Shown here in pieces: positions 1 through 64,000 of a stretch of 64,000 bases of DNA. Both the position numbers and the translations under genes were made by a program. Every line of letters starts with the position of its first letter. The stretch's first letter is position 1. This stretch comes from a bacterium (GTDB lineage: Bacteria > UBA8248). The stretch covers positions 960,001 through 1,024,000 of the forward strand of contig OY843592.1 in the NCBI GenBank assembly GCA_963692865.2, written 5' to 3'. Under the pieces are notes generated by a model. The model was not told the origin of the DNA. It did not search any database and worked only from the letters and a program-made list of their open reading frames with translations.

Positions 1-9308: not shown

Positions 9309-10892
9309 CTAATTCACCCGCCGCGCTCTTCCCTCCCAGTGTTTTTCGCGAATCTCGCGCCTTAAGACTTTCCCTTGCGCGTTTTTGGGTATTTCGCTCA
9401 GAAACTCGACTTGTTTCGGCTTCTTGTAGCCCGCGATTTCATTTTCGGTGAACGCAATGATGTCCGACGCCCCGGGCGACTCCCCGGGACGCAGCACGAC
9501 CATCGCCTTGACGGCCTCGCCCCACCGCTCGTCGGGCACGCCTATCACCAGGGCTTCGAGCACGGCGGGGTGGCGGCACAGGGCGCGCTCCACTTCAGAG
9601 GGATATACGTTGAACCCGCCCGTGATGATCATTTCCTTCTTGCGGTCGACGATGTAGAGATACCCCGTATCGTCCGCCACCGCGAGGTCTCCGGTGTGCA
9701 CCCAGCCGTTTCGCATGGTCTCCATCGTGGCTTCGGGGTTTTTCCAGTAGCTCGCCATGGCGTAGTCTCCCCGTACGCAGATTTCTCCCATCTCGCCGGT
9801 GGCGACGGGGCGGTCGTCATCGTCCAGGAGTTCGAGTTCCACGCCCGCCGCGACCCTTCCGCACGAGGCGAGGCGCGCACGCTCCCCGGGCGTTCCGTCC
9901 ACTATGTGATCCCACGGGTCGAGTATCGCGATGGGCTGGCGCGCTTCCGTCAGTCCGTATGTTTGCCGGAAGATGGGGCCGAGGTGCCTGATGGCGAGCC
10001 TCAGGTTTTCCTCCGATATGGGGGCCGCCCCGTAGGTGATCGTATGCAGGCTCGAGAGATCGGCGCTCGGGAGTTTTTCGCTCTCGATGAGCCGCTGCAC
10101 CATCGTGGAGACGAGGTATGTGGTCGTGGCCCGCTCTTTTTCCGCCGTTTCGATAAACAACTCCGGTTCGAAGGCGGGCATGATGACGTTCCGCGCGCCT
10201 CTCAGAAACGTGGGTTCGATGAAATTGAAAGAGGCGTGCGTCATGGGGCCCGCGTGGAGCATGGAATCTTGCGCGCCCATCCGGTAGTCGAGGTTTCTGA
10301 AAAACTTCGCCAGCCACGCGGCGTGCGTGCGATGCGTGTTGACGACCGCCTTGGGCTCTCCGGTCGTGCCCGAAGTGTAGTGAAGGTGGAAGAGGGAATC
10401 CGGCCCGAGGACGACGCCGGGCTCCCGGCCCGAGCTTTTTTGCAGCCACTCCTCATAAGCGATTACGCCTGCGCCCTCCCACCCCACGGCGATGATGGCG
10501 CGCAGACCCGGGCATTCGCTTTTGATGCCTTCGGCATATTCCTTGTGGAACTCGTCCAGGAGGAGGAACGCGGATTCGGAGTCGTTCAGCATGTGGACGT
10601 GTTCTTTGAGGACGTTGCGCCCGTGGAGATTCATGGATGCCCCGCCCGCCATCGCGACGCCGAAGTTGATCTCGACGATCTCGGCGCGGTTTCGCATGAG
10701 CTTGGCGACGCGGTCGCCGGGTTCGAGGCCGCCTGCGATGAGCGCGTTCGCCGCCCGCTTGCTGCGCTCGTATACGTCGGTGAAGCGCACGCGGCGTTCG
10801 CCGTCCACCACGGCCTCGCGCGGGCCGTATCGCTTCGCCGCCCAGGCGACGTTCGCGCCCGGGTGAATGGTTTCTTCGCTCTCTCGGTTCAT
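9309..10892 (-). CDS. Acyl-CoA synthetase (AMP-binding)
   Basis: YTSGTTGEPK, TYGLTE, HTGDLA, DRKKEMIITGG, PKNAQGK. Confidence 0.92.
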   Translation of the reverse strand: MNRESEETIHPGANVAWAAKRYGPREAVVDGERRVRFTDVYERSKRAANALIAGGLEPGDRVAKLMRNRAEIVEINFGVAMAGGASMNLHGRNVLKEHVHMLNDSESAFLLLDEFHKEYAEGIKSECPGLRAIIAVGWEGAGVIAYEEWLQKSSGREPGVVLGPDSLFHLHYTSGTTGEPKAVVNTHRTHAAWLAKFFRNLDYRMGAQDSMLHAGPMTHASFNFIEPTFLRGARNVIMPAFEPELFIETAEKERATTTYLVSTMVQRLIESEKLPSADLSSLHTITYGAAPISEENLRLAIRHLGPIFRQTYGLTEARQPIAILDPWDHIVDGTPGERARLASCGRVAAGVELELLDDDDRPVATGEMGEICVRGDYAMASYWKNPEATMETMRNGWVHTGDLAVADDTGYLYIVDRKKEMIITGGFNVYPSEVERALCRHPAVLEALVIGVPDERWGEAVKAMVVLRPGESPGASDIIAFTENEIAGYKKPKQVEFLSEIPKNAQGKVLRREIREKHWEGRARRVN

Positions 10893-10927
10893 GGGTAGGG
10901 AATTATAGAACCCCCGGTGGTGAAATT

Positions 10928-12325
10928 CTATACGGGGGCCGGGTTTGTCGATGCGGCGAGTCGGGTGAGGATGGGCCGGACGTCCGCGCAGTCCTCGAGC
11001 GAGGAGAGTTCCCCGAAAGCGCGCTCTACGTCTTCGGGATCGAGTTTCACCGCGGCGGCCTCGGCGCAGGAGAAGAATTTCTCCTTACGCTCCTGTTCGG
11101 TCATGGCCCAATCGGGAGAACCCTTTATCCTGTCGTGCGTGACGGCGGTTTCCCTGCCGTCCCTGAGCCTGACGCGGATGCGCACGGGCGCGAGCAGCAG
11201 ACTCCCCTCCTCCCAGATATGGACCCTGGTCCTCTGTGCGAGTTCGATTACCTCCGCACCCGAGACGATTGCAGCCGGGTCGAAGTGCGCGATGCGCGGC
11301 GCGCCGTTCAAGAGGGAGAACGCCGTCGTCCACTGCGCGCTGAATTGCGCGTCCACCTGGGGATTTTCCCTGATTTGGAACGGCTGCCCGATCATCGAGT
11401 GGCCGATGGGCGTGGCCCATACCTCGACTTCTTCCACGTCTTTCGCGCGGAAGGCCCCCAGCCGCTCGCGCGCCTCCAGAGCCGCGCTGATGTGGGGATG
11501 GGACACCCGGCAACTCGGGTAGGGTTTCACCCCGATTCGGGTGACGTGGAAGGTTTCGCCCAGCTCTCTCGTGAGCGCGTCGGGGTCGCCCTCGCCGCCG
11601 CCGAAGAGTTCGATAACGCCGTCCGCCCCCTCGACGATGCGCCTGGGGCCCGTGGCGCCGGTTTGCGCCAATACGGCCGAATGCACCCCCGCCCGCGCGC
11701 TGAAGGCGGGCTGGAGCCGCTTGGCGACCGTGCCGTCGAGCAGCGCCTGGCGGTTGCCGTGCGATTGCGCGTAGCCGAAGCCCGCCGCATTGGCGACGCC
11801 GTCCTCGTCGAGCCCCAGAATCCTCGCGGCGGCCATGGAGGCCGAGACGGCGCCGAACACCGTGGTGGGCAGCCAGCCCGGATGAATGCTCTGATGCACG
11901 ACGGCGTTCAGCCTTAGAGTCACGTCCGCAGCCCCCGCCAGAGCGGCGATGACTTCACGGCCCGGCATCGCTCGCCCGAGGCTCTCGCCCGCGGCGAGGA
12001 GGGCGGGGAGAATGGTGACGAAGATGTGGTTCTGGGTGACGTCTTCGGTATCGTCGAAATCGTTCGAGTGAATCATGGCGGCGTTCAGCCAGGCCGCCGT
12101 CGGCGCGGGCAGGCGTCCCCCGAAGACGAGTACCGTAGCCTCGGGCGCGCCGCCCCAGCGGATGTGGCGCTCGATAATCTCGGGGTTCAAGGGCGCCGCC
12201 GAGCCGGCCAGAGCGCAAGCGAGCGCATCTGCGATGAGGCTTCTGGTGGCGCGGACGGCCTCGTCGGGAATATCCTCGAAGCGAAGGTTCGCGTAGTGCG
12301 CAATGACTTTCTGCATGGGGTCCAT
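10928..12325 (-). CDS. MmgE/PrpD family protein
   Basis: HSNDFDDT, KPYPSCRVSH, AQFS, IKGSP. Confidence 0.88.
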   Translation of the reverse strand: MDPMQKVIAHYANLRFEDIPDEAVRATRSLIADALACALAGSAAPLNPEIIERHIRWGGAPEATVLVFGGRLPAPTAAWLNAAMIHSNDFDDTEDVTQNHIFVTILPALLAAGESLGRAMPGREVIAALAGAADVTLRLNAVVHQSIHPGWLPTTVFGAVSASMAAARILGLDEDGVANAAGFGYAQSHGNRQALLDGTVAKRLQPAFSARAGVHSAVLAQTGATGPRRIVEGADGVIELFGGGEGDPDALTRELGETFHVTRIGVKPYPSCRVSHPHISAALEARERLGAFRAKDVEEVEVWATPIGHSMIGQPFQIRENPQVDAQFSAQWTTAFSLLNGAPRIAHFDPAAIVSGAEVIELAQRTRVHIWEEGSLLLAPVRIRVRLRDGRETAVTHDRIKGSPDWAMTEQERKEKFFSCAEAAAVKLDPEDVERAFGELSSLEDCADVRPILTRLAASTNPAPV

Positions 12326-12369
12326 CTTCGTCTCCGCCTCCCTCGCGCCCTGGGGCAATAGTCGCGCCT

Positions 12370-12723
12370 TTACTCGCGCCCCGGCTGGAAGATGGCCACC
12401 AGCCGCACGTCTTCCTCACCCACGCAGTTGTTGCAGTGGCGCGTGCCCTTGGGCATGAAGATGAATTGTCCGGGGCCGTAGTTGATCTCGCCGTCATCGA
12501 GGTCGTATCTTCCCGTGCCGCTCACGCAGAATATGACCTCATCCTCCTCGTGATGGTGCCAGTCGTGCGTCTGGCCCGGCTGTATGAGCGAGTAGTAGAC
12601 GGTGAGGTCGGTTCCCTCGCCCTCTTTCGATACGATGGCCTTGTGGCTCGCGCCGCCCGCCATGCCTTCGGAATCACGTTCATCGGGCCGGATGAGCCGG
12701 GCTTTTCTTTCTCTGGTCGTCAT
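12370..12723 (-). CDS. Cupin domain protein
   Basis: WHHHEEDEVIFCVSGTG and MPKGTRH cupin metal motifs; GAGGAG RBS before ATG 12723. Confidence 0.85.
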   Translation of the reverse strand: MTTRERKARLIRPDERDSEGMAGGASHKAIVSKEGEGTDLTVYYSLIQPGQTHDWHHHEEDEVIFCVSGTGRYDLDDGEINYGPGQFIFMPKGTRHCNNCVGEEDVRLVAIFQPGRE

Positions 12724-12994
12724 GTGCGCTTCTCCTCGGGATTTTTGGTGATGGTCATATTCGGTGCGCGCGCATAACGCGCCTCTCGAATCGGGATGAG
12801 AGTTCGCCGATATGCGAAGAATAATCCGCTTGGCCGAAATTTCAAAGCGCGCTCGGCGAATCGCGTTACGCCCTTTTCCGAGACGCGACCCCATCTCTTG
12901 AGGCGGCGCGCGGTGGGTGCTAATCTTCAAGGGCCGTGGGTGTTGCGAACATGGTCGTCCGCCGGGTTTCGCGTCGATGTCGAGGATGATTTTT

Positions 12995-13438
12995 ATGAGA
13001 ATGCGCTTCGGGCGAACCTGTGTTCTTGCGCTGCTGGCGATGTTGCTCCTGGGCGCAGGGAGCGTTTTCGCGGCGTCGGCGGATACGGATGGCCCCATCG
13101 AGAAAAGGCCGGAGGGTTTCGATACGCCCGAACTCAGTCGCTCGCGTTTTCTCGGCTGGGTCCGGCGCGATCTCAGCAGACGCATCCCCGGAGAAGAGAC
13201 CCTGATCAAGCAATATCTCGATGAGTGGGACTTCCAGTTCGAAACGCTCACCATCAATAAACGTATCTTCGCGATCAACATCGACGTGGACAACAAGTAT
13301 CCATACGACATCACGCTGCTCGACGTGGATTGCGACGGAATCTACGAGACCAAGGTGGAGGAGAAACCGGGGCAGCAACGGGTGGACATGCCGATTCCCG
13401 AATGCGTTTTCCGGGTCTCGACGGAACCAGCGCGCTGA
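12995..13438 (+). CDS. Hypothetical exported protein
   Basis: Signal-peptide-like N-terminus (...LALLAMLLLGAGSVFAA); DVDCDGIYE loop; co-oriented with the downstream genes. Confidence 0.65.
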   Translation: MRMRFGRTCVLALLAMLLLGAGSVFAASADTDGPIEKRPEGFDTPELSRSRFLGWVRRDLSRRIPGEETLIKQYLDEWDFQFETLTINKRIFAINIDVDNKYPYDITLLDVDCDGIYETKVEEKPGQQRVDMPIPECVFRVSTEPAR

Positions 13439-13490
13439 GGAGGCCCTATCGGCTTCTTGAACGCGGGCGAAACGATCAGGAACCGAATTC

Positions 13491-14291
13491 ATGCGGCACA
13501 AGCGGCTTGAAAGATCATACGGATGTCTTCTCGTCGCCGTCTTCCTGGGCGCGCAAATGTGCCTTCCGGCGGCGCTGGCGGCGCCTGGCGGGCTTCGCCG
13601 CGTCGAGGTGAAGGACATCCTTGTCGATCAGCAAAACGACAATCCCGTCCTGCTGCTGGAGGAGAAAAAGGGCGGCAAGCTGCTGCCCATCTGGATCGGC
13701 CCGGCGGAGGCGCGGGCGATTCTCATGGAACTCGAAGAAACCGCCTCGCACCGGCCGATGACGCACGACTTGATGCGCAACATTCTGAAGACCCTCCAGG
13801 CGGAAGTTCTCCGGGTGGTCATCACGGAGGTCAAGGGAGGCACGTTTTTCGCCTTGATCGACTTGGAGGAGGAGGGCAGGCGTTTTTCCCTCGACAGCCG
13901 CCCTTCGGACGCGGTCGCACTGGCTTTGCGGATGAAATCTCCGATATATGTGAAGCCCGTCGTGATGAAGCGCGGTTTCCGGATGCCGCGCGAACATACG
14001 CACCCCGAGAAGCTGGGTTTCGTGCTCCAGAAGCTCACGCCCCCGCTGGCGCGCTTTTTCGGGGGCGGGGAGGCGAGCGGGCTTTTGGTGTCCGAGGTGA
14101 AGGAGGGCGCTCCTGCGGCGCGCGCCGGCCTTCGCCGGGGAGACGTCATTTTCGAGGCGAGGGGAAGAAAAGTCGAGACGGTGGATTTTTTCGAGAAGGT
14201 CTTTATCGAGAATCCGCTGAAGATAGAGATTTCCATACGCAGGGGTCCGGGCTGGAAAAAACGGCGCCTCAAGCTGGGAGTGGAGAGATAG
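13491..14291 (+). CDS. Bifunctional nuclease (DUF151/BFN) domain plus C-terminal PDZ domain, with N-terminal hydrophobic leader
   Basis: LPIWIGPAEARAI, RPMTHDL, LDSRPSDAVALALR; PDZ segment GLLVSEVKEGAPAARAGLRRGDVI. Confidence 0.85.
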   Translation: MRHKRLERSYGCLLVAVFLGAQMCLPAALAAPGGLRRVEVKDILVDQQNDNPVLLLEEKKGGKLLPIWIGPAEARAILMELEETASHRPMTHDLMRNILKTLQAEVLRVVITEVKGGTFFALIDLEEEGRRFSLDSRPSDAVALALRMKSPIYVKPVVMKRGFRMPREHTHPEKLGFVLQKLTPPLARFFGGGEASGLLVSEVKEGAPAARAGLRRGDVIFEARGRKVETVDFFEKVFIENPLKIEISIRRGPGWKKRRLKLGVER

Positions 14292-14295
14292 GGCG

Positions 14296-14877
14296 ATGGC
14301 TGAATACTCACCTGGTGCGAAAGACGGCCTCATCGTCGTCGATCTGCAAGTGGATTTTTGTCCGGGCGGAGCGCTCGCCGTCTCCGAGGGGGACGAGATC
14401 GTCCCGCCGGTGAACCGGCTTCTGGATATCCCGGGCTGGATGAAGGTGGCGACGCGCGACTGGCATCCCCCGGATCACGTCTCGTTTCAGGCGCAGGGCG
14501 GAATCTGGCCCGTTCACTGCGTGGCCGATACGCCTGGCGCGGCCTTTCATCCGCGCCTGAACGCCGGCGTCGTTGAGATGGTGGTATCGAAGGCCACGAC
14601 CCCCGCCGCCGAGGCGTATTCGGGTTTCGACGGCACCACGCTGGCCGATGACCTGAGAGCAGCAGGGATAGGGCGTCTTTTCGTTTGCGGTCTGGCGACG
14701 GATTATTGCGTGAAGGCCACTGCGCTGGACGCGAGGCGCGAGAGGTTCGAGGTAGTCGTTGTGGAAGACGCCGTCCGCGCGGTGAACGTTGCCCCCGAAG
14801 ACGGTGAAAAGGCGGTCAAGGAAATGAAAGCGGCGGGCTGCGCCTTCACTCTCTCGTCGGAGGTTCGTCCGGCGTAA
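14296..14877 (+). CDS. pncA: Nicotinamidase/pyrazinamidase
   Basis: VDLQVDFCPGGAL, DWHPPDHVSF, WPVHCV, GLATDYCV. Confidence 0.9.
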   Translation: MAEYSPGAKDGLIVVDLQVDFCPGGALAVSEGDEIVPPVNRLLDIPGWMKVATRDWHPPDHVSFQAQGGIWPVHCVADTPGAAFHPRLNAGVVEMVVSKATTPAAEAYSGFDGTTLADDLRAAGIGRLFVCGLATDYCVKATALDARRERFEVVVVEDAVRAVNVAPEDGEKAVKEMKAAGCAFTLSSEVRPA

Positions 14878-14897
14878 AGTGTTTCGAGGAGATACTC

Positions 14898-15854
14898 GTG
14901 GCTTTGGTGCGCGTGCAGGTTCCGGCGAGTACGACGAATCTTGGCCCGGGGTTCGACGCCTTGGGCGTCGCGCTCCGGATCTATAACCGCATAGAACTCG
15001 ACAGCCTCCCCTGGGGCGTGGCGCTTGAAGTCGAAGGAGAGGGCCGCGACGTCATCCCCAAAGATGAATCGAACGTCTGCGTGGAGGCCGTGAAGCGCGT
15101 ATTCGATCGGGTGGGCCGGCCCTTCAGCGGTTTGTGGATGAAGCAGCGCAACCACATACCGCTGGCGCGGGGATTGGGGAGCAGTTCGGCCGCCATCGTG
15201 GGCGGCATCGTGGGGGCGAACATCCTGCTCGGCAGTCCGTTGGGCATGGATGAACTCGTGCAAATCGCGGTGGAGATGGAAGGACATCCCGACAACGTCG
15301 TGCCCGCGCTGATAGGGGGTTTCTGCGTCTCGGCGACCACCACGGACGGAAAGACCATCTACACGCGCATGCCCGTGGTGGAGGACTACCGCTGGGTCAT
15401 CGTGATCCCCGACTTCGAGGTGAGCACACATGCCGCGAGGCAAAAGCTGCCCGGAGAGGTTTCGCTGGGCGATGCGATCTTCAACGTCCAGAGGGTGGGG
15501 GCGCTCATGGCGGCGTTCGCCACCGGTCGCGACGAGTTGTTCCGCGACGGCATGCAGGACAGGCTGCATCAGCCCTACCGGGCGGAGTTGATGGGTCCTT
15601 TGGATGAGGTTTTTGAGGCTGCCTGCGAAGCCGGCGCGCTGGGTGCGTGCATCAGCGGCGCCGGGCCTTGCATCCTGGCGATATGCCGGAACCACCCCGG
15701 AAGGGTGGGCAACGCGATGCGCGGGGTGTATCAATCACACGGAATCGGGTGCCGAACCCACGTCCTCAGAATCGACCCGCGCGGCGCGCATGAAATCAGC
15801 GCGGGCTCCGTTTTCGGTTCGGGTGCTTTGGTGCCGGCCCGCTCCTCAGGATGA
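14898..15854 (+). CDS. thrB: Homoserine kinase
   Basis: PASTTNLGPGFD, PLARGLGSSSAA, EGHPDN, DRLHQPYR, SGAGP. Confidence 0.95.
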   Translation: MALVRVQVPASTTNLGPGFDALGVALRIYNRIELDSLPWGVALEVEGEGRDVIPKDESNVCVEAVKRVFDRVGRPFSGLWMKQRNHIPLARGLGSSSAAIVGGIVGANILLGSPLGMDELVQIAVEMEGHPDNVVPALIGGFCVSATTTDGKTIYTRMPVVEDYRWVIVIPDFEVSTHAARQKLPGEVSLGDAIFNVQRVGALMAAFATGRDELFRDGMQDRLHQPYRAELMGPLDEVFEAACEAGALGACISGAGPCILAICRNHPGRVGNAMRGVYQSHGIGCRTHVLRIDPRGAHEISAGSVFGSGALVPARSSG

Positions 15855-16198
15855 GGCGGGACAGGGGTCTTTCGACCTCCATTTTTTCCACAGGTATTTC
15901 CCCGTCATCCAGACGGCCACTGTTCCCAGCACGAGGATGGAGACGGCTTTGCCCGTTCCCACCATCCTGCGAAAATCGTCGACGTGATCCCCGAAATACC
16001 AGGCCGCCCCGAGCAGCAGCGGCACACTCGGGAGCGCCGCGGCCAGATCCATGCCGAAGAATATGCATGGACGAGATAGCCTGAAGTGATGATGGGGATG
16101 TCCTCGGGGACGGGCAGCCCCAGACCGCAGAGCACCAGGACGAGAAACACCCCGCCATAGGCGAATTCCACCAGATACTCCTGGAGAAACCCGTACAT
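15846..16198 (-). pseudogene. DedA family gene with internal deletion and frameshift
   Basis: The DedA N-terminus (CGLGLPVPEDIPIITSGYL) is joined out of frame near 16065 to a DedA C-terminal segment (FFGMDLAAALPSVPLLLGAAWYFG). The central core is absent. Confidence 0.7.
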
Positions 16199-16288
16199 CT
16201 CGATACTCCGGCTACACGGCGGGACTCTTGCTCGGGGGTGCGCCCGCGTCTTGTTTCAGAGTGAACGCAATGCCCGCGCATGCAAGGC

Positions 16289-16723
16289 TTATCTGGGGCC
16301 GACGCACTCCAGCATGTTTCCGTCCGGGTCCTGAAAGAAGATGATGAACCGGCCCGGCACGACCTCGGTAATCTCGCCCATCATCTTCACGCCCGCCGCC
16401 ACGAGGGCGTCGTGCGCTTCCTGTACGCTCTCGACGGTGAACGTCAGGTAGCGGTATCCGGTCGATGCGTCCACGATGCCGCCGCCGGCGGGAGGGTCGG
16501 AATCCGCCTGGACGACCTTGAGCTGCACCTCGCCGGCCTGGAACGCCTTGAACTCGAACCGTCCCGATGCGCAGCCGGCCTGTGAAGCCTTGTCCGCCGT
16601 AATCTCGACTTCTCGCACGATCGGAAGACCCAGCACGCCGCCGTAGAATTTCTCGGCGACGTCCAGATCCTTCACCACGATGCCGATGTCGATGGATTCT
16701 TTCGCCATTTTGATCAGAGACAT
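16289..16723 (-). CDS. VOC/glyoxalase family protein
   Basis: IGIVVKDLDVAEKFYGGVLG and FFQDPDGNMLE. Confidence 0.88.
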   Translation of the reverse strand: MSLIKMAKESIDIGIVVKDLDVAEKFYGGVLGLPIVREVEITADKASQAGCASGRFEFKAFQAGEVQLKVVQADSDPPAGGGIVDASTGYRYLTFTVESVQEAHDALVAAGVKMMGEITEVVPGRFIIFFQDPDGNMLECVGPR

Positions 16724-17004
16724 TTCATGCTCCTGTCGTTTTGAGGGACATTCCCGTGATGTCAGCGGTTGAACTGTAAAGGGTTTCGAAACGGAGGGAG
16801 AATACCATTCTCCCCGTACGGGGGAAACTCCCCGAGGGATGAGTTTCAGGCGTTCGGGTTCCGAGATACTCACCCTGTTCGAATCTTGCTAGAATCGGCG
16901 GACATCGCGCTTCAAGAGCGGAAATCCATTTTCCAGCCCCGAAAGGGGCATAAGCAGATTTGCCCGATGCGATGAGCAGGGGCGTCTTTTTGGGAGGGAG
17001 TCGA

Positions 17005-17790
17005 ATGCGTCTGGAAGGAAAAACGGCGGTCGTCACGGGCGGCGGCGGCGGAATCGGTCGGGGCATCATCCGCGCGTTCGCCCGCGAGGGCGCGCGGATT
17101 TGCGTGGTCGACGTCAACGAGGAAGTGTCTCAGCAGGGGCTCGATGATGCCGGCGAGGGGGAGCATTTCGCCCTGGCGGCGGACGTGACGAGCGAGGCGG
17201 ATGCCGAGAACGTCATCCACACGGCCATCGAACGGATGGGGCATATCGACATTCTGGTGAACTGCCACGGCAGGGCGTCCGCGCTGATGGGAAACCCCAT
17301 CGACAGGATAACGCTCGAGGAGTGGAACGCCGTCTTCAACGTGAACGCGACGGGCGTGTTCCTGATGTGCCGGGCGGTTGCTCCCCATCTTCGCGAGCGC
17401 AAGTACGGGAAGATCATCAACCTGGCCTCGCTCGCCGCAAGGCGCGCGAACGAGAACGTGCCGCACTATTGCGCGTCCAAGGCGGCTTGCATGAACTTCA
17501 CGATGAGCCTCGCCAAGGAGATGGCCCCCCACAACGTAAACGTGAACGCGATCAACCCGGGCCTGCTCTGGACGAACCTCTGGGAGAAGGGCCACGGCGT
17601 CATCATCGGAGCGGAGACGGACAGGCCCGCGAGGCGCGTGTTCGACGAGTTCGTGCAGGCGGCGGTTCCCCTGGGGCGTGAGCAGACGCCCGACGACGTG
17701 GGCCACATGGCGGTTTATCTCGCGAGCGATGAGAGCAAGAACGTCACGGGACAGGGCCTGCTCCTCGCCGGCGGGGCATGGATGGTCTAG
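17005..17790 (+). CDS. Short-chain dehydrogenase/reductase, tandem copy 1
   Basis: TGGGGGIG, YCASK, NAINPG. Confidence 0.92.
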   Translation: MRLEGKTAVVTGGGGGIGRGIIRAFAREGARICVVDVNEEVSQQGLDDAGEGEHFALAADVTSEADAENVIHTAIERMGHIDILVNCHGRASALMGNPIDRITLEEWNAVFNVNATGVFLMCRAVAPHLRERKYGKIINLASLAARRANENVPHYCASKAACMNFTMSLAKEMAPHNVNVNAINPGLLWTNLWEKGHGVIIGAETDRPARRVFDEFVQAAVPLGREQTPDDVGHMAVYLASDESKNVTGQGLLLAGGAWMV

Positions 17791-17873
17791 AGAATATCTT
17801 TTCACCTCGAAACATGCCTGGGTGGTTTTCGCCAGCTGTAACCGGGCAAGACTTGTTTTAAGGGAGAATGCGA

Positions 17874-18659
17874 ATGCGCCTGGAAGGGAAAAAAGCGGTC
17901 GTGACGGGCGGCGGCGGCGGAATCGGCCGGGCCATCGTCCGCGCTTTTTCCCGCGAGGGCGCGCAGATTTGCGTGGTCGACTTAAGCGATGAGGTAAGCC
18001 GAAGAGGACTCGGCGACGCGGGCGCAGGTGCGCATTTCGCCCTTGCGGCGGATGTGGGAAGAGAGGCGGACGCCGAGCGCATCGTGCGGACGGCCATTGA
18101 ACGGATGGGGCATATCGATATTCTGGTGAACTGCCACGGCAGGGGAGCCGCGCTCGTGGCAAATCCCATTGACCGGATAACGCTGGATGAGTGGAACGCC
18201 GTCTTCGCGGTCAACGCGGCGGGCGTGTTCCTGATGTGCCGGGCGGTCGCTCCCCACATGCGCGAACGGGGATACGGGAAGATCGTCAACCTGGCCTCGC
18301 TCGCCGCGAGACGCGCGAACGCGGACGTGCCGCATTATTCCGCGTCCAAGGCGGCGTGCATGAACTTCACCATGAGCTTCGCCAGGGAGATGGCTCCCTA
18401 CAACGTGAACGTGAACGCGATCAACCCGGGCCTTTTGTGGACGAACATCTGGGAGAAAGGCCATGGCGTCATCATCGGGACTGAGACGGACAGGCCCGCG
18501 AGACGTGTGTTCGAGGAGTACGTCGAGGCGACGGTTCCCCTGGGCCGCGAGCAGACGACGGACGACGTGGGCCACATGGCGGTCTATCTCGCGAGTGATG
18601 AGAGCCGCAACGTCACGGGACAGGGCATGATCGTCGCGGGCGGAGCCTGGATGATATAG
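17874..18659 (+). CDS. Short-chain dehydrogenase/reductase, tandem copy 2
   Basis: TGGGGGIG, YSASK; same length as copy 1 and about 82% identical by manual count. Confidence 0.92.
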   Translation: MRLEGKKAVVTGGGGGIGRAIVRAFSREGAQICVVDLSDEVSRRGLGDAGAGAHFALAADVGREADAERIVRTAIERMGHIDILVNCHGRGAALVANPIDRITLDEWNAVFAVNAAGVFLMCRAVAPHMRERGYGKIVNLASLAARRANADVPHYSASKAACMNFTMSFAREMAPYNVNVNAINPGLLWTNIWEKGHGVIIGTETDRPARRVFEEYVEATVPLGREQTTDDVGHMAVYLASDESRNVTGQGMIVAGGAWMI

Positions 18660-18665
18660 CGGAGG

Positions 18666-19718
18666 ATGAAAATGAGAGCAGTCGTGTTGAAAGAGTTCGG
18701 CGGCGTGGAAAATTTCGAGGACGCCGATTGGCCCGAGAGAGAGCCCGACCCTGAGCAGGTGAAGATCCGGGCGAAGGCTGTTTCCGTGAACCCGACCGAT
18801 TTCAAGGCCAGGCGAGGCGGCAACCAGGGCGCGGTTCCCATCATCCTGGGCCGGGATACCGCGGGCGTGGTCGAATCGGTGGGCGGGAACGTGTCGGAGT
18901 TCTCCCCCGGCGACGAGGTCATGGCCTATCTCCCCAGATTCGGCGACAGCGGCGGGGACGGGTATGCGGAGTTCGTGTGCATTCATCAGGCGTTCGTCGT
19001 GAAAAAGCCCCAAAACGCCACTTTCGGGCAGGCGGCCGCTTTGCCGCTCGTGTCGCTGACCGCCCATGAGGCGATTGTCATGAAGGCGCGTGTGCAGCCG
19101 GGAGAAGCGGTCTTCGTGGCGGGCGCCTCGGGCGGCGTTGGAACCATGGGGCTTCAGATGCTCGCGCGCATCGGCGCGTCTCCCATCGTCGGGACGGCGG
19201 GAAGCGATGAAAGCGCAAAATACATCGAGGATTTGCTCGCTCCCGCCCCCGTCGGCGTGCTCAAGTATTCGGGGCTCTCGCTCGATGAGTTGTCCCGCCG
19301 GGCGGTGGAGATGAACGGGGGCCGTCTTTTCCCCGCCACGTTCGATTTCGTGGGCCGCGAGATGAAGAAACTCTGCTGCGAGGTGGTGGACTACTGGGGG
19401 CGAATCTCCTCCATTGCGCCCGAGCCGGGTGCGCCCATCGATGAGTTTTTCTCATCCCAGGAAGGCCCCCTGTTCACCAAATCGGCTTCGTTTCACGGCA
19501 CTTTCCTGCGCGCCCCCGTTCGCGGGGGCGGCCCCGCCTACTACGGCGTCTACAAGAAGGCGCTCGAAGAGATACGCGACTGGGTGGAGGCGGGGGAGAT
19601 CGAGGCGCCGCAGGTTACAGACATGGGAGTCATGAACGCGCAGAACATCGCCGCGGCCCACACGCTCCTGGAAGAGGGCCACGTGCGCGGCAAGCTGGTC
19701 TTGCGCGTGGATGGATAG
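18666..19718 (+). CDS. MDR-family NAD(P)-dependent (quinone) oxidoreductase
   Basis: SVNPTD, LGRDTAGVV, AGASGGVG, HVRGKLVL. Confidence 0.88.
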   Translation: MKMRAVVLKEFGGVENFEDADWPEREPDPEQVKIRAKAVSVNPTDFKARRGGNQGAVPIILGRDTAGVVESVGGNVSEFSPGDEVMAYLPRFGDSGGDGYAEFVCIHQAFVVKKPQNATFGQAAALPLVSLTAHEAIVMKARVQPGEAVFVAGASGGVGTMGLQMLARIGASPIVGTAGSDESAKYIEDLLAPAPVGVLKYSGLSLDELSRRAVEMNGGRLFPATFDFVGREMKKLCCEVVDYWGRISSIAPEPGAPIDEFFSSQEGPLFTKSASFHGTFLRAPVRGGGPAYYGVYKKALEEIRDWVEAGEIEAPQVTDMGVMNAQNIAAAHTLLEEGHVRGKLVLRVDG

Positions 19719-19746
19719 AGGCGATTTCGAAGGAGATGGTGAAGTA

Positions 19747-20619
19747 ATGATAGAGCCCCGCATGAGGTATGAGAAAAAATTCGCGCAAGTCCTCGGCAGG
19801 AAGATGGCCTACGTGGAGGCGGGCGAGGGGGACCCGGTCGTCTTTTTCCACGGCAACATCACTTCCTCCTACATGTGGCGCAACGTGATTCCCCACGTCG
19901 AGGGGCTGGGCCGCTGCATCGCGATAGACAACATCGGCCAGGGGGATTCCGAAAAACTCCCGGGCTCCATGTACCGCCTGGTCGACCACCAGCCCTTCAC
20001 GAACGCGCTGATGGACGCGCTGGGGGTCACGGAGAACGTCACCGTCGTGACGCACGACTGGGGCGCGCAACTGGGCTTCACGTGGGCGTCGGAGCGGCAG
20101 GATGCGCTCAAGGGCGTCGTGATCTGCCAGGGAGTCCTCGGCAATTTCGAATGGAGCCATTGGCCGCCGGAGGTTCAGGCTCTTTTCAAGAGGTTCAGAA
20201 GCGCCGAAGGCGAGGAACTCGTCCTGGAGCAGAACTTCTTCGTGGAGAAGATTCTGCCCGCCATGGTCATCCGCGAGGTTTCCCCGGAAATTCACGACGA
20301 ATACCGAAGGCCCTACAGAAACCCCGGCGAGGCCAGAAGACCCACGCTCACCTGGCCGCGCGAGATTCCCATCGAGGGAGAACCCGCGGACGTTCTCGAG
20401 ATCATCGAGCGCAACAACGCCTGGCTTGAAAAACATCCGGCGCCGAAACTGTTCATCAATTCAGACCCCGGCGCCGTGCTGGTGGGAGAGCACCGGAGCA
20501 TGGTTCGCGGCTGGCCCAACGTGGAGGAGGTGACGGTCGCCGGGCTTCACTACTGCCATGAGGATTCGCCCGACGGGATGGGCCGGGCGATTGCGGGGTG
20601 GTATGCGTCTCTTGATTGA
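19747..20619 (+). CDS. Haloalkane dehalogenase-like alpha/beta hydrolase (HLD-II, LinB/DhaA type)
   Basis: HGNITSSYMWRN, HDWG, EQNFFVEKILP, RRPTLTWPREIP, GLHYCHEDSP. Confidence 0.9.
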   Translation: MIEPRMRYEKKFAQVLGRKMAYVEAGEGDPVVFFHGNITSSYMWRNVIPHVEGLGRCIAIDNIGQGDSEKLPGSMYRLVDHQPFTNALMDALGVTENVTVVTHDWGAQLGFTWASERQDALKGVVICQGVLGNFEWSHWPPEVQALFKRFRSAEGEELVLEQNFFVEKILPAMVIREVSPEIHDEYRRPYRNPGEARRPTLTWPREIPIEGEPADVLEIIERNNAWLEKHPAPKLFINSDPGAVLVGEHRSMVRGWPNVEEVTVAGLHYCHEDSPDGMGRAIAGWYASLD

Positions 20620-20668
20620 TTTTGCGACCCTGGACAACAGGACGCACTGAGCCGCCGTGTGGGTTGCG

Positions 20669-21775
20669 ATGAAACCGAAAATCGGCAGACGGAAATTCCT
20701 CAAGCGCGCCGGTCTGGCGGGGCTCGGCGCGCTTGGGCTGGCGGGAGGATGCGCGAAGATGGGTCTGGGCATCAAGGGGCCGACGGCGCCGCCTCCCGAA
20801 GCGCAGGGCCTCCTCACGCGCGAGGCGGAATCCCTTTACTGGCCGCACGGCGAACCGGGGAGGTGGTTCAACCCCTGGTGGCCGAACCCGGGCTCGCGGG
20901 CCAATCTGTACAAATGGAAATTCCTGTACCGAAACGAGTTCGCGGAAGTCAAAAACGCCAAAACACCAGAAGTTCCAGTCGTTTCCAACGATGGCGCATA
21001 TCTGGGGAAGCCGCAGAACGAGCCTTCCATCACCTCGATCGGCCATTGCGGCTTCGTCATTCAGGACGGACCGAGCGTCGTCCTGACGGACCCCCATTTC
21101 GGCGCGGGGGCTTTCTGGCATGGACGCCATCAGCCGCCGGGCGCGCCTGCGGCTTCGATTCCGGGGGGCGCCGTAGCGACGATATCCCACAACCACTATG
21201 ATCATCTCGACGCGTGGACGATAGAGAACCTGCCCGAAGACGTCACCTGGTTCGTGCCGATGGGGCTGGGCGCTTTCGTGGAATCACTCGGCAGGCGCGC
21301 CGTGGAGCTCGACTGGTGGCGAAGCGCCGAGCGCGGCGGCTTGCGCCTGACTTGCCTGCCCGCGCAGCACTGGTCGAACCGCTTCGGGGTGGCGCGCGAC
21401 TCCACGCTCTGGTGCGCCTGGCTCATCGAGACCGGCGCGCGGAAGTATTTCCACGGCGGGGACAGCGGCTATTTTCAAGGGTTTAGGGAGTTCGGCCGCA
21501 AATTCGGCTCGATAGATGTGGCCATGCTTCCCATCGGCGCGTACGAGCCCCGGTGGATGATGCGGTATTCCCACATGAACCCCGCCGAGGGCCTCAAGGC
21601 GTTCGACGATCTGGGCGCGCGCTGGATGATCCCCATGCACTGGGGTACGTTCGACCTGACGGACGAGCCGCTCGACCATCCGCCCCGCGTGCTCAGGGCG
21701 CACATGGCCGAGACGGGCGCGGACGCCTCCCGCGTGAAGGTCATGGCAGTGGGCGAGAGGTGGAAATTCCTGTAA
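20669..21775 (+). CDS. Tat-exported (lipo)protein, MBL-fold hydrolase (NAPE-PLD/RomA-like)
   Basis: RRKFLK Tat motif, LAGGC lipobox-like site, SHNHYDHLD, PAQHWS, GDSGY, PIGAYEP, PMHWGTF. Confidence 0.88.
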   Translation: MKPKIGRRKFLKRAGLAGLGALGLAGGCAKMGLGIKGPTAPPPEAQGLLTREAESLYWPHGEPGRWFNPWWPNPGSRANLYKWKFLYRNEFAEVKNAKTPEVPVVSNDGAYLGKPQNEPSITSIGHCGFVIQDGPSVVLTDPHFGAGAFWHGRHQPPGAPAASIPGGAVATISHNHYDHLDAWTIENLPEDVTWFVPMGLGAFVESLGRRAVELDWWRSAERGGLRLTCLPAQHWSNRFGVARDSTLWCAWLIETGARKYFHGGDSGYFQGFREFGRKFGSIDVAMLPIGAYEPRWMMRYSHMNPAEGLKAFDDLGARWMIPMHWGTFDLTDEPLDHPPRVLRAHMAETGADASRVKVMAVGERWKFL

Positions 21776-21814
21776 ACTATTGACTTTGCTTGGAGAACAA
21801 GGGGGAGAGGTAAT

Positions 21815-22042
21815 ATGAAGAAACCGAGAAATGACGCCGAAGACGAAGAGATTGCGCGCAACAACCTCAACCGCCTCTTCGGCAGGCTCGCGTTCGAGAA
21901 GGGCAACGCCTACGGGCGCGGGGATGATGAGGAAGACCCGATCGCGCGGCTCAAGGACGATTCGATCGTCACCAGAAAGCGAATAAAATCAAAGAGATCG
22001 CCGGACGACGCCAGACCGCCCGAGGCCTATCCGGGGCCCTAG
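21815..22042 (+). CDS. Small charged hypothetical protein
   Basis: GGAGAGGT RBS before the ATG; GC3-rich codon usage; 75 aa. Confidence 0.55.
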   Translation: MKKPRNDAEDEEIARNNLNRLFGRLAFEKGNAYGRGDDEEDPIARLKDDSIVTRKRIKSKRSPDDARPPEAYPGP

Positions 22043-22252
22043 AGGTCGCGATTGGGCGCGCGTGCGCCTGCCGGACGCCCCGAGCGGGGGCGCAACTGCC
22101 CGCAAATCCGCGCATTTGCCGTCATCGCGTGAGGCGCGGGCCGTGGCAGAATTCCCCTGCGCGCGACCCCGCTGCGTCATATCCCAGGAATTTAATTTGT
22201 CGGAAATTTATCGAAAACCCCCCTGAATTTATCTAATTTTATCCATATTTAC

Positions 22253-22373
22253 AGAAATTCCGGCCCGCCCGAAAACTCATTGGCGCGGGGGCGTTCTTCC
22301 CCCTGCTGATGACTCCGGGATGACGGCGAGTGCGGGATCAATTTCGGGCGAGCAGGAGTTGTTGAATAGCCTC
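22253..22373 (+). repeat. About 120-bp dispersed structured repeat, copy 1
   Basis: First 49 bp are identical to 58283-58331 and the rest is similar up to gttgttgaa. Confidence 0.9.
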
Positions 22374-22747
22374 ATATGTGCTCGTCCGTTTTTAATCGGT
22401 GGGCATGGTTTCATTCGTCGTTCCGGCGCATGCCGGAATCCATTTTCGCCTTCACTCGTGAACGGCCTCCGAGGAAATCTCCCTTGAGGGTCGAGCTTTC
22501 CTTTTCTGGAAGATCGAAGTCGCGCCGGTGGGGGACGGCGGCCTCGACTGAAGAAGAAGGGGCTGCCGGTGTTTTTACTCCTTCGTGAAGGGTCGTCTCT
22601 CGGTGTGGATGACGCCCGCCGTCTCGCGATGTGTCTGCCGTATGCGCATAAATGCTATAATCGCCGCCAATCTGACCATGTGCGCGCCACCGACATGGGT
22701 TCGTCGCCCTAGGTGAGGGCGAAGTCCGGTCTCTGGATTCGAAGGAT

Positions 22748-23384
22748 GTGGAACGATGGATGATTTTGTTTATCACAGTGTGCTTGTGGGGCTCGTCCGC
22801 TTCGGCGGCTCCGCTCCACGATGCGGCCAAGTCGGGTCGGGTCGAGCGTGTCAAGGCGCTTGTCAAGAGTGGCGCGAAGGTGAACTCGAAAATGCGCTCT
22901 GGACAGACCCCGCTTCACGTTGCGGCTCTAAAAGGCCGAGAGAAAATCGTCAAGGTGTTGCTTGATGCAGGAGCCGAGGTGGACGCAAGAATCAAGAAGA
23001 GCCGCTCGACTCCCCTTCATCTTGCCGTGGTGGGTGGTCACTTGGCGGCAATCAAGATGCTGCTCGATGGCAAGGCGAAGGTGAATGCGCAAAACAAGGT
23101 TGGAGCAACTCCACTTCAAGATGCAGCACGAGAAGGCCACTTGGAAGTAATCCGGGTTTTGCTGAATGCAGGCGCGAAGGCGGATGCGAAAGACGAGGAC
23201 AGGTGGACACCACTTCATACTGCGGCGCGCAAGGGCCACGTGGGAGTGGTCGAAGTGTTGCTCCATGGTGGCGCGAAGGTGAGCGAGAGAGGGAAAAACG
23301 ATTTTACACCCCTTCACTACGCGGCGTTCAATAGCCATGTGGGAGTAGTTGAAGCCCTACTTAAGGGCGGCGCAAAAGTTGATG
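22748..23384 (+). pseudogene. Secreted ankyrin-repeat protein truncated by IS256
   Basis: Signal peptide (ILFITVCLWGSSASA), six 33-aa TPLHxAA..GH..VV..LL..GA.V repeats; the frame runs into the IS end at 23385. Confidence 0.88.
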
Positions 23385-24771
23385 GAGTTATCCTCAGATT
23401 TTGTGTATGGGCTGAATGGAAGAAGGCGGCGCATCCTGCTGAAATAGGGTTGTCAGAAGTCCGGTCATTCAGCACACAGGAGATGCGCCACCATGCACAA
23501 AGATACGACGATTCCCTTTACGAATCCAGCCTATCGAGACGAGTTGAGCGAACTGGTGCGCGCGGGCGCGCAACGAATCATCCGCCAGGCGGTGGAAGCG
23601 GAGTTGGAGGCTTTCCTGGAGGAGCATTCGGCCGAGCGTGACGCGGGGGGACGTCGCGCACTCGTTCGCAACGGCTATCTACCTTCACGGGAGGTATTGA
23701 CGGGGGTTGGCCCGGTGCGGGTTTGTGTTCCGAGGACGCGGGACAGGAGCGGTGCGGGCCGGTGCTTGCGCTCGGAGTTGTTGCCGCCGTATCTGAAGAA
23801 GACGGGGCGTGTGGAGGCGGTGATTCCGTGGCTGTACCTGAAGGGGATATCGACGAACGACTTCGGTGAGGCCTTGCGCGCGCTGTTCGGCGAGTCGGTG
23901 CAGGGTTTGTCCCCGGCGCCGGTTGCGCGGCTCAAGGGCGGCTGGGAGCGCGAGTACGCGCAGTGGCGCGAGCGAGACTGGCATGGCGAGGAGTTCGTGT
24001 ATCTGTGGGCGGACGGGATATATCTGAACGTGCGCGGCGGGGAGCGACGCTGTCTACTGGTGGTTGTGGGCTGCGATGCGCGTGGCCGCAAGCGCTTCCT
24101 GGCTCTGGAATCTGGGTTTAGGGAATCGAAGGAGAGTTGGAAAGCGGTTCTGCTCAGCCTGCGGGACCGGGGCGTGAAGGCGGCGAAGTTGGCGGTGGGC
24201 GACGGGGGGCTGGGGTTGTGGTCGGCCCTGGCTGAGGTGTATCCCGAGACCCGGGCGCAGCGCTGCTGGGTGCACAAGACGGTGAACGTGCTCGACAGGC
24301 TGTCGGGGCCGCGTTCAGGGCGAAGCGAAGTCGATGCTGCATGAGATATGGGGGTCCGACACCCGGATGAATGCGCACAAGGCGCTCACACGCTTCCTCG
24401 CCACTTGGGAGGGGAAGTACCCCAGGGCCGCAGAATGCCTGGCGAGGGATCGGGAAGAGTTGCTCGCCTTCTCCGACTTCCCGGCGTCGCACTGGGGGCA
24501 TCTGCGGACGACGAACCCCATCGAGTCGACCTTCGCCACCATCCGCTTGCGAACGGCGAAGACGGGGAACCGCCTGAGCGAGAAGACGGCGGTGAGCCTC
24601 GTGCGTCAACTCGCCATGAGCTCCGAGAAACGATGGCGCCGACTACGCGGCTTCCGTCATCTGGCCGACGTGATCGCCGACGTGAGGTTCACCGATGGGG
24701 TGGAGGAAAAAGAAACGGGCGGGAGGGCCGCCGGATTCAGGACGGCCATACACCAGATTTGACAGTAACTC
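23385..24771 (+). mobile_element. IS256-family insertion sequence
   Basis: IRL GAGTTATCCTCAGATTTTGTGTATGG and IRR (reverse complement) GAGTTACTGTCAAATCTGGTGTATGG; 1387 bp; no matching target duplication. Confidence 0.92.
23493..24762 (+). pseudogene. IS256 transposase, frameshifted near 24305
   Basis: RNGY, YLKGIST, WADG, GDG, QRCWVHK in frame 1; continuation LRTTNPIESTFATIRLRT in another frame. Confidence 0.9.
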
Positions 24772-24896
24772 CACGAAAACTGATTCTGAATAAACGTTCT
24801 AGAAGGCTAGGTTATAATCGGAGATAAGTTGCGCGAGTCGGATTCTGAACGAGACCGCGACCAATAAATGTTCCCTAATGATATCAATGAGATAAT

Positions 24897-24941
24897 AGGA
24901 TTTTACGGCCGTTGGAAATCCCGTACCGTCTGAAAATGGGC
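24897..24941 (+). repeat. 45-bp direct repeat, copy 1
   Basis: Matches 27890-27934 at 36 of 45 positions without gaps. Confidence 0.75.
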
Positions 24942-25099
24942 AGGTCGGCAAGGCGGAGCCGGTCCCTTGACGAATCGGTGGACAAATACTAATAAAATCC
25001 CTCCTATTTCGACCGTTTATCATATGCATATTGATAAATATCTTAAATACGATTAAATTTAATGCTATTATGTCGATTGAATATCAAAGAAAAAATCCC

Positions 25100-25906
25100 G
25101 TGAGACTTAATGAATTCCTGGATCGGCGCGCCGTGTTCACGATGGACGAACTGGATCGCTTCCTGTCCGAGCGTGGATCCGGAAACACCCACACCCGTAA
25201 TTCGCTGCTGGCCTACCACCGCAAGCAAGGCCGGATCGTCCATGTGCGCCGCGGCCTGTATGCGACGGTTCCCCGGGGTATGGATCCTGCGACCGCACCG
25301 GTCGATCCATTCCTGGTGGCGGCCAGGATGACCGGGGACGCTGTGCTGGGCTACCACACGGCTCTGGAGTTCCACGGGAGGGCATACTCGGTCCACTGGA
25401 GGCTGGTCTATGTCTCGACGGTCAAGTCGCTTCCGCTTACGTTTCAATCTCACGAGTTCCGGCGCGCGCCCGTGCCGCCGCCGCTGCTGGCGAAAGGAGA
25501 GGAGATGTTCGGAGTCACCCGCCATGAGCGTTCCGGCGTGAAACTCCGGGTGACCGGCCACGAAAGAACCATGGTCGATGCGCTGGACCGGCCGGACCTG
25601 ACCGGAACCTGGGAAGAGATATGGCGGTCCCTGGAATCGGTGGAGTTCTTCGATCTGGAACAAGTCATCGAGTACACCCGCCTGTTGGAGAACGCGACCA
25701 CAGCAGCAAGGGTGGGGTTTTTCCTGGAACAGCACAGGGAGCCTTTGATGGTGGAGGAGACCCACCTCGATGCCCTGCGCAAGCTGCGCCCGAGGCAGCC
25801 TCACCATTTTATGCAAGGCAGGCCCAGAGGTTGCCGGCTGGTAAAAGGCTGGAACCTGATGGTTCCGGATGAAATTCTGAATCGGTCTTGGGGAGAGGTG
25901 CCGTGA
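25100..25906 (+). CDS. Type IV TA antitoxin / transcriptional regulator (AbiEi-like)
   Basis: N-terminal winged helix (HVRRGLYA), YHTALEFHG, ERTMVDALDRP; GTGA overlap with the toxin gene. Confidence 0.85.
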   Translation: MRLNEFLDRRAVFTMDELDRFLSERGSGNTHTRNSLLAYHRKQGRIVHVRRGLYATVPRGMDPATAPVDPFLVAARMTGDAVLGYHTALEFHGRAYSVHWRLVYVSTVKSLPLTFQSHEFRRAPVPPPLLAKGEEMFGVTRHERSGVKLRVTGHERTMVDALDRPDLTGTWEEIWRSLESVEFFDLEQVIEYTRLLENATTAARVGFFLEQHREPLMVEETHLDALRKLRPRQPHHFMQGRPRGCRLVKGWNLMVPDEILNRSWGEVP

Positions 25907-26874
25907 GATTTTCCGCCTCGGAAATCCTGCCCGTGGCCCGAGCCAACGGATTCAACGCGGAGGTGGTCGAGAAGGTTTTCTGCCTGATGCATCTCCTGAA
26001 CGCCCTGAACACGCACCCGTCGCTCAAGGGAAGATGGGTCCTGAAGGGCGGCACGGCCCTGAACCTGTTCGTCCTCCGCCATCCCCGGTTGTCCGTGGAC
26101 ATCGACCTCAACTACATCGGCGCGCTGGAGCGCGAGGAAATGCTGGAGGAACGACCGAGAATCGAGCAGGCGGCCCAAGCGGTCTTTTCCCGTGAGGGAT
26201 TCACGGTCCGGAGGACACCAAGCGAACACGCCGGAGGCAAGTGGCGGTTGAGCTACCCGAGCTACACCGGGCAATCCGGGAGTCTAGAAGTCGATTTGAA
26301 TTTCATGTTCAGGCAACCGCTTTGGGATATCCGCCACGCCGATTCGCATCCGCTCGGGGACTATCAGGCCAAAGACGTCCCCCTTCTCGACCTTCATGAA
26401 ATCGTGGCCGGCAAGCTCTCGGCGCTGTTTTCCCGCAGACAAGCGAGAGATCTGTTCGATTGTCATCGCATACTCGATACGGATACTCTTCAATGTGAGC
26501 GGCTCCGCATCGCTTTTGTCGTATACGGGGCGATGAACCGCAAGGACTGGCGGACCATTTCGGTCACAGACGTGGCCTATGATGAATCGGAGTTGGCCAG
26601 GCTGCTCGCTCCCACACTCCGAGTTCGCCAGCCAGGCGACCAGGCGTCGCTCGCCGAATACGGGATGCAACTGCTGGAGGAGACCAGGAAGAGCCTGACC
26701 GCTTTGCTACCGTTTACCGAAGCCGAGCGGGCATTCCTCGATCTCCTGTTGGACAAAGGTGAAATCGACGCGACGATCCTGACCTCCGGTACATCCCTTC
26801 AAGAACGCATCCAGGTCCAACCGCTTCTGGAATGGAAGGCCTTCAACGTGCGCAGCTACAAGGGGTTGTCCTGA
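25903..26874 (+). CDS. Type IV TA toxin, AbiEii/AbiGii nucleotidyltransferase
   Basis: LKGGTALNLF, RLSVDIDLNY, KLSAL..R..ARDLFD. Confidence 0.9.
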   Translation: MRFSASEILPVARANGFNAEVVEKVFCLMHLLNALNTHPSLKGRWVLKGGTALNLFVLRHPRLSVDIDLNYIGALEREEMLEERPRIEQAAQAVFSREGFTVRRTPSEHAGGKWRLSYPSYTGQSGSLEVDLNFMFRQPLWDIRHADSHPLGDYQAKDVPLLDLHEIVAGKLSALFSRRQARDLFDCHRILDTDTLQCERLRIAFVVYGAMNRKDWRTISVTDVAYDESELARLLAPTLRVRQPGDQASLAEYGMQLLEETRKSLTALLPFTEAERAFLDLLLDKGEIDATILTSGTSLQERIQVQPLLEWKAFNVRSYKGLS

Positions 26875-27189
26875 CATGAGATCGCGCATGCTGACAATCA
26901 ACGCGCTACACGGCCACTTCGAAGAATTTTGGGGATCGCTTCCGCAAAGATCAACCAATGTCGGCCAGTCGGTGTCGGTCTGCGAGTATCCGGGTTCGGG
27001 GCTGCTGGAGTCGGTTTTCAATCTGGGCGAGCTTCTCCGAGGTCGGCTTAGACTATGCTGAGCATTATCTGCCACGTTTTACCGCACAAGGCGACGCTGT
27101 CACAGCCGGAGGAACTGACATGCCGGGCTCGTGATAATCGACGTTTCCGAAATTGGGGGACAACCACATTCGCGCGTCAGAGCAAACAT

Positions 27190-27440
27190 GAGGCCCCACA
27201 AGTACCCGACAAGTCCCCTGCAAGTCAGAAATCTCATCCGTTTCCCGGAAGGCGATCGGAAACGAGCGAAAATCCTTCAGAATCTGGGACTCAAGGTCGG
27301 ACGAATCTGGCCAAGAATACGTACAACCGGCTCTTGACGTGAGCCTCATCGAGATGATCATTCCGGTCAAACCCCGAAGCAGCAAACAAGAGTACCGGTT
27401 GACGGACAAAGGCCGGGAATTGCGGGAACGCATGAATCAG
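27190..27440 (+). pseudogene. Remnant of a Fic-like C-terminal winged-helix domain
   Basis: Broken frames give ...ILQNLGLK / YVQPALDVSLIEMIIPVKPRSSKQEYRLTDKG, the typical tail of Fic/RecG-associated HTH proteins. Confidence 0.65.
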
Positions 27441-27889
27441 ACACAATGAGCTTTTTCTGGCCCTATACCGAATAGTAACCCTGTCTTGCGAACCACCACT
27501 GAAAACCTTAAGTGGCGGTTCGGCTAGGCGAGTATTTACATCTACGACACCGAGACTTTCGGGCGAATAGGATGCTAGACCGTAACAGTTGTCAAGCACT
27601 TGTGGGGCGGGCTTTGAAGAGCGCGCTCCGACAAGGGTAAACGTTCGCTGGTGGGGTGATAATGGCGTAAGACCTGGAGGCGGTTATTGGTATAGCACGG
27701 CGTATTCGGTTTGTGTTGGCGAATTCTTGATGCTCATCACCTCGCGACTGAACGGATACCTACAGGGACTCGCCAGGGTACGCAGGGGTTTGAATTCGCC
27801 CGCTTCCGTTTTGATTACTTTCAGCAAAAGGGCAGTTTTGAGCGAGATCGGAAAGAATGAAACTTTCTAAAGAATTTCAACAAACTACA

Positions 27890-27934
27890 AGGATTCAACC
27901 GCCGTTGAAAATCCCCTACTGTCTATAAACGGGC
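27890..27934 (+). repeat. 45-bp direct repeat, copy 2
   Basis: See 24897-24941. Confidence 0.75.
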
Positions 27935-28843
27935 GGAAGATGCGAGAGGTGCTCGATGTCCTCTGCTACTTGCACCTGCCTTACTACGTACAGCACCTTG
28001 TCGATAATTCGGACATTCCGCGCGATGTTTTCACGGGGAAGGTTACCGGGGTCGGAGTTGATAAGCCTGATCCAGGGGAATCCTCCCCGCTCAGTACCTC
28101 GACTCGCCTGATCATCGTCTCGTCGCCCTCGAAAAGTAGGAATGTCCCACCTAGCTTAAATCTGCCGACCAACCATCTTGATGAAGCTACCTTCAATTTG
28201 CGAATATTTCCACTGAATTAGTCGCCGGGGTCTGGTCAAAGAAACCAAGAGCCTTATCAGCGGAGTGCGCAATGACAACTTTAAAGCTGGTATAGAATCG
28301 TCGTTTCCCCTAGATGCCTGCCGGGGACTGGCATGACTGGTACGAATCGCGAGTGAGTTGCACACGACAGTTCTTGCCACATGGCCGAGCCGTAGATATC
28401 GATTGAAACGTCTCGGGTAACGAATCTAGACAGCGTATCTGCCGGTTCTAAGACTCCCTTCATGACGTGCCAACGCACGCAAAAGCCGAGCGTTCCCATC
28501 ACCGTAACGCCCAGTAAAGGGTATTCAATGGAGATGAATCTCACCGTCGTTCTGATTGCGGCGGTCTGTTTCGGTCTCATATGACTTTGGCAATCGATAC
28601 CAACGGTATTTTGAAATTGATGGGAACATTGGTCGGAGTGAGTATCCGAACGTCTTTGTCGATAAATACATTGAAGCGCGCTCACATCAAAGGCAAGCGG
28701 CATCCCGTCGTCATGATCGAGGCGGGAAGCCTAGAAAGTCGAATTTCGAGTGAAGCCGCCCCGGTTCTGAGATTTTCCCGGGGGTGTCCGGCTCCTTCCG
28801 CTCCCCGGCGGGAGGGGCGGCGCCCGCTTCTTGCGGGGACGCC

Positions 28844-30166
28844 TCAGCGCACGATTGTCCCGGCGACGTCCGGTTTGCGTATCTCGAGGCGATCCTTCAT
28901 GCAGATGTCATGGGCGGCGTTGACGAACACGTGGGCGCCCTTTGTGAGATCATGGACCGATGCGTGCTCTCCCTCCTTCGGGTAGTAGCCCGTGCCGCCG
29001 CCGCTGGCGCGTCCCTGGGGGCCGTAGCAGATCGCCGGGATCCCGGCGCGGGTCAGCGGCGCGGTGTCGGCGTACCAGCCGTCCCAGGTGATCTCGGGGC
29101 GCTCGCCCCAGACGAGGTCGTGCGAGGCGGAGATGCTGCGCACCACGTATTCCTCGGGCGATATTTCGGCCGCGTACGCCGTCTGGATGACCTGAAGCTC
29201 GATCTCCATGGCGGGGTCCTGCTCCCGCAGCCCCCGGATGACCTGACCCACTTCGGCGATGATATCGCCGTGCAGCTGGCCCGGCATCATCCCGACTTCC
29301 AGATAGAGCCGGCAGAAGCACGGCAGCTTGCTCGCCCGGAACGGATGCCCCCCTTCGATGGCGATGATGTTGACGTTTCCGGCCTGCTCCCCCTTGTAGC
29401 GGGTCCTGCTCAGGTAGTCCTTGCCCCAGCTCTTGAGGGCGGGAATGGCGTTCAGCATCTTCTCGATGGCGTCTTCGCCGGGCTTGATCTTCACCGTGGA
29501 GCCGCCGCGGGCGTAGGTGGCGGCCGGGTTGCCCCGGGTCATGAGTTCCATGAACACGTACCCGCCCGTGGCCACCGATATCCGGTTGGACGTCGGCTCG
29601 GGTATGACCACCATGTCGGCGGTGATGCCGTTGTTGACCATGAAGCGGGCGCCGATTCCGCAGCCCCGGTAGCGCTTGCCCTGGTAGCGCCCCACCGGCG
29701 TGTGGCAGGTCTCGCCGACGACGCCGGCGATCATCAGGTTGCCGCGCAGCTTCGCCTTGGAGCGGGCCATGGCCTCCACGGCGAGGATGGCCGACGCGTG
29801 ACCGCTCTTCATGTTGTAGGTGCCCATGCCGTAGATCCACTCGCCCTCGCGCCAGGATTTCGGCTGATATCCCGGCCCGAGATCGCGAATGCCCTCCTCA
29901 TCGCCGCCGTAGGTCGTGTCCAGGTGGCCGCAGTACATCAGGGTAGGGCCGTCGCCCGTGCCCTCGATCTGGCCGTAGACGTTATATCGATCCGGCTCGA
30001 CCTCCTGCATCCAGGTCTGCAGGCCCGCCGCCCGGAAACGGTCGGCGAGATATTCGGCGAGCGCCTTCTCGCCGCCCATGGGGCTCGGGATGTCGACCAT
30101 CTCCATGGTCAACTGGGATATGGCTTCCTCGTCGACGTATGCCAGGGCGTCTTCGACCATGCTCAT
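28844..30166 (-). CDS. M20 family (ArgE/DapE-like) metallohydrolase
   Basis: GPTLMYCGHLDT, IYGMGTYNMKSG, PEPT, GIPAICYGP; GGAGG RBS. Confidence 0.85.
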   Translation of the reverse strand: MSMVEDALAYVDEEAISQLTMEMVDIPSPMGGEKALAEYLADRFRAAGLQTWMQEVEPDRYNVYGQIEGTGDGPTLMYCGHLDTTYGGDEEGIRDLGPGYQPKSWREGEWIYGMGTYNMKSGHASAILAVEAMARSKAKLRGNLMIAGVVGETCHTPVGRYQGKRYRGCGIGARFMVNNGITADMVVIPEPTSNRISVATGGYVFMELMTRGNPAATYARGGSTVKIKPGEDAIEKMLNAIPALKSWGKDYLSRTRYKGEQAGNVNIIAIEGGHPFRASKLPCFCRLYLEVGMMPGQLHGDIIAEVGQVIRGLREQDPAMEIELQVIQTAYAAEISPEEYVVRSISASHDLVWGERPEITWDGWYADTAPLTRAGIPAICYGPQGRASGGGTGYYPKEGEHASVHDLTKGAHVFVNAAHDICMKDRLEIRKPDVAGTIVR

Positions 30167-30241
30167 CGTTCGTCCCTCCTCGGTGCGAGTGATCAGCGGG
30201 TCCACGGGCGTCTCGGCTCTCGTGGCATAAATTTCGAGTGA

Positions 30242-30961
30242 TTACATGCCAAGGTACATCTGGCGAATGTTCGGGTCAAGTAAAAGCTCTGCAGAGTCTC
30301 CCTCGCGGCGATTCCGGCCCATGTCCAGCACATATCCCCGGTCGGAATTTTCCAGGGCCTTGGCCGAGTTCTGCTCCACGACCAGGATCGACACGCCGTC
30401 GCGGTGAATCCGTTCGATGCTTTCGAAGATGGTATCCATCACTGTGGGCGCGAGTCCGATCGTCGGCTCGTCGAGCAGGATGAGGGTCGGTCTGGTCACC
30501 ATGGCCATCCCGAAGCTGAGCATTTGCCGCTGGCCGCCGCTGAGGGTCCGGGCCTTGCTACTCTCCTTCTCCTTCAGGACGGGGAACAGGCCGAATACCC
30601 CCTCGCGCCCGCGGCGCCGCTCCTCGGCGTCGCCCACCGTCCAGGCGCCAAGGTTGAGGTGCTCGCTCACCGTCATCTGGGGGAAGATGTTGCGCCCCTG
30701 GGGGCAATACGCGACCCCGTGCTGGATGATCAGGTGCGGCTCGATCCCGGTGATGTCCTCTCCCTCTAGGACGACCTTCCCCTCCGTCGGCTTCAGGTAG
30801 CCCAGGATGGTCAGCAGCACGGTGGACTTGCCGGCGCCGTTCGGCCCGATGAGGGCGATCGTCTCGCCGCGGCTGACTTCGAGCGAGACGCCGTGCAGGA
30901 TTTGCTTCTTGCCGTAGCCGGAGACGATTCCCTCGACCTTCAGCAGCGTATCCCCGGCCAT
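30242..30961 (-). CDS. Liv-type ABC transporter ATPase (LivF-like)
   Basis: GPNGAGKST, LSGGQRQML, LLDEPTIGLAP. Confidence 0.93.
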   Translation of the reverse strand: MAGDTLLKVEGIVSGYGKKQILHGVSLEVSRGETIALIGPNGAGKSTVLLTILGYLKPTEGKVVLEGEDITGIEPHLIIQHGVAYCPQGRNIFPQMTVSEHLNLGAWTVGDAEERRRGREGVFGLFPVLKEKESSKARTLSGGQRQMLSFGMAMVTRPTLILLDEPTIGLAPTVMDTIFESIERIHRDGVSILVVEQNSAKALENSDRGYVLDMGRNRREGDSAELLLDPNIRQMYLGM

Positions 30962-30964
30962 GGC

Positions 30965-31672
30965 TCAAGCTCCGAAATAGGCGGTGAGGACCGCCTCGTC
31001 GCGCCGGACTTCGTCCGGCGTTCCTTCGGCGATCTTCTCCCCCATGCTCAGGACGACGACGCGTTCGCAATTGTTCATGATCACGTCCATGTTGTGCTCG
31101 ATGATCAGAAAGGTTCTGCCACCCTCGTTCAGGTAATGGATCAGTTCCAGCAGTTTCTTCTGCATGACGGGACTGACGCCGGCGGCCGGCTCGTCGAGCA
31201 GGATCAGCCCGGGATCGAGCATCAGTACCTGGATGATCGAGAGCAGGCGTTGCTGGCCGAAGGAGAGGTCGCTCGCGTATTCGTCGCGCACCTCGTCCAG
31301 GCCGACGAACTCGAGAAGTTCATGGGCCCTGTCGTTCGCGACGGTGTTTCGCGTCGGCAGGGTGACGTTCTCAAGCAGCGTCATCTTGGGGAAGATCCGC
31401 GTCACCTGGAAGGTGCGGCCGATGCCCTTGCGGGCGATCTGGTAGGGGGGCAGACCCGTCACGTTCTCTCCGCGGTAGTGGATGCGCCCGCCGTCGAGCG
31501 GCAGATACCCCACGATGGTATTGAACAAGGTCGTCTTGCCGGAGCCGTTGGGGCCGATCAGGCCGACGATCTCGCCCTCCCCGACGGAAAAGCCGCACCC
31601 GGCGAGCGCATGGACGCCCCCGAAGCTTTTCCGGACGTCATGGATATCGAGGATCGGCCTGTCGGCGGTCAT
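30965..31672 (-). CDS. Liv-type ABC transporter ATPase (LivG-like)
   Basis: GPNGSGKTTLFN, LSFGQQR, LLDEPAAG, IEHNMD. Confidence 0.93.
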   Translation of the reverse strand: MTADRPILDIHDVRKSFGGVHALAGCGFSVGEGEIVGLIGPNGSGKTTLFNTIVGYLPLDGGRIHYRGENVTGLPPYQIARKGIGRTFQVTRIFPKMTLLENVTLPTRNTVANDRAHELLEFVGLDEVRDEYASDLSFGQQRLLSIIQVLMLDPGLILLDEPAAGVSPVMQKKLLELIHYLNEGGRTFLIIEHNMDVIMNNCERVVVLSMGEKIAEGTPDEVRRDEAVLTAYFGA

Positions 31673-31733
31673 GCTGCTCCCCCGGATGGGCGCAAGCGGT
31701 TTCCCGCGCCGCGGCGGGCTTTCGCCTTCATCG

Positions 31734-32681
31734 TCAGATCCACCTCGTTTTCGACAGAATCCCCATCTCCTTGAGACGGACCAGAACGCCGTCGGGCATC
31801 CAGATGACCAGGCAGACCATAACGAGACCGAAGACGGTGATGTTGGCCTGGCCCAGGTGCAGCCAGACGTAGTCGCTGATGAGCTGGAGCGTGAAGGCGC
31901 CGATCACCGCGCCGAGGACGGTTCCCAGCCCGCCGAACATGGCCATCACGATGGACAGCATGGTGTACTTGATGTCGAAAGCCGCGAACGGTTCGATGTA
32001 GTGCAGAAAAGTGGCATGGATGCCGCCCGCCGTACCGGCGAAGAAGGCGCTGCCGACGAACACGCTGACCTTCACGGCGGTGGTGTTGACCGCGAGACCG
32101 CTCGCCGCGGCCTCGTCTTCGCGTACGGCGATCAGCGACAGGCCGAAGTAGGAGCGGGCGAAGAACATGGTCGCCAGCACGATGCAGACCGCGAGGAGGA
32201 AGATGGCGTAGTACTTCTGGTTCAGGTTTCCCGCAAGGACGGGCATGCCGGCGCCGCCTCGCGTCAGCGGCGTCAGGTACTTCGTGGATATGAGCACCCT
32301 GGCTCCCTCGGACAGCGCCAGCATGGAGATCGCGAAATAGGCCCCGCGAATGCGCAGCAACGGATAGCCAATCACCGCCGCGACGAGGGCGGAGGCGAGC
32401 CCGCCCGTCAGGTAGCCCGGGATCAATCCCATTTTGAAGTCGACGAAGCCGATCACCGATGCGTACATGCCGAGTCCGACGAACAGGACGAAGCCGAAAT
32501 TGATATAGCCGGAAAAGCCGGAGAAGAAGTTCCAGGCGCCGGCCAGGCAGGTGTAGTAGAGGATCAGGAACAGCAGGGAGATCGCCGCCGGGCTCAGATA
32601 GAGCGGCGCAGTAGCCGCGAGGACCGCGTAGGCGATGAGGCCCACGGCGCCGACGATGGGAATCGCGCGTCTCCAGGTCAT
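31734..32681 (-). CDS. Liv-type ABC permease (LivM-like)
   Basis: LRIRGAYFAI, AVREDEAAA, GGLGTVLG. Confidence 0.9.
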   Translation of the reverse strand: MTWRRAIPIVGAVGLIAYAVLAATAPLYLSPAAISLLFLILYYTCLAGAWNFFSGFSGYINFGFVLFVGLGMYASVIGFVDFKMGLIPGYLTGGLASALVAAVIGYPLLRIRGAYFAISMLALSEGARVLISTKYLTPLTRGGAGMPVLAGNLNQKYYAIFLLAVCIVLATMFFARSYFGLSLIAVREDEAAASGLAVNTTAVKVSVFVGSAFFAGTAGGIHATFLHYIEPFAAFDIKYTMLSIVMAMFGGLGTVLGAVIGAFTLQLISDYVWLHLGQANITVFGLVMVCLVIWMPDGVLVRLKEMGILSKTRWI

Positions 32682-32688
32682 GGCCGGT

Positions 32689-33564
32689 TCAATCCTCCAC
32701 CCCGTAGCCGAGCAGGCCTCGCCGCCGGACGGCCAGAATCAGCACGATGATCAGGTAAGGGAGTACCTGCGCCATGCGCGTCGTAAGAAAATGGGTGCCG
32801 ACGCTCTCGACGATGCCGAAGATGTAGGCCCCCAGAAACGCGCCGGGCAGACTCCCGAGTCCGCCGATGACGACGATGGCGAAGGCCTTGGCCACGTATA
32901 TCAACCCCATTTGCGGATAAATCGTCCACACCATCGCCACCATGGTTCCGCAGGCGCCCGCGAGCGCGATGCCGAGGCCGAAGGTCACCGCCATGACCTG
33001 CTTGACGTCGATGCCGCAGGCTTGCGCCAGGTTCCGGTTCTGTGCGGTGGCTCGGATGGCCTCGCCGTATGCCGTGAATCGGAGGAGGGCGAAGAAAACG
33101 GCGAGCAGAAGCAGCGCCAGAGCGAAGGCGACGAGATATATCTTGCTGGTGGTGAGAAATCCGAGCGTGACCGGTTCGCTCAGATAGTCGACCGAACGAA
33201 AGGTCGGCGTGAAGCTCACCTCCGCCGTGTTCCACAGGATCATGGATATCCCGAAGGTCAGCATCATCGGCGGCATCAGCCCGCGGATGGCGACGACGTT
33301 GATCAGGAGATGACCCAACCCGAAGCCGATGGCGAAGAGCACCGCTATGCTGAGGGGCAGCGCCAACAGCGGATTCAGGCCGAGGAAAGACCAGGCCCCG
33401 AAAGTGGTGAAGGCGCCGAGCATCACGAATTCGCCGTGGGCCGCGTTTACGACCCCGCAGACGCCGAAGATCAGGCTCAGACCGATGGCCACCAGTGCGT
33501 ACATCGTCCCCAGGATGATCCCGAACGCGATCAACTCACCGAGGGCGCCGAGGGTTTCGAACAT
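32689..33564 (-). CDS. Liv-type ABC permease (LivH-like)
   Basis: YALVAIGLSLIFG..VVNAAHGE, GGLGSLPGA. Confidence 0.9.
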   Translation of the reverse strand: MFETLGALGELIAFGIILGTMYALVAIGLSLIFGVCGVVNAAHGEFVMLGAFTTFGAWSFLGLNPLLALPLSIAVLFAIGFGLGHLLINVVAIRGLMPPMMLTFGISMILWNTAEVSFTPTFRSVDYLSEPVTLGFLTTSKIYLVAFALALLLLAVFFALLRFTAYGEAIRATAQNRNLAQACGIDVKQVMAVTFGLGIALAGACGTMVAMVWTIYPQMGLIYVAKAFAIVVIGGLGSLPGAFLGAYIFGIVESVGTHFLTTRMAQVLPYLIIVLILAVRRRGLLGYGVED

Positions 33565-33693
33565 GCCGGGTTTCCCAAACGATGGGTGGTTGGCCGAAGC
33601 CGGCGACTCGGTGCAGCCGCCGTGAGCCCGCATCGAGGCGAACTCACGGCGACAGGCAACGGTTCCGCCAGGGGGCGCTTGCGCCTACATCGC

Positions 33694-34983
33694 CTACATG
33701 GCTTCCCACTTGAACGGGTGTTTGAACTTGGCGGTGGCGATCTTGCTCGGGAAGATCACCTCCGGCGCCACCTTGCCGTTCTTGAGCTGGTTCTGCAAAG
33801 CGAGTCGCGTGCCGCCGACCTGCAGTCCGGAGTCGGCATGGCCCAGCGGGTTCACCCGGAAGCGTCCGAACACGGTGGCGCGGTCGAGCGAGAACATGAC
33901 GTCGCGGATCGCCGAGCGATTCTCCACCGATCCGGCGCGTTTGACCGCTTCCTCGAGAATCTGACAGCCGCCGTATCCGGCCGCCGCGAGCCAGTCGGGC
34001 GCCTTGTTGTACTCCTTGGCAAAGGCGTCGACGAACTTCTTGTTGCCGGGCCAGTCGGCCGTCGGGAGCCATTCGGTGTCGCTGCAATGCCAGGCCGCGT
34101 TCTTGCCAAGCGCCTGATTGAAATCCACGTGGCCGAGAGCGGACATGTACCAGATCGCCTTGGGCGCCCATTTCAACGAGAGGGCGGCCTTGGCAATCAG
34201 GATGGAGTCGGCCGAGTAGCCGCCGCCGCAGAGGACCTCGGCGCCGGCGGCCCGGGCCTTGCGGACCAGCGGCACCATGTCTTGGATCCCGATGGGATAG
34301 GCCTCGTCGAGGACAAGGTCGAGGCCCGCGGCCAGGATCCGCTTGCGCACGCCCTCCGCCGCGGCGATCGGCATCGCGTCGTCGATGTGCAGCAGGGCGA
34401 CCTTCTTCATCCCGGCGTTCTTGCACATCACCTCCATGCCGGCGAAGCGGTCGCGGCTCGGGACCATGAGCTGCACCTGCCAGTTGAGCTTTTGGCCCAG
34501 CCAGATCTTCTGGCTGGAGGCGGTGGCGCTGACGGTAGGAATCTTCGCCGCGGCGACGATGGGCCGCACCGCCAGGTTGATGGAGCTGGCGTAGGGGCCG
34601 AGCAGCAGGTCGACCTTCTGGTTGTGGATGAGATGAAGCATGAGCCGCGCGCCCTGGGTGGGGTCGCTCGTATCGTCGAGAACGGTCAACTCGACCTTGC
34701 GCCCGTCGATGAGCCCGGGCCCGCTGTGAGGAAGCTTCTCGTTGCCGTAGCTGAACCCCTTCTCGTTGATGTGCTTGGCCCATAGCTTGTAGCCTTCGAC
34801 GCAGTAGAGCGCCTCGCGGGAATACCGCCCGGTGAGCGGCATCGGGCAGCCGATCTTGATGGGCTTGGATGCAGCAAGGCCAGACTTCAGGATTCCAGGC
34901 GCCGCCAGGGTACTGAGGCCGGCCACCGAACCAGCGGTCGAATACTTCAGGAACTCGCGTCTCGTGATCGTGCTCTTGGACAT
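33694..34983 (-). CDS. Tat-exported Liv-type ABC substrate-binding protein
   Basis: TRREFLK Tat motif, IKIGCPMPLTG, LLGPYAS. Confidence 0.9.
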   Translation of the reverse strand: MSKSTITRREFLKYSTAGSVAGLSTLAAPGILKSGLAASKPIKIGCPMPLTGRYSREALYCVEGYKLWAKHINEKGFSYGNEKLPHSGPGLIDGRKVELTVLDDTSDPTQGARLMLHLIHNQKVDLLLGPYASSINLAVRPIVAAAKIPTVSATASSQKIWLGQKLNWQVQLMVPSRDRFAGMEVMCKNAGMKKVALLHIDDAMPIAAAEGVRKRILAAGLDLVLDEAYPIGIQDMVPLVRKARAAGAEVLCGGGYSADSILIAKAALSLKWAPKAIWYMSALGHVDFNQALGKNAAWHCSDTEWLPTADWPGNKKFVDAFAKEYNKAPDWLAAAGYGGCQILEEAVKRAGSVENRSAIRDVMFSLDRATVFGRFRVNPLGHADSGLQVGGTRLALQNQLKNGKVAPEVIFPSKIATAKFKHPFKWEAM

Positions 34984-35603
34984 TTCTTGTTCCTCCCTGA
35001 TGGGTGCGATCGGACCGTTACGCCATGCGGGTCATCCCCGACGGGAGTTCGAGCGTGCGAGATCGCGAGCAGACGATCTCTCACGCCGCAATTCAAACGC
35101 CGGGCGGTTCGTTACGCCCCGCACGATGGATTAAAAAGCCAGTATGGATAAGACATGGTACCACCGGGACCCCACCGAAGCAAACGATAGCGGCCGAGGC
35201 CAAGTGAAGGCACGGACGATCAACACCAACTTGTAGAACTTTTGCGCCCGATTGACCTGTCATATTCCCGGTGATACATTCATCGCTTCTCATATCATTA
35301 TACTTTTGACCACGCCATCAAAGATCCACCTGCGATTTCCGAACCGTGAAAAGGGGTTCTTGATGAACGCGAAATACGCGTGGTTCTTATCGGCCCATCG
35401 CGCCGGTGACGATCCCGTATCCAGTTACAAAACACCCGGGCGCGAATCCGCCGCCGGATACCTTTCGAAGGGGAGTTTTTGGCGTTCCCATGCGCCGTCG
35501 ATACGCCGGCGCAGTGGAATACACATCCGGGAAGCCTGACAAAGACGCGGAAGGCGCCGATGCGCTTTCCTTTCCTTAAACCGAGAAACAGGGGAGGTGT
35601 ACC

Positions 35604-36641
35604 ATGTGGCGTAATCGAATCAGCAGGAGGAGTCTCGTTCAAAACCGAACCGTCAGAGCTGGCGGGTGGCTCCTGGCCTTGGCAGTATTCGGCTTTGTCG
35701 CAGCTCTCTCGACCCCCGTATTCGCCATGGAAAAGCAGCTTACCTTCATGTCGGGCGGTGCGAAGGGTTCCTGGTACCGCTACCTGACCGCGATGAGCGA
35801 GTGCATGCGGAAGAACAGCGACATCAAGGTCACCGTCGTCCCGACGTCTGGCGGCATGGAAGCGTTCAGTAAACTCCAGGCTGGCAAGGCTGACGCAGGG
35901 TTCACCTTCCAGACCGTGGCTTTTCCGGCCTGGGCCGGCAAGGGACGCTGGAAGGGTAAGAAGCTCCAGAATCTGCGCGCGGTCGGCTTCGGGATTTCCT
36001 CTTCGATATTCCACTTCGTCGTTCTGAAAAGCTCCGGCATCAAGAAACTGGCCGATTTGAGCGGAAAGAAGTTTTCGCCGTGTCCCATCGGCACCACCTG
36101 CTACGCATCGGTCGGCTCCTTTCTCAGACATATCGGCTTGTACAAGAAGATCAAGGTGAGCAACCTTTCCCACGGCGAGCAGGTCAGCTACCTGAAGGAC
36201 GGCAAGATCGACGGCTACGCCTTACAGGGCGGTCTTCCGAACCCCTCGGTAACCGAGGCGGCCCTGACCCGGCCCGTCCGGCTGATCAGCATCGATCAGG
36301 GGGTGGATTTCAGCGGTTTCCTGAAAGAGTTTCCCGGCTTCGAGCCCACGACGATCCCGAAAGGAACCTACAAGGGCGTGGACTATGACGTGGCCACCAT
36401 GGGCCTGAGCGGCGTTCTGGTGGCGAACAAGAACACATCGCCGGATCTGATTTACGAAATGACCAAGACGGTCTGGGGCAAGGCCTGCGTCGGCTACCTG
36501 ACCAAGAACAACCGCGGCCTGGCCGCTCTCAAGAGCGCCAATCCGACCGAAGGGCTGGTGATTCCGGTTCATCCGGGAGCCGCGCGGTACTGGAAGGAAA
36601 GAGGTATCAAGAACATGGCGCCTGCCGAGGGTTCGATGTAA
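35604..36641 (+). CDS. TAXI-family TRAP solute-binding protein
   Basis: SGGAKGSWY, TSGG, TIPKGTY, IPVHPGAARYWKE. Confidence 0.9.
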   Translation: MWRNRISRRSLVQNRTVRAGGWLLALAVFGFVAALSTPVFAMEKQLTFMSGGAKGSWYRYLTAMSECMRKNSDIKVTVVPTSGGMEAFSKLQAGKADAGFTFQTVAFPAWAGKGRWKGKKLQNLRAVGFGISSSIFHFVVLKSSGIKKLADLSGKKFSPCPIGTTCYASVGSFLRHIGLYKKIKVSNLSHGEQVSYLKDGKIDGYALQGGLPNPSVTEAALTRPVRLISIDQGVDFSGFLKEFPGFEPTTIPKGTYKGVDYDVATMGLSGVLVANKNTSPDLIYEMTKTVWGKACVGYLTKNNRGLAALKSANPTEGLVIPVHPGAARYWKERGIKNMAPAEGSM

Positions 36642-36711
36642 ATCGGGCGGGTGATATGCTTAGATGGAGGGGGAGGACACACAGGTCCTCTCCTACAGAA
36701 CCGCGTTTTAC

Positions 36712-36789
36712 GTAGCCGGACAGGCGCAGGGGCCTGTCCGGGGACCTCAGTGTCCGCCCGCTCTTGAGACAGGCTTTTCACCAATCCCC
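36712..36789. repeat. GTAG-type REP hairpin plus IS-like end
   Basis: gtagccggacaggcgcaggggcctgtccgg (same core at 46131-46159); ggcttttcaccaatcccc at 36772-36789. Confidence 0.7.
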
Positions 36790-36855
36790 TGCGGGGAGAT
36801 TGATGAAGGCGGTGATTGTGGGCCTGCGGGACCGGAGAGGGCGGAGCCTTGTGCG

Positions 36856-37950
36856 ATGAGTTTTGAGAGAAAGACACTCGGGGTCGCCGTCATCGGCGCG
36901 GGGCGCATGGGGACCCACCGCGCCCGGATGGCGTCCAAACACCCCGCGGTCCGCTTCCTGGCCGTTTCCGATCTGGATCCCGCCCGGGCAAAGGCGCTGG
37001 GCGAGGAGGTGGGAGCGCATTTCACCACGGGCGACAACGAGGAGGCGATATCCCACCCCGACGTCAACGCCGTCATCGTGTCCACCCCCGAACCCAGGCA
37101 CGTCGAGCCGATTCTGCAGACCATCGAGCGCGGAAAACGCGTCGTGGTCGAGACGCCCCTGGCCTTGAGCCTGGGTGATGCGGACACGCTCATAGAGGCC
37201 TCCTCAAGCAGCGGCATCGAACTGCACGTGAACTACAGCAAGCGTTACTCGCGTCACTACTTCCTCGGCAAGGAGCAGGTCGTGGAAGGCCGCCTGGGGC
37301 GGATCCTGGGCGGAACGGCCCGGGTGTACAATTCACGCGCGCAGGCCTTCGAGATACTGAAACGCACGGACGAGGTCACACCGGTGGTCGACGTGCTCGT
37401 CTACTCGGTGGACATGATTTGCTGGCTCATGGAGGGGATCCGCCCCGTGGAGGTTTTCGCCCGCGGCCACGGGGTCGTTTTCGAGGAAGCCGGCTACCCC
37501 GGGATCGACGATACGACCTGGGCGATTCTCACGTTCGAGGACGGGGCCGTCTTCAGCCTGGGAATCTGTTACGCCCTGCCCTACAAATATCCCACACTGG
37601 GGCAAGGCACCCGCCTGGAAGTCATCGGCAAGGAGGGGGTCCTGCTTTTCGACGAGGACAAGAAGGAGAACCTCCTCTATACGGAAAAGGGATATCCGCA
37701 CGTGTATGTCCCCGACCATCACATCAACACCGCGTTCCTGGGAACCAACTCTGCGGGCGACTGGGCGCTCGATCATATGTTCGGGCCCGTCGCCCACGAG
37801 ACCCGCGCCTGGCTCGATTACCTCTCGACGGGGAATCCCTGCCTGCATCCGACCGCCAGAGAGGCGCGGCAGACCCTGGAAATCACCCTCGCGATCGACG
37901 AATCCGCCCGGACCGGAAGGGCGATCGAACTGCCCGCGAGAGTCATCTGA
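36856..37950 (+). CDS. Gfo/Idh/MocA family oxidoreductase
   Basis: IGAGRMG, VIVSTPE..H, VETPLA (EKP variant), LEVIGKEG. Confidence 0.88.
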   Translation: MSFERKTLGVAVIGAGRMGTHRARMASKHPAVRFLAVSDLDPARAKALGEEVGAHFTTGDNEEAISHPDVNAVIVSTPEPRHVEPILQTIERGKRVVVETPLALSLGDADTLIEASSSSGIELHVNYSKRYSRHYFLGKEQVVEGRLGRILGGTARVYNSRAQAFEILKRTDEVTPVVDVLVYSVDMICWLMEGIRPVEVFARGHGVVFEEAGYPGIDDTTWAILTFEDGAVFSLGICYALPYKYPTLGQGTRLEVIGKEGVLLFDEDKKENLLYTEKGYPHVYVPDHHINTAFLGTNSAGDWALDHMFGPVAHETRAWLDYLSTGNPCLHPTAREARQTLEITLAIDESARTGRAIELPARVI

Positions 37951-38003
37951 GAATCCCCCGCTCAACTTATGACGCCCTTGATCCCCTGCGAGCCATGCCT
38001 TAA

Positions 38004-38237
38004 GGGGTTGTTGAGAAAGCCTCGTTGGGAGGACATCGTTTCTACCCCCTCCCCGATGCGGGAGGGCTTGCCGGGCGACGGGGAAGAGGCGATCCTCCCG
38101 CATCAATCGGACTTTCATCTTGTAGGGGCCGCATATATGCGGCCCATGACTGGGCGGCAAAAAAGGCCGGGTCGCATGTATGCGACCCCTACAAACCCCC
38201 CAAATTCCCCCTGTCAGGGGGCTTTTTCAGCGGCCCC
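38004..38237. mobile_element. MITE-like element with a REP doublet inside
   Basis: Ends GGGGTTGTTGAGAAAGCC and (rc) GGGGCCGCTGAAAAAGCC; inverted pair tgtag-gggccgcatatatgcggccc ... gggtcgcatgtatgcgaccc-ctaca at 38121-38193. Confidence 0.7.
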
Positions 38238-38253
38238 CTCAAGAGCGTAGGGG

Positions 38254-40206
38254 ATGGAGAAAGCAGCCGTGCGCGATGACGCCCCCAAAAGCAATTGGCT
38301 CGACCGCTTCGTCACCCGGACGACGGCCATTCCACTGCCCCGCGACTTGCACTCGAAGGCGCTTCGCGCCGTCGTCATGCTGGTTTCCGTCGCGTTTTCC
38401 CTGCTCTATATCTACTATGCCGGGTTCGGGTATTTCTCGCCCGAGAGCTTCATCTCCGGGTATCTGGGGTTCACCTTCGTCCTGGTTTTCATCCTTTTCC
38501 CCGGATCGGACAAATCGCCTCGCGACCGCATTACCGCAGTCGACGGGATTTTGGTATTGAGCACCATCGCGGTCACCTACCATTACAACGTCTACTTCCC
38601 GATCCGCTACATCGAGCGATTCGGCGAGGCGCTCGTTCACGACGTGGTTTTCGGCATCATGGCCATCGTTCTGGCGCTGGAGGCCTGCCGCCGCACGCTG
38701 GGTCCCGCCCTCCCGCTGATCTCGCTCGCCCTGATCGGATATTCCCTTTTCGGCCCCTACTTTCCGGGTCATCTGACGCATCAGGGAATCAGCGTCTGGG
38801 ATACCGCGGCATGGCTGTACAGCAACCAGTCGATCTACGGCGTCATCACGCGGATCTTTGCGAGTTTCGTGTTTCTCTTCATCGTGTTCGGCGCGATTCT
38901 GGAGATGTCGGGAGGCAAGGAGCTCTTCCTCAATCTCCCGCTCTCCATCATCGGGCGCACACGGGGAGGATCGGCGAAGCTCAGCGCCGTGGCGAGCGCG
39001 CTCTTCGGCATGATATCCGGGAGCCCCACGGCGAACATCGTGGGCACCGGGACGCTCACCATCCCGCTGATGAAAAGATCCGGGTTCCCGCCGCACGTGT
39101 CGGCCGCTTTCGAGGCCACGGCCTCGACCATCGGCGTGACCATGCCCCCGTTGATGGGCGCGGCCATATTCCTCATGGCGGATTTCACAGGAATTCCCTA
39201 TCTGGAAATCGTCAAGGTATCCATACTGCCGTCGCTGTTGTTCATGCTCTCCCTCCTGGCCGTGGCCCACATGTACGCCAGGAAGGCGGGCATCGAGGGG
39301 TTGCCGCCCGAGGAGTTGGGGGATCCCTGGGAGATACTCAAAAACTACTGGACCTTCGCGATTCCCCTGGGTCTCATATTCTACATGCTCGGCTCAGGTT
39401 ATAGCCCGGATTACGCCGTGTTCGTCGCCATTCTGGGCGTGGCGGGGGCGAGTCTCCTTTCCAGGCACACGCGCCTGACGATCCCCCAATGGGCGAAAAT
39501 CCTCGAGGTCGGCGCCCGGAGATCGCTCACCGTCGGCGGACTGGCCGGATGCTTGGGCATCATCATCGGGATCGTGTTCAGAACGGGAATCGGAACCAAG
39601 CTCTCGATCCTCGTGGTCGACCTGTCCGGCGGATATCTCATTCTCGCCGTTTTGCTGACCGCCCTGGTGACGTTCGTGCTGGGGATGGGCGTCTCTTCCA
39701 TCACGGCAGACTACCTCCTCCTTTCGGTGCTGATAGCTCCTGCCCTGATCGAACTCGGCGCGACGCCGATGGCGGCCCACCTTTTGATCATCTGGTATTC
39801 GCAGACTTCGAATCTGACGCCGCCGGTCTGCGGCGGCGCCTTCACCGCGGCCGCCATAGCTGGCGCGCATCCCTGGCGGACAGGGTTTTTCGCCTTCCGA
39901 ATCGGGCTGTTCATCTACCTCATTCCCGTCGCTTTCGTTTTCGGCGACCTCCTGAATCCGGGGCTGAACCTCCCCTTCTTCTGGACGCTGTTGACGGCGT
40001 CCCTCTCGGCGGTCTGCTTCGGCGGCGCCGTCATTGGCTACCTGGCGAGTCCCTTGAATATGTGGCAGAGGTTCCTGCTCGCGGCGGCGACGATCGCCTT
40101 GTTCGAACCGCACCTGCTCCTGGATTTCATCGGCATGGTTCTCCTGGCGGTGGTGGCAGTGTGGCAAACTCTTGGTAGAAGGCAGGCGAACCGGGAGGCC
40201 GCTTGA
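38254..40206 (+). CDS. TRAP transporter fused (4TM/12TM) permease
   Basis: LEACRR, GGSAK, GMISGS..AN..GTGT.TIPLMK, MPPLMGA, TPPVC. Confidence 0.92.
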   Translation: MEKAAVRDDAPKSNWLDRFVTRTTAIPLPRDLHSKALRAVVMLVSVAFSLLYIYYAGFGYFSPESFISGYLGFTFVLVFILFPGSDKSPRDRITAVDGILVLSTIAVTYHYNVYFPIRYIERFGEALVHDVVFGIMAIVLALEACRRTLGPALPLISLALIGYSLFGPYFPGHLTHQGISVWDTAAWLYSNQSIYGVITRIFASFVFLFIVFGAILEMSGGKELFLNLPLSIIGRTRGGSAKLSAVASALFGMISGSPTANIVGTGTLTIPLMKRSGFPPHVSAAFEATASTIGVTMPPLMGAAIFLMADFTGIPYLEIVKVSILPSLLFMLSLLAVAHMYARKAGIEGLPPEELGDPWEILKNYWTFAIPLGLIFYMLGSGYSPDYAVFVAILGVAGASLLSRHTRLTIPQWAKILEVGARRSLTVGGLAGCLGIIIGIVFRTGIGTKLSILVVDLSGGYLILAVLLTALVTFVLGMGVSSITADYLLLSVLIAPALIELGATPMAAHLLIIWYSQTSNLTPPVCGGAFTAAAIAGAHPWRTGFFAFRIGLFIYLIPVAFVFGDLLNPGLNLPFFWTLLTASLSAVCFGGAVIGYLASPLNMWQRFLLAAATIALFEPHLLLDFIGMVLLAVVAVWQTLGRRQANREAA

Positions 40207-40252
40207 AGTTTTTGGATATGGCTGAACCAATGCTCCGTGGAGGATATATCGG

Positions 40253-42295
40253 TTGTTTACGTTAGGCGTCGACATCGGTGGCACGTTTACAGACCTCGTG
40301 GCTATCGACCCCGAGCGCGGCGAGGTGCGGACGGGAAAGATCCCCTCGGTTTCGGACGAACCCGCAAGCGCCATCCTGGCGTGCCTGGGCGACCTCGGGC
40401 TCGAAGACGAGGAACTGGAGCGGATGATTCATGGAACCACCGTCGCCACCAATGCGCTCCTGGAGCGGCGCGGGGCCGTTACGGCGCTGGTGACCACGCG
40501 CGGGTTCCGGGACGTCACCGAAATCGGAAGGTGCCGGCGGCTGGTCGAGGGCGGCATGTTCCACATCGGGTTCCGCCGCCCGCCGTCCCTGGTTCCCCGA
40601 AACCTTCGCGAGGAGGTGGACGAGCGACTTCGGGCGAACGGGGGCGCCGAAGCCCCGCCCCGGCCGGAAGAGTTCCAGAATGTAGTGGAAAATTTGAAGC
40701 GAGAAGGGGTCGAGGCGGTGGCGGTATGTTTTCTTCACTCCTACGAGAATCCGGATCACGAAGAAGCCGTCGGGGAGTGGTTGCGGGACAGGCTCGGACC
40801 AGATGTCTACATCTCGCTATCGAGCACGGTGAACCCCCAGTACCGCGAGTTCGAGCGGTTCTCCACAACGGTGGTGAACGCCTATGTCGGCCCGGCGGTG
40901 GGGCGGTATCTCTCGAAGCTCAGAGACGGCGATATCGGGAAACTGGACAACGCGAGCATTTACATCATGGGCTCGGCGGGCGGCGTGATGGATATCGACA
41001 CGGCGGAGGACTTTCCGGTACGGACCATCTTTTCAGGCCCTGCAGGCGGGGTCACCGCGGGGCGCTATATCTCCGAGGAACTCGAACTGCCGAACCTCAT
41101 CACCTGCGACATGGGTGGGACGAGCGCTGACGTCGCCCTGCTCCTCCGCGACCGGATTCTTTACGCCAGGGATGCCGTCATCTCGGGGGTACCCGTCCGC
41201 GCCGCCCAGCTCGAGATAAAAACCGTTGGTGCAGGAGCCGGGAGCATCGTGTGGCTCGATGTAGACGGGGCGCTTTGCGTGGGACCCAGAAGCGCAGGTT
41301 CCTCACCGGGTCCCGCCTGTTATGGATTCGGGGGAGAGGAGCCCACCGTCACCGACGCGAACGTCATCCTGAACCGGATCGGAGACGGCGCCCTTCTCGG
41401 CGGGAAAATAAGGGTGGACGCCTCGCTGGCGCGTGAGGCGATGGCCCCGGTGCGGGACAGGCTCGATTTTGGCTCGCTCGAGGAACTGGCCGAAGGGGCA
41501 CTTAAAATTCTCGTGGCCCGGACGGTCCGGCTCATCCGCGAGATCTCGCTCGAACGGGGATTCGACCCGCGCGAATTCGCTTTCGTGGCCTTTGGCGGAG
41601 CAGGTCCCATGCACGCCACGGCCATCGCGGATGAACTCGATATGGAAACGGTCGTGGTTCCGGCTCACCCGGGGAATTTTTCCGCCCTGGGGCTCGTGAT
41701 GGCGAAGATGCGCCGGGATGCGACCGCCACCTACCTCGAACGCTCCTCCACCCTCGATCTGGCGGACTTGCGCGGGCGGCTCGCCGAGATGGCGAAGGGG
41801 GTCGAGAATCGCCTCCTTGCCGACGGCGTAGGGGAGGAGAGCATCTCCTTGTCGATTTTTCTGGAGATGCGCTGCTTAGGCCAAGCGCACGAGATTCCCG
41901 TTCCCTTAGGTTCGTCTCCGGAGCGGGTGGACCTGCCGGCCATCGAGGACGCCTTTGATAAGATCTATGCGGAACGCTACGGCCGCAACCCGGACCCCGC
42001 AACCGAATGGGAGGTCATCTCGATCCAGATCATCGGCGAGGGAGAGGTTCAGGCGTATTCGACTGAAGCCTGGCGGGCTAAAAGCAGGGGCGGCAAGGGC
42101 CCCAGGGAGGTGCGGAAAGTATGGTTTGAGGGGAAGTGGCGCGAAACTTGCGTATATGATCGAAACGAGGTCGGGCCTGGAACGACCGTGGAAGGTCCCG
42201 CCATTATAGAGGAGAGCGGAGCCACGACGGTGATTCCTCCCGGGTGGCGCGCTGAGACTCACGCGAGCGGGCATATCCTGCTGCGGCGCCGATAG
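40253..42295 (+). CDS. Hydantoinase/oxoprolinase A subunit (ATP-dependent)
   Basis: DIGGTFTD, HGTTVATNALL, SGPAGG, DMGGTS, GPRSAG..PGPACY, FGGAG. Confidence 0.93.
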   Translation: MFTLGVDIGGTFTDLVAIDPERGEVRTGKIPSVSDEPASAILACLGDLGLEDEELERMIHGTTVATNALLERRGAVTALVTTRGFRDVTEIGRCRRLVEGGMFHIGFRRPPSLVPRNLREEVDERLRANGGAEAPPRPEEFQNVVENLKREGVEAVAVCFLHSYENPDHEEAVGEWLRDRLGPDVYISLSSTVNPQYREFERFSTTVVNAYVGPAVGRYLSKLRDGDIGKLDNASIYIMGSAGGVMDIDTAEDFPVRTIFSGPAGGVTAGRYISEELELPNLITCDMGGTSADVALLLRDRILYARDAVISGVPVRAAQLEIKTVGAGAGSIVWLDVDGALCVGPRSAGSSPGPACYGFGGEEPTVTDANVILNRIGDGALLGGKIRVDASLAREAMAPVRDRLDFGSLEELAEGALKILVARTVRLIREISLERGFDPREFAFVAFGGAGPMHATAIADELDMETVVVPAHPGNFSALGLVMAKMRRDATATYLERSSTLDLADLRGRLAEMAKGVENRLLADGVGEESISLSIFLEMRCLGQAHEIPVPLGSSPERVDLPAIEDAFDKIYAERYGRNPDPATEWEVISIQIIGEGEVQAYSTEAWRAKSRGGKGPREVRKVWFEGKWRETCVYDRNEVGPGTTVEGPAIIEESGATTVIPPGWRAETHASGHILLRRR

Positions 42296-42329
42296 GACGA
42301 GCAAAGGCGAGATTCACTCCCGCTTTGAG

Positions 42330-42640
42330 GGGGTTGTTGAATAAGTGCAATGCGGGAGGCTTTGCGTTTATTGTAGGGACAGGTCGCGACCTGTCCCTAC
42401 GGTAGGTGGTGGTTCCTCCCTGTTCGGTTGGAACCGACTTCTCGGGGCCAATGACGAATTTGGTTTTTGTTCGTCATTCCGGCGAAAGCCGGAATCCATT
42501 TGCGGGTGCGGGTGAATGAACGGCGGCATTTCATTCCCCGCCGGTGTGCGGGAACCCTGGCGAAAGGCAAAAGGCGTAAAATGGATTCCGGCTTTCGCCG
42601 GAATGACGGTGAATACTCTCGATGGAGGGTCAACAATCCC
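42330..42640. mobile_element. MITE-like element carrying a 28-bp palindrome and a dRS3-like inverted pair
   Basis: Left end GGGGTTGTTGAATAAG; right end tcaacaatccc. Perfect palindrome gtagggacaggtcgcgacctgtccctac at 42373-42400; 30-bp perfect inverted repeat 42472-42501 / 42579-42608. Confidence 0.7.
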
Positions 42641-42770
42641 TTGTGAGGCTTTTTCATCGGGCTTTCCCCTCGGGAAGCACGACCCCACATGGAAGGATTT
42701 CGAATTATTTCTGTGCTTGCCGGAAACTTTCGATGGGCTTGCGGCCTGTCATGAACGAAGAGGTGGAGAG

Positions 42771-44060
42771 ATGACTACAGAAAAAAGGACGGACTACCTC
42801 GCAAGGGCACGCGCTTCCCTCCCGGGCGGTTGGCTCGGGGACCTGACGCTCCCGGACGAGATGATGCTTATCGCCTCTCGCGGAGAGGGAAGCCGCCTCT
42901 ATGACGTGGATGGGCGCGGTTACCTCGATTTTACGATGGGCGGGGGATCCCTGATTCTGGGCCACGCGCATCCGTCCATCCTCGAGGCGGTGCGAAGGCA
43001 GATGGAACTCGGCTCCACCTTCTATACGCTGAGTGACCGCTCCATCGAGTTGGCCGAGGAACTGGTGAAGGCGATTCCTTGCGCGGAGCTTGTGCGTTTC
43101 GCCTCAACGGGCGGGGAGGCCACGTTCTACGCGTTGCGGCTGGCGCGCGCCTTCACCGGCAAGGAGAAAATTCTGAAATTCGAAGGGAGCTACATCGGCC
43201 ACAGCGACTACGGAATGATGAGCGTTTCCCCTCCGCGCCCGAACCTGTACCCGTCTCACCACCCCGATTCGGCCGGGATTCCCGCAGCGGTCCAGGAACT
43301 GGTGATCACGGCTCCCTTCAACAACGCCGATATCGCCTGCGGGCTGGTGGAAGAGCACGCCGGGGAGCTTGCCGCCGTCATCGTCGAGCCCGTTCAGCGG
43401 TCGATTCCTCCTGCCCCGGGTTTTCTAGAAGGGCTCCGCCAGGTGACGACCGAACGCGGGGTACTGCTCGTATATGATGAGGTGGTTACCGGATTCCGCC
43501 TCGCCTACGGAGGGGCGCAGGAGTATTTTGGCGTCGTTCCCGATCTGGCGGCTTACGGCAAAGCAGTCGCGTGCGGATTCCCCTTGTCGGCGGTCGCGGG
43601 ACGGGCGGACGTGATGGAGCTGGCGGACCCCGGCCGCAAGGGGGAGCCGGATTACGTCTACATCAGCGGCACGCTCTCGGGTAACCCGACCTGCGCCGCC
43701 GCGGCGCTCGCCACCTTGCAGGAATTGTCCCGGCCCGGCGTTTATGACGGCCTGCACAGGATGGGGGATCGATACCGCAAGGAATTAGCGGCGTTGTTCG
43801 ACGAACACGGGATTCCCGCCCGGGTGCAGGGCATCGGGCCCTTTTTCCAGGTGTTTTTCACCCAGAATCCGGTCGCCGACTATCGGGGTCAGACGCAGGC
43901 GGACAGGAAGCGGTTCGAATCTTTCGTCCGAAAAATGTTCGTGCGAGGCGTTTTCATGAGCCGCAGGGCGAAGAACTATCTTTCCACGGCCCACAGCGAA
44001 TCGGACCTGGGCGAGTTCCTGGAAGCCGCGCGGGCCGTATGCGCAGGAGGCCTAGATTGA
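42771..44060 (+). CDS. Class III PLP aminotransferase (GSA-aminomutase-like)
   Basis: YDVDGRGYLD, LGHAHP, DEVVTGFR, YGKA (PLP Lys), SGTLSGNP. Confidence 0.9.
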   Translation: MTTEKRTDYLARARASLPGGWLGDLTLPDEMMLIASRGEGSRLYDVDGRGYLDFTMGGGSLILGHAHPSILEAVRRQMELGSTFYTLSDRSIELAEELVKAIPCAELVRFASTGGEATFYALRLARAFTGKEKILKFEGSYIGHSDYGMMSVSPPRPNLYPSHHPDSAGIPAAVQELVITAPFNNADIACGLVEEHAGELAAVIVEPVQRSIPPAPGFLEGLRQVTTERGVLLVYDEVVTGFRLAYGGAQEYFGVVPDLAAYGKAVACGFPLSAVAGRADVMELADPGRKGEPDYVYISGTLSGNPTCAAAALATLQELSRPGVYDGLHRMGDRYRKELAALFDEHGIPARVQGIGPFFQVFFTQNPVADYRGQTQADRKRFESFVRKMFVRGVFMSRRAKNYLSTAHSESDLGEFLEAARAVCAGGLD

Positions 44061-44062
44061 CC

Positions 44063-46123
44063 ATGAGCGATAGCCGGACGATTCCAGAGAGCGCCTCGGC
44101 CGACGCCGTCACGGTCTCGGTGGTTCAGGAACTCCTGATCTCCGTTGTCCGCGAGATGCGGGTTACTTTTTCCAGAAGCGCCTTCTCGTCGATCATCAAC
44201 GAAGGACACGATTTTTCCTGCGCCCTTCTTTCGCCGGAAGGAGGTCTGGTCGCCCAATCCGAAGATCATCCAGGCCATATCTTCCCGATCTCCTACGCCG
44301 CCGGAGCGGTTTTCACGCGCTACGCAGGCGATATTCATCCGGGCGACGTTTTCCTCCTGAACGACCCCTATATTTGCGGAACCCACATGAACGACATGGC
44401 GATGTTCTGCCCCCGGTTTCACGATGGCCGCGCCCTGGTATTCCCCGCGCTCCGCGCGCATTGGGGGGACGTCGGCGGCTCGGTGGCCGGCAGTCTCTCA
44501 GGCGACGCCTCCCACATCTTCATGGAGGGAATGATCGTCCCGCCCATCCGGCTCTATTCCCGGGGCGAGTTGAACCGCGAATGCCTGGAGGTCGTTCTCC
44601 GGAACATGCGGGGCCGCGAGGACAGGCATGGCGACCTGATGGCCATGCTCGGCACCTGCAGGCTGGCGCAGCAGCGCCTGGACGAAATCGAGGATCGATA
44701 TGGACGGGAAACGCTCCAGGCGGTGAACGATAATCTCCTCGACCGGGCGGAGAAACGGATGCGGGCGGCCATCAGCGCGCTTCCAGACGGAACATTCCAC
44801 TACGAGAACTATATCGACAACAGCGGGACGGGAGTCGAGCCGCTCAGAATTTCACTTCGCCTCCAGATCAAGGAAGATCAAATCCACTGTGATTTCAGCG
44901 GGACTTCCGGGCAGGTGAAAGGGCCCACGAACGCAGGCCCTGCCACGGCCGCCACGTCGTGCTTCATGGTGCTGAAATCGCTCCTCGATCCCGCGCTGAG
45001 CGTGAACGCGGGCTGTTTCCGTCCGCTTACGATGGACGCGCCGGAAGGGTCTATTCTCAATGCGGAATTCCCCGCTCCATTCGGCGGCGCTTCCGACGTA
45101 AGGCGCACGATCGAGTCGTGCGTTCTGGGCGCGGCGGTCCAGGCGATGCCCGACCTCGCGGTGGGCGACACCAAGGGGGCGGCCAACCATTGCTACATCG
45201 CCGGCGCCCAGCCGGACTCGGGCGAGGCCTTCCTCTACTATGAATACCCGGCGGGGGGCACGGGCGCGCTCGCGGGAAGCGACGGAGACCACGCCCTCAG
45301 AACCTACACCGAAGGGGATTTTAATGCCGTCCAGCCGGTGGAGAGCCTTGAAGCCACGCTCCCGCTCCTCGTGGAGGCGAGCGGCCTCAGGGTCGGCTCC
45401 TGCGGCCACGGGGAGTGGCGCGGCGGTTTGGGAATGGAGCGGAAGGTTCGCCTGGAGACCGGCGGCGCGGGCCTCACCGTTTTGACGGACCGCGTGATCA
45501 TTCCTCCCTATGGAGTGGACGGCGGGACTTCGGGCGGAGGAAACCGGTTCACGGTGTTCCGGGAAGGGTCGGAGGTGGAGCCTTCCGAAGTTCCGGGAAA
45601 GGCCACGGCCTTTCCGCTCTTAGAAGGCGACGCCGTGATTCTCCGCTCCGCGGGCGGCGGCGGCTGGGGAGACCCACTGGCCCGCACGCCCGAGGCTGTG
45701 CTGGCCGACCTCCGGCTGGGATACATCACGGTGGAGGATGCGCGCGAAGTCTACGGCGTGGTCCTGACGGACGGAGCGCTCGATATGGCCGCGACCTCCG
45801 CTGCGCGGGAGCAGCTTAGGATGCGAAGGATGTATCTCACCGTCCGCCTGAATGACGAGGACGCTTACAGCGGCAGCCGGCGGCTTTGCCCGATGTCTCC
45901 CGAGACGGCGGGGGGACACGGATTTTCGGAGGGGATGCTCGTGGAGTATGTTCCTGCCCGCGGTGCGCCGCTCAGGGCCTGGGTGAAATTCGCGCCGGGT
46001 CTGGCCGCAGGGGAAACTTACCTCGGGCCAATCGGGGCGAGCATTCTGAAACTACAAGACAAAGAAGAAATATGGCTCCGGTCGATTGCAACTCCCTATT
46101 CGCACCCCCCGCTGGCCTCGTGA
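44063..46123 (+). CDS. Hydantoinase B/oxoprolinase subunit with C-terminal extension
   Basis: DFSCAL, NDPY..GTHMND, HWGDVGG, G.G..RGG.G, GGGGWGDP. Confidence 0.93.
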   Translation: MSDSRTIPESASADAVTVSVVQELLISVVREMRVTFSRSAFSSIINEGHDFSCALLSPEGGLVAQSEDHPGHIFPISYAAGAVFTRYAGDIHPGDVFLLNDPYICGTHMNDMAMFCPRFHDGRALVFPALRAHWGDVGGSVAGSLSGDASHIFMEGMIVPPIRLYSRGELNRECLEVVLRNMRGREDRHGDLMAMLGTCRLAQQRLDEIEDRYGRETLQAVNDNLLDRAEKRMRAAISALPDGTFHYENYIDNSGTGVEPLRISLRLQIKEDQIHCDFSGTSGQVKGPTNAGPATAATSCFMVLKSLLDPALSVNAGCFRPLTMDAPEGSILNAEFPAPFGGASDVRRTIESCVLGAAVQAMPDLAVGDTKGAANHCYIAGAQPDSGEAFLYYEYPAGGTGALAGSDGDHALRTYTEGDFNAVQPVESLEATLPLLVEASGLRVGSCGHGEWRGGLGMERKVRLETGGAGLTVLTDRVIIPPYGVDGGTSGGGNRFTVFREGSEVEPSEVPGKATAFPLLEGDAVILRSAGGGGWGDPLARTPEAVLADLRLGYITVEDAREVYGVVLTDGALDMAATSAAREQLRMRRMYLTVRLNDEDAYSGSRRLCPMSPETAGGHGFSEGMLVEYVPARGAPLRAWVKFAPGLAAGETYLGPIGASILKLQDKEEIWLRSIATPYSHPPLAS

Positions 46124-46130
46124 GCAACCT

Positions 46131-46434
46131 CGGACAGGCGCAGGGGCCTGTCCGCTACAAAACCACCCCCCCCTTAACAGGGGGATAAAGGCGATACTCG
46201 CCGACGAGGAAGTGCAAGAAAAGCCCCAATTCCTTGGCTCGGTGAATAGAGCCGACAGGGGGATGGCGGAGAATCACTCCCCCTCAAGGGGGGAGTGAAC
46301 TTCAAAAGCGTCTGCGCAACTCAAAATTGCTTCCCGGAGGTTTTTCAACAACCCCTGACAAGGGGGGGGGTGGGGGTCGAACGCGATCGGGGAGGGAGCG
46401 TTCGCTGCCCTTGACGGGGCTTTTTCCACACCCC
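46131..46434. repeat. Intergenic cluster of REP hairpin, CCCCC..GGGGG palindromes and IS-like ends
   Basis: REP 46131-46159; cactccccctcaaggggggagtg 46275-46297; ends at 46339-46355 and 46418-46434. Confidence 0.7.
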
Positions 46435-46534
46435 CCGGATCGGGCCTCCATGACACTCCGAGCACAATGAATTACAATTCCTCCACAGATCGAACCCGGC
46501 CAATAGAGACCTGATTCTTCGGGAGGATACCAGG

Positions 46535-47923
46535 ATGCCTGAGTCAGCCGATTATCTTCTAAGCGGGGGAACCGTCATCACGGTGGATGAGGAGCGCCGC
46601 ATTATCCGCGACGGCGCAGTCGCCATACGGGGAGACCGGATCGCCGCCGTCGGAAAGGCGGAGGAGTTGAGCCGGGAATTCACCGCCGGGCGCACGATTG
46701 ACGCAAAGGGCAAGCTCATCATGCCCGGTTTCGTGAACTCCCACATGCATTTCTACCACACCATGCACCGGGGGCTGGCTCCGGAAAATCTCGGAGGCAT
46801 GCCGTGGTCCGACTACGTGCACAGATACATCGCCACGGTCCTCACGCCCGAGGACGAGATATACGGCGGGCTGACGATTCTCCTGGAAACCTTAAAGGCG
46901 GGCACCACCACTTTTCTGGAGGCGGGCTCCTACAACCCGGCGGCGGTCATCGAGGGAATCTCGCGCATCGGCATGCGCGGCCTGATGGGCAGGCGCTCCT
47001 TCGACGATGAGCTTCTGGGTCACAGCATGCTTCTGGAAGATACCGAGACCTGCCTCAAGGAAAATCTCGCCTTCCTGGAAAAGTACAAGGACGGCTACAA
47101 CGGCGGGTTGATCAAGGCGTGTGTGGATGTCGTCGGGCTCGGCCGCTGTTCGGACAAGCTGTATATCGAATCGAAGAAGATGGCGGATGATTACGGGACC
47201 ACCCTGAACTTTCACCTTGCGGCCATGTTCGAGGAATTGACGGCTACGCGCATGCGGTATGGCCGCCGTCCCGTCGAGCATATGTATCATCTGGGCGTGC
47301 TCGGGCCGAATACGGTTCTCGTACACATGATTCACGTGAGCGAGCGGGAAATCGACATGCTGGCCGAAAAAGAGGCGCGGGTGATCCACTGCCCCTCGAC
47401 GGCGCTCAAGATTTCCTACGGCAACGCGGCGTTCGCAAGGTTTCCGGAGATGCTGGCCAAAGGGGTCACCGTCGGTATCGGGAGCGACGCTTCGGACTGC
47501 TCGAACTACGCCGACATGATTCGCGTCATGTACCTCGCCGGCGTGCTGCCGAAGGATTATCGCTACGACCCCGACGCCGGCTCCGCGGAGACGGCCATCG
47601 AAATGGCCACCATCAACGGGGCGCGCGCCATCGGAATGGACCATGAAATCGGTTCGCTCGAGGTCGGCAAGAAGGCGGACGTGATCATCATCACCATGAA
47701 GCGGCCGGAGTGGTACCCGCTCTACAGCGAAGTGCAGAACCTCGTGTATTCCGCCTCGGGCGATTCGGTGGAGACGGTGTTCATCGACGGGAAAATCATC
47801 ATGGAAGACCGCCAGGTGAAGACGGTGAATGAGGAGGAGATCCTGGAAAAATGCCAGGAATGCGCGGCGGGAATCCTCATGAGGAGCGGCGTGGAAGTAC
47901 CGGGCAAGTGGCCAATCCTGTGA
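46535..47923 (+). CDS. Amidohydrolase (Atz/Trz/SAH-deaminase-like)
   Basis: MPGFVNSHMH, GTTT, HCP, GSD, ATINGA, GSLEVGKKAD. Confidence 0.9.
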   Translation: MPESADYLLSGGTVITVDEERRIIRDGAVAIRGDRIAAVGKAEELSREFTAGRTIDAKGKLIMPGFVNSHMHFYHTMHRGLAPENLGGMPWSDYVHRYIATVLTPEDEIYGGLTILLETLKAGTTTFLEAGSYNPAAVIEGISRIGMRGLMGRRSFDDELLGHSMLLEDTETCLKENLAFLEKYKDGYNGGLIKACVDVVGLGRCSDKLYIESKKMADDYGTTLNFHLAAMFEELTATRMRYGRRPVEHMYHLGVLGPNTVLVHMIHVSEREIDMLAEKEARVIHCPSTALKISYGNAAFARFPEMLAKGVTVGIGSDASDCSNYADMIRVMYLAGVLPKDYRYDPDAGSAETAIEMATINGARAIGMDHEIGSLEVGKKADVIIITMKRPEWYPLYSEVQNLVYSASGDSVETVFIDGKIIMEDRQVKTVNEEEILEKCQECAAGILMRSGVEVPGKWPIL

Positions 47924-48287
47924 CAATCCCGTTCGGTCTGAGGAGAAACATCAGGAGAGGAATTACAGAGTTGCCGCACCGGGTTTTCCTCTTGTGCAAG
48001 ACGAATTCATTGTGAAGCTAAAATAATAGAGCGGATTGCGGACCCGCTTCTCAATGAATTTCGAGAACGATTTTGGGAAGAAGAGCCTGAAACTCTTTAT
48101 GACATGGGTAAATCCGAGTGATTTTGGGTCATATATCCCCAAATTTGAACGAGATAGCGAGAATGACGAACTGTACACGCATTTCCATATCTAAACGGCG
48201 AAAAGCTCCCGTCCCCAAAACGGCTGGAAACTCGAGAGATTTTCCAAGCCATTTGGAATTTTTTGTCAGGCGACTGCGCGTGAATGC

Positions 48288-49076
48288 TCAGACGATCGAA
48301 TGGAATTTGCCACCGTCGACGTTGATCGTCGCTCCCGTGATGTAGCCCGCGTGTACCGACGCCAGGAACACCGCCAGCCCCGCCACTTCCTCGGGAGCGC
48401 CGAAACGTCCGAGGGGAATCTGTGATTCACGTGCCCGCCGCATCTCGTCGATCGACATCCCGCGTTCTTCGGCGAGTTGCTCCGTCATCCAGTCTTGCAT
48501 GGGCGTATCGATCTGCCCCAGACAGATCGTGTTCACCAGGATATTGTCTTTGACAAGCGCCTGGGAAAGTCCCTTGCTCAGGCCCAATAGCGCCGCGTTC
48601 GTCGTGCTTCCCCCCAGAACGCCGGGTAGGGGCTCCTTGCCGGTTCCTCCGATCATGTTGATGATCCGTCCGCCGTCTTGTTTTTTCATGAAGCCCGCCG
48701 CCTCGCGCGAGATCACGAGATAGCCGACGATCTTCGTGTCCACGGTCTTTCGTATCTGCGCCGGCGTCAGCGAGGAGAGCGTACTCGGCGCCGCGCGGCC
48801 GGCGTTGTTCACGAGGATGTCCAGCCGCCCGAACGTCTCGACCACGCGAGACGCCAGCCCGGACGCTTCCTCCTCCACGCCGATGTCCGCACGAAGGGAG
48901 AGACCCGCGCCGCCTTGTTCCTCGACCAGCTCCAAAGTGGCGTCCAGACGGGCTTGATCCCGACCGCAGAAGGCGACCCTCACGCCCTGGTCCGCCAGAG
49001 CCAGTACCGTCGCCTTGCCGATTCCGCTCGTTCCTCCGGTGACGAGAGCAACCTTCCCCTCAAGCCCCATGTCCAT
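48288..49076 (-). CDS. Atypical short-chain dehydrogenase/reductase
   Basis: TGGTSGIG, LVNNAG, YITGATINVDGG; GSTTN in place of YxxxK. Confidence 0.88.
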   Translation of the reverse strand: MDMGLEGKVALVTGGTSGIGKATVLALADQGVRVAFCGRDQARLDATLELVEEQGGAGLSLRADIGVEEEASGLASRVVETFGRLDILVNNAGRAAPSTLSSLTPAQIRKTVDTKIVGYLVISREAAGFMKKQDGGRIINMIGGTGKEPLPGVLGGSTTNAALLGLSKGLSQALVKDNILVNTICLGQIDTPMQDWMTEQLAEERGMSIDEMRRARESQIPLGRFGAPEEVAGLAVFLASVHAGYITGATINVDGGKFHSIV

Positions 49077-49190
49077 TGCCAATCCTCATCGCTGGTGAAT
49101 GAACCATCGTTTTCTTCCGGTGGAAGAGAAAGGGCGGCTCTGGATAAAGGCGCCCGGGACGGCGATGCGGCGAAGAGCGCACAACGCTCT

Positions 49191-50297
49191 CTATTCCAGA
49201 ACGATTTTCCCCACGCCGTCCTTCCGGATGATCCGGGTATCGAACTCCGCCGAGAGCCTCTCCACGAGGTCGATCACCTCTTCGGCTCTCTCCCCTTCCA
49301 CCAGGCCGGAATTGCCCGCATCGTCAATCAAGGCCGGCACGAAGCCCAGGTCCGCCGCCCCGTCCTTACCGACCGTGAGTTCAAAGAGGGCCGTCTGCCT
49401 CGGCATGCGCGTCTTGATGAGTTCCGGCGTCATCACGCCGCCGTAGGAGAGTTCGGGGCTTCCGACATCGGGCAGTTCGTGGAAGATGAAATTCCCGATT
49501 CCGTAGAGGATCGGTTTTCCCTTGTATATCTCGACCGCCTGAAGGGTGTGGGAATGATGCCCCAGAACCACGTCCGCGCCCGCGTCCACGAGCGCGCGGC
49601 CGACGCACGTCTGGTATTCCGCCAGGTCGTAGCGGCTCGCCAGCCCCCAGTGACCGGCGATGATCACGATGTCCGCCTCGCGCTTCGCCGCCGCCACGAC
49701 TTTCTGCATGCGCGTGATATCGGCCTGGAGCGGAAAGGTTTTCACCGGGGGGGGCGTCCCGGGCTGTTCCTGTGTTCTCGGGCTCGGCTCCAGGACGAAG
49801 GCGGAAAAGATATGGATGGGTGCCAAGCCGGGGCGCTCCTCGCCCGCGGAGCAGCCGAGCGGAAGGGTGGAGGCGTAACCCAGGAAAGCCACGCGGACGC
49901 CTGCCTTCTCGATGATGGCCGGCGCGTACGCTTCTTCCAGATTCCGGCCCGCCCCCACGCGCCGGACCCCCTTCGCATCGAGAAGAGAGAGGGTGTCGAA
50001 AAGCGCGTCGTAGCCGTAGTCGAGCATGTGATTGTTGGCGAGGGTGACGACGTCCACCCCCATCTCGTCCAGCTCGTCGATCAGGGAGGGATGGGAGCGC
50101 AGGAACGTGTATTTCTCCGCCGGATAGCCCCTCTCGGAATACGGACTCTCCAGGTTGATGAACGTCATGTCGGCCCCCGCCATGCGCTCGAACAGGGCGC
50201 AGACGGGTTCCGCTTCCGGCTCTCCCGGGCGAGGAAGCTTCTGGCCGATGAACACGTCCCCGGCCAACGCGATGGAAACCATCCCTTCGTTGGACAT
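49191..50297 (-). CDS. CapA (PGA_cap) family metallophosphoesterase-fold protein, copy 2
   Basis: AGDV, NLES, ANNHMLDYG, HWG, GHHSH, YGIGNF. Confidence 0.9.
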   Translation of the reverse strand: MSNEGMVSIALAGDVFIGQKLPRPGEPEAEPVCALFERMAGADMTFINLESPYSERGYPAEKYTFLRSHPSLIDELDEMGVDVVTLANNHMLDYGYDALFDTLSLLDAKGVRRVGAGRNLEEAYAPAIIEKAGVRVAFLGYASTLPLGCSAGEERPGLAPIHIFSAFVLEPSPRTQEQPGTPPPVKTFPLQADITRMQKVVAAAKREADIVIIAGHWGLASRYDLAEYQTCVGRALVDAGADVVLGHHSHTLQAVEIYKGKPILYGIGNFIFHELPDVGSPELSYGGVMTPELIKTRMPRQTALFELTVGKDGAADLGFVPALIDDAGNSGLVEGERAEEVIDLVERLSAEFDTRIIRKDGVGKIVLE

Positions 50298-50312
50298 CTC
50301 GTCTCCCTCCTA

Positions 50313-51395
50313 TTACATCAATGAGGCCGCTTTTTCTTTGAGCCTCACCAGGCCCCGGCCACCTTCCAGCTCTATCTTCGTTCCGTATCTCACCGAGGAG
50401 CCGGACACTTCTCCCAGGATCCGCGCCGCTTCCTCCCGCTCGGCGAGGCGCGGGTGGCCGGATGCGTCCAGAACGAGCGGCGCGAGCGCAAGCTCGCGCA
50501 CTCCCTCCGCCCCTAAGCGGGCCTCCACCAGGAGTTCGTCTTTCGACATGAAATCGTACACGTTCCGGGACATGCCTTCGGGAAGCTCGTGGAACAGGAA
50601 ATTGCTCACGCCGTAGACGATCGGCGTGCTCCCGGCCACTTCCACCGGCTGGATGCAATGCGCGTGGTGGCCGACGATGAGGTCTGCGCCCGCCGCGGCG
50701 AGAGCGTGCCCGGCGTCTTGCTGGTAATCCATGAGGGCGCTCACGTTCGGCAACCCCCAGTGGGGCAGGACGACCACGATATCGGAGGAGCGTTTCGCCT
50801 CGCGCACCGCGTTCTGTAGGGTTCGGACGTCATCGGGGGAGGCGAAAGTCATGGCGGGAGGCGGCGTGCCCGGCTGCTCCTGGGTCCGCGCACTCGGCTC
50901 GACCACCCAGGCCGTGAAGACGTGCAGCGGGTTCACGCCCGGCCTGCCCTCTCCCGCAGCACTTCCCAGGGGAAGCGTGGCCGCACACGTAAGAAAAGCC
51001 ACGCGGATGCCCTTAGCCTCGAGGACGAGCGGACGCGACGCTTCCTCGATGTCTCGTCCCGCCCCCACAAAGGGGATTCCTTCGCTTCCAAGAACCTCCA
51101 GGGTGTCCGTGAAGGCGTCGGGGCCGTAGTCGAGCATGTGGTTGTTCGCGATCGTGACGCAATCGACCCCCAGGTGATGCAGGTCTTCCGCGCGCTCGGG
51201 CGCCGCGCGCATGTGGACGATCTTCTCGGCCGGCGCGCCCCGCCTCGAGAGCGGCATCTCCAAGACGCACACCGAAAGATCCGCCGCCCGGAGCTTGTCG
51301 AGGACGGCTTCCAGGCCGGGTTCATCCCGGGGGAGCGGGCGGTTGACCCAGAAGTCCCCCGCGACAGCCAGGGTGATCGCATCGGCTGCGCTCAT
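50313..51395 (-). CDS. CapA (PGA_cap) family protein, copy 1
   Basis: AGDF, VLEM, ANNHMLDYG, HWG, GHHAH, YGVSNF. Confidence 0.9.
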   Translation of the reverse strand: MSAADAITLAVAGDFWVNRPLPRDEPGLEAVLDKLRAADLSVCVLEMPLSRRGAPAEKIVHMRAAPERAEDLHHLGVDCVTIANNHMLDYGPDAFTDTLEVLGSEGIPFVGAGRDIEEASRPLVLEAKGIRVAFLTCAATLPLGSAAGEGRPGVNPLHVFTAWVVEPSARTQEQPGTPPPAMTFASPDDVRTLQNAVREAKRSSDIVVVLPHWGLPNVSALMDYQQDAGHALAAAGADLIVGHHAHCIQPVEVAGSTPIVYGVSNFLFHELPEGMSRNVYDFMSKDELLVEARLGAEGVRELALAPLVLDASGHPRLAEREEAARILGEVSGSSVRYGTKIELEGGRGLVRLKEKAASLM

Positions 51396-52792
51396 CGCTT
51401 TTTACCCATCCGCAGGAACCGCCCGTCCGTGCGCCTGAGCCGGGCGATTCGCTCAAGCGCCCGGTCTACCTGCTGCGGGCAGGTGCCGATGTAGCTTTCC
51501 GGTTTCGTGACCTCGTCGATTTCCTCAGGAGAAAGGTGCTTTCGCGCGACCGGGTTCTCGAGGAGGCATTCCTTGAGCGATCGTCCCTCTTCCCTCGCCA
51601 GCTGGGCGGCGTCATGGCAGATGGTATGGGCTTCGACCTTTCGCTTCGTCTTCTGGTAGAGGCGCAGCATCACCGCTTCGGTCATGGTGAGCTCTCGTTG
51701 AAGTTCGAGATTGCGCCGCATCGCTTTCTTGTCGACGACGAGGCCGCCGTAAATATGCTTGGCCGCCGCGATAGCGGATGACGCCAGACCGAAGCTCTCG
51801 GCGATTCGCGAGAATTCCACGGCGTAGCGGCTCGCGTCGCGCTCGTGCTGCTGCTGGACGTCCATCATGGCGAGCGCGTTCGTCCGCGAGAGTTTGGCGA
51901 GTCCTTCCTGCCATTCACTCGTCTCGGGATTGCGTTTGTGGGGGAAGGTGCTGCTGCTGTGCTGGTGTTCGATGTCCCAAGGCTCCGCCACCTCGGCCAC
52001 TTCTGTCCGCTGGAGGTCGCGGAGGTCCATCCCCGCTTCCCCCAGCGTCGAATTGATCAGCGCGAGAATGTTGAGCAATTCCGCAAAACGGTCCGTCCGG
52101 TGATGCATGCTCATATAGGGGACATGGAGCGCCAGCCGCCTGGCCACCAGGGTTTCCATCCGCCGGGTGGTTTGAAGGTCGCTCAGGTAGACGAAAGTGG
52201 ACTGGGCGCCGGTTCCGGAGGAGACGTTCGCGTAAAACAGCCGCTTGCTGCACTCCTTCAACCGCTCGATGTGATCCCGGATCTCGCTGGAAAGAATCGC
52301 GATCTTCTGGCCGTATGTGACGGGCGAGGCCTGCTGGCCCTCCGTTCGACCGGCCATGACGGTGGCGCGGTGACGCCGGGCCAGACGGACGAGGATGGCC
52401 TCAAGTTCTCGAAGCTCTCCCAGCAGCAGGACGTAGGACTCGCGGATCTGCAGCGTCAGACCGCCGTCGAGGATGTCCTGGGTCGTCGTTCCGAGATGGA
52501 AGTATTCCCCTTCCGGCCCCGCCACCTTCGCGAAAGCATGAACCAGCGAGACGATCCAGTGGCGCGCCTTCTCGAACTCGCGGAAGACGAGGAGGGGAGT
52601 GACCTTCTTCGCGTCGCAACCGCGCACGATGGCCCTGGACGCCCATTTCGGAATCATCTTCAGTTCCCCTTGCGCCCCGGCGATGGCCGCCTCCACGTCG
52701 AGCCATTTCTGGACCATGTTCTCTTCGGTCCAGACAGCCCGCATCTCGGGCGTGGCGTAATAATCACGAAGCAACAGGCACTGATCTTTCAT
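51392..52792 (-). CDS. Adenylosuccinate lyase/fumarate-lyase superfamily protein
   Basis: HLGTTTQDI, MAGRT, SSSTFPHKRNP signature, HERD. Confidence 0.9.
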   Translation of the reverse strand: MKDQCLLLRDYYATPEMRAVWTEENMVQKWLDVEAAIAGAQGELKMIPKWASRAIVRGCDAKKVTPLLVFREFEKARHWIVSLVHAFAKVAGPEGEYFHLGTTTQDILDGGLTLQIRESYVLLLGELRELEAILVRLARRHRATVMAGRTEGQQASPVTYGQKIAILSSEIRDHIERLKECSKRLFYANVSSGTGAQSTFVYLSDLQTTRRMETLVARRLALHVPYMSMHHRTDRFAELLNILALINSTLGEAGMDLRDLQRTEVAEVAEPWDIEHQHSSSTFPHKRNPETSEWQEGLAKLSRTNALAMMDVQQQHERDASRYAVEFSRIAESFGLASSAIAAAKHIYGGLVVDKKAMRRNLELQRELTMTEAVMLRLYQKTKRKVEAHTICHDAAQLAREEGRSLKECLLENPVARKHLSPEEIDEVTKPESYIGTCPQQVDRALERIARLRRTDGRFLRMGKKR

Positions 52793-52842
52793 TTCTTCTC
52801 CGCGTTTTTGCGTTCATTAGAGGAATGAATGGAACCGAAAGC

Positions 52843-54228
52843 TCAATCCAGCGTTGGCTGGGCAAAACGGCCGCTGCCCGGCGGGACCACCACTTCTCCG
52901 TCCCTGGCGATCAGCTCCCCGCGCAGGAAGGTCATCACCGGCGCTCCCACGAAAGTCCTGTTGGCGAAGGCCGTGTAATTCGCCTTGCTTTTCCCCTTCA
53001 CCGGATCGACGAACACGGTCCGCTCCATATCGACCACCACGAGATCGGCGTCCGCCCCCGGGCGGATCGTCCCCTTTTCCGGGAACAGGCGGAAAATCCG
53101 CGCCGGCGCCTCGCACAAACGCGCAACGAGCGTCGGCAGCGTCAGGCGACCCTGGTTCACTTCGTTCAGCATCGAAGGCAGAAAAATTTCCAGGCCGGGT
53201 CCGCCGGGCGGGGCGATCCAGATGTTTTCGTTGTTTTTGAGCTCGTTGATCTGGGGGGCGTGGTCGGTTCCCATGGTGTCGATGGTCCCGTCCAGGAACC
53301 CTTCGCGCAGGGCGTCGCGGTCGGCGGCCGTCTTGACGGGCGGGCTGAATTTCCCCCATGAACCCACCGCGTGGAGGTCCTTGTCGCACAGGAGCAGGTT
53401 GCCCGGCGCAACTTCCGAGGTGATCTTCGGATTTTTTTTCTTCGCGTTGCGGATGAGCTGGACCGCCTCCGCGCCGATGACGTGACAGATATGCAAACGG
53501 GCGCCCGTGGCCGTGGACAAGGTGAGGGCCTCGAAGACCGCGAGGTCTTCGGCGAAATTCGGCCGGCTCAGACGCCAGGCGTCGATGTCCGGCTTCATCG
53601 TCTCCTTGCTTCGCTCGGTGAAGAGTTCGAGGATCGGATTCGATTCGGCGTGGATTCCAATCTGTCCATCGAAGCCCGCGATTTCCTCGAACAGCAGGAA
53701 GAGCTTGTCGATGTCGACGGTAATGTATTTTGCGAAATCTTCCTTGAAGGCCCCCGTCACGGCGGTGAAAATCTTGTAACCGATGGCGCCCAGCTCCTGG
53801 AAGTGATGGAGTTCCTTCCGGTTCTGATCGCAGGCCCAGGCGTAGAGGGCAATATCCGCGTACGTGCGATTTTCAATGAGCGCCTTTCGTTCGATAAAAT
53901 CCTCAGGACTCAGAACGTCGGGTATGCCGTTTGGCATCTGCATCACCGTCGTCACGCCGCCGACGGCGGCGCAGGCGGTTCCGGTGGTGAAGTCCTCCTT
54001 TTCGGATTCCCCCATGTCGCGCAGGTGTACGTGGGGGTCGATGATTCCCGGCAGAAGATATTTCCCCCCGAGGTCGATCTCCTCTGCGCCTCCCCCGGGA
54101 AGAGCGCCTTCTTCGAGCGAAGCGACCCGCCCGTCGCGCACGGCCACGTTGGCGCGGCGAATCTCTTCGGTCGTCACGACATTCGCGTTCATCAAGTTGT
54201 AATCACGGTTCACGTCTTGGGGCGTCAT
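52843..54228 (-). CDS. Dihydroorotase/allantoinase-family cyclic amidohydrolase
   Basis: DPHVHLRD, GGVTT..QMPN, YKIF, HAE, HICH, KFSPP, TDHAP. Confidence 0.9.
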   Translation of the reverse strand: MTPQDVNRDYNLMNANVVTTEEIRRANVAVRDGRVASLEEGALPGGGAEEIDLGGKYLLPGIIDPHVHLRDMGESEKEDFTTGTACAAVGGVTTVMQMPNGIPDVLSPEDFIERKALIENRTYADIALYAWACDQNRKELHHFQELGAIGYKIFTAVTGAFKEDFAKYITVDIDKLFLLFEEIAGFDGQIGIHAESNPILELFTERSKETMKPDIDAWRLSRPNFAEDLAVFEALTLSTATGARLHICHVIGAEAVQLIRNAKKKNPKITSEVAPGNLLLCDKDLHAVGSWGKFSPPVKTAADRDALREGFLDGTIDTMGTDHAPQINELKNNENIWIAPPGGPGLEIFLPSMLNEVNQGRLTLPTLVARLCEAPARIFRLFPEKGTIRPGADADLVVVDMERTVFVDPVKGKSKANYTAFANRTFVGAPVMTFLRGELIARDGEVVVPPGSGRFAQPTLD

Positions 54229-56231
54229 CGCTGTTCCTCTCGTGATGGGTAGGAAGACGTAACCTCATCCGCTCCCGCTCCGCGCCGGAGACGCAAGGAA
54301 ACACCTGTGGATCTCCAGCGTTGCCAGGCGACCACGGACAGGAGCCCAATGAGGCCGATTCCGTTCGCTGAAATCGAATAAGGGATCAGCAAAATCCCGG
54401 AGGCCACCAGGAGAATGCGCTCCACGATGTGGAGCTCCCGCAGCATTCTTCCCTGTACGCCATAAGTGAAGGCCAGGATCCCCAGGAGGGAGGTCCCGAC
54501 AGCGTAAACCACATCAAAGGGGCTTCCGATAAAAACGAGGCCGGGGCTGTATACGAACATGAACGGGACGATGAACGCCGCCAGCCCAATGCGTATCGCC
54601 AGGAATCCCGTCCGCAGCGGAGGCGCCTTGGCGATGGCGGCGCCCGCGTACGCAGCCAGTGCGACCGGCGGCGTGATCGCCGAAATAATGCCGGAATACA
54701 GGACGAAGAGGTGCGCCGATATCTTGGGCACGCCGGCCTTGACCAGGGAAGGGGCAATCAGCACGGCCAGGATAATGTAGGCCGGCATCGTGGGCATCCC
54801 CATCCCGAGCAGAATGCTGGTCACCATGCCGATCACCAGCATCGGAAGCAGCGCTTCATGAGCCAGTTCGAGGAGAGCGAAAGAAACCTTCGCCCCCAGG
54901 CCCGTCAGCGTGAAGATGCTCACCACGATCCCCGCACACGCGCAGGCGAGCGCGACCTGCAGCGTGGCCATCGTTCCCGCGCGAAGCGCGTTGAGAATCT
55001 GCCGGGGCGACAAGCGGCTGGCGGCTTTCAGGGAACTGACGGCGACCGTGGCCACAATCGCCCAGAAACCCGATTTCGTCGGGGACCAGTGCATGTACAT
55101 CAACATGAATACGAGGATGACCGGGGGAGCGAGAAAGGGCCAGCCTTCCGAGAGGAGACGCAGCGGCCTGGGGAGTTCCGAACGATCCATCCCCCGAAGC
55201 CCCAGGCGCACGGCTTCCAGGTCTACGGCAATGAACACCGCGACGTAATAGAGGATGGCCGGCAGCAGCGCCATGACGATAATCTCTCTGTATGTGACGT
55301 GGATCATCTCGATCATGATGAAAACGGCCGCACCCATGATGGGGGGCATGAACTGTCCGCCGGTCGAGGAAACCGCCTCGACCGCAGCGGCGAAGGTGGG
55401 CTGGTACCCGAGACGCTTCATCATCGGTATGGTGAACGTCCCCGTGCCCACGACGTTGGCCGTGGCGCTGCCCGAGATCGTGCCGAAAAGCGTGCTCCCC
55501 ACAACCGCGACTTTCGCCGGTCCGCCCCGCACCCGGCCGAAAAGCCCGAAGGCGAGATCGATGAAAAACCGGCCCGCTCCGGTCTCCTGAAGAAAAGCCC
55601 CGAAAGTGATGAACAGAATGACGAACGTCGCTGAAACGCCGATCGGAAACCCGTAAATACCTTCCGTGCTGGTGTAGGAGTGCTGCAGAATCCGCCCCCA
55701 GTCGTAACCGCGGTGCCCGAAGATACCCGGCATGTTCGGGCCCCAGTAGGCGTAGATCACGAACGCCACGGCGACCAGAGGCAGCGTCCAGCCGATGACC
55801 CTCCGGGTCGCTTCGAGAACCAGGATGATGGCGACGATTCCGAGGAGCATGTCCGTTACATTCGGGTTCCCGTCCCGGAAGGTGAGAACATGGTATTGAT
55901 CGATGATGTAGAGGCCGATGGTGATGCTTCCGATAACGAAAACGGTGTCGAGAAGCCGACCGAAAACATAGTACCGCTCCTTCGTCGAGGTCGGGTAAAG
56001 AAGGTATGTGAGAATCAGGATCGGACTCAAGTGAATCGAACGCTGAATGAGCGCTCCGTACGCACCGGCGAAACCCGTATAGAGGTGAAAAACCGCCACC
56101 GCAATGGCCAGCCAGGTGATGACCGGGTTGAGAAAACGCTCGAAGGCGTTGTCCGGGCGGGCCCGGCCGTGAACGATTACCCCCGCCTCTTCCGCATCCG
56201 GCGATTGCTTCGGTTCGCCATTCGCATCCAC
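54225..56231 (-). CDS. TRAP transporter fused (4TM/12TM) permease
   Basis: LEATRR, GGPAK, GTISGSATAN, MPPIMGA, ITPPVALAA. Confidence 0.93.
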   Translation of the reverse strand: MDANGEPKQSPDAEEAGVIVHGRARPDNAFERFLNPVITWLAIAVAVFHLYTGFAGAYGALIQRSIHLSPILILTYLLYPTSTKERYYVFGRLLDTVFVIGSITIGLYIIDQYHVLTFRDGNPNVTDMLLGIVAIILVLEATRRVIGWTLPLVAVAFVIYAYWGPNMPGIFGHRGYDWGRILQHSYTSTEGIYGFPIGVSATFVILFITFGAFLQETGAGRFFIDLAFGLFGRVRGGPAKVAVVGSTLFGTISGSATANVVGTGTFTIPMMKRLGYQPTFAAAVEAVSSTGGQFMPPIMGAAVFIMIEMIHVTYREIIVMALLPAILYYVAVFIAVDLEAVRLGLRGMDRSELPRPLRLLSEGWPFLAPPVILVFMLMYMHWSPTKSGFWAIVATVAVSSLKAASRLSPRQILNALRAGTMATLQVALACACAGIVVSIFTLTGLGAKVSFALLELAHEALLPMLVIGMVTSILLGMGMPTMPAYIILAVLIAPSLVKAGVPKISAHLFVLYSGIISAITPPVALAAYAGAAIAKAPPLRTGFLAIRIGLAAFIVPFMFVYSPGLVFIGSPFDVVYAVGTSLLGILAFTYGVQGRMLRELHIVERILLVASGILLIPYSISANGIGLIGLLSVVAWQRWRSTGVSLRLRRGAGADEVTSSYPSREEQR

Positions 56232-56301
56232 TGCACGACTCCCTTGCGGTGGCCGGCGCCCCCGCCCTCAGGCGGAGGCGCCGAAATGCCCGTACGACAA
56301 A

Positions 56302-57270
56302 TTATTTGATGCCCTTTTCCTTGAAGTAACGCGCGGCGCCGGGATGAACGGGAATGGGAATGCTCCCGGCGGAGCCGGGGAGTTTGTACTTCGACCCGGC
56401 GCGGTGAATGGCGGCGAGCTCATCGGTGTGCTCGAGGACCGTTTTCGTCACCGCGTAGACCGTCGCGTTGTCCATGTCCGCGTGGGTGATGATGATGGTC
56501 GCCGACGCCATCGCCCCGACGTCTCCCTTCATGCCGCCGTAAGTGCCCTTGGGAATGCTGGAAGGCGACCAGTATGGATGCAGCTTGCTGATTTTCTTCA
56601 TGTCCGCCATGGAGATGGGGACCAATCTGACGTCGTGCGTCGAAGTGATGTCCTTTACCGCACCGCCCGGAATGCCGGCGAGCTGGATGGTTCCGTCCAC
56701 GGTTCCGTCCTTCAGCGCCGCAACGGCTTCCGTCTGGGTCAGATGATCCGTTCGGGCGAACTGCTTGGTGCTGATCCCCAGGACTTCGAGCATCGCCACG
56801 CCCATCGCCGCCGTGGAGCTTCCCGGCTGTCCGATGGAGATCCGCTTTCCTTTATAGTCATACACACTCTTAATTCCCGACTTCCTGAGCGTCACGAAAT
56901 GCTGGATGCTGGCGTGGCCGCTCATCAGGGCGCGGAGCTTGTATTTTTCTCCCGGCTTGAATCGCCCGCCCCCCTTCACCGCAAAGTAGGCGGCGTCCGG
57001 GGTCGTCAGACCAAAATCGGCTCTCTTGGTTCCGATGAGGCGCGTATTGCCGAAACCGCCTCCCGTGACCTCCGCGTTCGCCCGCATCCCCGGAATGTAT
57101 TTGGACAGGATCTTGGCCATTCCGGTTGCGACTACGATGTACGTTCCGCCCGAAGCGCCGCCGGCGATGGTGACGAACTTCTTGGCAGCCTGGGCGGAGG
57201 AAATCGTCATCGCCAAAATGGCGATGACCACCACTGCGAACTTAATGAACGTCTTCATTGCGCGCATCAT
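56302..57270 (-). CDS. TAXI-family TRAP solute-binding protein
   Basis: Signal peptide, GGASGGTY, VTGG..N, IPKGTY, IPVHPGAARYFKE. Confidence 0.92.
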   Translation of the reverse strand: MMRAMKTFIKFAVVVIAILAMTISSAQAAKKFVTIAGGASGGTYIVVATGMAKILSKYIPGMRANAEVTGGGFGNTRLIGTKRADFGLTTPDAAYFAVKGGGRFKPGEKYKLRALMSGHASIQHFVTLRKSGIKSVYDYKGKRISIGQPGSSTAAMGVAMLEVLGISTKQFARTDHLTQTEAVAALKDGTVDGTIQLAGIPGGAVKDITSTHDVRLVPISMADMKKISKLHPYWSPSSIPKGTYGGMKGDVGAMASATIIITHADMDNATVYAVTKTVLEHTDELAAIHRAGSKYKLPGSAGSIPIPVHPGAARYFKEKGIK

Positions 57271-57389
57271 TTTCTCCCCTCCTTGTTTGGGTAGACTAGG
57301 AACTTTCCTTGACCTCCCGGATGGATGATGAAGCAACGATAAGACTTCATATTAAAAAGTTTTAAACAGATTCCCCGAAAACAGGATTT

Positions 57390-58169
57390 CTATGCTTCAG
57401 GTTCCCTCCAGCCCAGGGATGCCGAAACCTCCCGAGCGGCTCCGATGACCTGGGCGGCAAGGATTTTCCGGTTCGAGTTTCCGATCCGGTGAACCGGGGC
57501 CGAGAGCGTCAACGAAGCCGCAACGGCTCCTGGTTCATCGAACACCGGTGCGGAAATCGCCCTGGCCCCGACGATGAACTCCTGGTCGCTGTACGCGTGG
57601 CCCTTTTCACGAATCTCCTTGAGCTCGTTTCTTAATTTGACGGGATCGGTGATCGTATTTTCTGTCGCCCTCGACAGTTTCTGCTGCATGATCGTCTCGA
57701 TGTTCTGATCCGGCAAAAAGGCGAGCAGGGCTTTCGACGCCGCCCCAACGTGCAAGGGCCGCACCTCTCCCACGAAAAAACGAGTGATCATCGATTGGCG
57801 GCTTTCGATGCACTCGATGCAAATGGTCTCCCGACCCGATTTGATACACAGGAAAGTCGTTTCTCCCGTTTCCGAGGTAAGCCTTCTCATGACGGGAACC
57901 GCAAGTTCGCAAAGGTTTCCATTCTGTCCGTTCCGGGAACTGTTTTTCGAGAGGAGGGAGAGGGAAGGCCCCAGCCGGTATTTTCCGTATTCGGAGGAAG
58001 CATCCACGAAGCCCCTCGTCTGGAGGGTCTTGAGGAATCGGTAAGTCGTACTTTTGGGAAGTTGGATTTCGGAGGAAAGCTCTTCTACAGATGATGAGCC
58101 GGATCCATGGGCTATTGCCCAGAGGAGATCGATTGCTTTATCTATCGTCTTAAGGGAGGCGGAAGACAT
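57390..58169 (-). CDS. IclR family transcriptional regulator
   Basis: IDKAIDLL, LPKSTTYRFLKTL, TGET, GAASKALLAF, AISAPV. Confidence 0.93.
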   Translation of the reverse strand: MSSASLKTIDKAIDLLWAIAHGSGSSSVEELSSEIQLPKSTTYRFLKTLQTRGFVDASSEYGKYRLGPSLSLLSKNSSRNGQNGNLCELAVPVMRRLTSETGETTFLCIKSGRETICIECIESRQSMITRFFVGEVRPLHVGAASKALLAFLPDQNIETIMQQKLSRATENTITDPVKLRNELKEIREKGHAYSDQEFIVGARAISAPVFDEPGAVAASLTLSAPVHRIGNSNRKILAAQVIGAAREVSASLGWREPEA

Positions 58170-58184
58170 TTATTTTCTCAAATA

Positions 58185-58203
58185 ATAAGAAATATATTCT
58201 TAT
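58185..58203. promoter_or_regulatory. AT-rich palindrome upstream of iclR, possible operator
   Basis: ATAAGAA-atata-TTCTTAT, 15 bp upstream of the ATG. Confidence 0.45.
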
Positions 58204-58282
58204 ATTTCAGTAAATATATGCCCCGTTGCCGTTCATGTCAACCGATGATTGGCTTGTTCCAACAACGTATCCTGGTCGCGTA

Positions 58283-58527
58283 AGAAATTCCGGCCCGCCC
58301 GAAAACTCATTGGCGCGGGGGCGTTCTTCCCTCCGCCAACGACTCCGGGATGACGGCGAATGCGCGGGTCAATTTCGGGCGAGGAGAAGTTGTTGAAAAA
58401 ATCCCCCGAAAAACAGGGAGCGGATTTCAACCCATAGATGCGGCCCGCGCCGGGGCTAGAGGGCATCCTTCGATACGAGGTTTCGTCGCTACTCAGGATG
58501 AGGCGAAGAGGACTTTTTAACAGCCCC
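58283..58527 (+). repeat. About 120-bp structured repeat copy 2 fused to a MITE-like element
   Basis: Matches 22253-22373; ends GAAGTTGTTGAAAAAATCC (58386) and (rc) GGGGCTGTTAAAAAGTCC (58510-58527). Confidence 0.8.
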
Positions 58528-58556
58528 GGGCCGCCGGCCGAGAGGTTTCGACCCCC

Positions 58557-61208
58557 CTAGAAGCTCAGCGAGATGTCGCGGTGGTGCGACATGCAGGACG
58601 CCACGGGTTTCGCGAGCCGGCTCGGCAGCCGCTCCAGTTGCCGGATGCCGATGGTTCCGCGAATCGCGGCCTCATAGGCGGCCAGGCCGGGGTCCAACTC
58701 CCGGGCGGCGCGGGAGCGCCAGGCCACCTCGCGCTCGAAGAGAGCGACCGCATCGTTCAGGCGCTTCGCGGCGCGCTTGCGGCCTGACTCGCCCCGCCTT
58801 GCGTCCGCGCGCGCCCTGGAGAGACCTGAGCGCAGATCGTAGGTTCCGGGAACCTTTCTGAACGCCCGCTCGGCGTCGCGGATGGCGGCGCCCGCCTCTT
58901 TGGCCGTCTTCGTTTGCAGGATTCCCGGCAGCCCCTTGAGCCTTGCGCCCGCTTCTGCGAGGGCCGGCGCCTTCGCCAGCATCTCGCGCACCTTGCGCAC
59001 GGAGGAGTAGGCGTCGTCGACGTTGCGCCGGTAGTTGCGGCGGGCGCGGGTTTCCTTCTTTTCCAGCGACAGGTAACGCCTGCGCATCTCCTTCCCGCCC
59101 TCGGGGCGTCTTGCCTCGGCGCGAGCCCTTCGCTTCGTGAGTTCCTCGATCTCGTGGCGCAATGCCGCCGCCGCGTCCGTATCCCGTCCCATGCGCCGGA
59201 TGGTGGTGCGGAGCTCGCGGATATGGCGGTCGATCCGCCTCTCGTCCGCGTTGACGCGCCTGATGACGGTATGTACGGGCTTGTAGGCCTCCCCGAACTT
59301 CTCCCGCTCGGCGCCGGCGCGGCGCACTTGCGCGACCAGATCGAACGTCCGGGCCGCCTTCTCCATGCCGCCGGTAAGCTGCCTGCGAACCTTATCGGGC
59401 AGATAGCCTGTATCGAGTTTCTGCGCGGCTCGTATGCCCGCGCGTATCGTCTCGCCGTCGCGGTCGTATTGCTCGAAGAGATATTGCTCCAGGCAGTTCT
59501 GGAGGCGCGGGTTCCTGGGAGGCGGCGCGGTCTCGCCGGTGAGCGACGTGCGCATCGGCAGGTAGTTCACCAGTGGCGGATAGAAGCCGACGATGCCCAG
59601 GGCCACCAGTTGCAGCGCGATGAAGGCGACCACGCCCTTGTAGATGTCCGTCGTCAGCACGGTGGGCGGCGCCACGCCGCGCAGATAGAACAGCGCGAAA
59701 CCGAACGGCGGCGTCAGGAAGGAGGTCTGCATGTTGACGCCTATCATCACACCGAGCCAGACGGCGGTGACGTTGGCCGAGGGGTCCGAGAGCAGGATGG
59801 GGGCCACGATGGGCACCACCACCACCGCTATCTCGATGAAATCGAGGAAAAACCCGAGGATGAAGATCACCGCCATGACGACGATGAACTGGCTCCAGAA
59901 ACCGCCGGGCAGGGTGGTGAGAAACTCCTTCACCAGCTCCTCGCCGCCGAAGCCCCGGAAGGCCGAGGTGAGCATGGCCGCGCCCAGGAGGATGATGAAG
60001 ACCATGGCCGTGGTCTTGGCGGTCTCGACCATGACGCCGGCGAGCATCTGCTCGGTGCGGTAGGCGCGCCAGCCGCTCCAGGCGACGGCGACCAGCAAAC
60101 CGAGAACGGCGATGGCGGCGAGCGTCACGCCTATCGCCTCGTAGGCGCCGTGAACCGTGCGTATGTTCAGATCGAAGGTGGCCAACAGTATGAAGAGCGC
60201 GAGCAGCGAAAGGCCCGCGATGATGGCCGGCGTATAGCACCCGCGCCGTCCTTCGGCCAGGCGGTACCCCGCCATGATGGTGGCGCCGACGGCGCCGATG
60301 GCGCCGGCCTGGTTGACCGTGGCAACGCCTGCGATGATGGAGCCGAGCACGGCCAGGATGAGCGCCAGTGGAGGAATGAGGGCCAACAGCACGCGGAAGG
60401 CGAACCGGCGGTCGAAGCTGCCCTCCATGGGGATGGCCGGCGCGGTGCCGGGCCGTATGAGCGCGACCGCGAGAATGTAGACGACGTAGAGGCCCACCAG
60501 CACCAGACCGGGCGCGATGGCGCCCAGGAACATGTCGCCCGCGCTGGCCGAGGTGATGCCGAACTCCGTGGGCATGATGAACTGGCCGGTGGAGGCCTTG
60601 AAGTCCACCAGCCGGAGCGTGGCCGCCTGATCGGTGGCGTTCGAGAGCTGGTCGGCGAGGATGATGAGCACCACGGAGGGCGGGATGATCTGCCCCAGCG
60701 TGCCCGCCGCGCAGATTGTCCCGGTGGCGAGCTGGCGCGAGTAGCCGTTGCGGAGCATGGCCGGCAGCGAGATGAGGCCCATGGCCACCACGGTGGCGCC
60801 GAGAATGCCGGTGGTGGCGGCGAGCAGCGCGCCCACCAGCACCACCGAGATGCCGAGGCCGCCCGGAACCGGCCCGAACAGGCGCGCCATGGTCACCAGC
60901 AGGTCCTCGGCGATCTTCGAGCGCTGCAGCATGATGCCCATGAACACGAACAGGGGCACGGCGATGATGGTGTCGCGCTCGACCTCCCAGTAGACGCCCC
61001 GGAAATTGGTGACGCCGGCCGTGAGCCACTGGACGGGGCCGTCCTGCGCGAAGAATGCGCCGGCGTCCCCGGCGAAGACGTAGCCGGTGAGCGACGCGAG
61101 TCCGATGGTCAGGATGGCCGAGCCGGGCAGCGCGAACGCCACCGGGTAGCCCGACGCCAGCGCCAGGGCCATCGCGAGGATCAGCAGTGCGAGAAAGAAA
61201 AGCTCCAC
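58557..61208 (-). CDS. dctM: TRAP large permease DctM with long soluble C-terminal extension
   Basis: GTG start (VELFFL); SGYPVAFAL, GTLGQIIPPS, GFFLDFIEI, QTSFLTPPFG; then roughly 330 hydrophilic helical residues. Confidence 0.88.
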   Translation of the reverse strand: MELFFLALLILAMALALASGYPVAFALPGSAILTIGLASLTGYVFAGDAGAFFAQDGPVQWLTAGVTNFRGVYWEVERDTIIAVPLFVFMGIMLQRSKIAEDLLVTMARLFGPVPGGLGISVVLVGALLAATTGILGATVVAMGLISLPAMLRNGYSRQLATGTICAAGTLGQIIPPSVVLIILADQLSNATDQAATLRLVDFKASTGQFIMPTEFGITSASAGDMFLGAIAPGLVLVGLYVVYILAVALIRPGTAPAIPMEGSFDRRFAFRVLLALIPPLALILAVLGSIIAGVATVNQAGAIGAVGATIMAGYRLAEGRRGCYTPAIIAGLSLLALFILLATFDLNIRTVHGAYEAIGVTLAAIAVLGLLVAVAWSGWRAYRTEQMLAGVMVETAKTTAMVFIILLGAAMLTSAFRGFGGEELVKEFLTTLPGGFWSQFIVVMAVIFILGFFLDFIEIAVVVVPIVAPILLSDPSANVTAVWLGVMIGVNMQTSFLTPPFGFALFYLRGVAPPTVLTTDIYKGVVAFIALQLVALGIVGFYPPLVNYLPMRTSLTGETAPPPRNPRLQNCLEQYLFEQYDRDGETIRAGIRAAQKLDTGYLPDKVRRQLTGGMEKAARTFDLVAQVRRAGAEREKFGEAYKPVHTVIRRVNADERRIDRHIRELRTTIRRMGRDTDAAAALRHEIEELTKRRARAEARRPEGGKEMRRRYLSLEKKETRARRNYRRNVDDAYSSVRKVREMLAKAPALAEAGARLKGLPGILQTKTAKEAGAAIRDAERAFRKVPGTYDLRSGLSRARADARRGESGRKRAAKRLNDAVALFEREVAWRSRAARELDPGLAAYEAAIRGTIGIRQLERLPSRLAKPVASCMSHHRDISLSF

Positions 61209-61210
61209 GG

Positions 61211-62218
61211 TCAGGCCGGCTCGTGCGCGGGCCGGCTTGGCGGCTGCCCGCGAAGAATCGCCATGGCGTCGAGGTAGTACGCCAGAAACTGCGTCATCAT
61301 GGACACGGCGTATACGGCGAGGAAACCCGCCATCAGATACTTGACGTAGAGGCCGTACCCGCTCTGGGACGTCTCGAAGTAAAGCAGCGGGCTGTTGATG
61401 ACGGACGCCTTGCCCGCCATGCCGACGGCGAGGATGGTCCAGCACAGCGGCACGCCCAGCAACATGGACCCCCACGCGTTGACCAGGGCCTTGCGCCGCT
61501 CGGTGAAATGCGTGTAGAGCACGTCCACGCGCACGTGGCCTCCGGCGACAAGGGTATGGGCGCTGGCAAAGAGGAACAGCGCCGCGTACCAGAAACGCAC
61601 CAGATCGCCCATGAAAGCCTGCTCGTAGGAGAAGATGAAGCGCGCGATGACGATCTGGAACTCGGCGACGACGACGAGCAGCGCGAGCCAGATGAAGTCG
61701 AGCCCCCGCCTGAAGCATGCCACCACGGCCGCCGCGAGCATGAGCGGCAAATGCACGTAGACGCCGCGAAAGCTCGATACGCCCAGTTTCTGGGCCAGCG
61801 TCTTGCCGAACACCGCGGGCAGCAGCCCTTCCACGCGCAGGAACGATATGACCCCGTCGGCGATGCCGACGAAAAACGTCGTCCAGAACGCCGCAGATAT
61901 GATATAGGCGGTGATGGAACTGAGCAGCACTGCGTCGGACGCAAACGGCCTCTCCCGGTTCCTGAGCGCGAAGACGATGACGGCGAGGACCGGAAGGACG
62001 TAGCCTGCGAGCTGCAGCCATGCCAGGAACGCCGCTCCTACGCCTGAGGACGCGCCGCCCAAGATGCGCGCGACGCCCGGCCAGCCATGCCAGAAGACAA
62101 GATAGTTGTTGAAGAGGAAAACGAACATGGTCGCGGCCAGCGACAACGCGAACGCGCGATAAAGCGCGTCCGCGATGCCGGGCCGTCTTTCGTCCTCGTT
62201 TAACCGATCCTCAGTCAC
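61211..62218 (-). CDS. dctQ: TRAP small permease DctQ with extra N-terminal helices
   Basis: GHVRVDVLY motif; lies between dctP and dctM. Confidence 0.85.
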   Translation of the reverse strand: MTEDRLNEDERRPGIADALYRAFALSLAATMFVFLFNNYLVFWHGWPGVARILGGASSGVGAAFLAWLQLAGYVLPVLAVIVFALRNRERPFASDAVLLSSITAYIISAAFWTTFFVGIADGVISFLRVEGLLPAVFGKTLAQKLGVSSFRGVYVHLPLMLAAAVVACFRRGLDFIWLALLVVVAEFQIVIARFIFSYEQAFMGDLVRFWYAALFLFASAHTLVAGGHVRVDVLYTHFTERRKALVNAWGSMLLGVPLCWTILAVGMAGKASVINSPLLYFETSQSGYGLYVKYLMAGFLAVYAVSMMTQFLAYYLDAMAILRGQPPSRPAHEPA

Positions 62219-62260
62219 CGTGGAAAACCATAGTGGTCCGTCACACTACGCGCCGGGCAT

Positions 62261-63376
62261 CTAGCTCGTGACGCCAAGCACGCGGTTGCGCTGCGCTATG
62301 AATGCCTGGTCGGCGAGGCTCATCCAGCCGCCGACCTCGAGACGCGCCTTGGCGAAACTGTCATGGATGCGCTTGGCGAGCGGGCTGTGCGTCACCACAC
62401 CCGCGAAGACTTCATCGGACGCTTTTCCGAACGCGTCGTAGATGTCGTCGTTGAACTTGCGCACCTGGACGCCCTGATCGCGCGTGAGCCGGGCGAGCGC
62501 AGCGCCGTTCTTGGCGTTGTACTCGGCCATCATCACGTCGTTCTCCATGGAGGCCGCGGCCTCGATGAGCGTCTGATCGGCCTTGGAGAGCGAATCCCAG
62601 AACTTCTTGTTGAAGCCCGCAGAGAGCATCGAGCCGGGCTCGTGCATGCCCGGATAGTAGTAGTACTTGGCGGCTTCATAGAACTTCATGAACTCGTCGT
62701 TCCACGGCCCCACCCATTCGGTGGCGTCGATGGCGCCCGAGACGAGGTTCTCGTAAATCTGCCCGCCCGGCAGGGAGACCGGCGAGGCGCCGAGCTTCGC
62801 CATGACGTCGCCGCCTAAGCCCGGGATACGCATCTTGAGGCCCTTCAAGTCGTCGGCGCTGTTGATCTCCTTGCGGAACCAGCCGCCCATCTGCACGCCC
62901 GTGTTGCCGCACATGAGGCCCTTGAGCCCGAACCCTGCGGCCAGTTCGTCCCAGAGTTGCTGTCCGCCGCCGAAGCGGATCCAGGCGTTCAACTCGGTGT
63001 AGGTGAGGCCGAACGGCACGGCGGTGAAGTAGGCCCACCCCGGATGCTTGCCTTTCCAGTAGTAGTCGGCCGCATGGTAGGCCTGCGCGTTGCCCGACGC
63101 GACCTCGTCGAACGAGTCGAAGGCGCCGACGCGCTCGCCGGCGGCGAAGTAGGTCACCTTGATGCGGCCGTCGCTCATGTCCTGGAGACGTTTGGCGAAG
63201 CGCTGCGCCCCGGTGCCGAGACCCGGGAAATCGCGCGGCCAGGTGGTGACGATGGCGATCTCGATGCGCTTCTTCATCATGGCGGGCGCCTTCTGGGCCT
63301 GGGCCAGCCCGCTGCCTGCCACGACCGCCGCGGCGGTACCGGCCGCTGTGCCTGCAATAAAGTCACGACGTTTCAT
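62261..63376 (-). CDS. dctP: TRAP solute-binding protein DctP (TakP-like), Tat signal
   Basis: KRRDFI, TTWP, YYWKGK, GNTGVQMGGWF, LKMRIPG, EWVGP. Confidence 0.92.
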   Translation of the reverse strand: MKRRDFIAGTAAGTAAAVVAGSGLAQAQKAPAMMKKRIEIAIVTTWPRDFPGLGTGAQRFAKRLQDMSDGRIKVTYFAAGERVGAFDSFDEVASGNAQAYHAADYYWKGKHPGWAYFTAVPFGLTYTELNAWIRFGGGQQLWDELAAGFGLKGLMCGNTGVQMGGWFRKEINSADDLKGLKMRIPGLGGDVMAKLGASPVSLPGGQIYENLVSGAIDATEWVGPWNDEFMKFYEAAKYYYYPGMHEPGSMLSAGFNKKFWDSLSKADQTLIEAAASMENDVMMAEYNAKNGAALARLTRDQGVQVRKFNDDIYDAFGKASDEVFAGVVTHSPLAKRIHDSFAKARLEVGGWMSLADQAFIAQRNRVLGVTS

Positions 63377-63556
63377 ACGATTCTCCTTTTTTATGAGAGT
63401 TGTTTATAACCCACATGATGAGCGACCGGCTCGCCGGCCGGAAACCGGCGGCCGACCACCCTGTCAGACTCATCGGCAATGCGTTGTGATGCAATGAAAT
63501 ATACTATGACAAGCCGTATTCCGGCGCAACCACCCTGCGGCCGCCGAGGCGCGCGT

Positions 63557-63930
63557 CTCGCCTTGAGTAGCCGCCGGAAGTCAAACGCGACTGAGGAGGG
63601 AGCGTTCGTATCGAAGGGCGAGGGGCGCCGACTGGCAAGGGCCGCGTCTTTGGGGCTGTTGAAAAACTTTCCTGACGGGTTAAAGGCAACCCCCCTTGTC
63701 GGGATTGTTGAAAAAGGCCATGTATCCCCTCGGTCGGCGACGTGATGATCCCGTAGGGACAGGCCCCCGTGCCTGTCCTGCTACGCAAAACGCGATGGCA
63801 TTGTAGGGGCCGCATATCATGCGGCCCTGATTTTCTCCACAAGGCGGGCCGCATGATATGCGGCCCCTAGAAACAAATTGTCTCTCTCCGGCTTTTTGAA
63901 CAGCCCCTTGACAGGGGTCAATTTCGAGCG
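63557..63930. mobile_element. Repeat cluster including a MITE-like element (63701-63907) with REP hairpins
   Basis: Ends GGGATTGTTGAAAAAGGCC and (rc) GGGGCTGTTCAAAAAGCC; flanked by cccccttgtc and ttgacagggg; GTAG hairpins at 63753-63784 and 63802-63870. Confidence 0.75.
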
Positions 63931-64000
63931 ATGAGCGAGAAATTGCGGACCGATGTGTTTCTCATCAATGGCTTATGCAAACGCTCGTTCCTCACTCGCG

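Follow-up and report, generated by a model that had tools for sequence, protein, structure and literature searches.

The window analyzed here, a stretch of 64,000 nucleotides, carries on its minus strand eight co-oriented and tightly spaced open reading frames (48288-58169), which raise the question of whether they encode a new catabolic route, one that, as proposed in an earlier note, would open a cyclic ureide or imide derived from aspartate, release fumarate and process the remainder. Pfam and NCBIfam searches confirmed the gene order, families, coordinates and 4-bp overlaps described in that note, and all the motifs it mentioned were reread in the translations and numbered. The features are the following:

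48197..58285, minus strand: whole cassette, a block of ~10 kb kept as one piece, with flanks varying among genomes
58213..58241, minus strand: sigma-70-like promoter candidate, TTGACA-17-TATATT (11/12), 44 nt upstream of the IclR start
57390..58169, minus strand: IclR-family transcription regulator, 259 aa (Pfam IclR_C 136 bits, HTH_IclR 46 bits)
56302..57336, minus strand: TAXI-family TRAP solute-binding protein (NCBIfam TIGR02122 273 bits, cut-off 84)
54225..56231, minus strand: fused TRAP permease of DctQ/DctM type, 668 aa (TIGR02123 682 bits, cut-off 321)
52843..54228, minus strand: cyclic amidohydrolase with a binuclear metal centre, DHAPQ clade, 461 aa (Pfam Amidohydro_1)
51392..52792, minus strand: Glu-clade lyase (GRTE for GRTH) of the aspartase/fumarase superfamily, 466 aa (Lyase_1 and ADSL_C)
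50313..51395, minus strand: CapA1, cytoplasmic PGA_cap protein, 360 aa (PGA_cap 207 bits)
49191..50297, minus strand: CapA2, paralogue of CapA1, 368 aa (PGA_cap 227 bits)
48288..49082, minus strand: atypical SDR of BacG/YwfH type (adh_short 149 bits)
48030..48048, minus strand: terminator-like hairpin candidate with a T-rich tail, 240 nt past the end of the SDR gene, beyond the conserved block

The top NCBIfam model for the IclR protein was BhcR, at 175 bits and far under its cut-off of 350. The TAXI binding protein matched solved TAXI proteins at ~150 bits; its true start is probably one of the ATG codons at residues 23-27 of the reading frame, and a hydrophobic segment at residues 30-48 (19-residue Kyte-Doolittle mean of 2.26) constitutes its signal peptide. 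The SDR probably starts at the ATG at 49076, as its relatives begin at residue 3. Permease and amidohydrolase genes (54225-54228), as well as lyase and CapA1 genes (51392-51395), overlap by 4 bp, and the remaining gaps measure 15 to 108 bp, the 108-bp gap preceding the SDR gene. Promoter-like sites in the region showed no excess over shuffled sequence (2 against a mean of 2.2), so that only its location within the conserved block favours the promoter candidate; terminator-like sites likewise showed none (12 against a mean of 10.7), and the hairpin is a weak call. The neighbours on both sides of the cassette are further TRAP-linked catabolic clusters.

The eight genes have been inherited or have moved as a single unit. 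In blastn comparisons the block (48197/48288..58274/58285) was recovered at 89-93% identity in loci L012-L016, where homology ends at the block edges though these loci run 1.7-4.5 kb and 2.9-6.8 kb further, and its flanks represent at least four different genomic contexts. Past the SDR stop, the conserved block ends within ~90 bp in 4 of the 5 loci with both flanks, and exactly at the stop in the fifth (L013). All 7 close loci were collinear over the part they hold, 5 with all eight genes and 2 cut by contig ends. The cassette was present in 10 of the 23 genomes of the genus (sponge-type Nitrospinota) and absent from 13; lyase, amidohydrolase and twin CapA were found in the same 10, and the presence or absence of CapA1, lyase and amidohydrolase agreed in 51/51 genomes searched. 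Since the 10 carriers are congeneric and share 89-97% identity, collinearity among them carries little independent weight. The full eight-gene cluster occurred in none of the 28 other genomes of the phylum, and was found only in this genus.

One account of such a block would be that it holds the usual genes for making pyrimidines and purines (pyrC and purB), which chance to adjoin a transporter. The cassette amidohydrolase indeed passes TIGR00857 (pyrC_multi, a subfamily_domain model) with 307 bits against a cut-off of 279, and the lyase scores 298 bits on the purB model. However, the lyase lies below the purB cut-off of 326, as it does for every NCBIfam cut-off, and is 32% identical to the genome's own purB, which was found at C1:2864664-2865893 (TIGR00928 501 bits, cut-off 326; motif GRTH), and a separate DHAPH-type dihydroorotase (pyrC) is encoded at C1:2934307-2935506 (TIGR00857 406 bits, cut-off 279). 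The cassette enzymes are thus not the pyrC and purB of this genome, and absence of the cassette from 13 genus genomes argues further against a housekeeping identity, which is ruled out as far as sequence allows and to which we assign a negligible probability.

Clade-specific replacements apart, the catalytic residues typical of each family are present in all four enzymes. The amidohydrolase retains a complete set of metal ligands (H66, H68, K152, H193, H249 and D322) within the motifs H66-V-H-L-R70, M98-P-N100, GYKIF (Lys152) and D322-H-A-P-Q326. It shares HVHLR(D/E), MPN and DHAP with the Bacillus anthracis dihydroorotase, whereas L-hydantoinase displays HVHIID, MPITF and DHGGH at the same places; nevertheless, its top solved relative is the L-hydantoinase 1GKR (276 bits; dihydroorotases reach 197 bits). 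Its description as dihydroorotase-like stands for the HVHLR and MPN residues but not for overall similarity. The protein falls inside a DHAPQ clade (39/39 tips, support 0.999), and in the lyase (G148-R-T-E151, S279-SSTFPHKRNP) Glu151 is the mark of a Glu clade (57/57 tips, support 0.92); both deviations define clades on these trees and are not chance mutations.

The solved relatives of the lyase were, by score, 3C8T (228 bits), a 'fumarate lyase' without assigned function; the trans-aconitate decarboxylase Tad1 (223 bits); the 3-carboxymuconate lactonizing enzyme CMLE (1RE5, 200 bits); and adenylosuccinate lyases (179 bits or less). With Tad1 and CMLE outranking the last, the premise that this superfamily eliminates fumarate from N-substituted aspartates proved too narrow here, and C-N cleavage and fumarate release are not a given. 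Within the same cassette, the lyase could instead be a C-O cycloisomerase (CMLE-like, lactone-forming or -opening) or a Tad1-like decarboxylase, acting on an unsaturated or tricarboxylic acid derivative such as an imide, amide or lactam, with no fumarate arising from a C-N bond. This ranking speaks for such chemistry, as does variation at the catalytic-His position in the branch (Asn in Tad1; Glu, Gln or Ser in relatives), and a BacG-type SDR would suit the reduction of an unsaturated acid. The His-type relatives (51% identity; a Clostridia MAG and Moorella) bear on both sides of the question. Upstream of them lie genes for tricarboxylate-type transporters (TctC, TctB and TctA in the Clostridia MAG; TctC and TctA in Moorella), and their neighbourhoods also hold aconitase-like or aconitase-family subunits or MmgE/PrpD genes, which would equally fit tricarboxylate chemistry; directly downstream, however, are the alpha and beta subunits of a class I fumarase and malic enzyme, as expected for a fumarate product, and these genes support fumarate as the product of the family. 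Moreover, the dihydroorotase-type carboxylate-binding Arg and Asn of the partner amidohydrolase fit an aspartate-type product, and fumarate is formed throughout the superfamily according to PMC11880804, with CMLE and now Tad1 as the exceptions. Fumarate release by the cassette lyase is plausible on these comparisons, and the alternative chemistry seems unlikely, albeit the most serious of the competing accounts.

The functional link between amidohydrolase and lyase extends beyond the genus. Four representative pairs of the Glu and DHAPQ clades have longest contigs of equal size (88150, 25340, 18724 and 7763; matched by eye), and such an agreement in contig size was found for 4/56 Glu-type lyase matches, but for 0/54 His-type and 0/9 Gln-type. 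Further, in one Burkholderiales MAG the GenBank accessions lie two apart (HYC46176.1 and HYC46178.1). None of 4 genomes carrying His-type lyase relatives had a close amidohydrolase (E<=1e-60). Against the pairing, for P0233, an amidohydrolase relative of 76% identity, there was no matching lyase among the matches listed (nothing between 97% and 57% identity). Co-occurrence of both clades on contigs from at least four mutually unrelated metagenomic lineages indirectly suggests a conserved module. Conservation of the cluster thus holds outside the genus for this pair, and for the full eight genes in a single genus.

The remaining enzymes are the CapA pair and the SDR. CapA1 and CapA2 (44% identity) are cytoplasmic, as previously proposed: they lack a hydrophobic segment, their largest 19-residue Kyte-Doolittle means being 1.42 and 1.03, against 2.26 in the TAXI binding protein. 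The genome (97% complete) encodes six CapA paralogues and gave no match to PgsB, because of which these paralogues cannot make poly-gamma-glutamate. CapA has been proposed as an epimerase (PMC8179263), and the AlphaFold model of CapA1 (pLDDT 88) matched MslH with a TM of 0.86, the next folds reaching at most 0.49. Seven of eight key MslH residues, with roles taken from PMC10406935, are kept: D14, E46, N85, H86, D89, H212 and H246 correspond to MslH D11, E44, N87, H88, D91, H259 and H295. Conversely, the MslH calcium ligand His261 is replaced by Gly214, and the general CapA motifs HWG and GHHxH stand in place of HSH and GHGPH; given these motifs and Gly214, the cassette proteins may still be hydrolases. 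A distant pair, P0124 (66%) and P0128 (43%), on contigs of the same size (5307), suggests the twin arrangement elsewhere. Prediction of a CapA1-CapA2 complex scored 0.59 (best of 3 controls 0.00; runs agreeing in at least 85% of contacts; partner pLDDT of at least 88), above a mark reached by 58/80 solved complexes and 2/110 mismatched pairs, of which 7 solved complexes and both mismatches passed at 0.60 or less. This weakly supports a predicted complex, and the pass may reflect mere likeness, because MslH itself acts as a dimer.

The SDR keeps TGGTSGIG and NNAG, and GKEP...N replaces Ser...Tyr...Lys, with G158 and N162 at the classical Tyr and Lys positions. Its best solved relatives, 6JH7 (160 bits) and YwfH/BacG (3U49, 135 bits), show the same replacements. 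The absence of YxxxK is accordingly real, but usual in the BacG/YwfH subfamily rather than an oddity of a single gene; to judge from sequence, the protein is not dead and belongs to these atypical SDRs, with an intact nucleotide-binding motif.

Whether these three proteins act in the same route as the module is a separate matter, since twin CapA and SDR joined to the amidohydrolase-lyase pair were found in this genus only. Transporter, amidohydrolase and lyase might form one pathway, with the CapA pair and SDR separate and co-inherited by chance, for instance with a metallohydrolase (or phosphoesterase) and a reductase that serve a different compound. Outside the genus, no equal contig sizes tied the CapA match table to those of lyase and amidohydrolase, and at 80 metagenome loci with CapA homologues (<=42% identity) none stood beside a lyase or amidohydrolase, because of which a CapA role in the cassette rests on one genus; the 108-bp gap ahead of the SDR gene, the 1 to 7 CapA matches that genomes of this family contain in other contexts and the canonical metallophosphatase-type GHHxH point the same way. 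On the other hand, the overlap of the lyase stop with the CapA1 start implies coupled translation, the block edge lies at or shortly past the SDR stop, and CapA1, lyase and amidohydrolase co-occur or are missing together throughout the genomes searched, so that we consider such a division improbable.

The proposal of a new catabolic route is hence sustained as regards one unit, distinct from housekeeping genes, with a linked amidohydrolase and lyase, and is not sustained as regards wide conservation of eight genes or the superfamily premise; the cassette offers a reasonable starting point for finding a new pathway, with uncharacterised enzyme variants. We judge the chances to be even that it is a self-contained catabolic cassette, probably substrate-induced, for an imported cyclic amide or ureide, and an aspartate-derived cyclic ureide or imide is the substrate class we infer. 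In this scheme, IclR would repress the operon until substrate or product shows up, and the TAXI-TRAP system would import an anionic, carboxylate-bearing cyclic amide or ureide, whose ring the DHAPQ amidohydrolase would open to an N-substituted aspartate or succinate, with Arg70 and Asn100 (dihydroorotase-type) plus Gln326 gripping the carboxylate beside the ring nitrogen. The SS-loop serine of the lyase would then take the beta-proton and the N-substituent would be expelled, with Glu151 where the catalytic His usually stands, giving a nitrogen compound together with fumarate or a substituted form of it. The CapA pair, as MslH-like metal-dependent epimerases, may invert the carboxylate-bearing alpha-carbon of an N-acylated intermediate, letting both stereoisomers reach stereospecific enzymes. 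The BacG-like SDR would use NADPH for a reduction, in the simplest case at a C=C adjacent to a carbonyl, and would thereby form the saturated ring prior to hydrolysis or else process the released remainder.

Dihydroorotase-type and aspartase/fumarase-type reactions are reversible, and CapA is classically tied to a biosynthetic system; the genes could therefore add an amine or ureide to fumarate and close the ring, yielding a cyclic compatible solute or metabolite from a precursor supplied by the transporter. An IclR gene adjoining a high-affinity binding-protein-dependent importer is, however, the usual layout of a catabolic operon, the flanking clusters are also catabolic, and Pfam and NCBIfam searches found no ligase or ATP-dependent enzyme in the block, which leaves biosynthesis or salvage highly improbable. 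Returning to the catabolic reading, a version using all genes would convert an orotate-like unsaturated cyclic ureide into a dihydro ring, to be epimerised, opened to an N-carbamoyl-aspartate type compound and cleaved to fumarate and urea; an orotate-like cyclic ureide as the specific substrate is improbable at best. Urease alpha is encoded elsewhere in the genome, a finding that fits the formation of urea but is not specific to it.

The eight genes between positions 48288 and 58169 of the window, all on the minus strand, bear out the gene order and families that the earlier note had read from the sequence, and the motifs that it had pointed out in the amidohydrolase, the lyase and the SDR were all found on reading the translations.

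Genes of the block (window coordinates, strand, assignment)
57390-58169, minus strand, IclR regulator (Pfam/NCBIfam)
56302-57336, minus strand, TAXI solute-binding protein (TIGR02122, 273 bits, cut-off 84)
54225-56231, minus strand, fused TRAP permease (TIGR02123, 682 bits, cut-off 321)
52843-54228, minus strand, amidohydrolase (ORF and family match)
51392-52792, minus strand, aspartase/fumarase-superfamily lyase (Lyase_1, 120 bits; ADSL_C, 58 bits)
50313-51395, minus strand, CapA1, PGA_cap (207 bits, cut-off 27)
49191-50297, minus strand, CapA2, PGA_cap (227 bits, cut-off 27)
48288-49082, minus strand, SDR (ORF and family match)

Both components of the TAXI-TRAP transporter, i.e., the binding protein and the fused permease, score above their curated cut-offs, and the binding protein carries a signal peptide as judged by hydrophobicity. 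Overlaps of 4 bp join the permease to the amidohydrolase gene and the lyase to the CapA1 gene, the remaining intergenic gaps being of 15 to 108 bp. A promoter-like site with 11/12 matches lies 44 nt 5' of the IclR gene, such sites occurring in the region no more often than expected by chance. Near-identical loci were found in MAGs titled Nitrospinota or Nitrospinaceae, and sponge metagenome-labelled runs contain parts of the block; no RNA run is listed for it.

The amidohydrolase displays the motifs HVHLRD (residues 66-71), MPN (98-100), GYKIF with Lys152, and DHAPQ (322-326), and its binuclear metal ligands (H66, H68, K152, H193, H249 and D322) are all present and aligned with those of dihydroorotases and a hydantoinase. 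Among solved proteins, the L-selective hydantoinase 1GKR is the nearest (276 bits), by a wide margin over dihydroorotases (197) and allantoinases (180); at the three substrate-contact motifs, however, the enzyme resembles the Bacillus anthracis dihydroorotase and not its overall nearest relative, since it matches the former in HxHxR, MPN and DHAP, and differs from the L-hydantoinase in its dihydroorotase-type Arg and Asn.

Substrate-contact motifs of the amidohydrolase and two solved relatives
Block amidohydrolase: HVHLRD / MPNG / DHAPQ
B. anthracis dihydroorotase: HVHLRE / MPNT / DHAPH
L-hydantoinase 1GKR: HVHIID / MPITF / DHGGH

In dihydroorotases, the Arg of HxHxR, the Asn of MPN and the His of DHAPH constitute the triad that binds the substrate carboxylate. 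This triad is incomplete in the block enzyme, which keeps Arg70 and Asn100 and has Gln326 instead of the third residue, His, as do 39/39 members of its clade; a further difference to the Bacillus enzyme is the carboxylated-lysine position (GYKIF), which is Asp there. The DHAPQ motif was present in 39 of the best 120 database matches, the remainder having DHAPH, DHSPF or DHAPY. In the phylogeny, from which two truncated matches were left out, the query and 38 matches formed a single DHAPQ clade (39 tips, FastTree support 0.999), and one DHAPQ stray fell elsewhere. The only pyrC-type model passed by the enzyme is TIGR00857 (pyrC_multi, a subfamily_domain model; 307 bits, cut-off 279); all dihydroorotase equivalog models are failed (e.g., 294 vs 452 bits), and the scores also lie under the curated cut-offs for allantoinase (306 vs 358), D-hydantoinase (243 vs 393) and ErtD (250 vs 600). 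The possibility, raised by the earlier note, that the amidohydrolase and the lyase are the genome's only pyrC and purB is set aside by a separate purB and a separate dihydroorotase encoded elsewhere in the genome. The latter (HVHFRE and DHAPH; TIGR00857, 406 bits) is likelier than the block amidohydrolase to be the genome's pyrC. The genome also encodes argH.

The lyase shares with PurB and argininosuccinate lyase the Lyase_1 and ADSL_C domains, the SSSTFPHKRNP loop (residues 279-289), TTQD and HERD, a likeness under which the expected chemistry would be β-elimination of the N-substituent from an aspartate moiety, yielding fumarate. Conversely, it departs from PurB in having GRTE (148-151) for GRTH, with Glu151 in place of the His that is the catalytic residue in adenylosuccinate lyase, in scoring under the purB cut-off (TIGR00928, 298 vs 326 bits), and in belonging to a clade of its own. 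The genome's true purB reaches 501 bits and has the motif GRTHGMHAEP, its product being 32% identical to the block lyase. Among the best 120 lyase matches, the GRT[H] position is occupied by Glu in 56, His in 54, Gln in 9 and Ser in 1. In a tree with the genome's own PurB as outgroup, the Glu forms and the query were monophyletic (57/57 tips, support 0.92), with the Gln forms (9/9 tips, support 1.0) as their sister group (joint node, 0.938). Thus, Glu151 is an old, clade-defining replacement. Within this Glu clade, H99, TTQD, the SS loop, K286, N288 and HERD are invariant. No match was obtained for the Glu-clade alignment against viral contigs, and plasmid relatives in the search were all at most 39% identical.

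The earlier note had taken fumarate release to be the known chemistry of the superfamily. This stands for most members; according to the Tad1 report, CMLE and now also Tad1 are the exceptions (PMC11880804), and these are the nearest characterised solved relatives of this branch. In order of score, the solved relatives are 3C8T (an unassigned "fumarate lyase", 228 bits), the trans-aconitate decarboxylase Tad1 (223), CMLE (200) and adenylosuccinate lyases (at most 179). With a decarboxylase and a lactonizing enzyme among the nearest solved relatives, the chemistry of the branch is not fixed by homology. The same report describes Arg360 as critical for Tad1 activity (PMC11880804), and the Tad1 residues have counterparts in the block lyase, namely the SS-loop Ser (S280/S281) and R318 in HERD, the Arg of HER thus being kept; these residues do not discriminate, since they are also present in the genome's PurB. 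Tad1 has Asn where the lyase has Glu151. In contrast to the Tad1 and CMLE/PcaB systems, no itaconate or protocatechuate pathway genes were found near the block, nor any pca genes in the block or its flanks, and the lyase fails the PcaB equivalogs (279 vs 595 and 182 vs 356 bits).

The neighbours of His-type lyases bear on the product as well. In a Clostridia MAG (locus L017, 3416-14159), a His-type lyase of 51% identity is preceded by MmgE/PrpD, a DASS transporter and TctCBA, and followed by the alpha and beta subunits of a class I fumarase, malic enzyme and GntR regulators; in Moorella mulderi (locus L018, 2738-11988), the lyase stands after TctC, TctA and the large and small subunits of an aconitase-family enzyme, and before fumarase and malic enzyme genes like those of the Clostridia MAG. 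This placement of fumarase and malic enzyme immediately after the lyase would be expected if fumarate is the product, the genes upstream being compatible with tricarboxylate chemistry as well. A cyanobacterium with a His-type lyase had unrelated neighbours. The Clostridia and Moorella clusters constitute an uncharacterised carboxylate pathway of their own.

Matching contig sizes and accessions indirectly indicate that the DHAPQ amidohydrolase and the Glu-clade lyase form a conserved core beyond the genus. Comparing the tables by eye, four DHAPQ amidohydrolases and four Glu-clade lyases among the database protein representatives had longest contigs of identical size, pairwise.

Paired representatives (amidohydrolase/lyase) and size of the longest contig
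P0237/P0077: 88150
P0239/P0084: 25340
P0249/P0087: 18724
P0256/P0021: 7763

The four paired lyases are spread across the Glu clade, and none of the 54 His-type or 9 Gln-type lyases showed such a contig match with a DHAPQ amidohydrolase. A Burkholderiales MAG encodes the pair under accessions HYC46176.1 and HYC46178.1, i.e., one gene apart. No close relative of the amidohydrolase (E<=1e-60) was detected in the four genomes with a His-type lyase (Moorella, the Clostridia MAG, the cyanobacterium and a Dadabacteria MAG). A counter-example is the amidohydrolase P0233, 76% identical to that of the block, which has no lyase partner among the lyase matches listed.

The linkage of the other genes was assessed within the genus and phylum. 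A lyase-centred search of genome contigs yielded 11 loci, seven from the same genus and four with His-type lyases. The seven close loci are collinear with the block over what each holds, five having all eight genes and two being cut by contig ends. Nucleotide identity of 89-93% begins between window positions 48197 and 48288 and ends between 58274 and 58285, where it stops though the loci run on for kilobases; the conserved span takes in the promoter region and reaches up to about 90 bp past the SDR stop in 4/5 loci. The flanks correspond to at least four contexts, whose counterparts in the window's genome are scattered at 0.41, 0.94-0.96, 2.21 and 2.33 Mb. Across 51 genomes of the phylum, the lyase (at least 93% identity), the amidohydrolase (at least 91%) and the twin CapA genes co-occur in one set of 10 genomes, which all belong to a single genus (10/23, being missing from the other 13), and none of the three was found in the 28 genomes of other genera, nine of which have only lyase paralogues of 35-38% identity. 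One genome of the genus (G032) carries the cassette twice, with about 140 kb between the copies (C2:638257-643300 and C2:781806-786849). No long direct or inverted repeats, as signs of a mobile element, were found at the block ends. From these boundaries and this distribution, the cassette is accessory and is kept or moved as a whole, which is the best argument for counting the IclR regulator, both CapA genes and the SDR gene as parts of it. Since all carriers are close kin, the collinearity constitutes evidence from one lineage.

Some irregularities were observed among these sequences. In one relative with 16% contamination (G029), the CapA1 match at C2:204405-205485 consists of two overlapping pieces, a possible frameshift. 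One of the comparison loci (L010) has a partial second SDR copy at 7340-7714, 1.4 kb beyond the cassette, which corresponds to the 3' half of the gene and covers residues 143-264 at 98% protein identity. In the window's own genome, two small contigs, C4 (27929-28909) and C7 (10694-12010), repeat at high identity regions of contig C1 containing a CapA paralogue (C1:1205714) and a dihydropyrimidinase-like gene (C1:3752732); these repeats could be assembly duplicates or strain variants, consistent with the contamination estimate of 6.7%.

CapA1 and CapA2 are 44% identical to each other, and among solved proteins their sequences match only the lasso-peptide epimerase MslH (25% identity). The AlphaFold model of CapA1 (pLDDT 88, pTM 0.90) has a TM score of 0.86 to MslH, the best phosphoesterase folds reaching at most 0.49. 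As described in the MslH study, this enzyme needs two His/Asp dyads (H88/D91 and H295/D11) and the Ca ligands E44, N87, H259 and H261 (PMC10406935). Seven of these eight residues are invariant in CapA1, CapA2 and their relatives, i.e., both dyads and three of the four metal ligands: CapA D14, E46, N85, H86, D89, H212 and H246 correspond to MslH D11, E44, N87, H88, D91, H259 and H295, respectively. The eighth, MslH His261, is an invariant Gly214 in CapA; with an additional His244, the general GHHxH motif is complete again. Both proteins fail the MslH equivalog NF038314 (103-112 bits vs a cut-off of 700), and the block, unlike that of MslH, has no peptide-precursor or lasso genes. The MslH substrate is an N-acylated residue with a free alpha-carboxylate, and an N-substituted aspartate presents the same chemical pattern. 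An epimerase function for CapA itself was proposed by the discoverers of MslH (PMC8179263).

The family also includes CapA/PgsA of poly-gamma-glutamate synthesis. However, neither CapA1 nor CapA2 has a hydrophobic segment or membrane anchor, the genes are tandem paralogues within a transporter operon, and PgsB (TIGR04012) had no match in the 97%-complete genome, so these CapA proteins would not make poly-gamma-glutamate. For a CapA1-CapA2 complex, the prediction gives weak support, with a score of 0.59 (best of three controls, 0.00) on a scale whose mark was reached by 58/80 solved complexes and 2/110 mismatched pairs, seven of the 80 and both of these mismatches reaching it at 0.60 or less; the prediction runs have at least 85% of contacts in common, with partner pLDDT of at least 88. 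Since MslH is dimeric, this pass may reflect likeness only. Close relatives of CapA1 are few, with 87-89% identity in the same genus and 66-67% in the representatives P0124 and P0125; P0124 and the CapA2-like P0128 share the size of their longest contig, by which the CapA tandem seems older than the genus. Among 80 metagenome loci with more distant CapA homologues, none had the lyase or amidohydrolase beside them. The genome encodes six CapA paralogues, and each of 41 other genomes of the same family has 1 to 7 CapA matches; ABC-transporter genes lie near the other paralogues of this genome, with several neighbouring ORFs assigned to no family. ESM Atlas matches for CapA1 were only "CapA family protein" clusters, and the titles and abstracts listed for PGA_cap/PF09587 contained no function for cytoplasmic CapA beyond MslH. 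In-frame stops initially suspected in CapA1 of some relatives were rejected, the natural stop lying three codons earlier.

The SDR keeps TGxxxGxG and NNAG, with the classical Tyr replaced by Gly158 and the Lys by Asn162. The earlier note was right that YxxxK is missing, but this is not an oddity: in an alignment of the query and 139 single-domain sequences from the best 150 representatives (n=140), Tyr occupies the classical column in 22/140, and the Lys column has N in 55, R in 50 and K in 29. The protein fits the atypical pattern G(K/R)(E/Q)P with Asn or Arg at the classical Lys column and without the Tyr. By these counts, it is an ordinary representative of an atypical subfamily with many members, and its nucleotide-binding motif is intact. 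Its best solved relatives, with modest scores, are 6JH7 (160 bits) and YwfH/BacG of bacilysin synthesis (3U49, 135 bits), and the three share the same replacements, GKEP...N...K instead of Ser...Tyr...Lys. BacG uses NADPH to reduce a conjugated C=C bond; in contrast to its setting, the block has no bacilysin genes. No relevant literature on YwfH/BacG or 6JH7 was found in a search that lacked most subscription journals.

From the observed gene content, residues and linkage, we infer a series of catalytic steps, for which the reading that we favour, with belief and doubt in equal measure, is that a carboxylated cyclic amide or ureide is imported and then undergoes ring opening and β-elimination, with CapA epimerisation and SDR reduction. 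Uptake would depend on the binding protein; the DHAPQ amidohydrolase would open the ring to an N-substituted aspartate-type acid, from which the Glu-clade lyase would release fumarate and a nitrogen compound by β-elimination; the CapA pair may equalise stereoisomers at the carboxylate-bearing carbon, and the BacG-like SDR may reduce a conjugated double bond before or after the other steps.

The proteins come from superfamilies already known, and the route has a logic similar to that of hydantoin utilisation and iminodisuccinate degradation. The hyu clusters comprise hydantoinase, hydantoin racemase, N-carbamoyl-amino-acid amidohydrolase and a permease; as in these, a binuclear-metal cyclic amidohydrolase would open an imported 5- or 6-membered cyclic ureide, and an accompanying enzyme may equalise stereoisomers. 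Unlike them, the block has no carbamoylase, with the superfamily lyase in its place, and its putative epimerase has the CapA/MslH fold instead of the Asp/Glu-racemase fold. In iminodisuccinate/EDDS degradation, an epimerase and a stereoselective C-N lyase releasing fumarate are combined, so that all stereoisomers of the N-substituted aspartate are consumed, which is the logic proposed here. The epimerase of that system belongs to the MmgE/PrpD family, a gene of which lies near one His-type lyase relative, that of the Clostridia MAG, whereas in the block the CapA pair is the candidate and the lyase comes after a ring-opening amidohydrolase. To our knowledge, the known substrates of that system are synthetic chelators.

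A version employing all the genes, in which an orotate-like ring is reduced, epimerised and opened, and urea released, seems improbable to us. Clostridial reductive orotate degradation uses orotate reductase, dihydroorotase and ureidosuccinase, and the reductase and ring-opening enzyme of the block would mirror the conversion of orotate to dihydroorotate and carbamoyl-aspartate; the block, however, has a lyase instead of the hydrolytic ureidosuccinase and an SDR instead of the flavoprotein reductase. Urease is present in the genome, and a cationic leaving group (guanidine or an alkylamine) would suit the anionic Glu151 at least as well as urea. A further proposal, which we regard as rather unlikely, is that the DHAPQ and Glu-clade enzymes constitute a widespread undescribed two-step route, extended in Nitrospinota by CapA epimerases and an ene-reductase SDR. 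The substrate would then be a carboxylated cyclic ureide or amidine related to dihydroorotate, hydantoin-5-acetate or cyclised guanidinosuccinate, from which, with no carbamoylase involved, fumarate and a small nitrogen compound (e.g., urea or guanidine) would be formed; CapA would be the first of its family to epimerise small molecules instead of peptides or polymers, and the BacG-type ene-reductase would feed in the unsaturated ring. No description of an amidohydrolase-lyase route of the type carbamoyl aspartate to fumarate and urea was found, most subscription journals lying outside the search.

If this proposal is true, two large clades now annotated as "dihydroorotase/allantoinase" and "adenylosuccinate lyase" would be mis-named halves of one catabolic route that supplies a nitrogen compound as well as an intermediate of central carbon metabolism, cytoplasmic CapA proteins, present here without a poly-gamma-glutamate synthetase, would gain their first small-molecule function, and the route would show which organic nitrogen sponge-associated Nitrospinota draw from their host. 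The interest of the cassette depends on finding the substrate, and the module is small enough (two soluble enzymes, rising to four once the CapA pair and SDR are included) to be directly testable in vitro.

TRAP-linked catabolic clusters flank the block on both sides, and about ten more TAXI-type loci were found in the genome by tblastn with the permease and binding protein of the block as queries. On one side, the TAXI-TRAP locus at 35604-47923 (plus strand), convergent with the SDR gene, encodes a binding protein, a GFO/IDH/MocA oxidoreductase, a permease, hydantoinase/oxoprolinase A, a class-III aminotransferase, hydantoinase/oxoprolinase B, and an amidohydrolase whose N-terminal part is imidazolonepropionase-like. 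On the other, the DctP-type system at 58557-63376 (minus strand) has a TRAP binding protein (62261-63376) beside a 1154-aa ORF (58557-62021), which matches DctM in three stretches and is unusually long for a TRAP membrane subunit.
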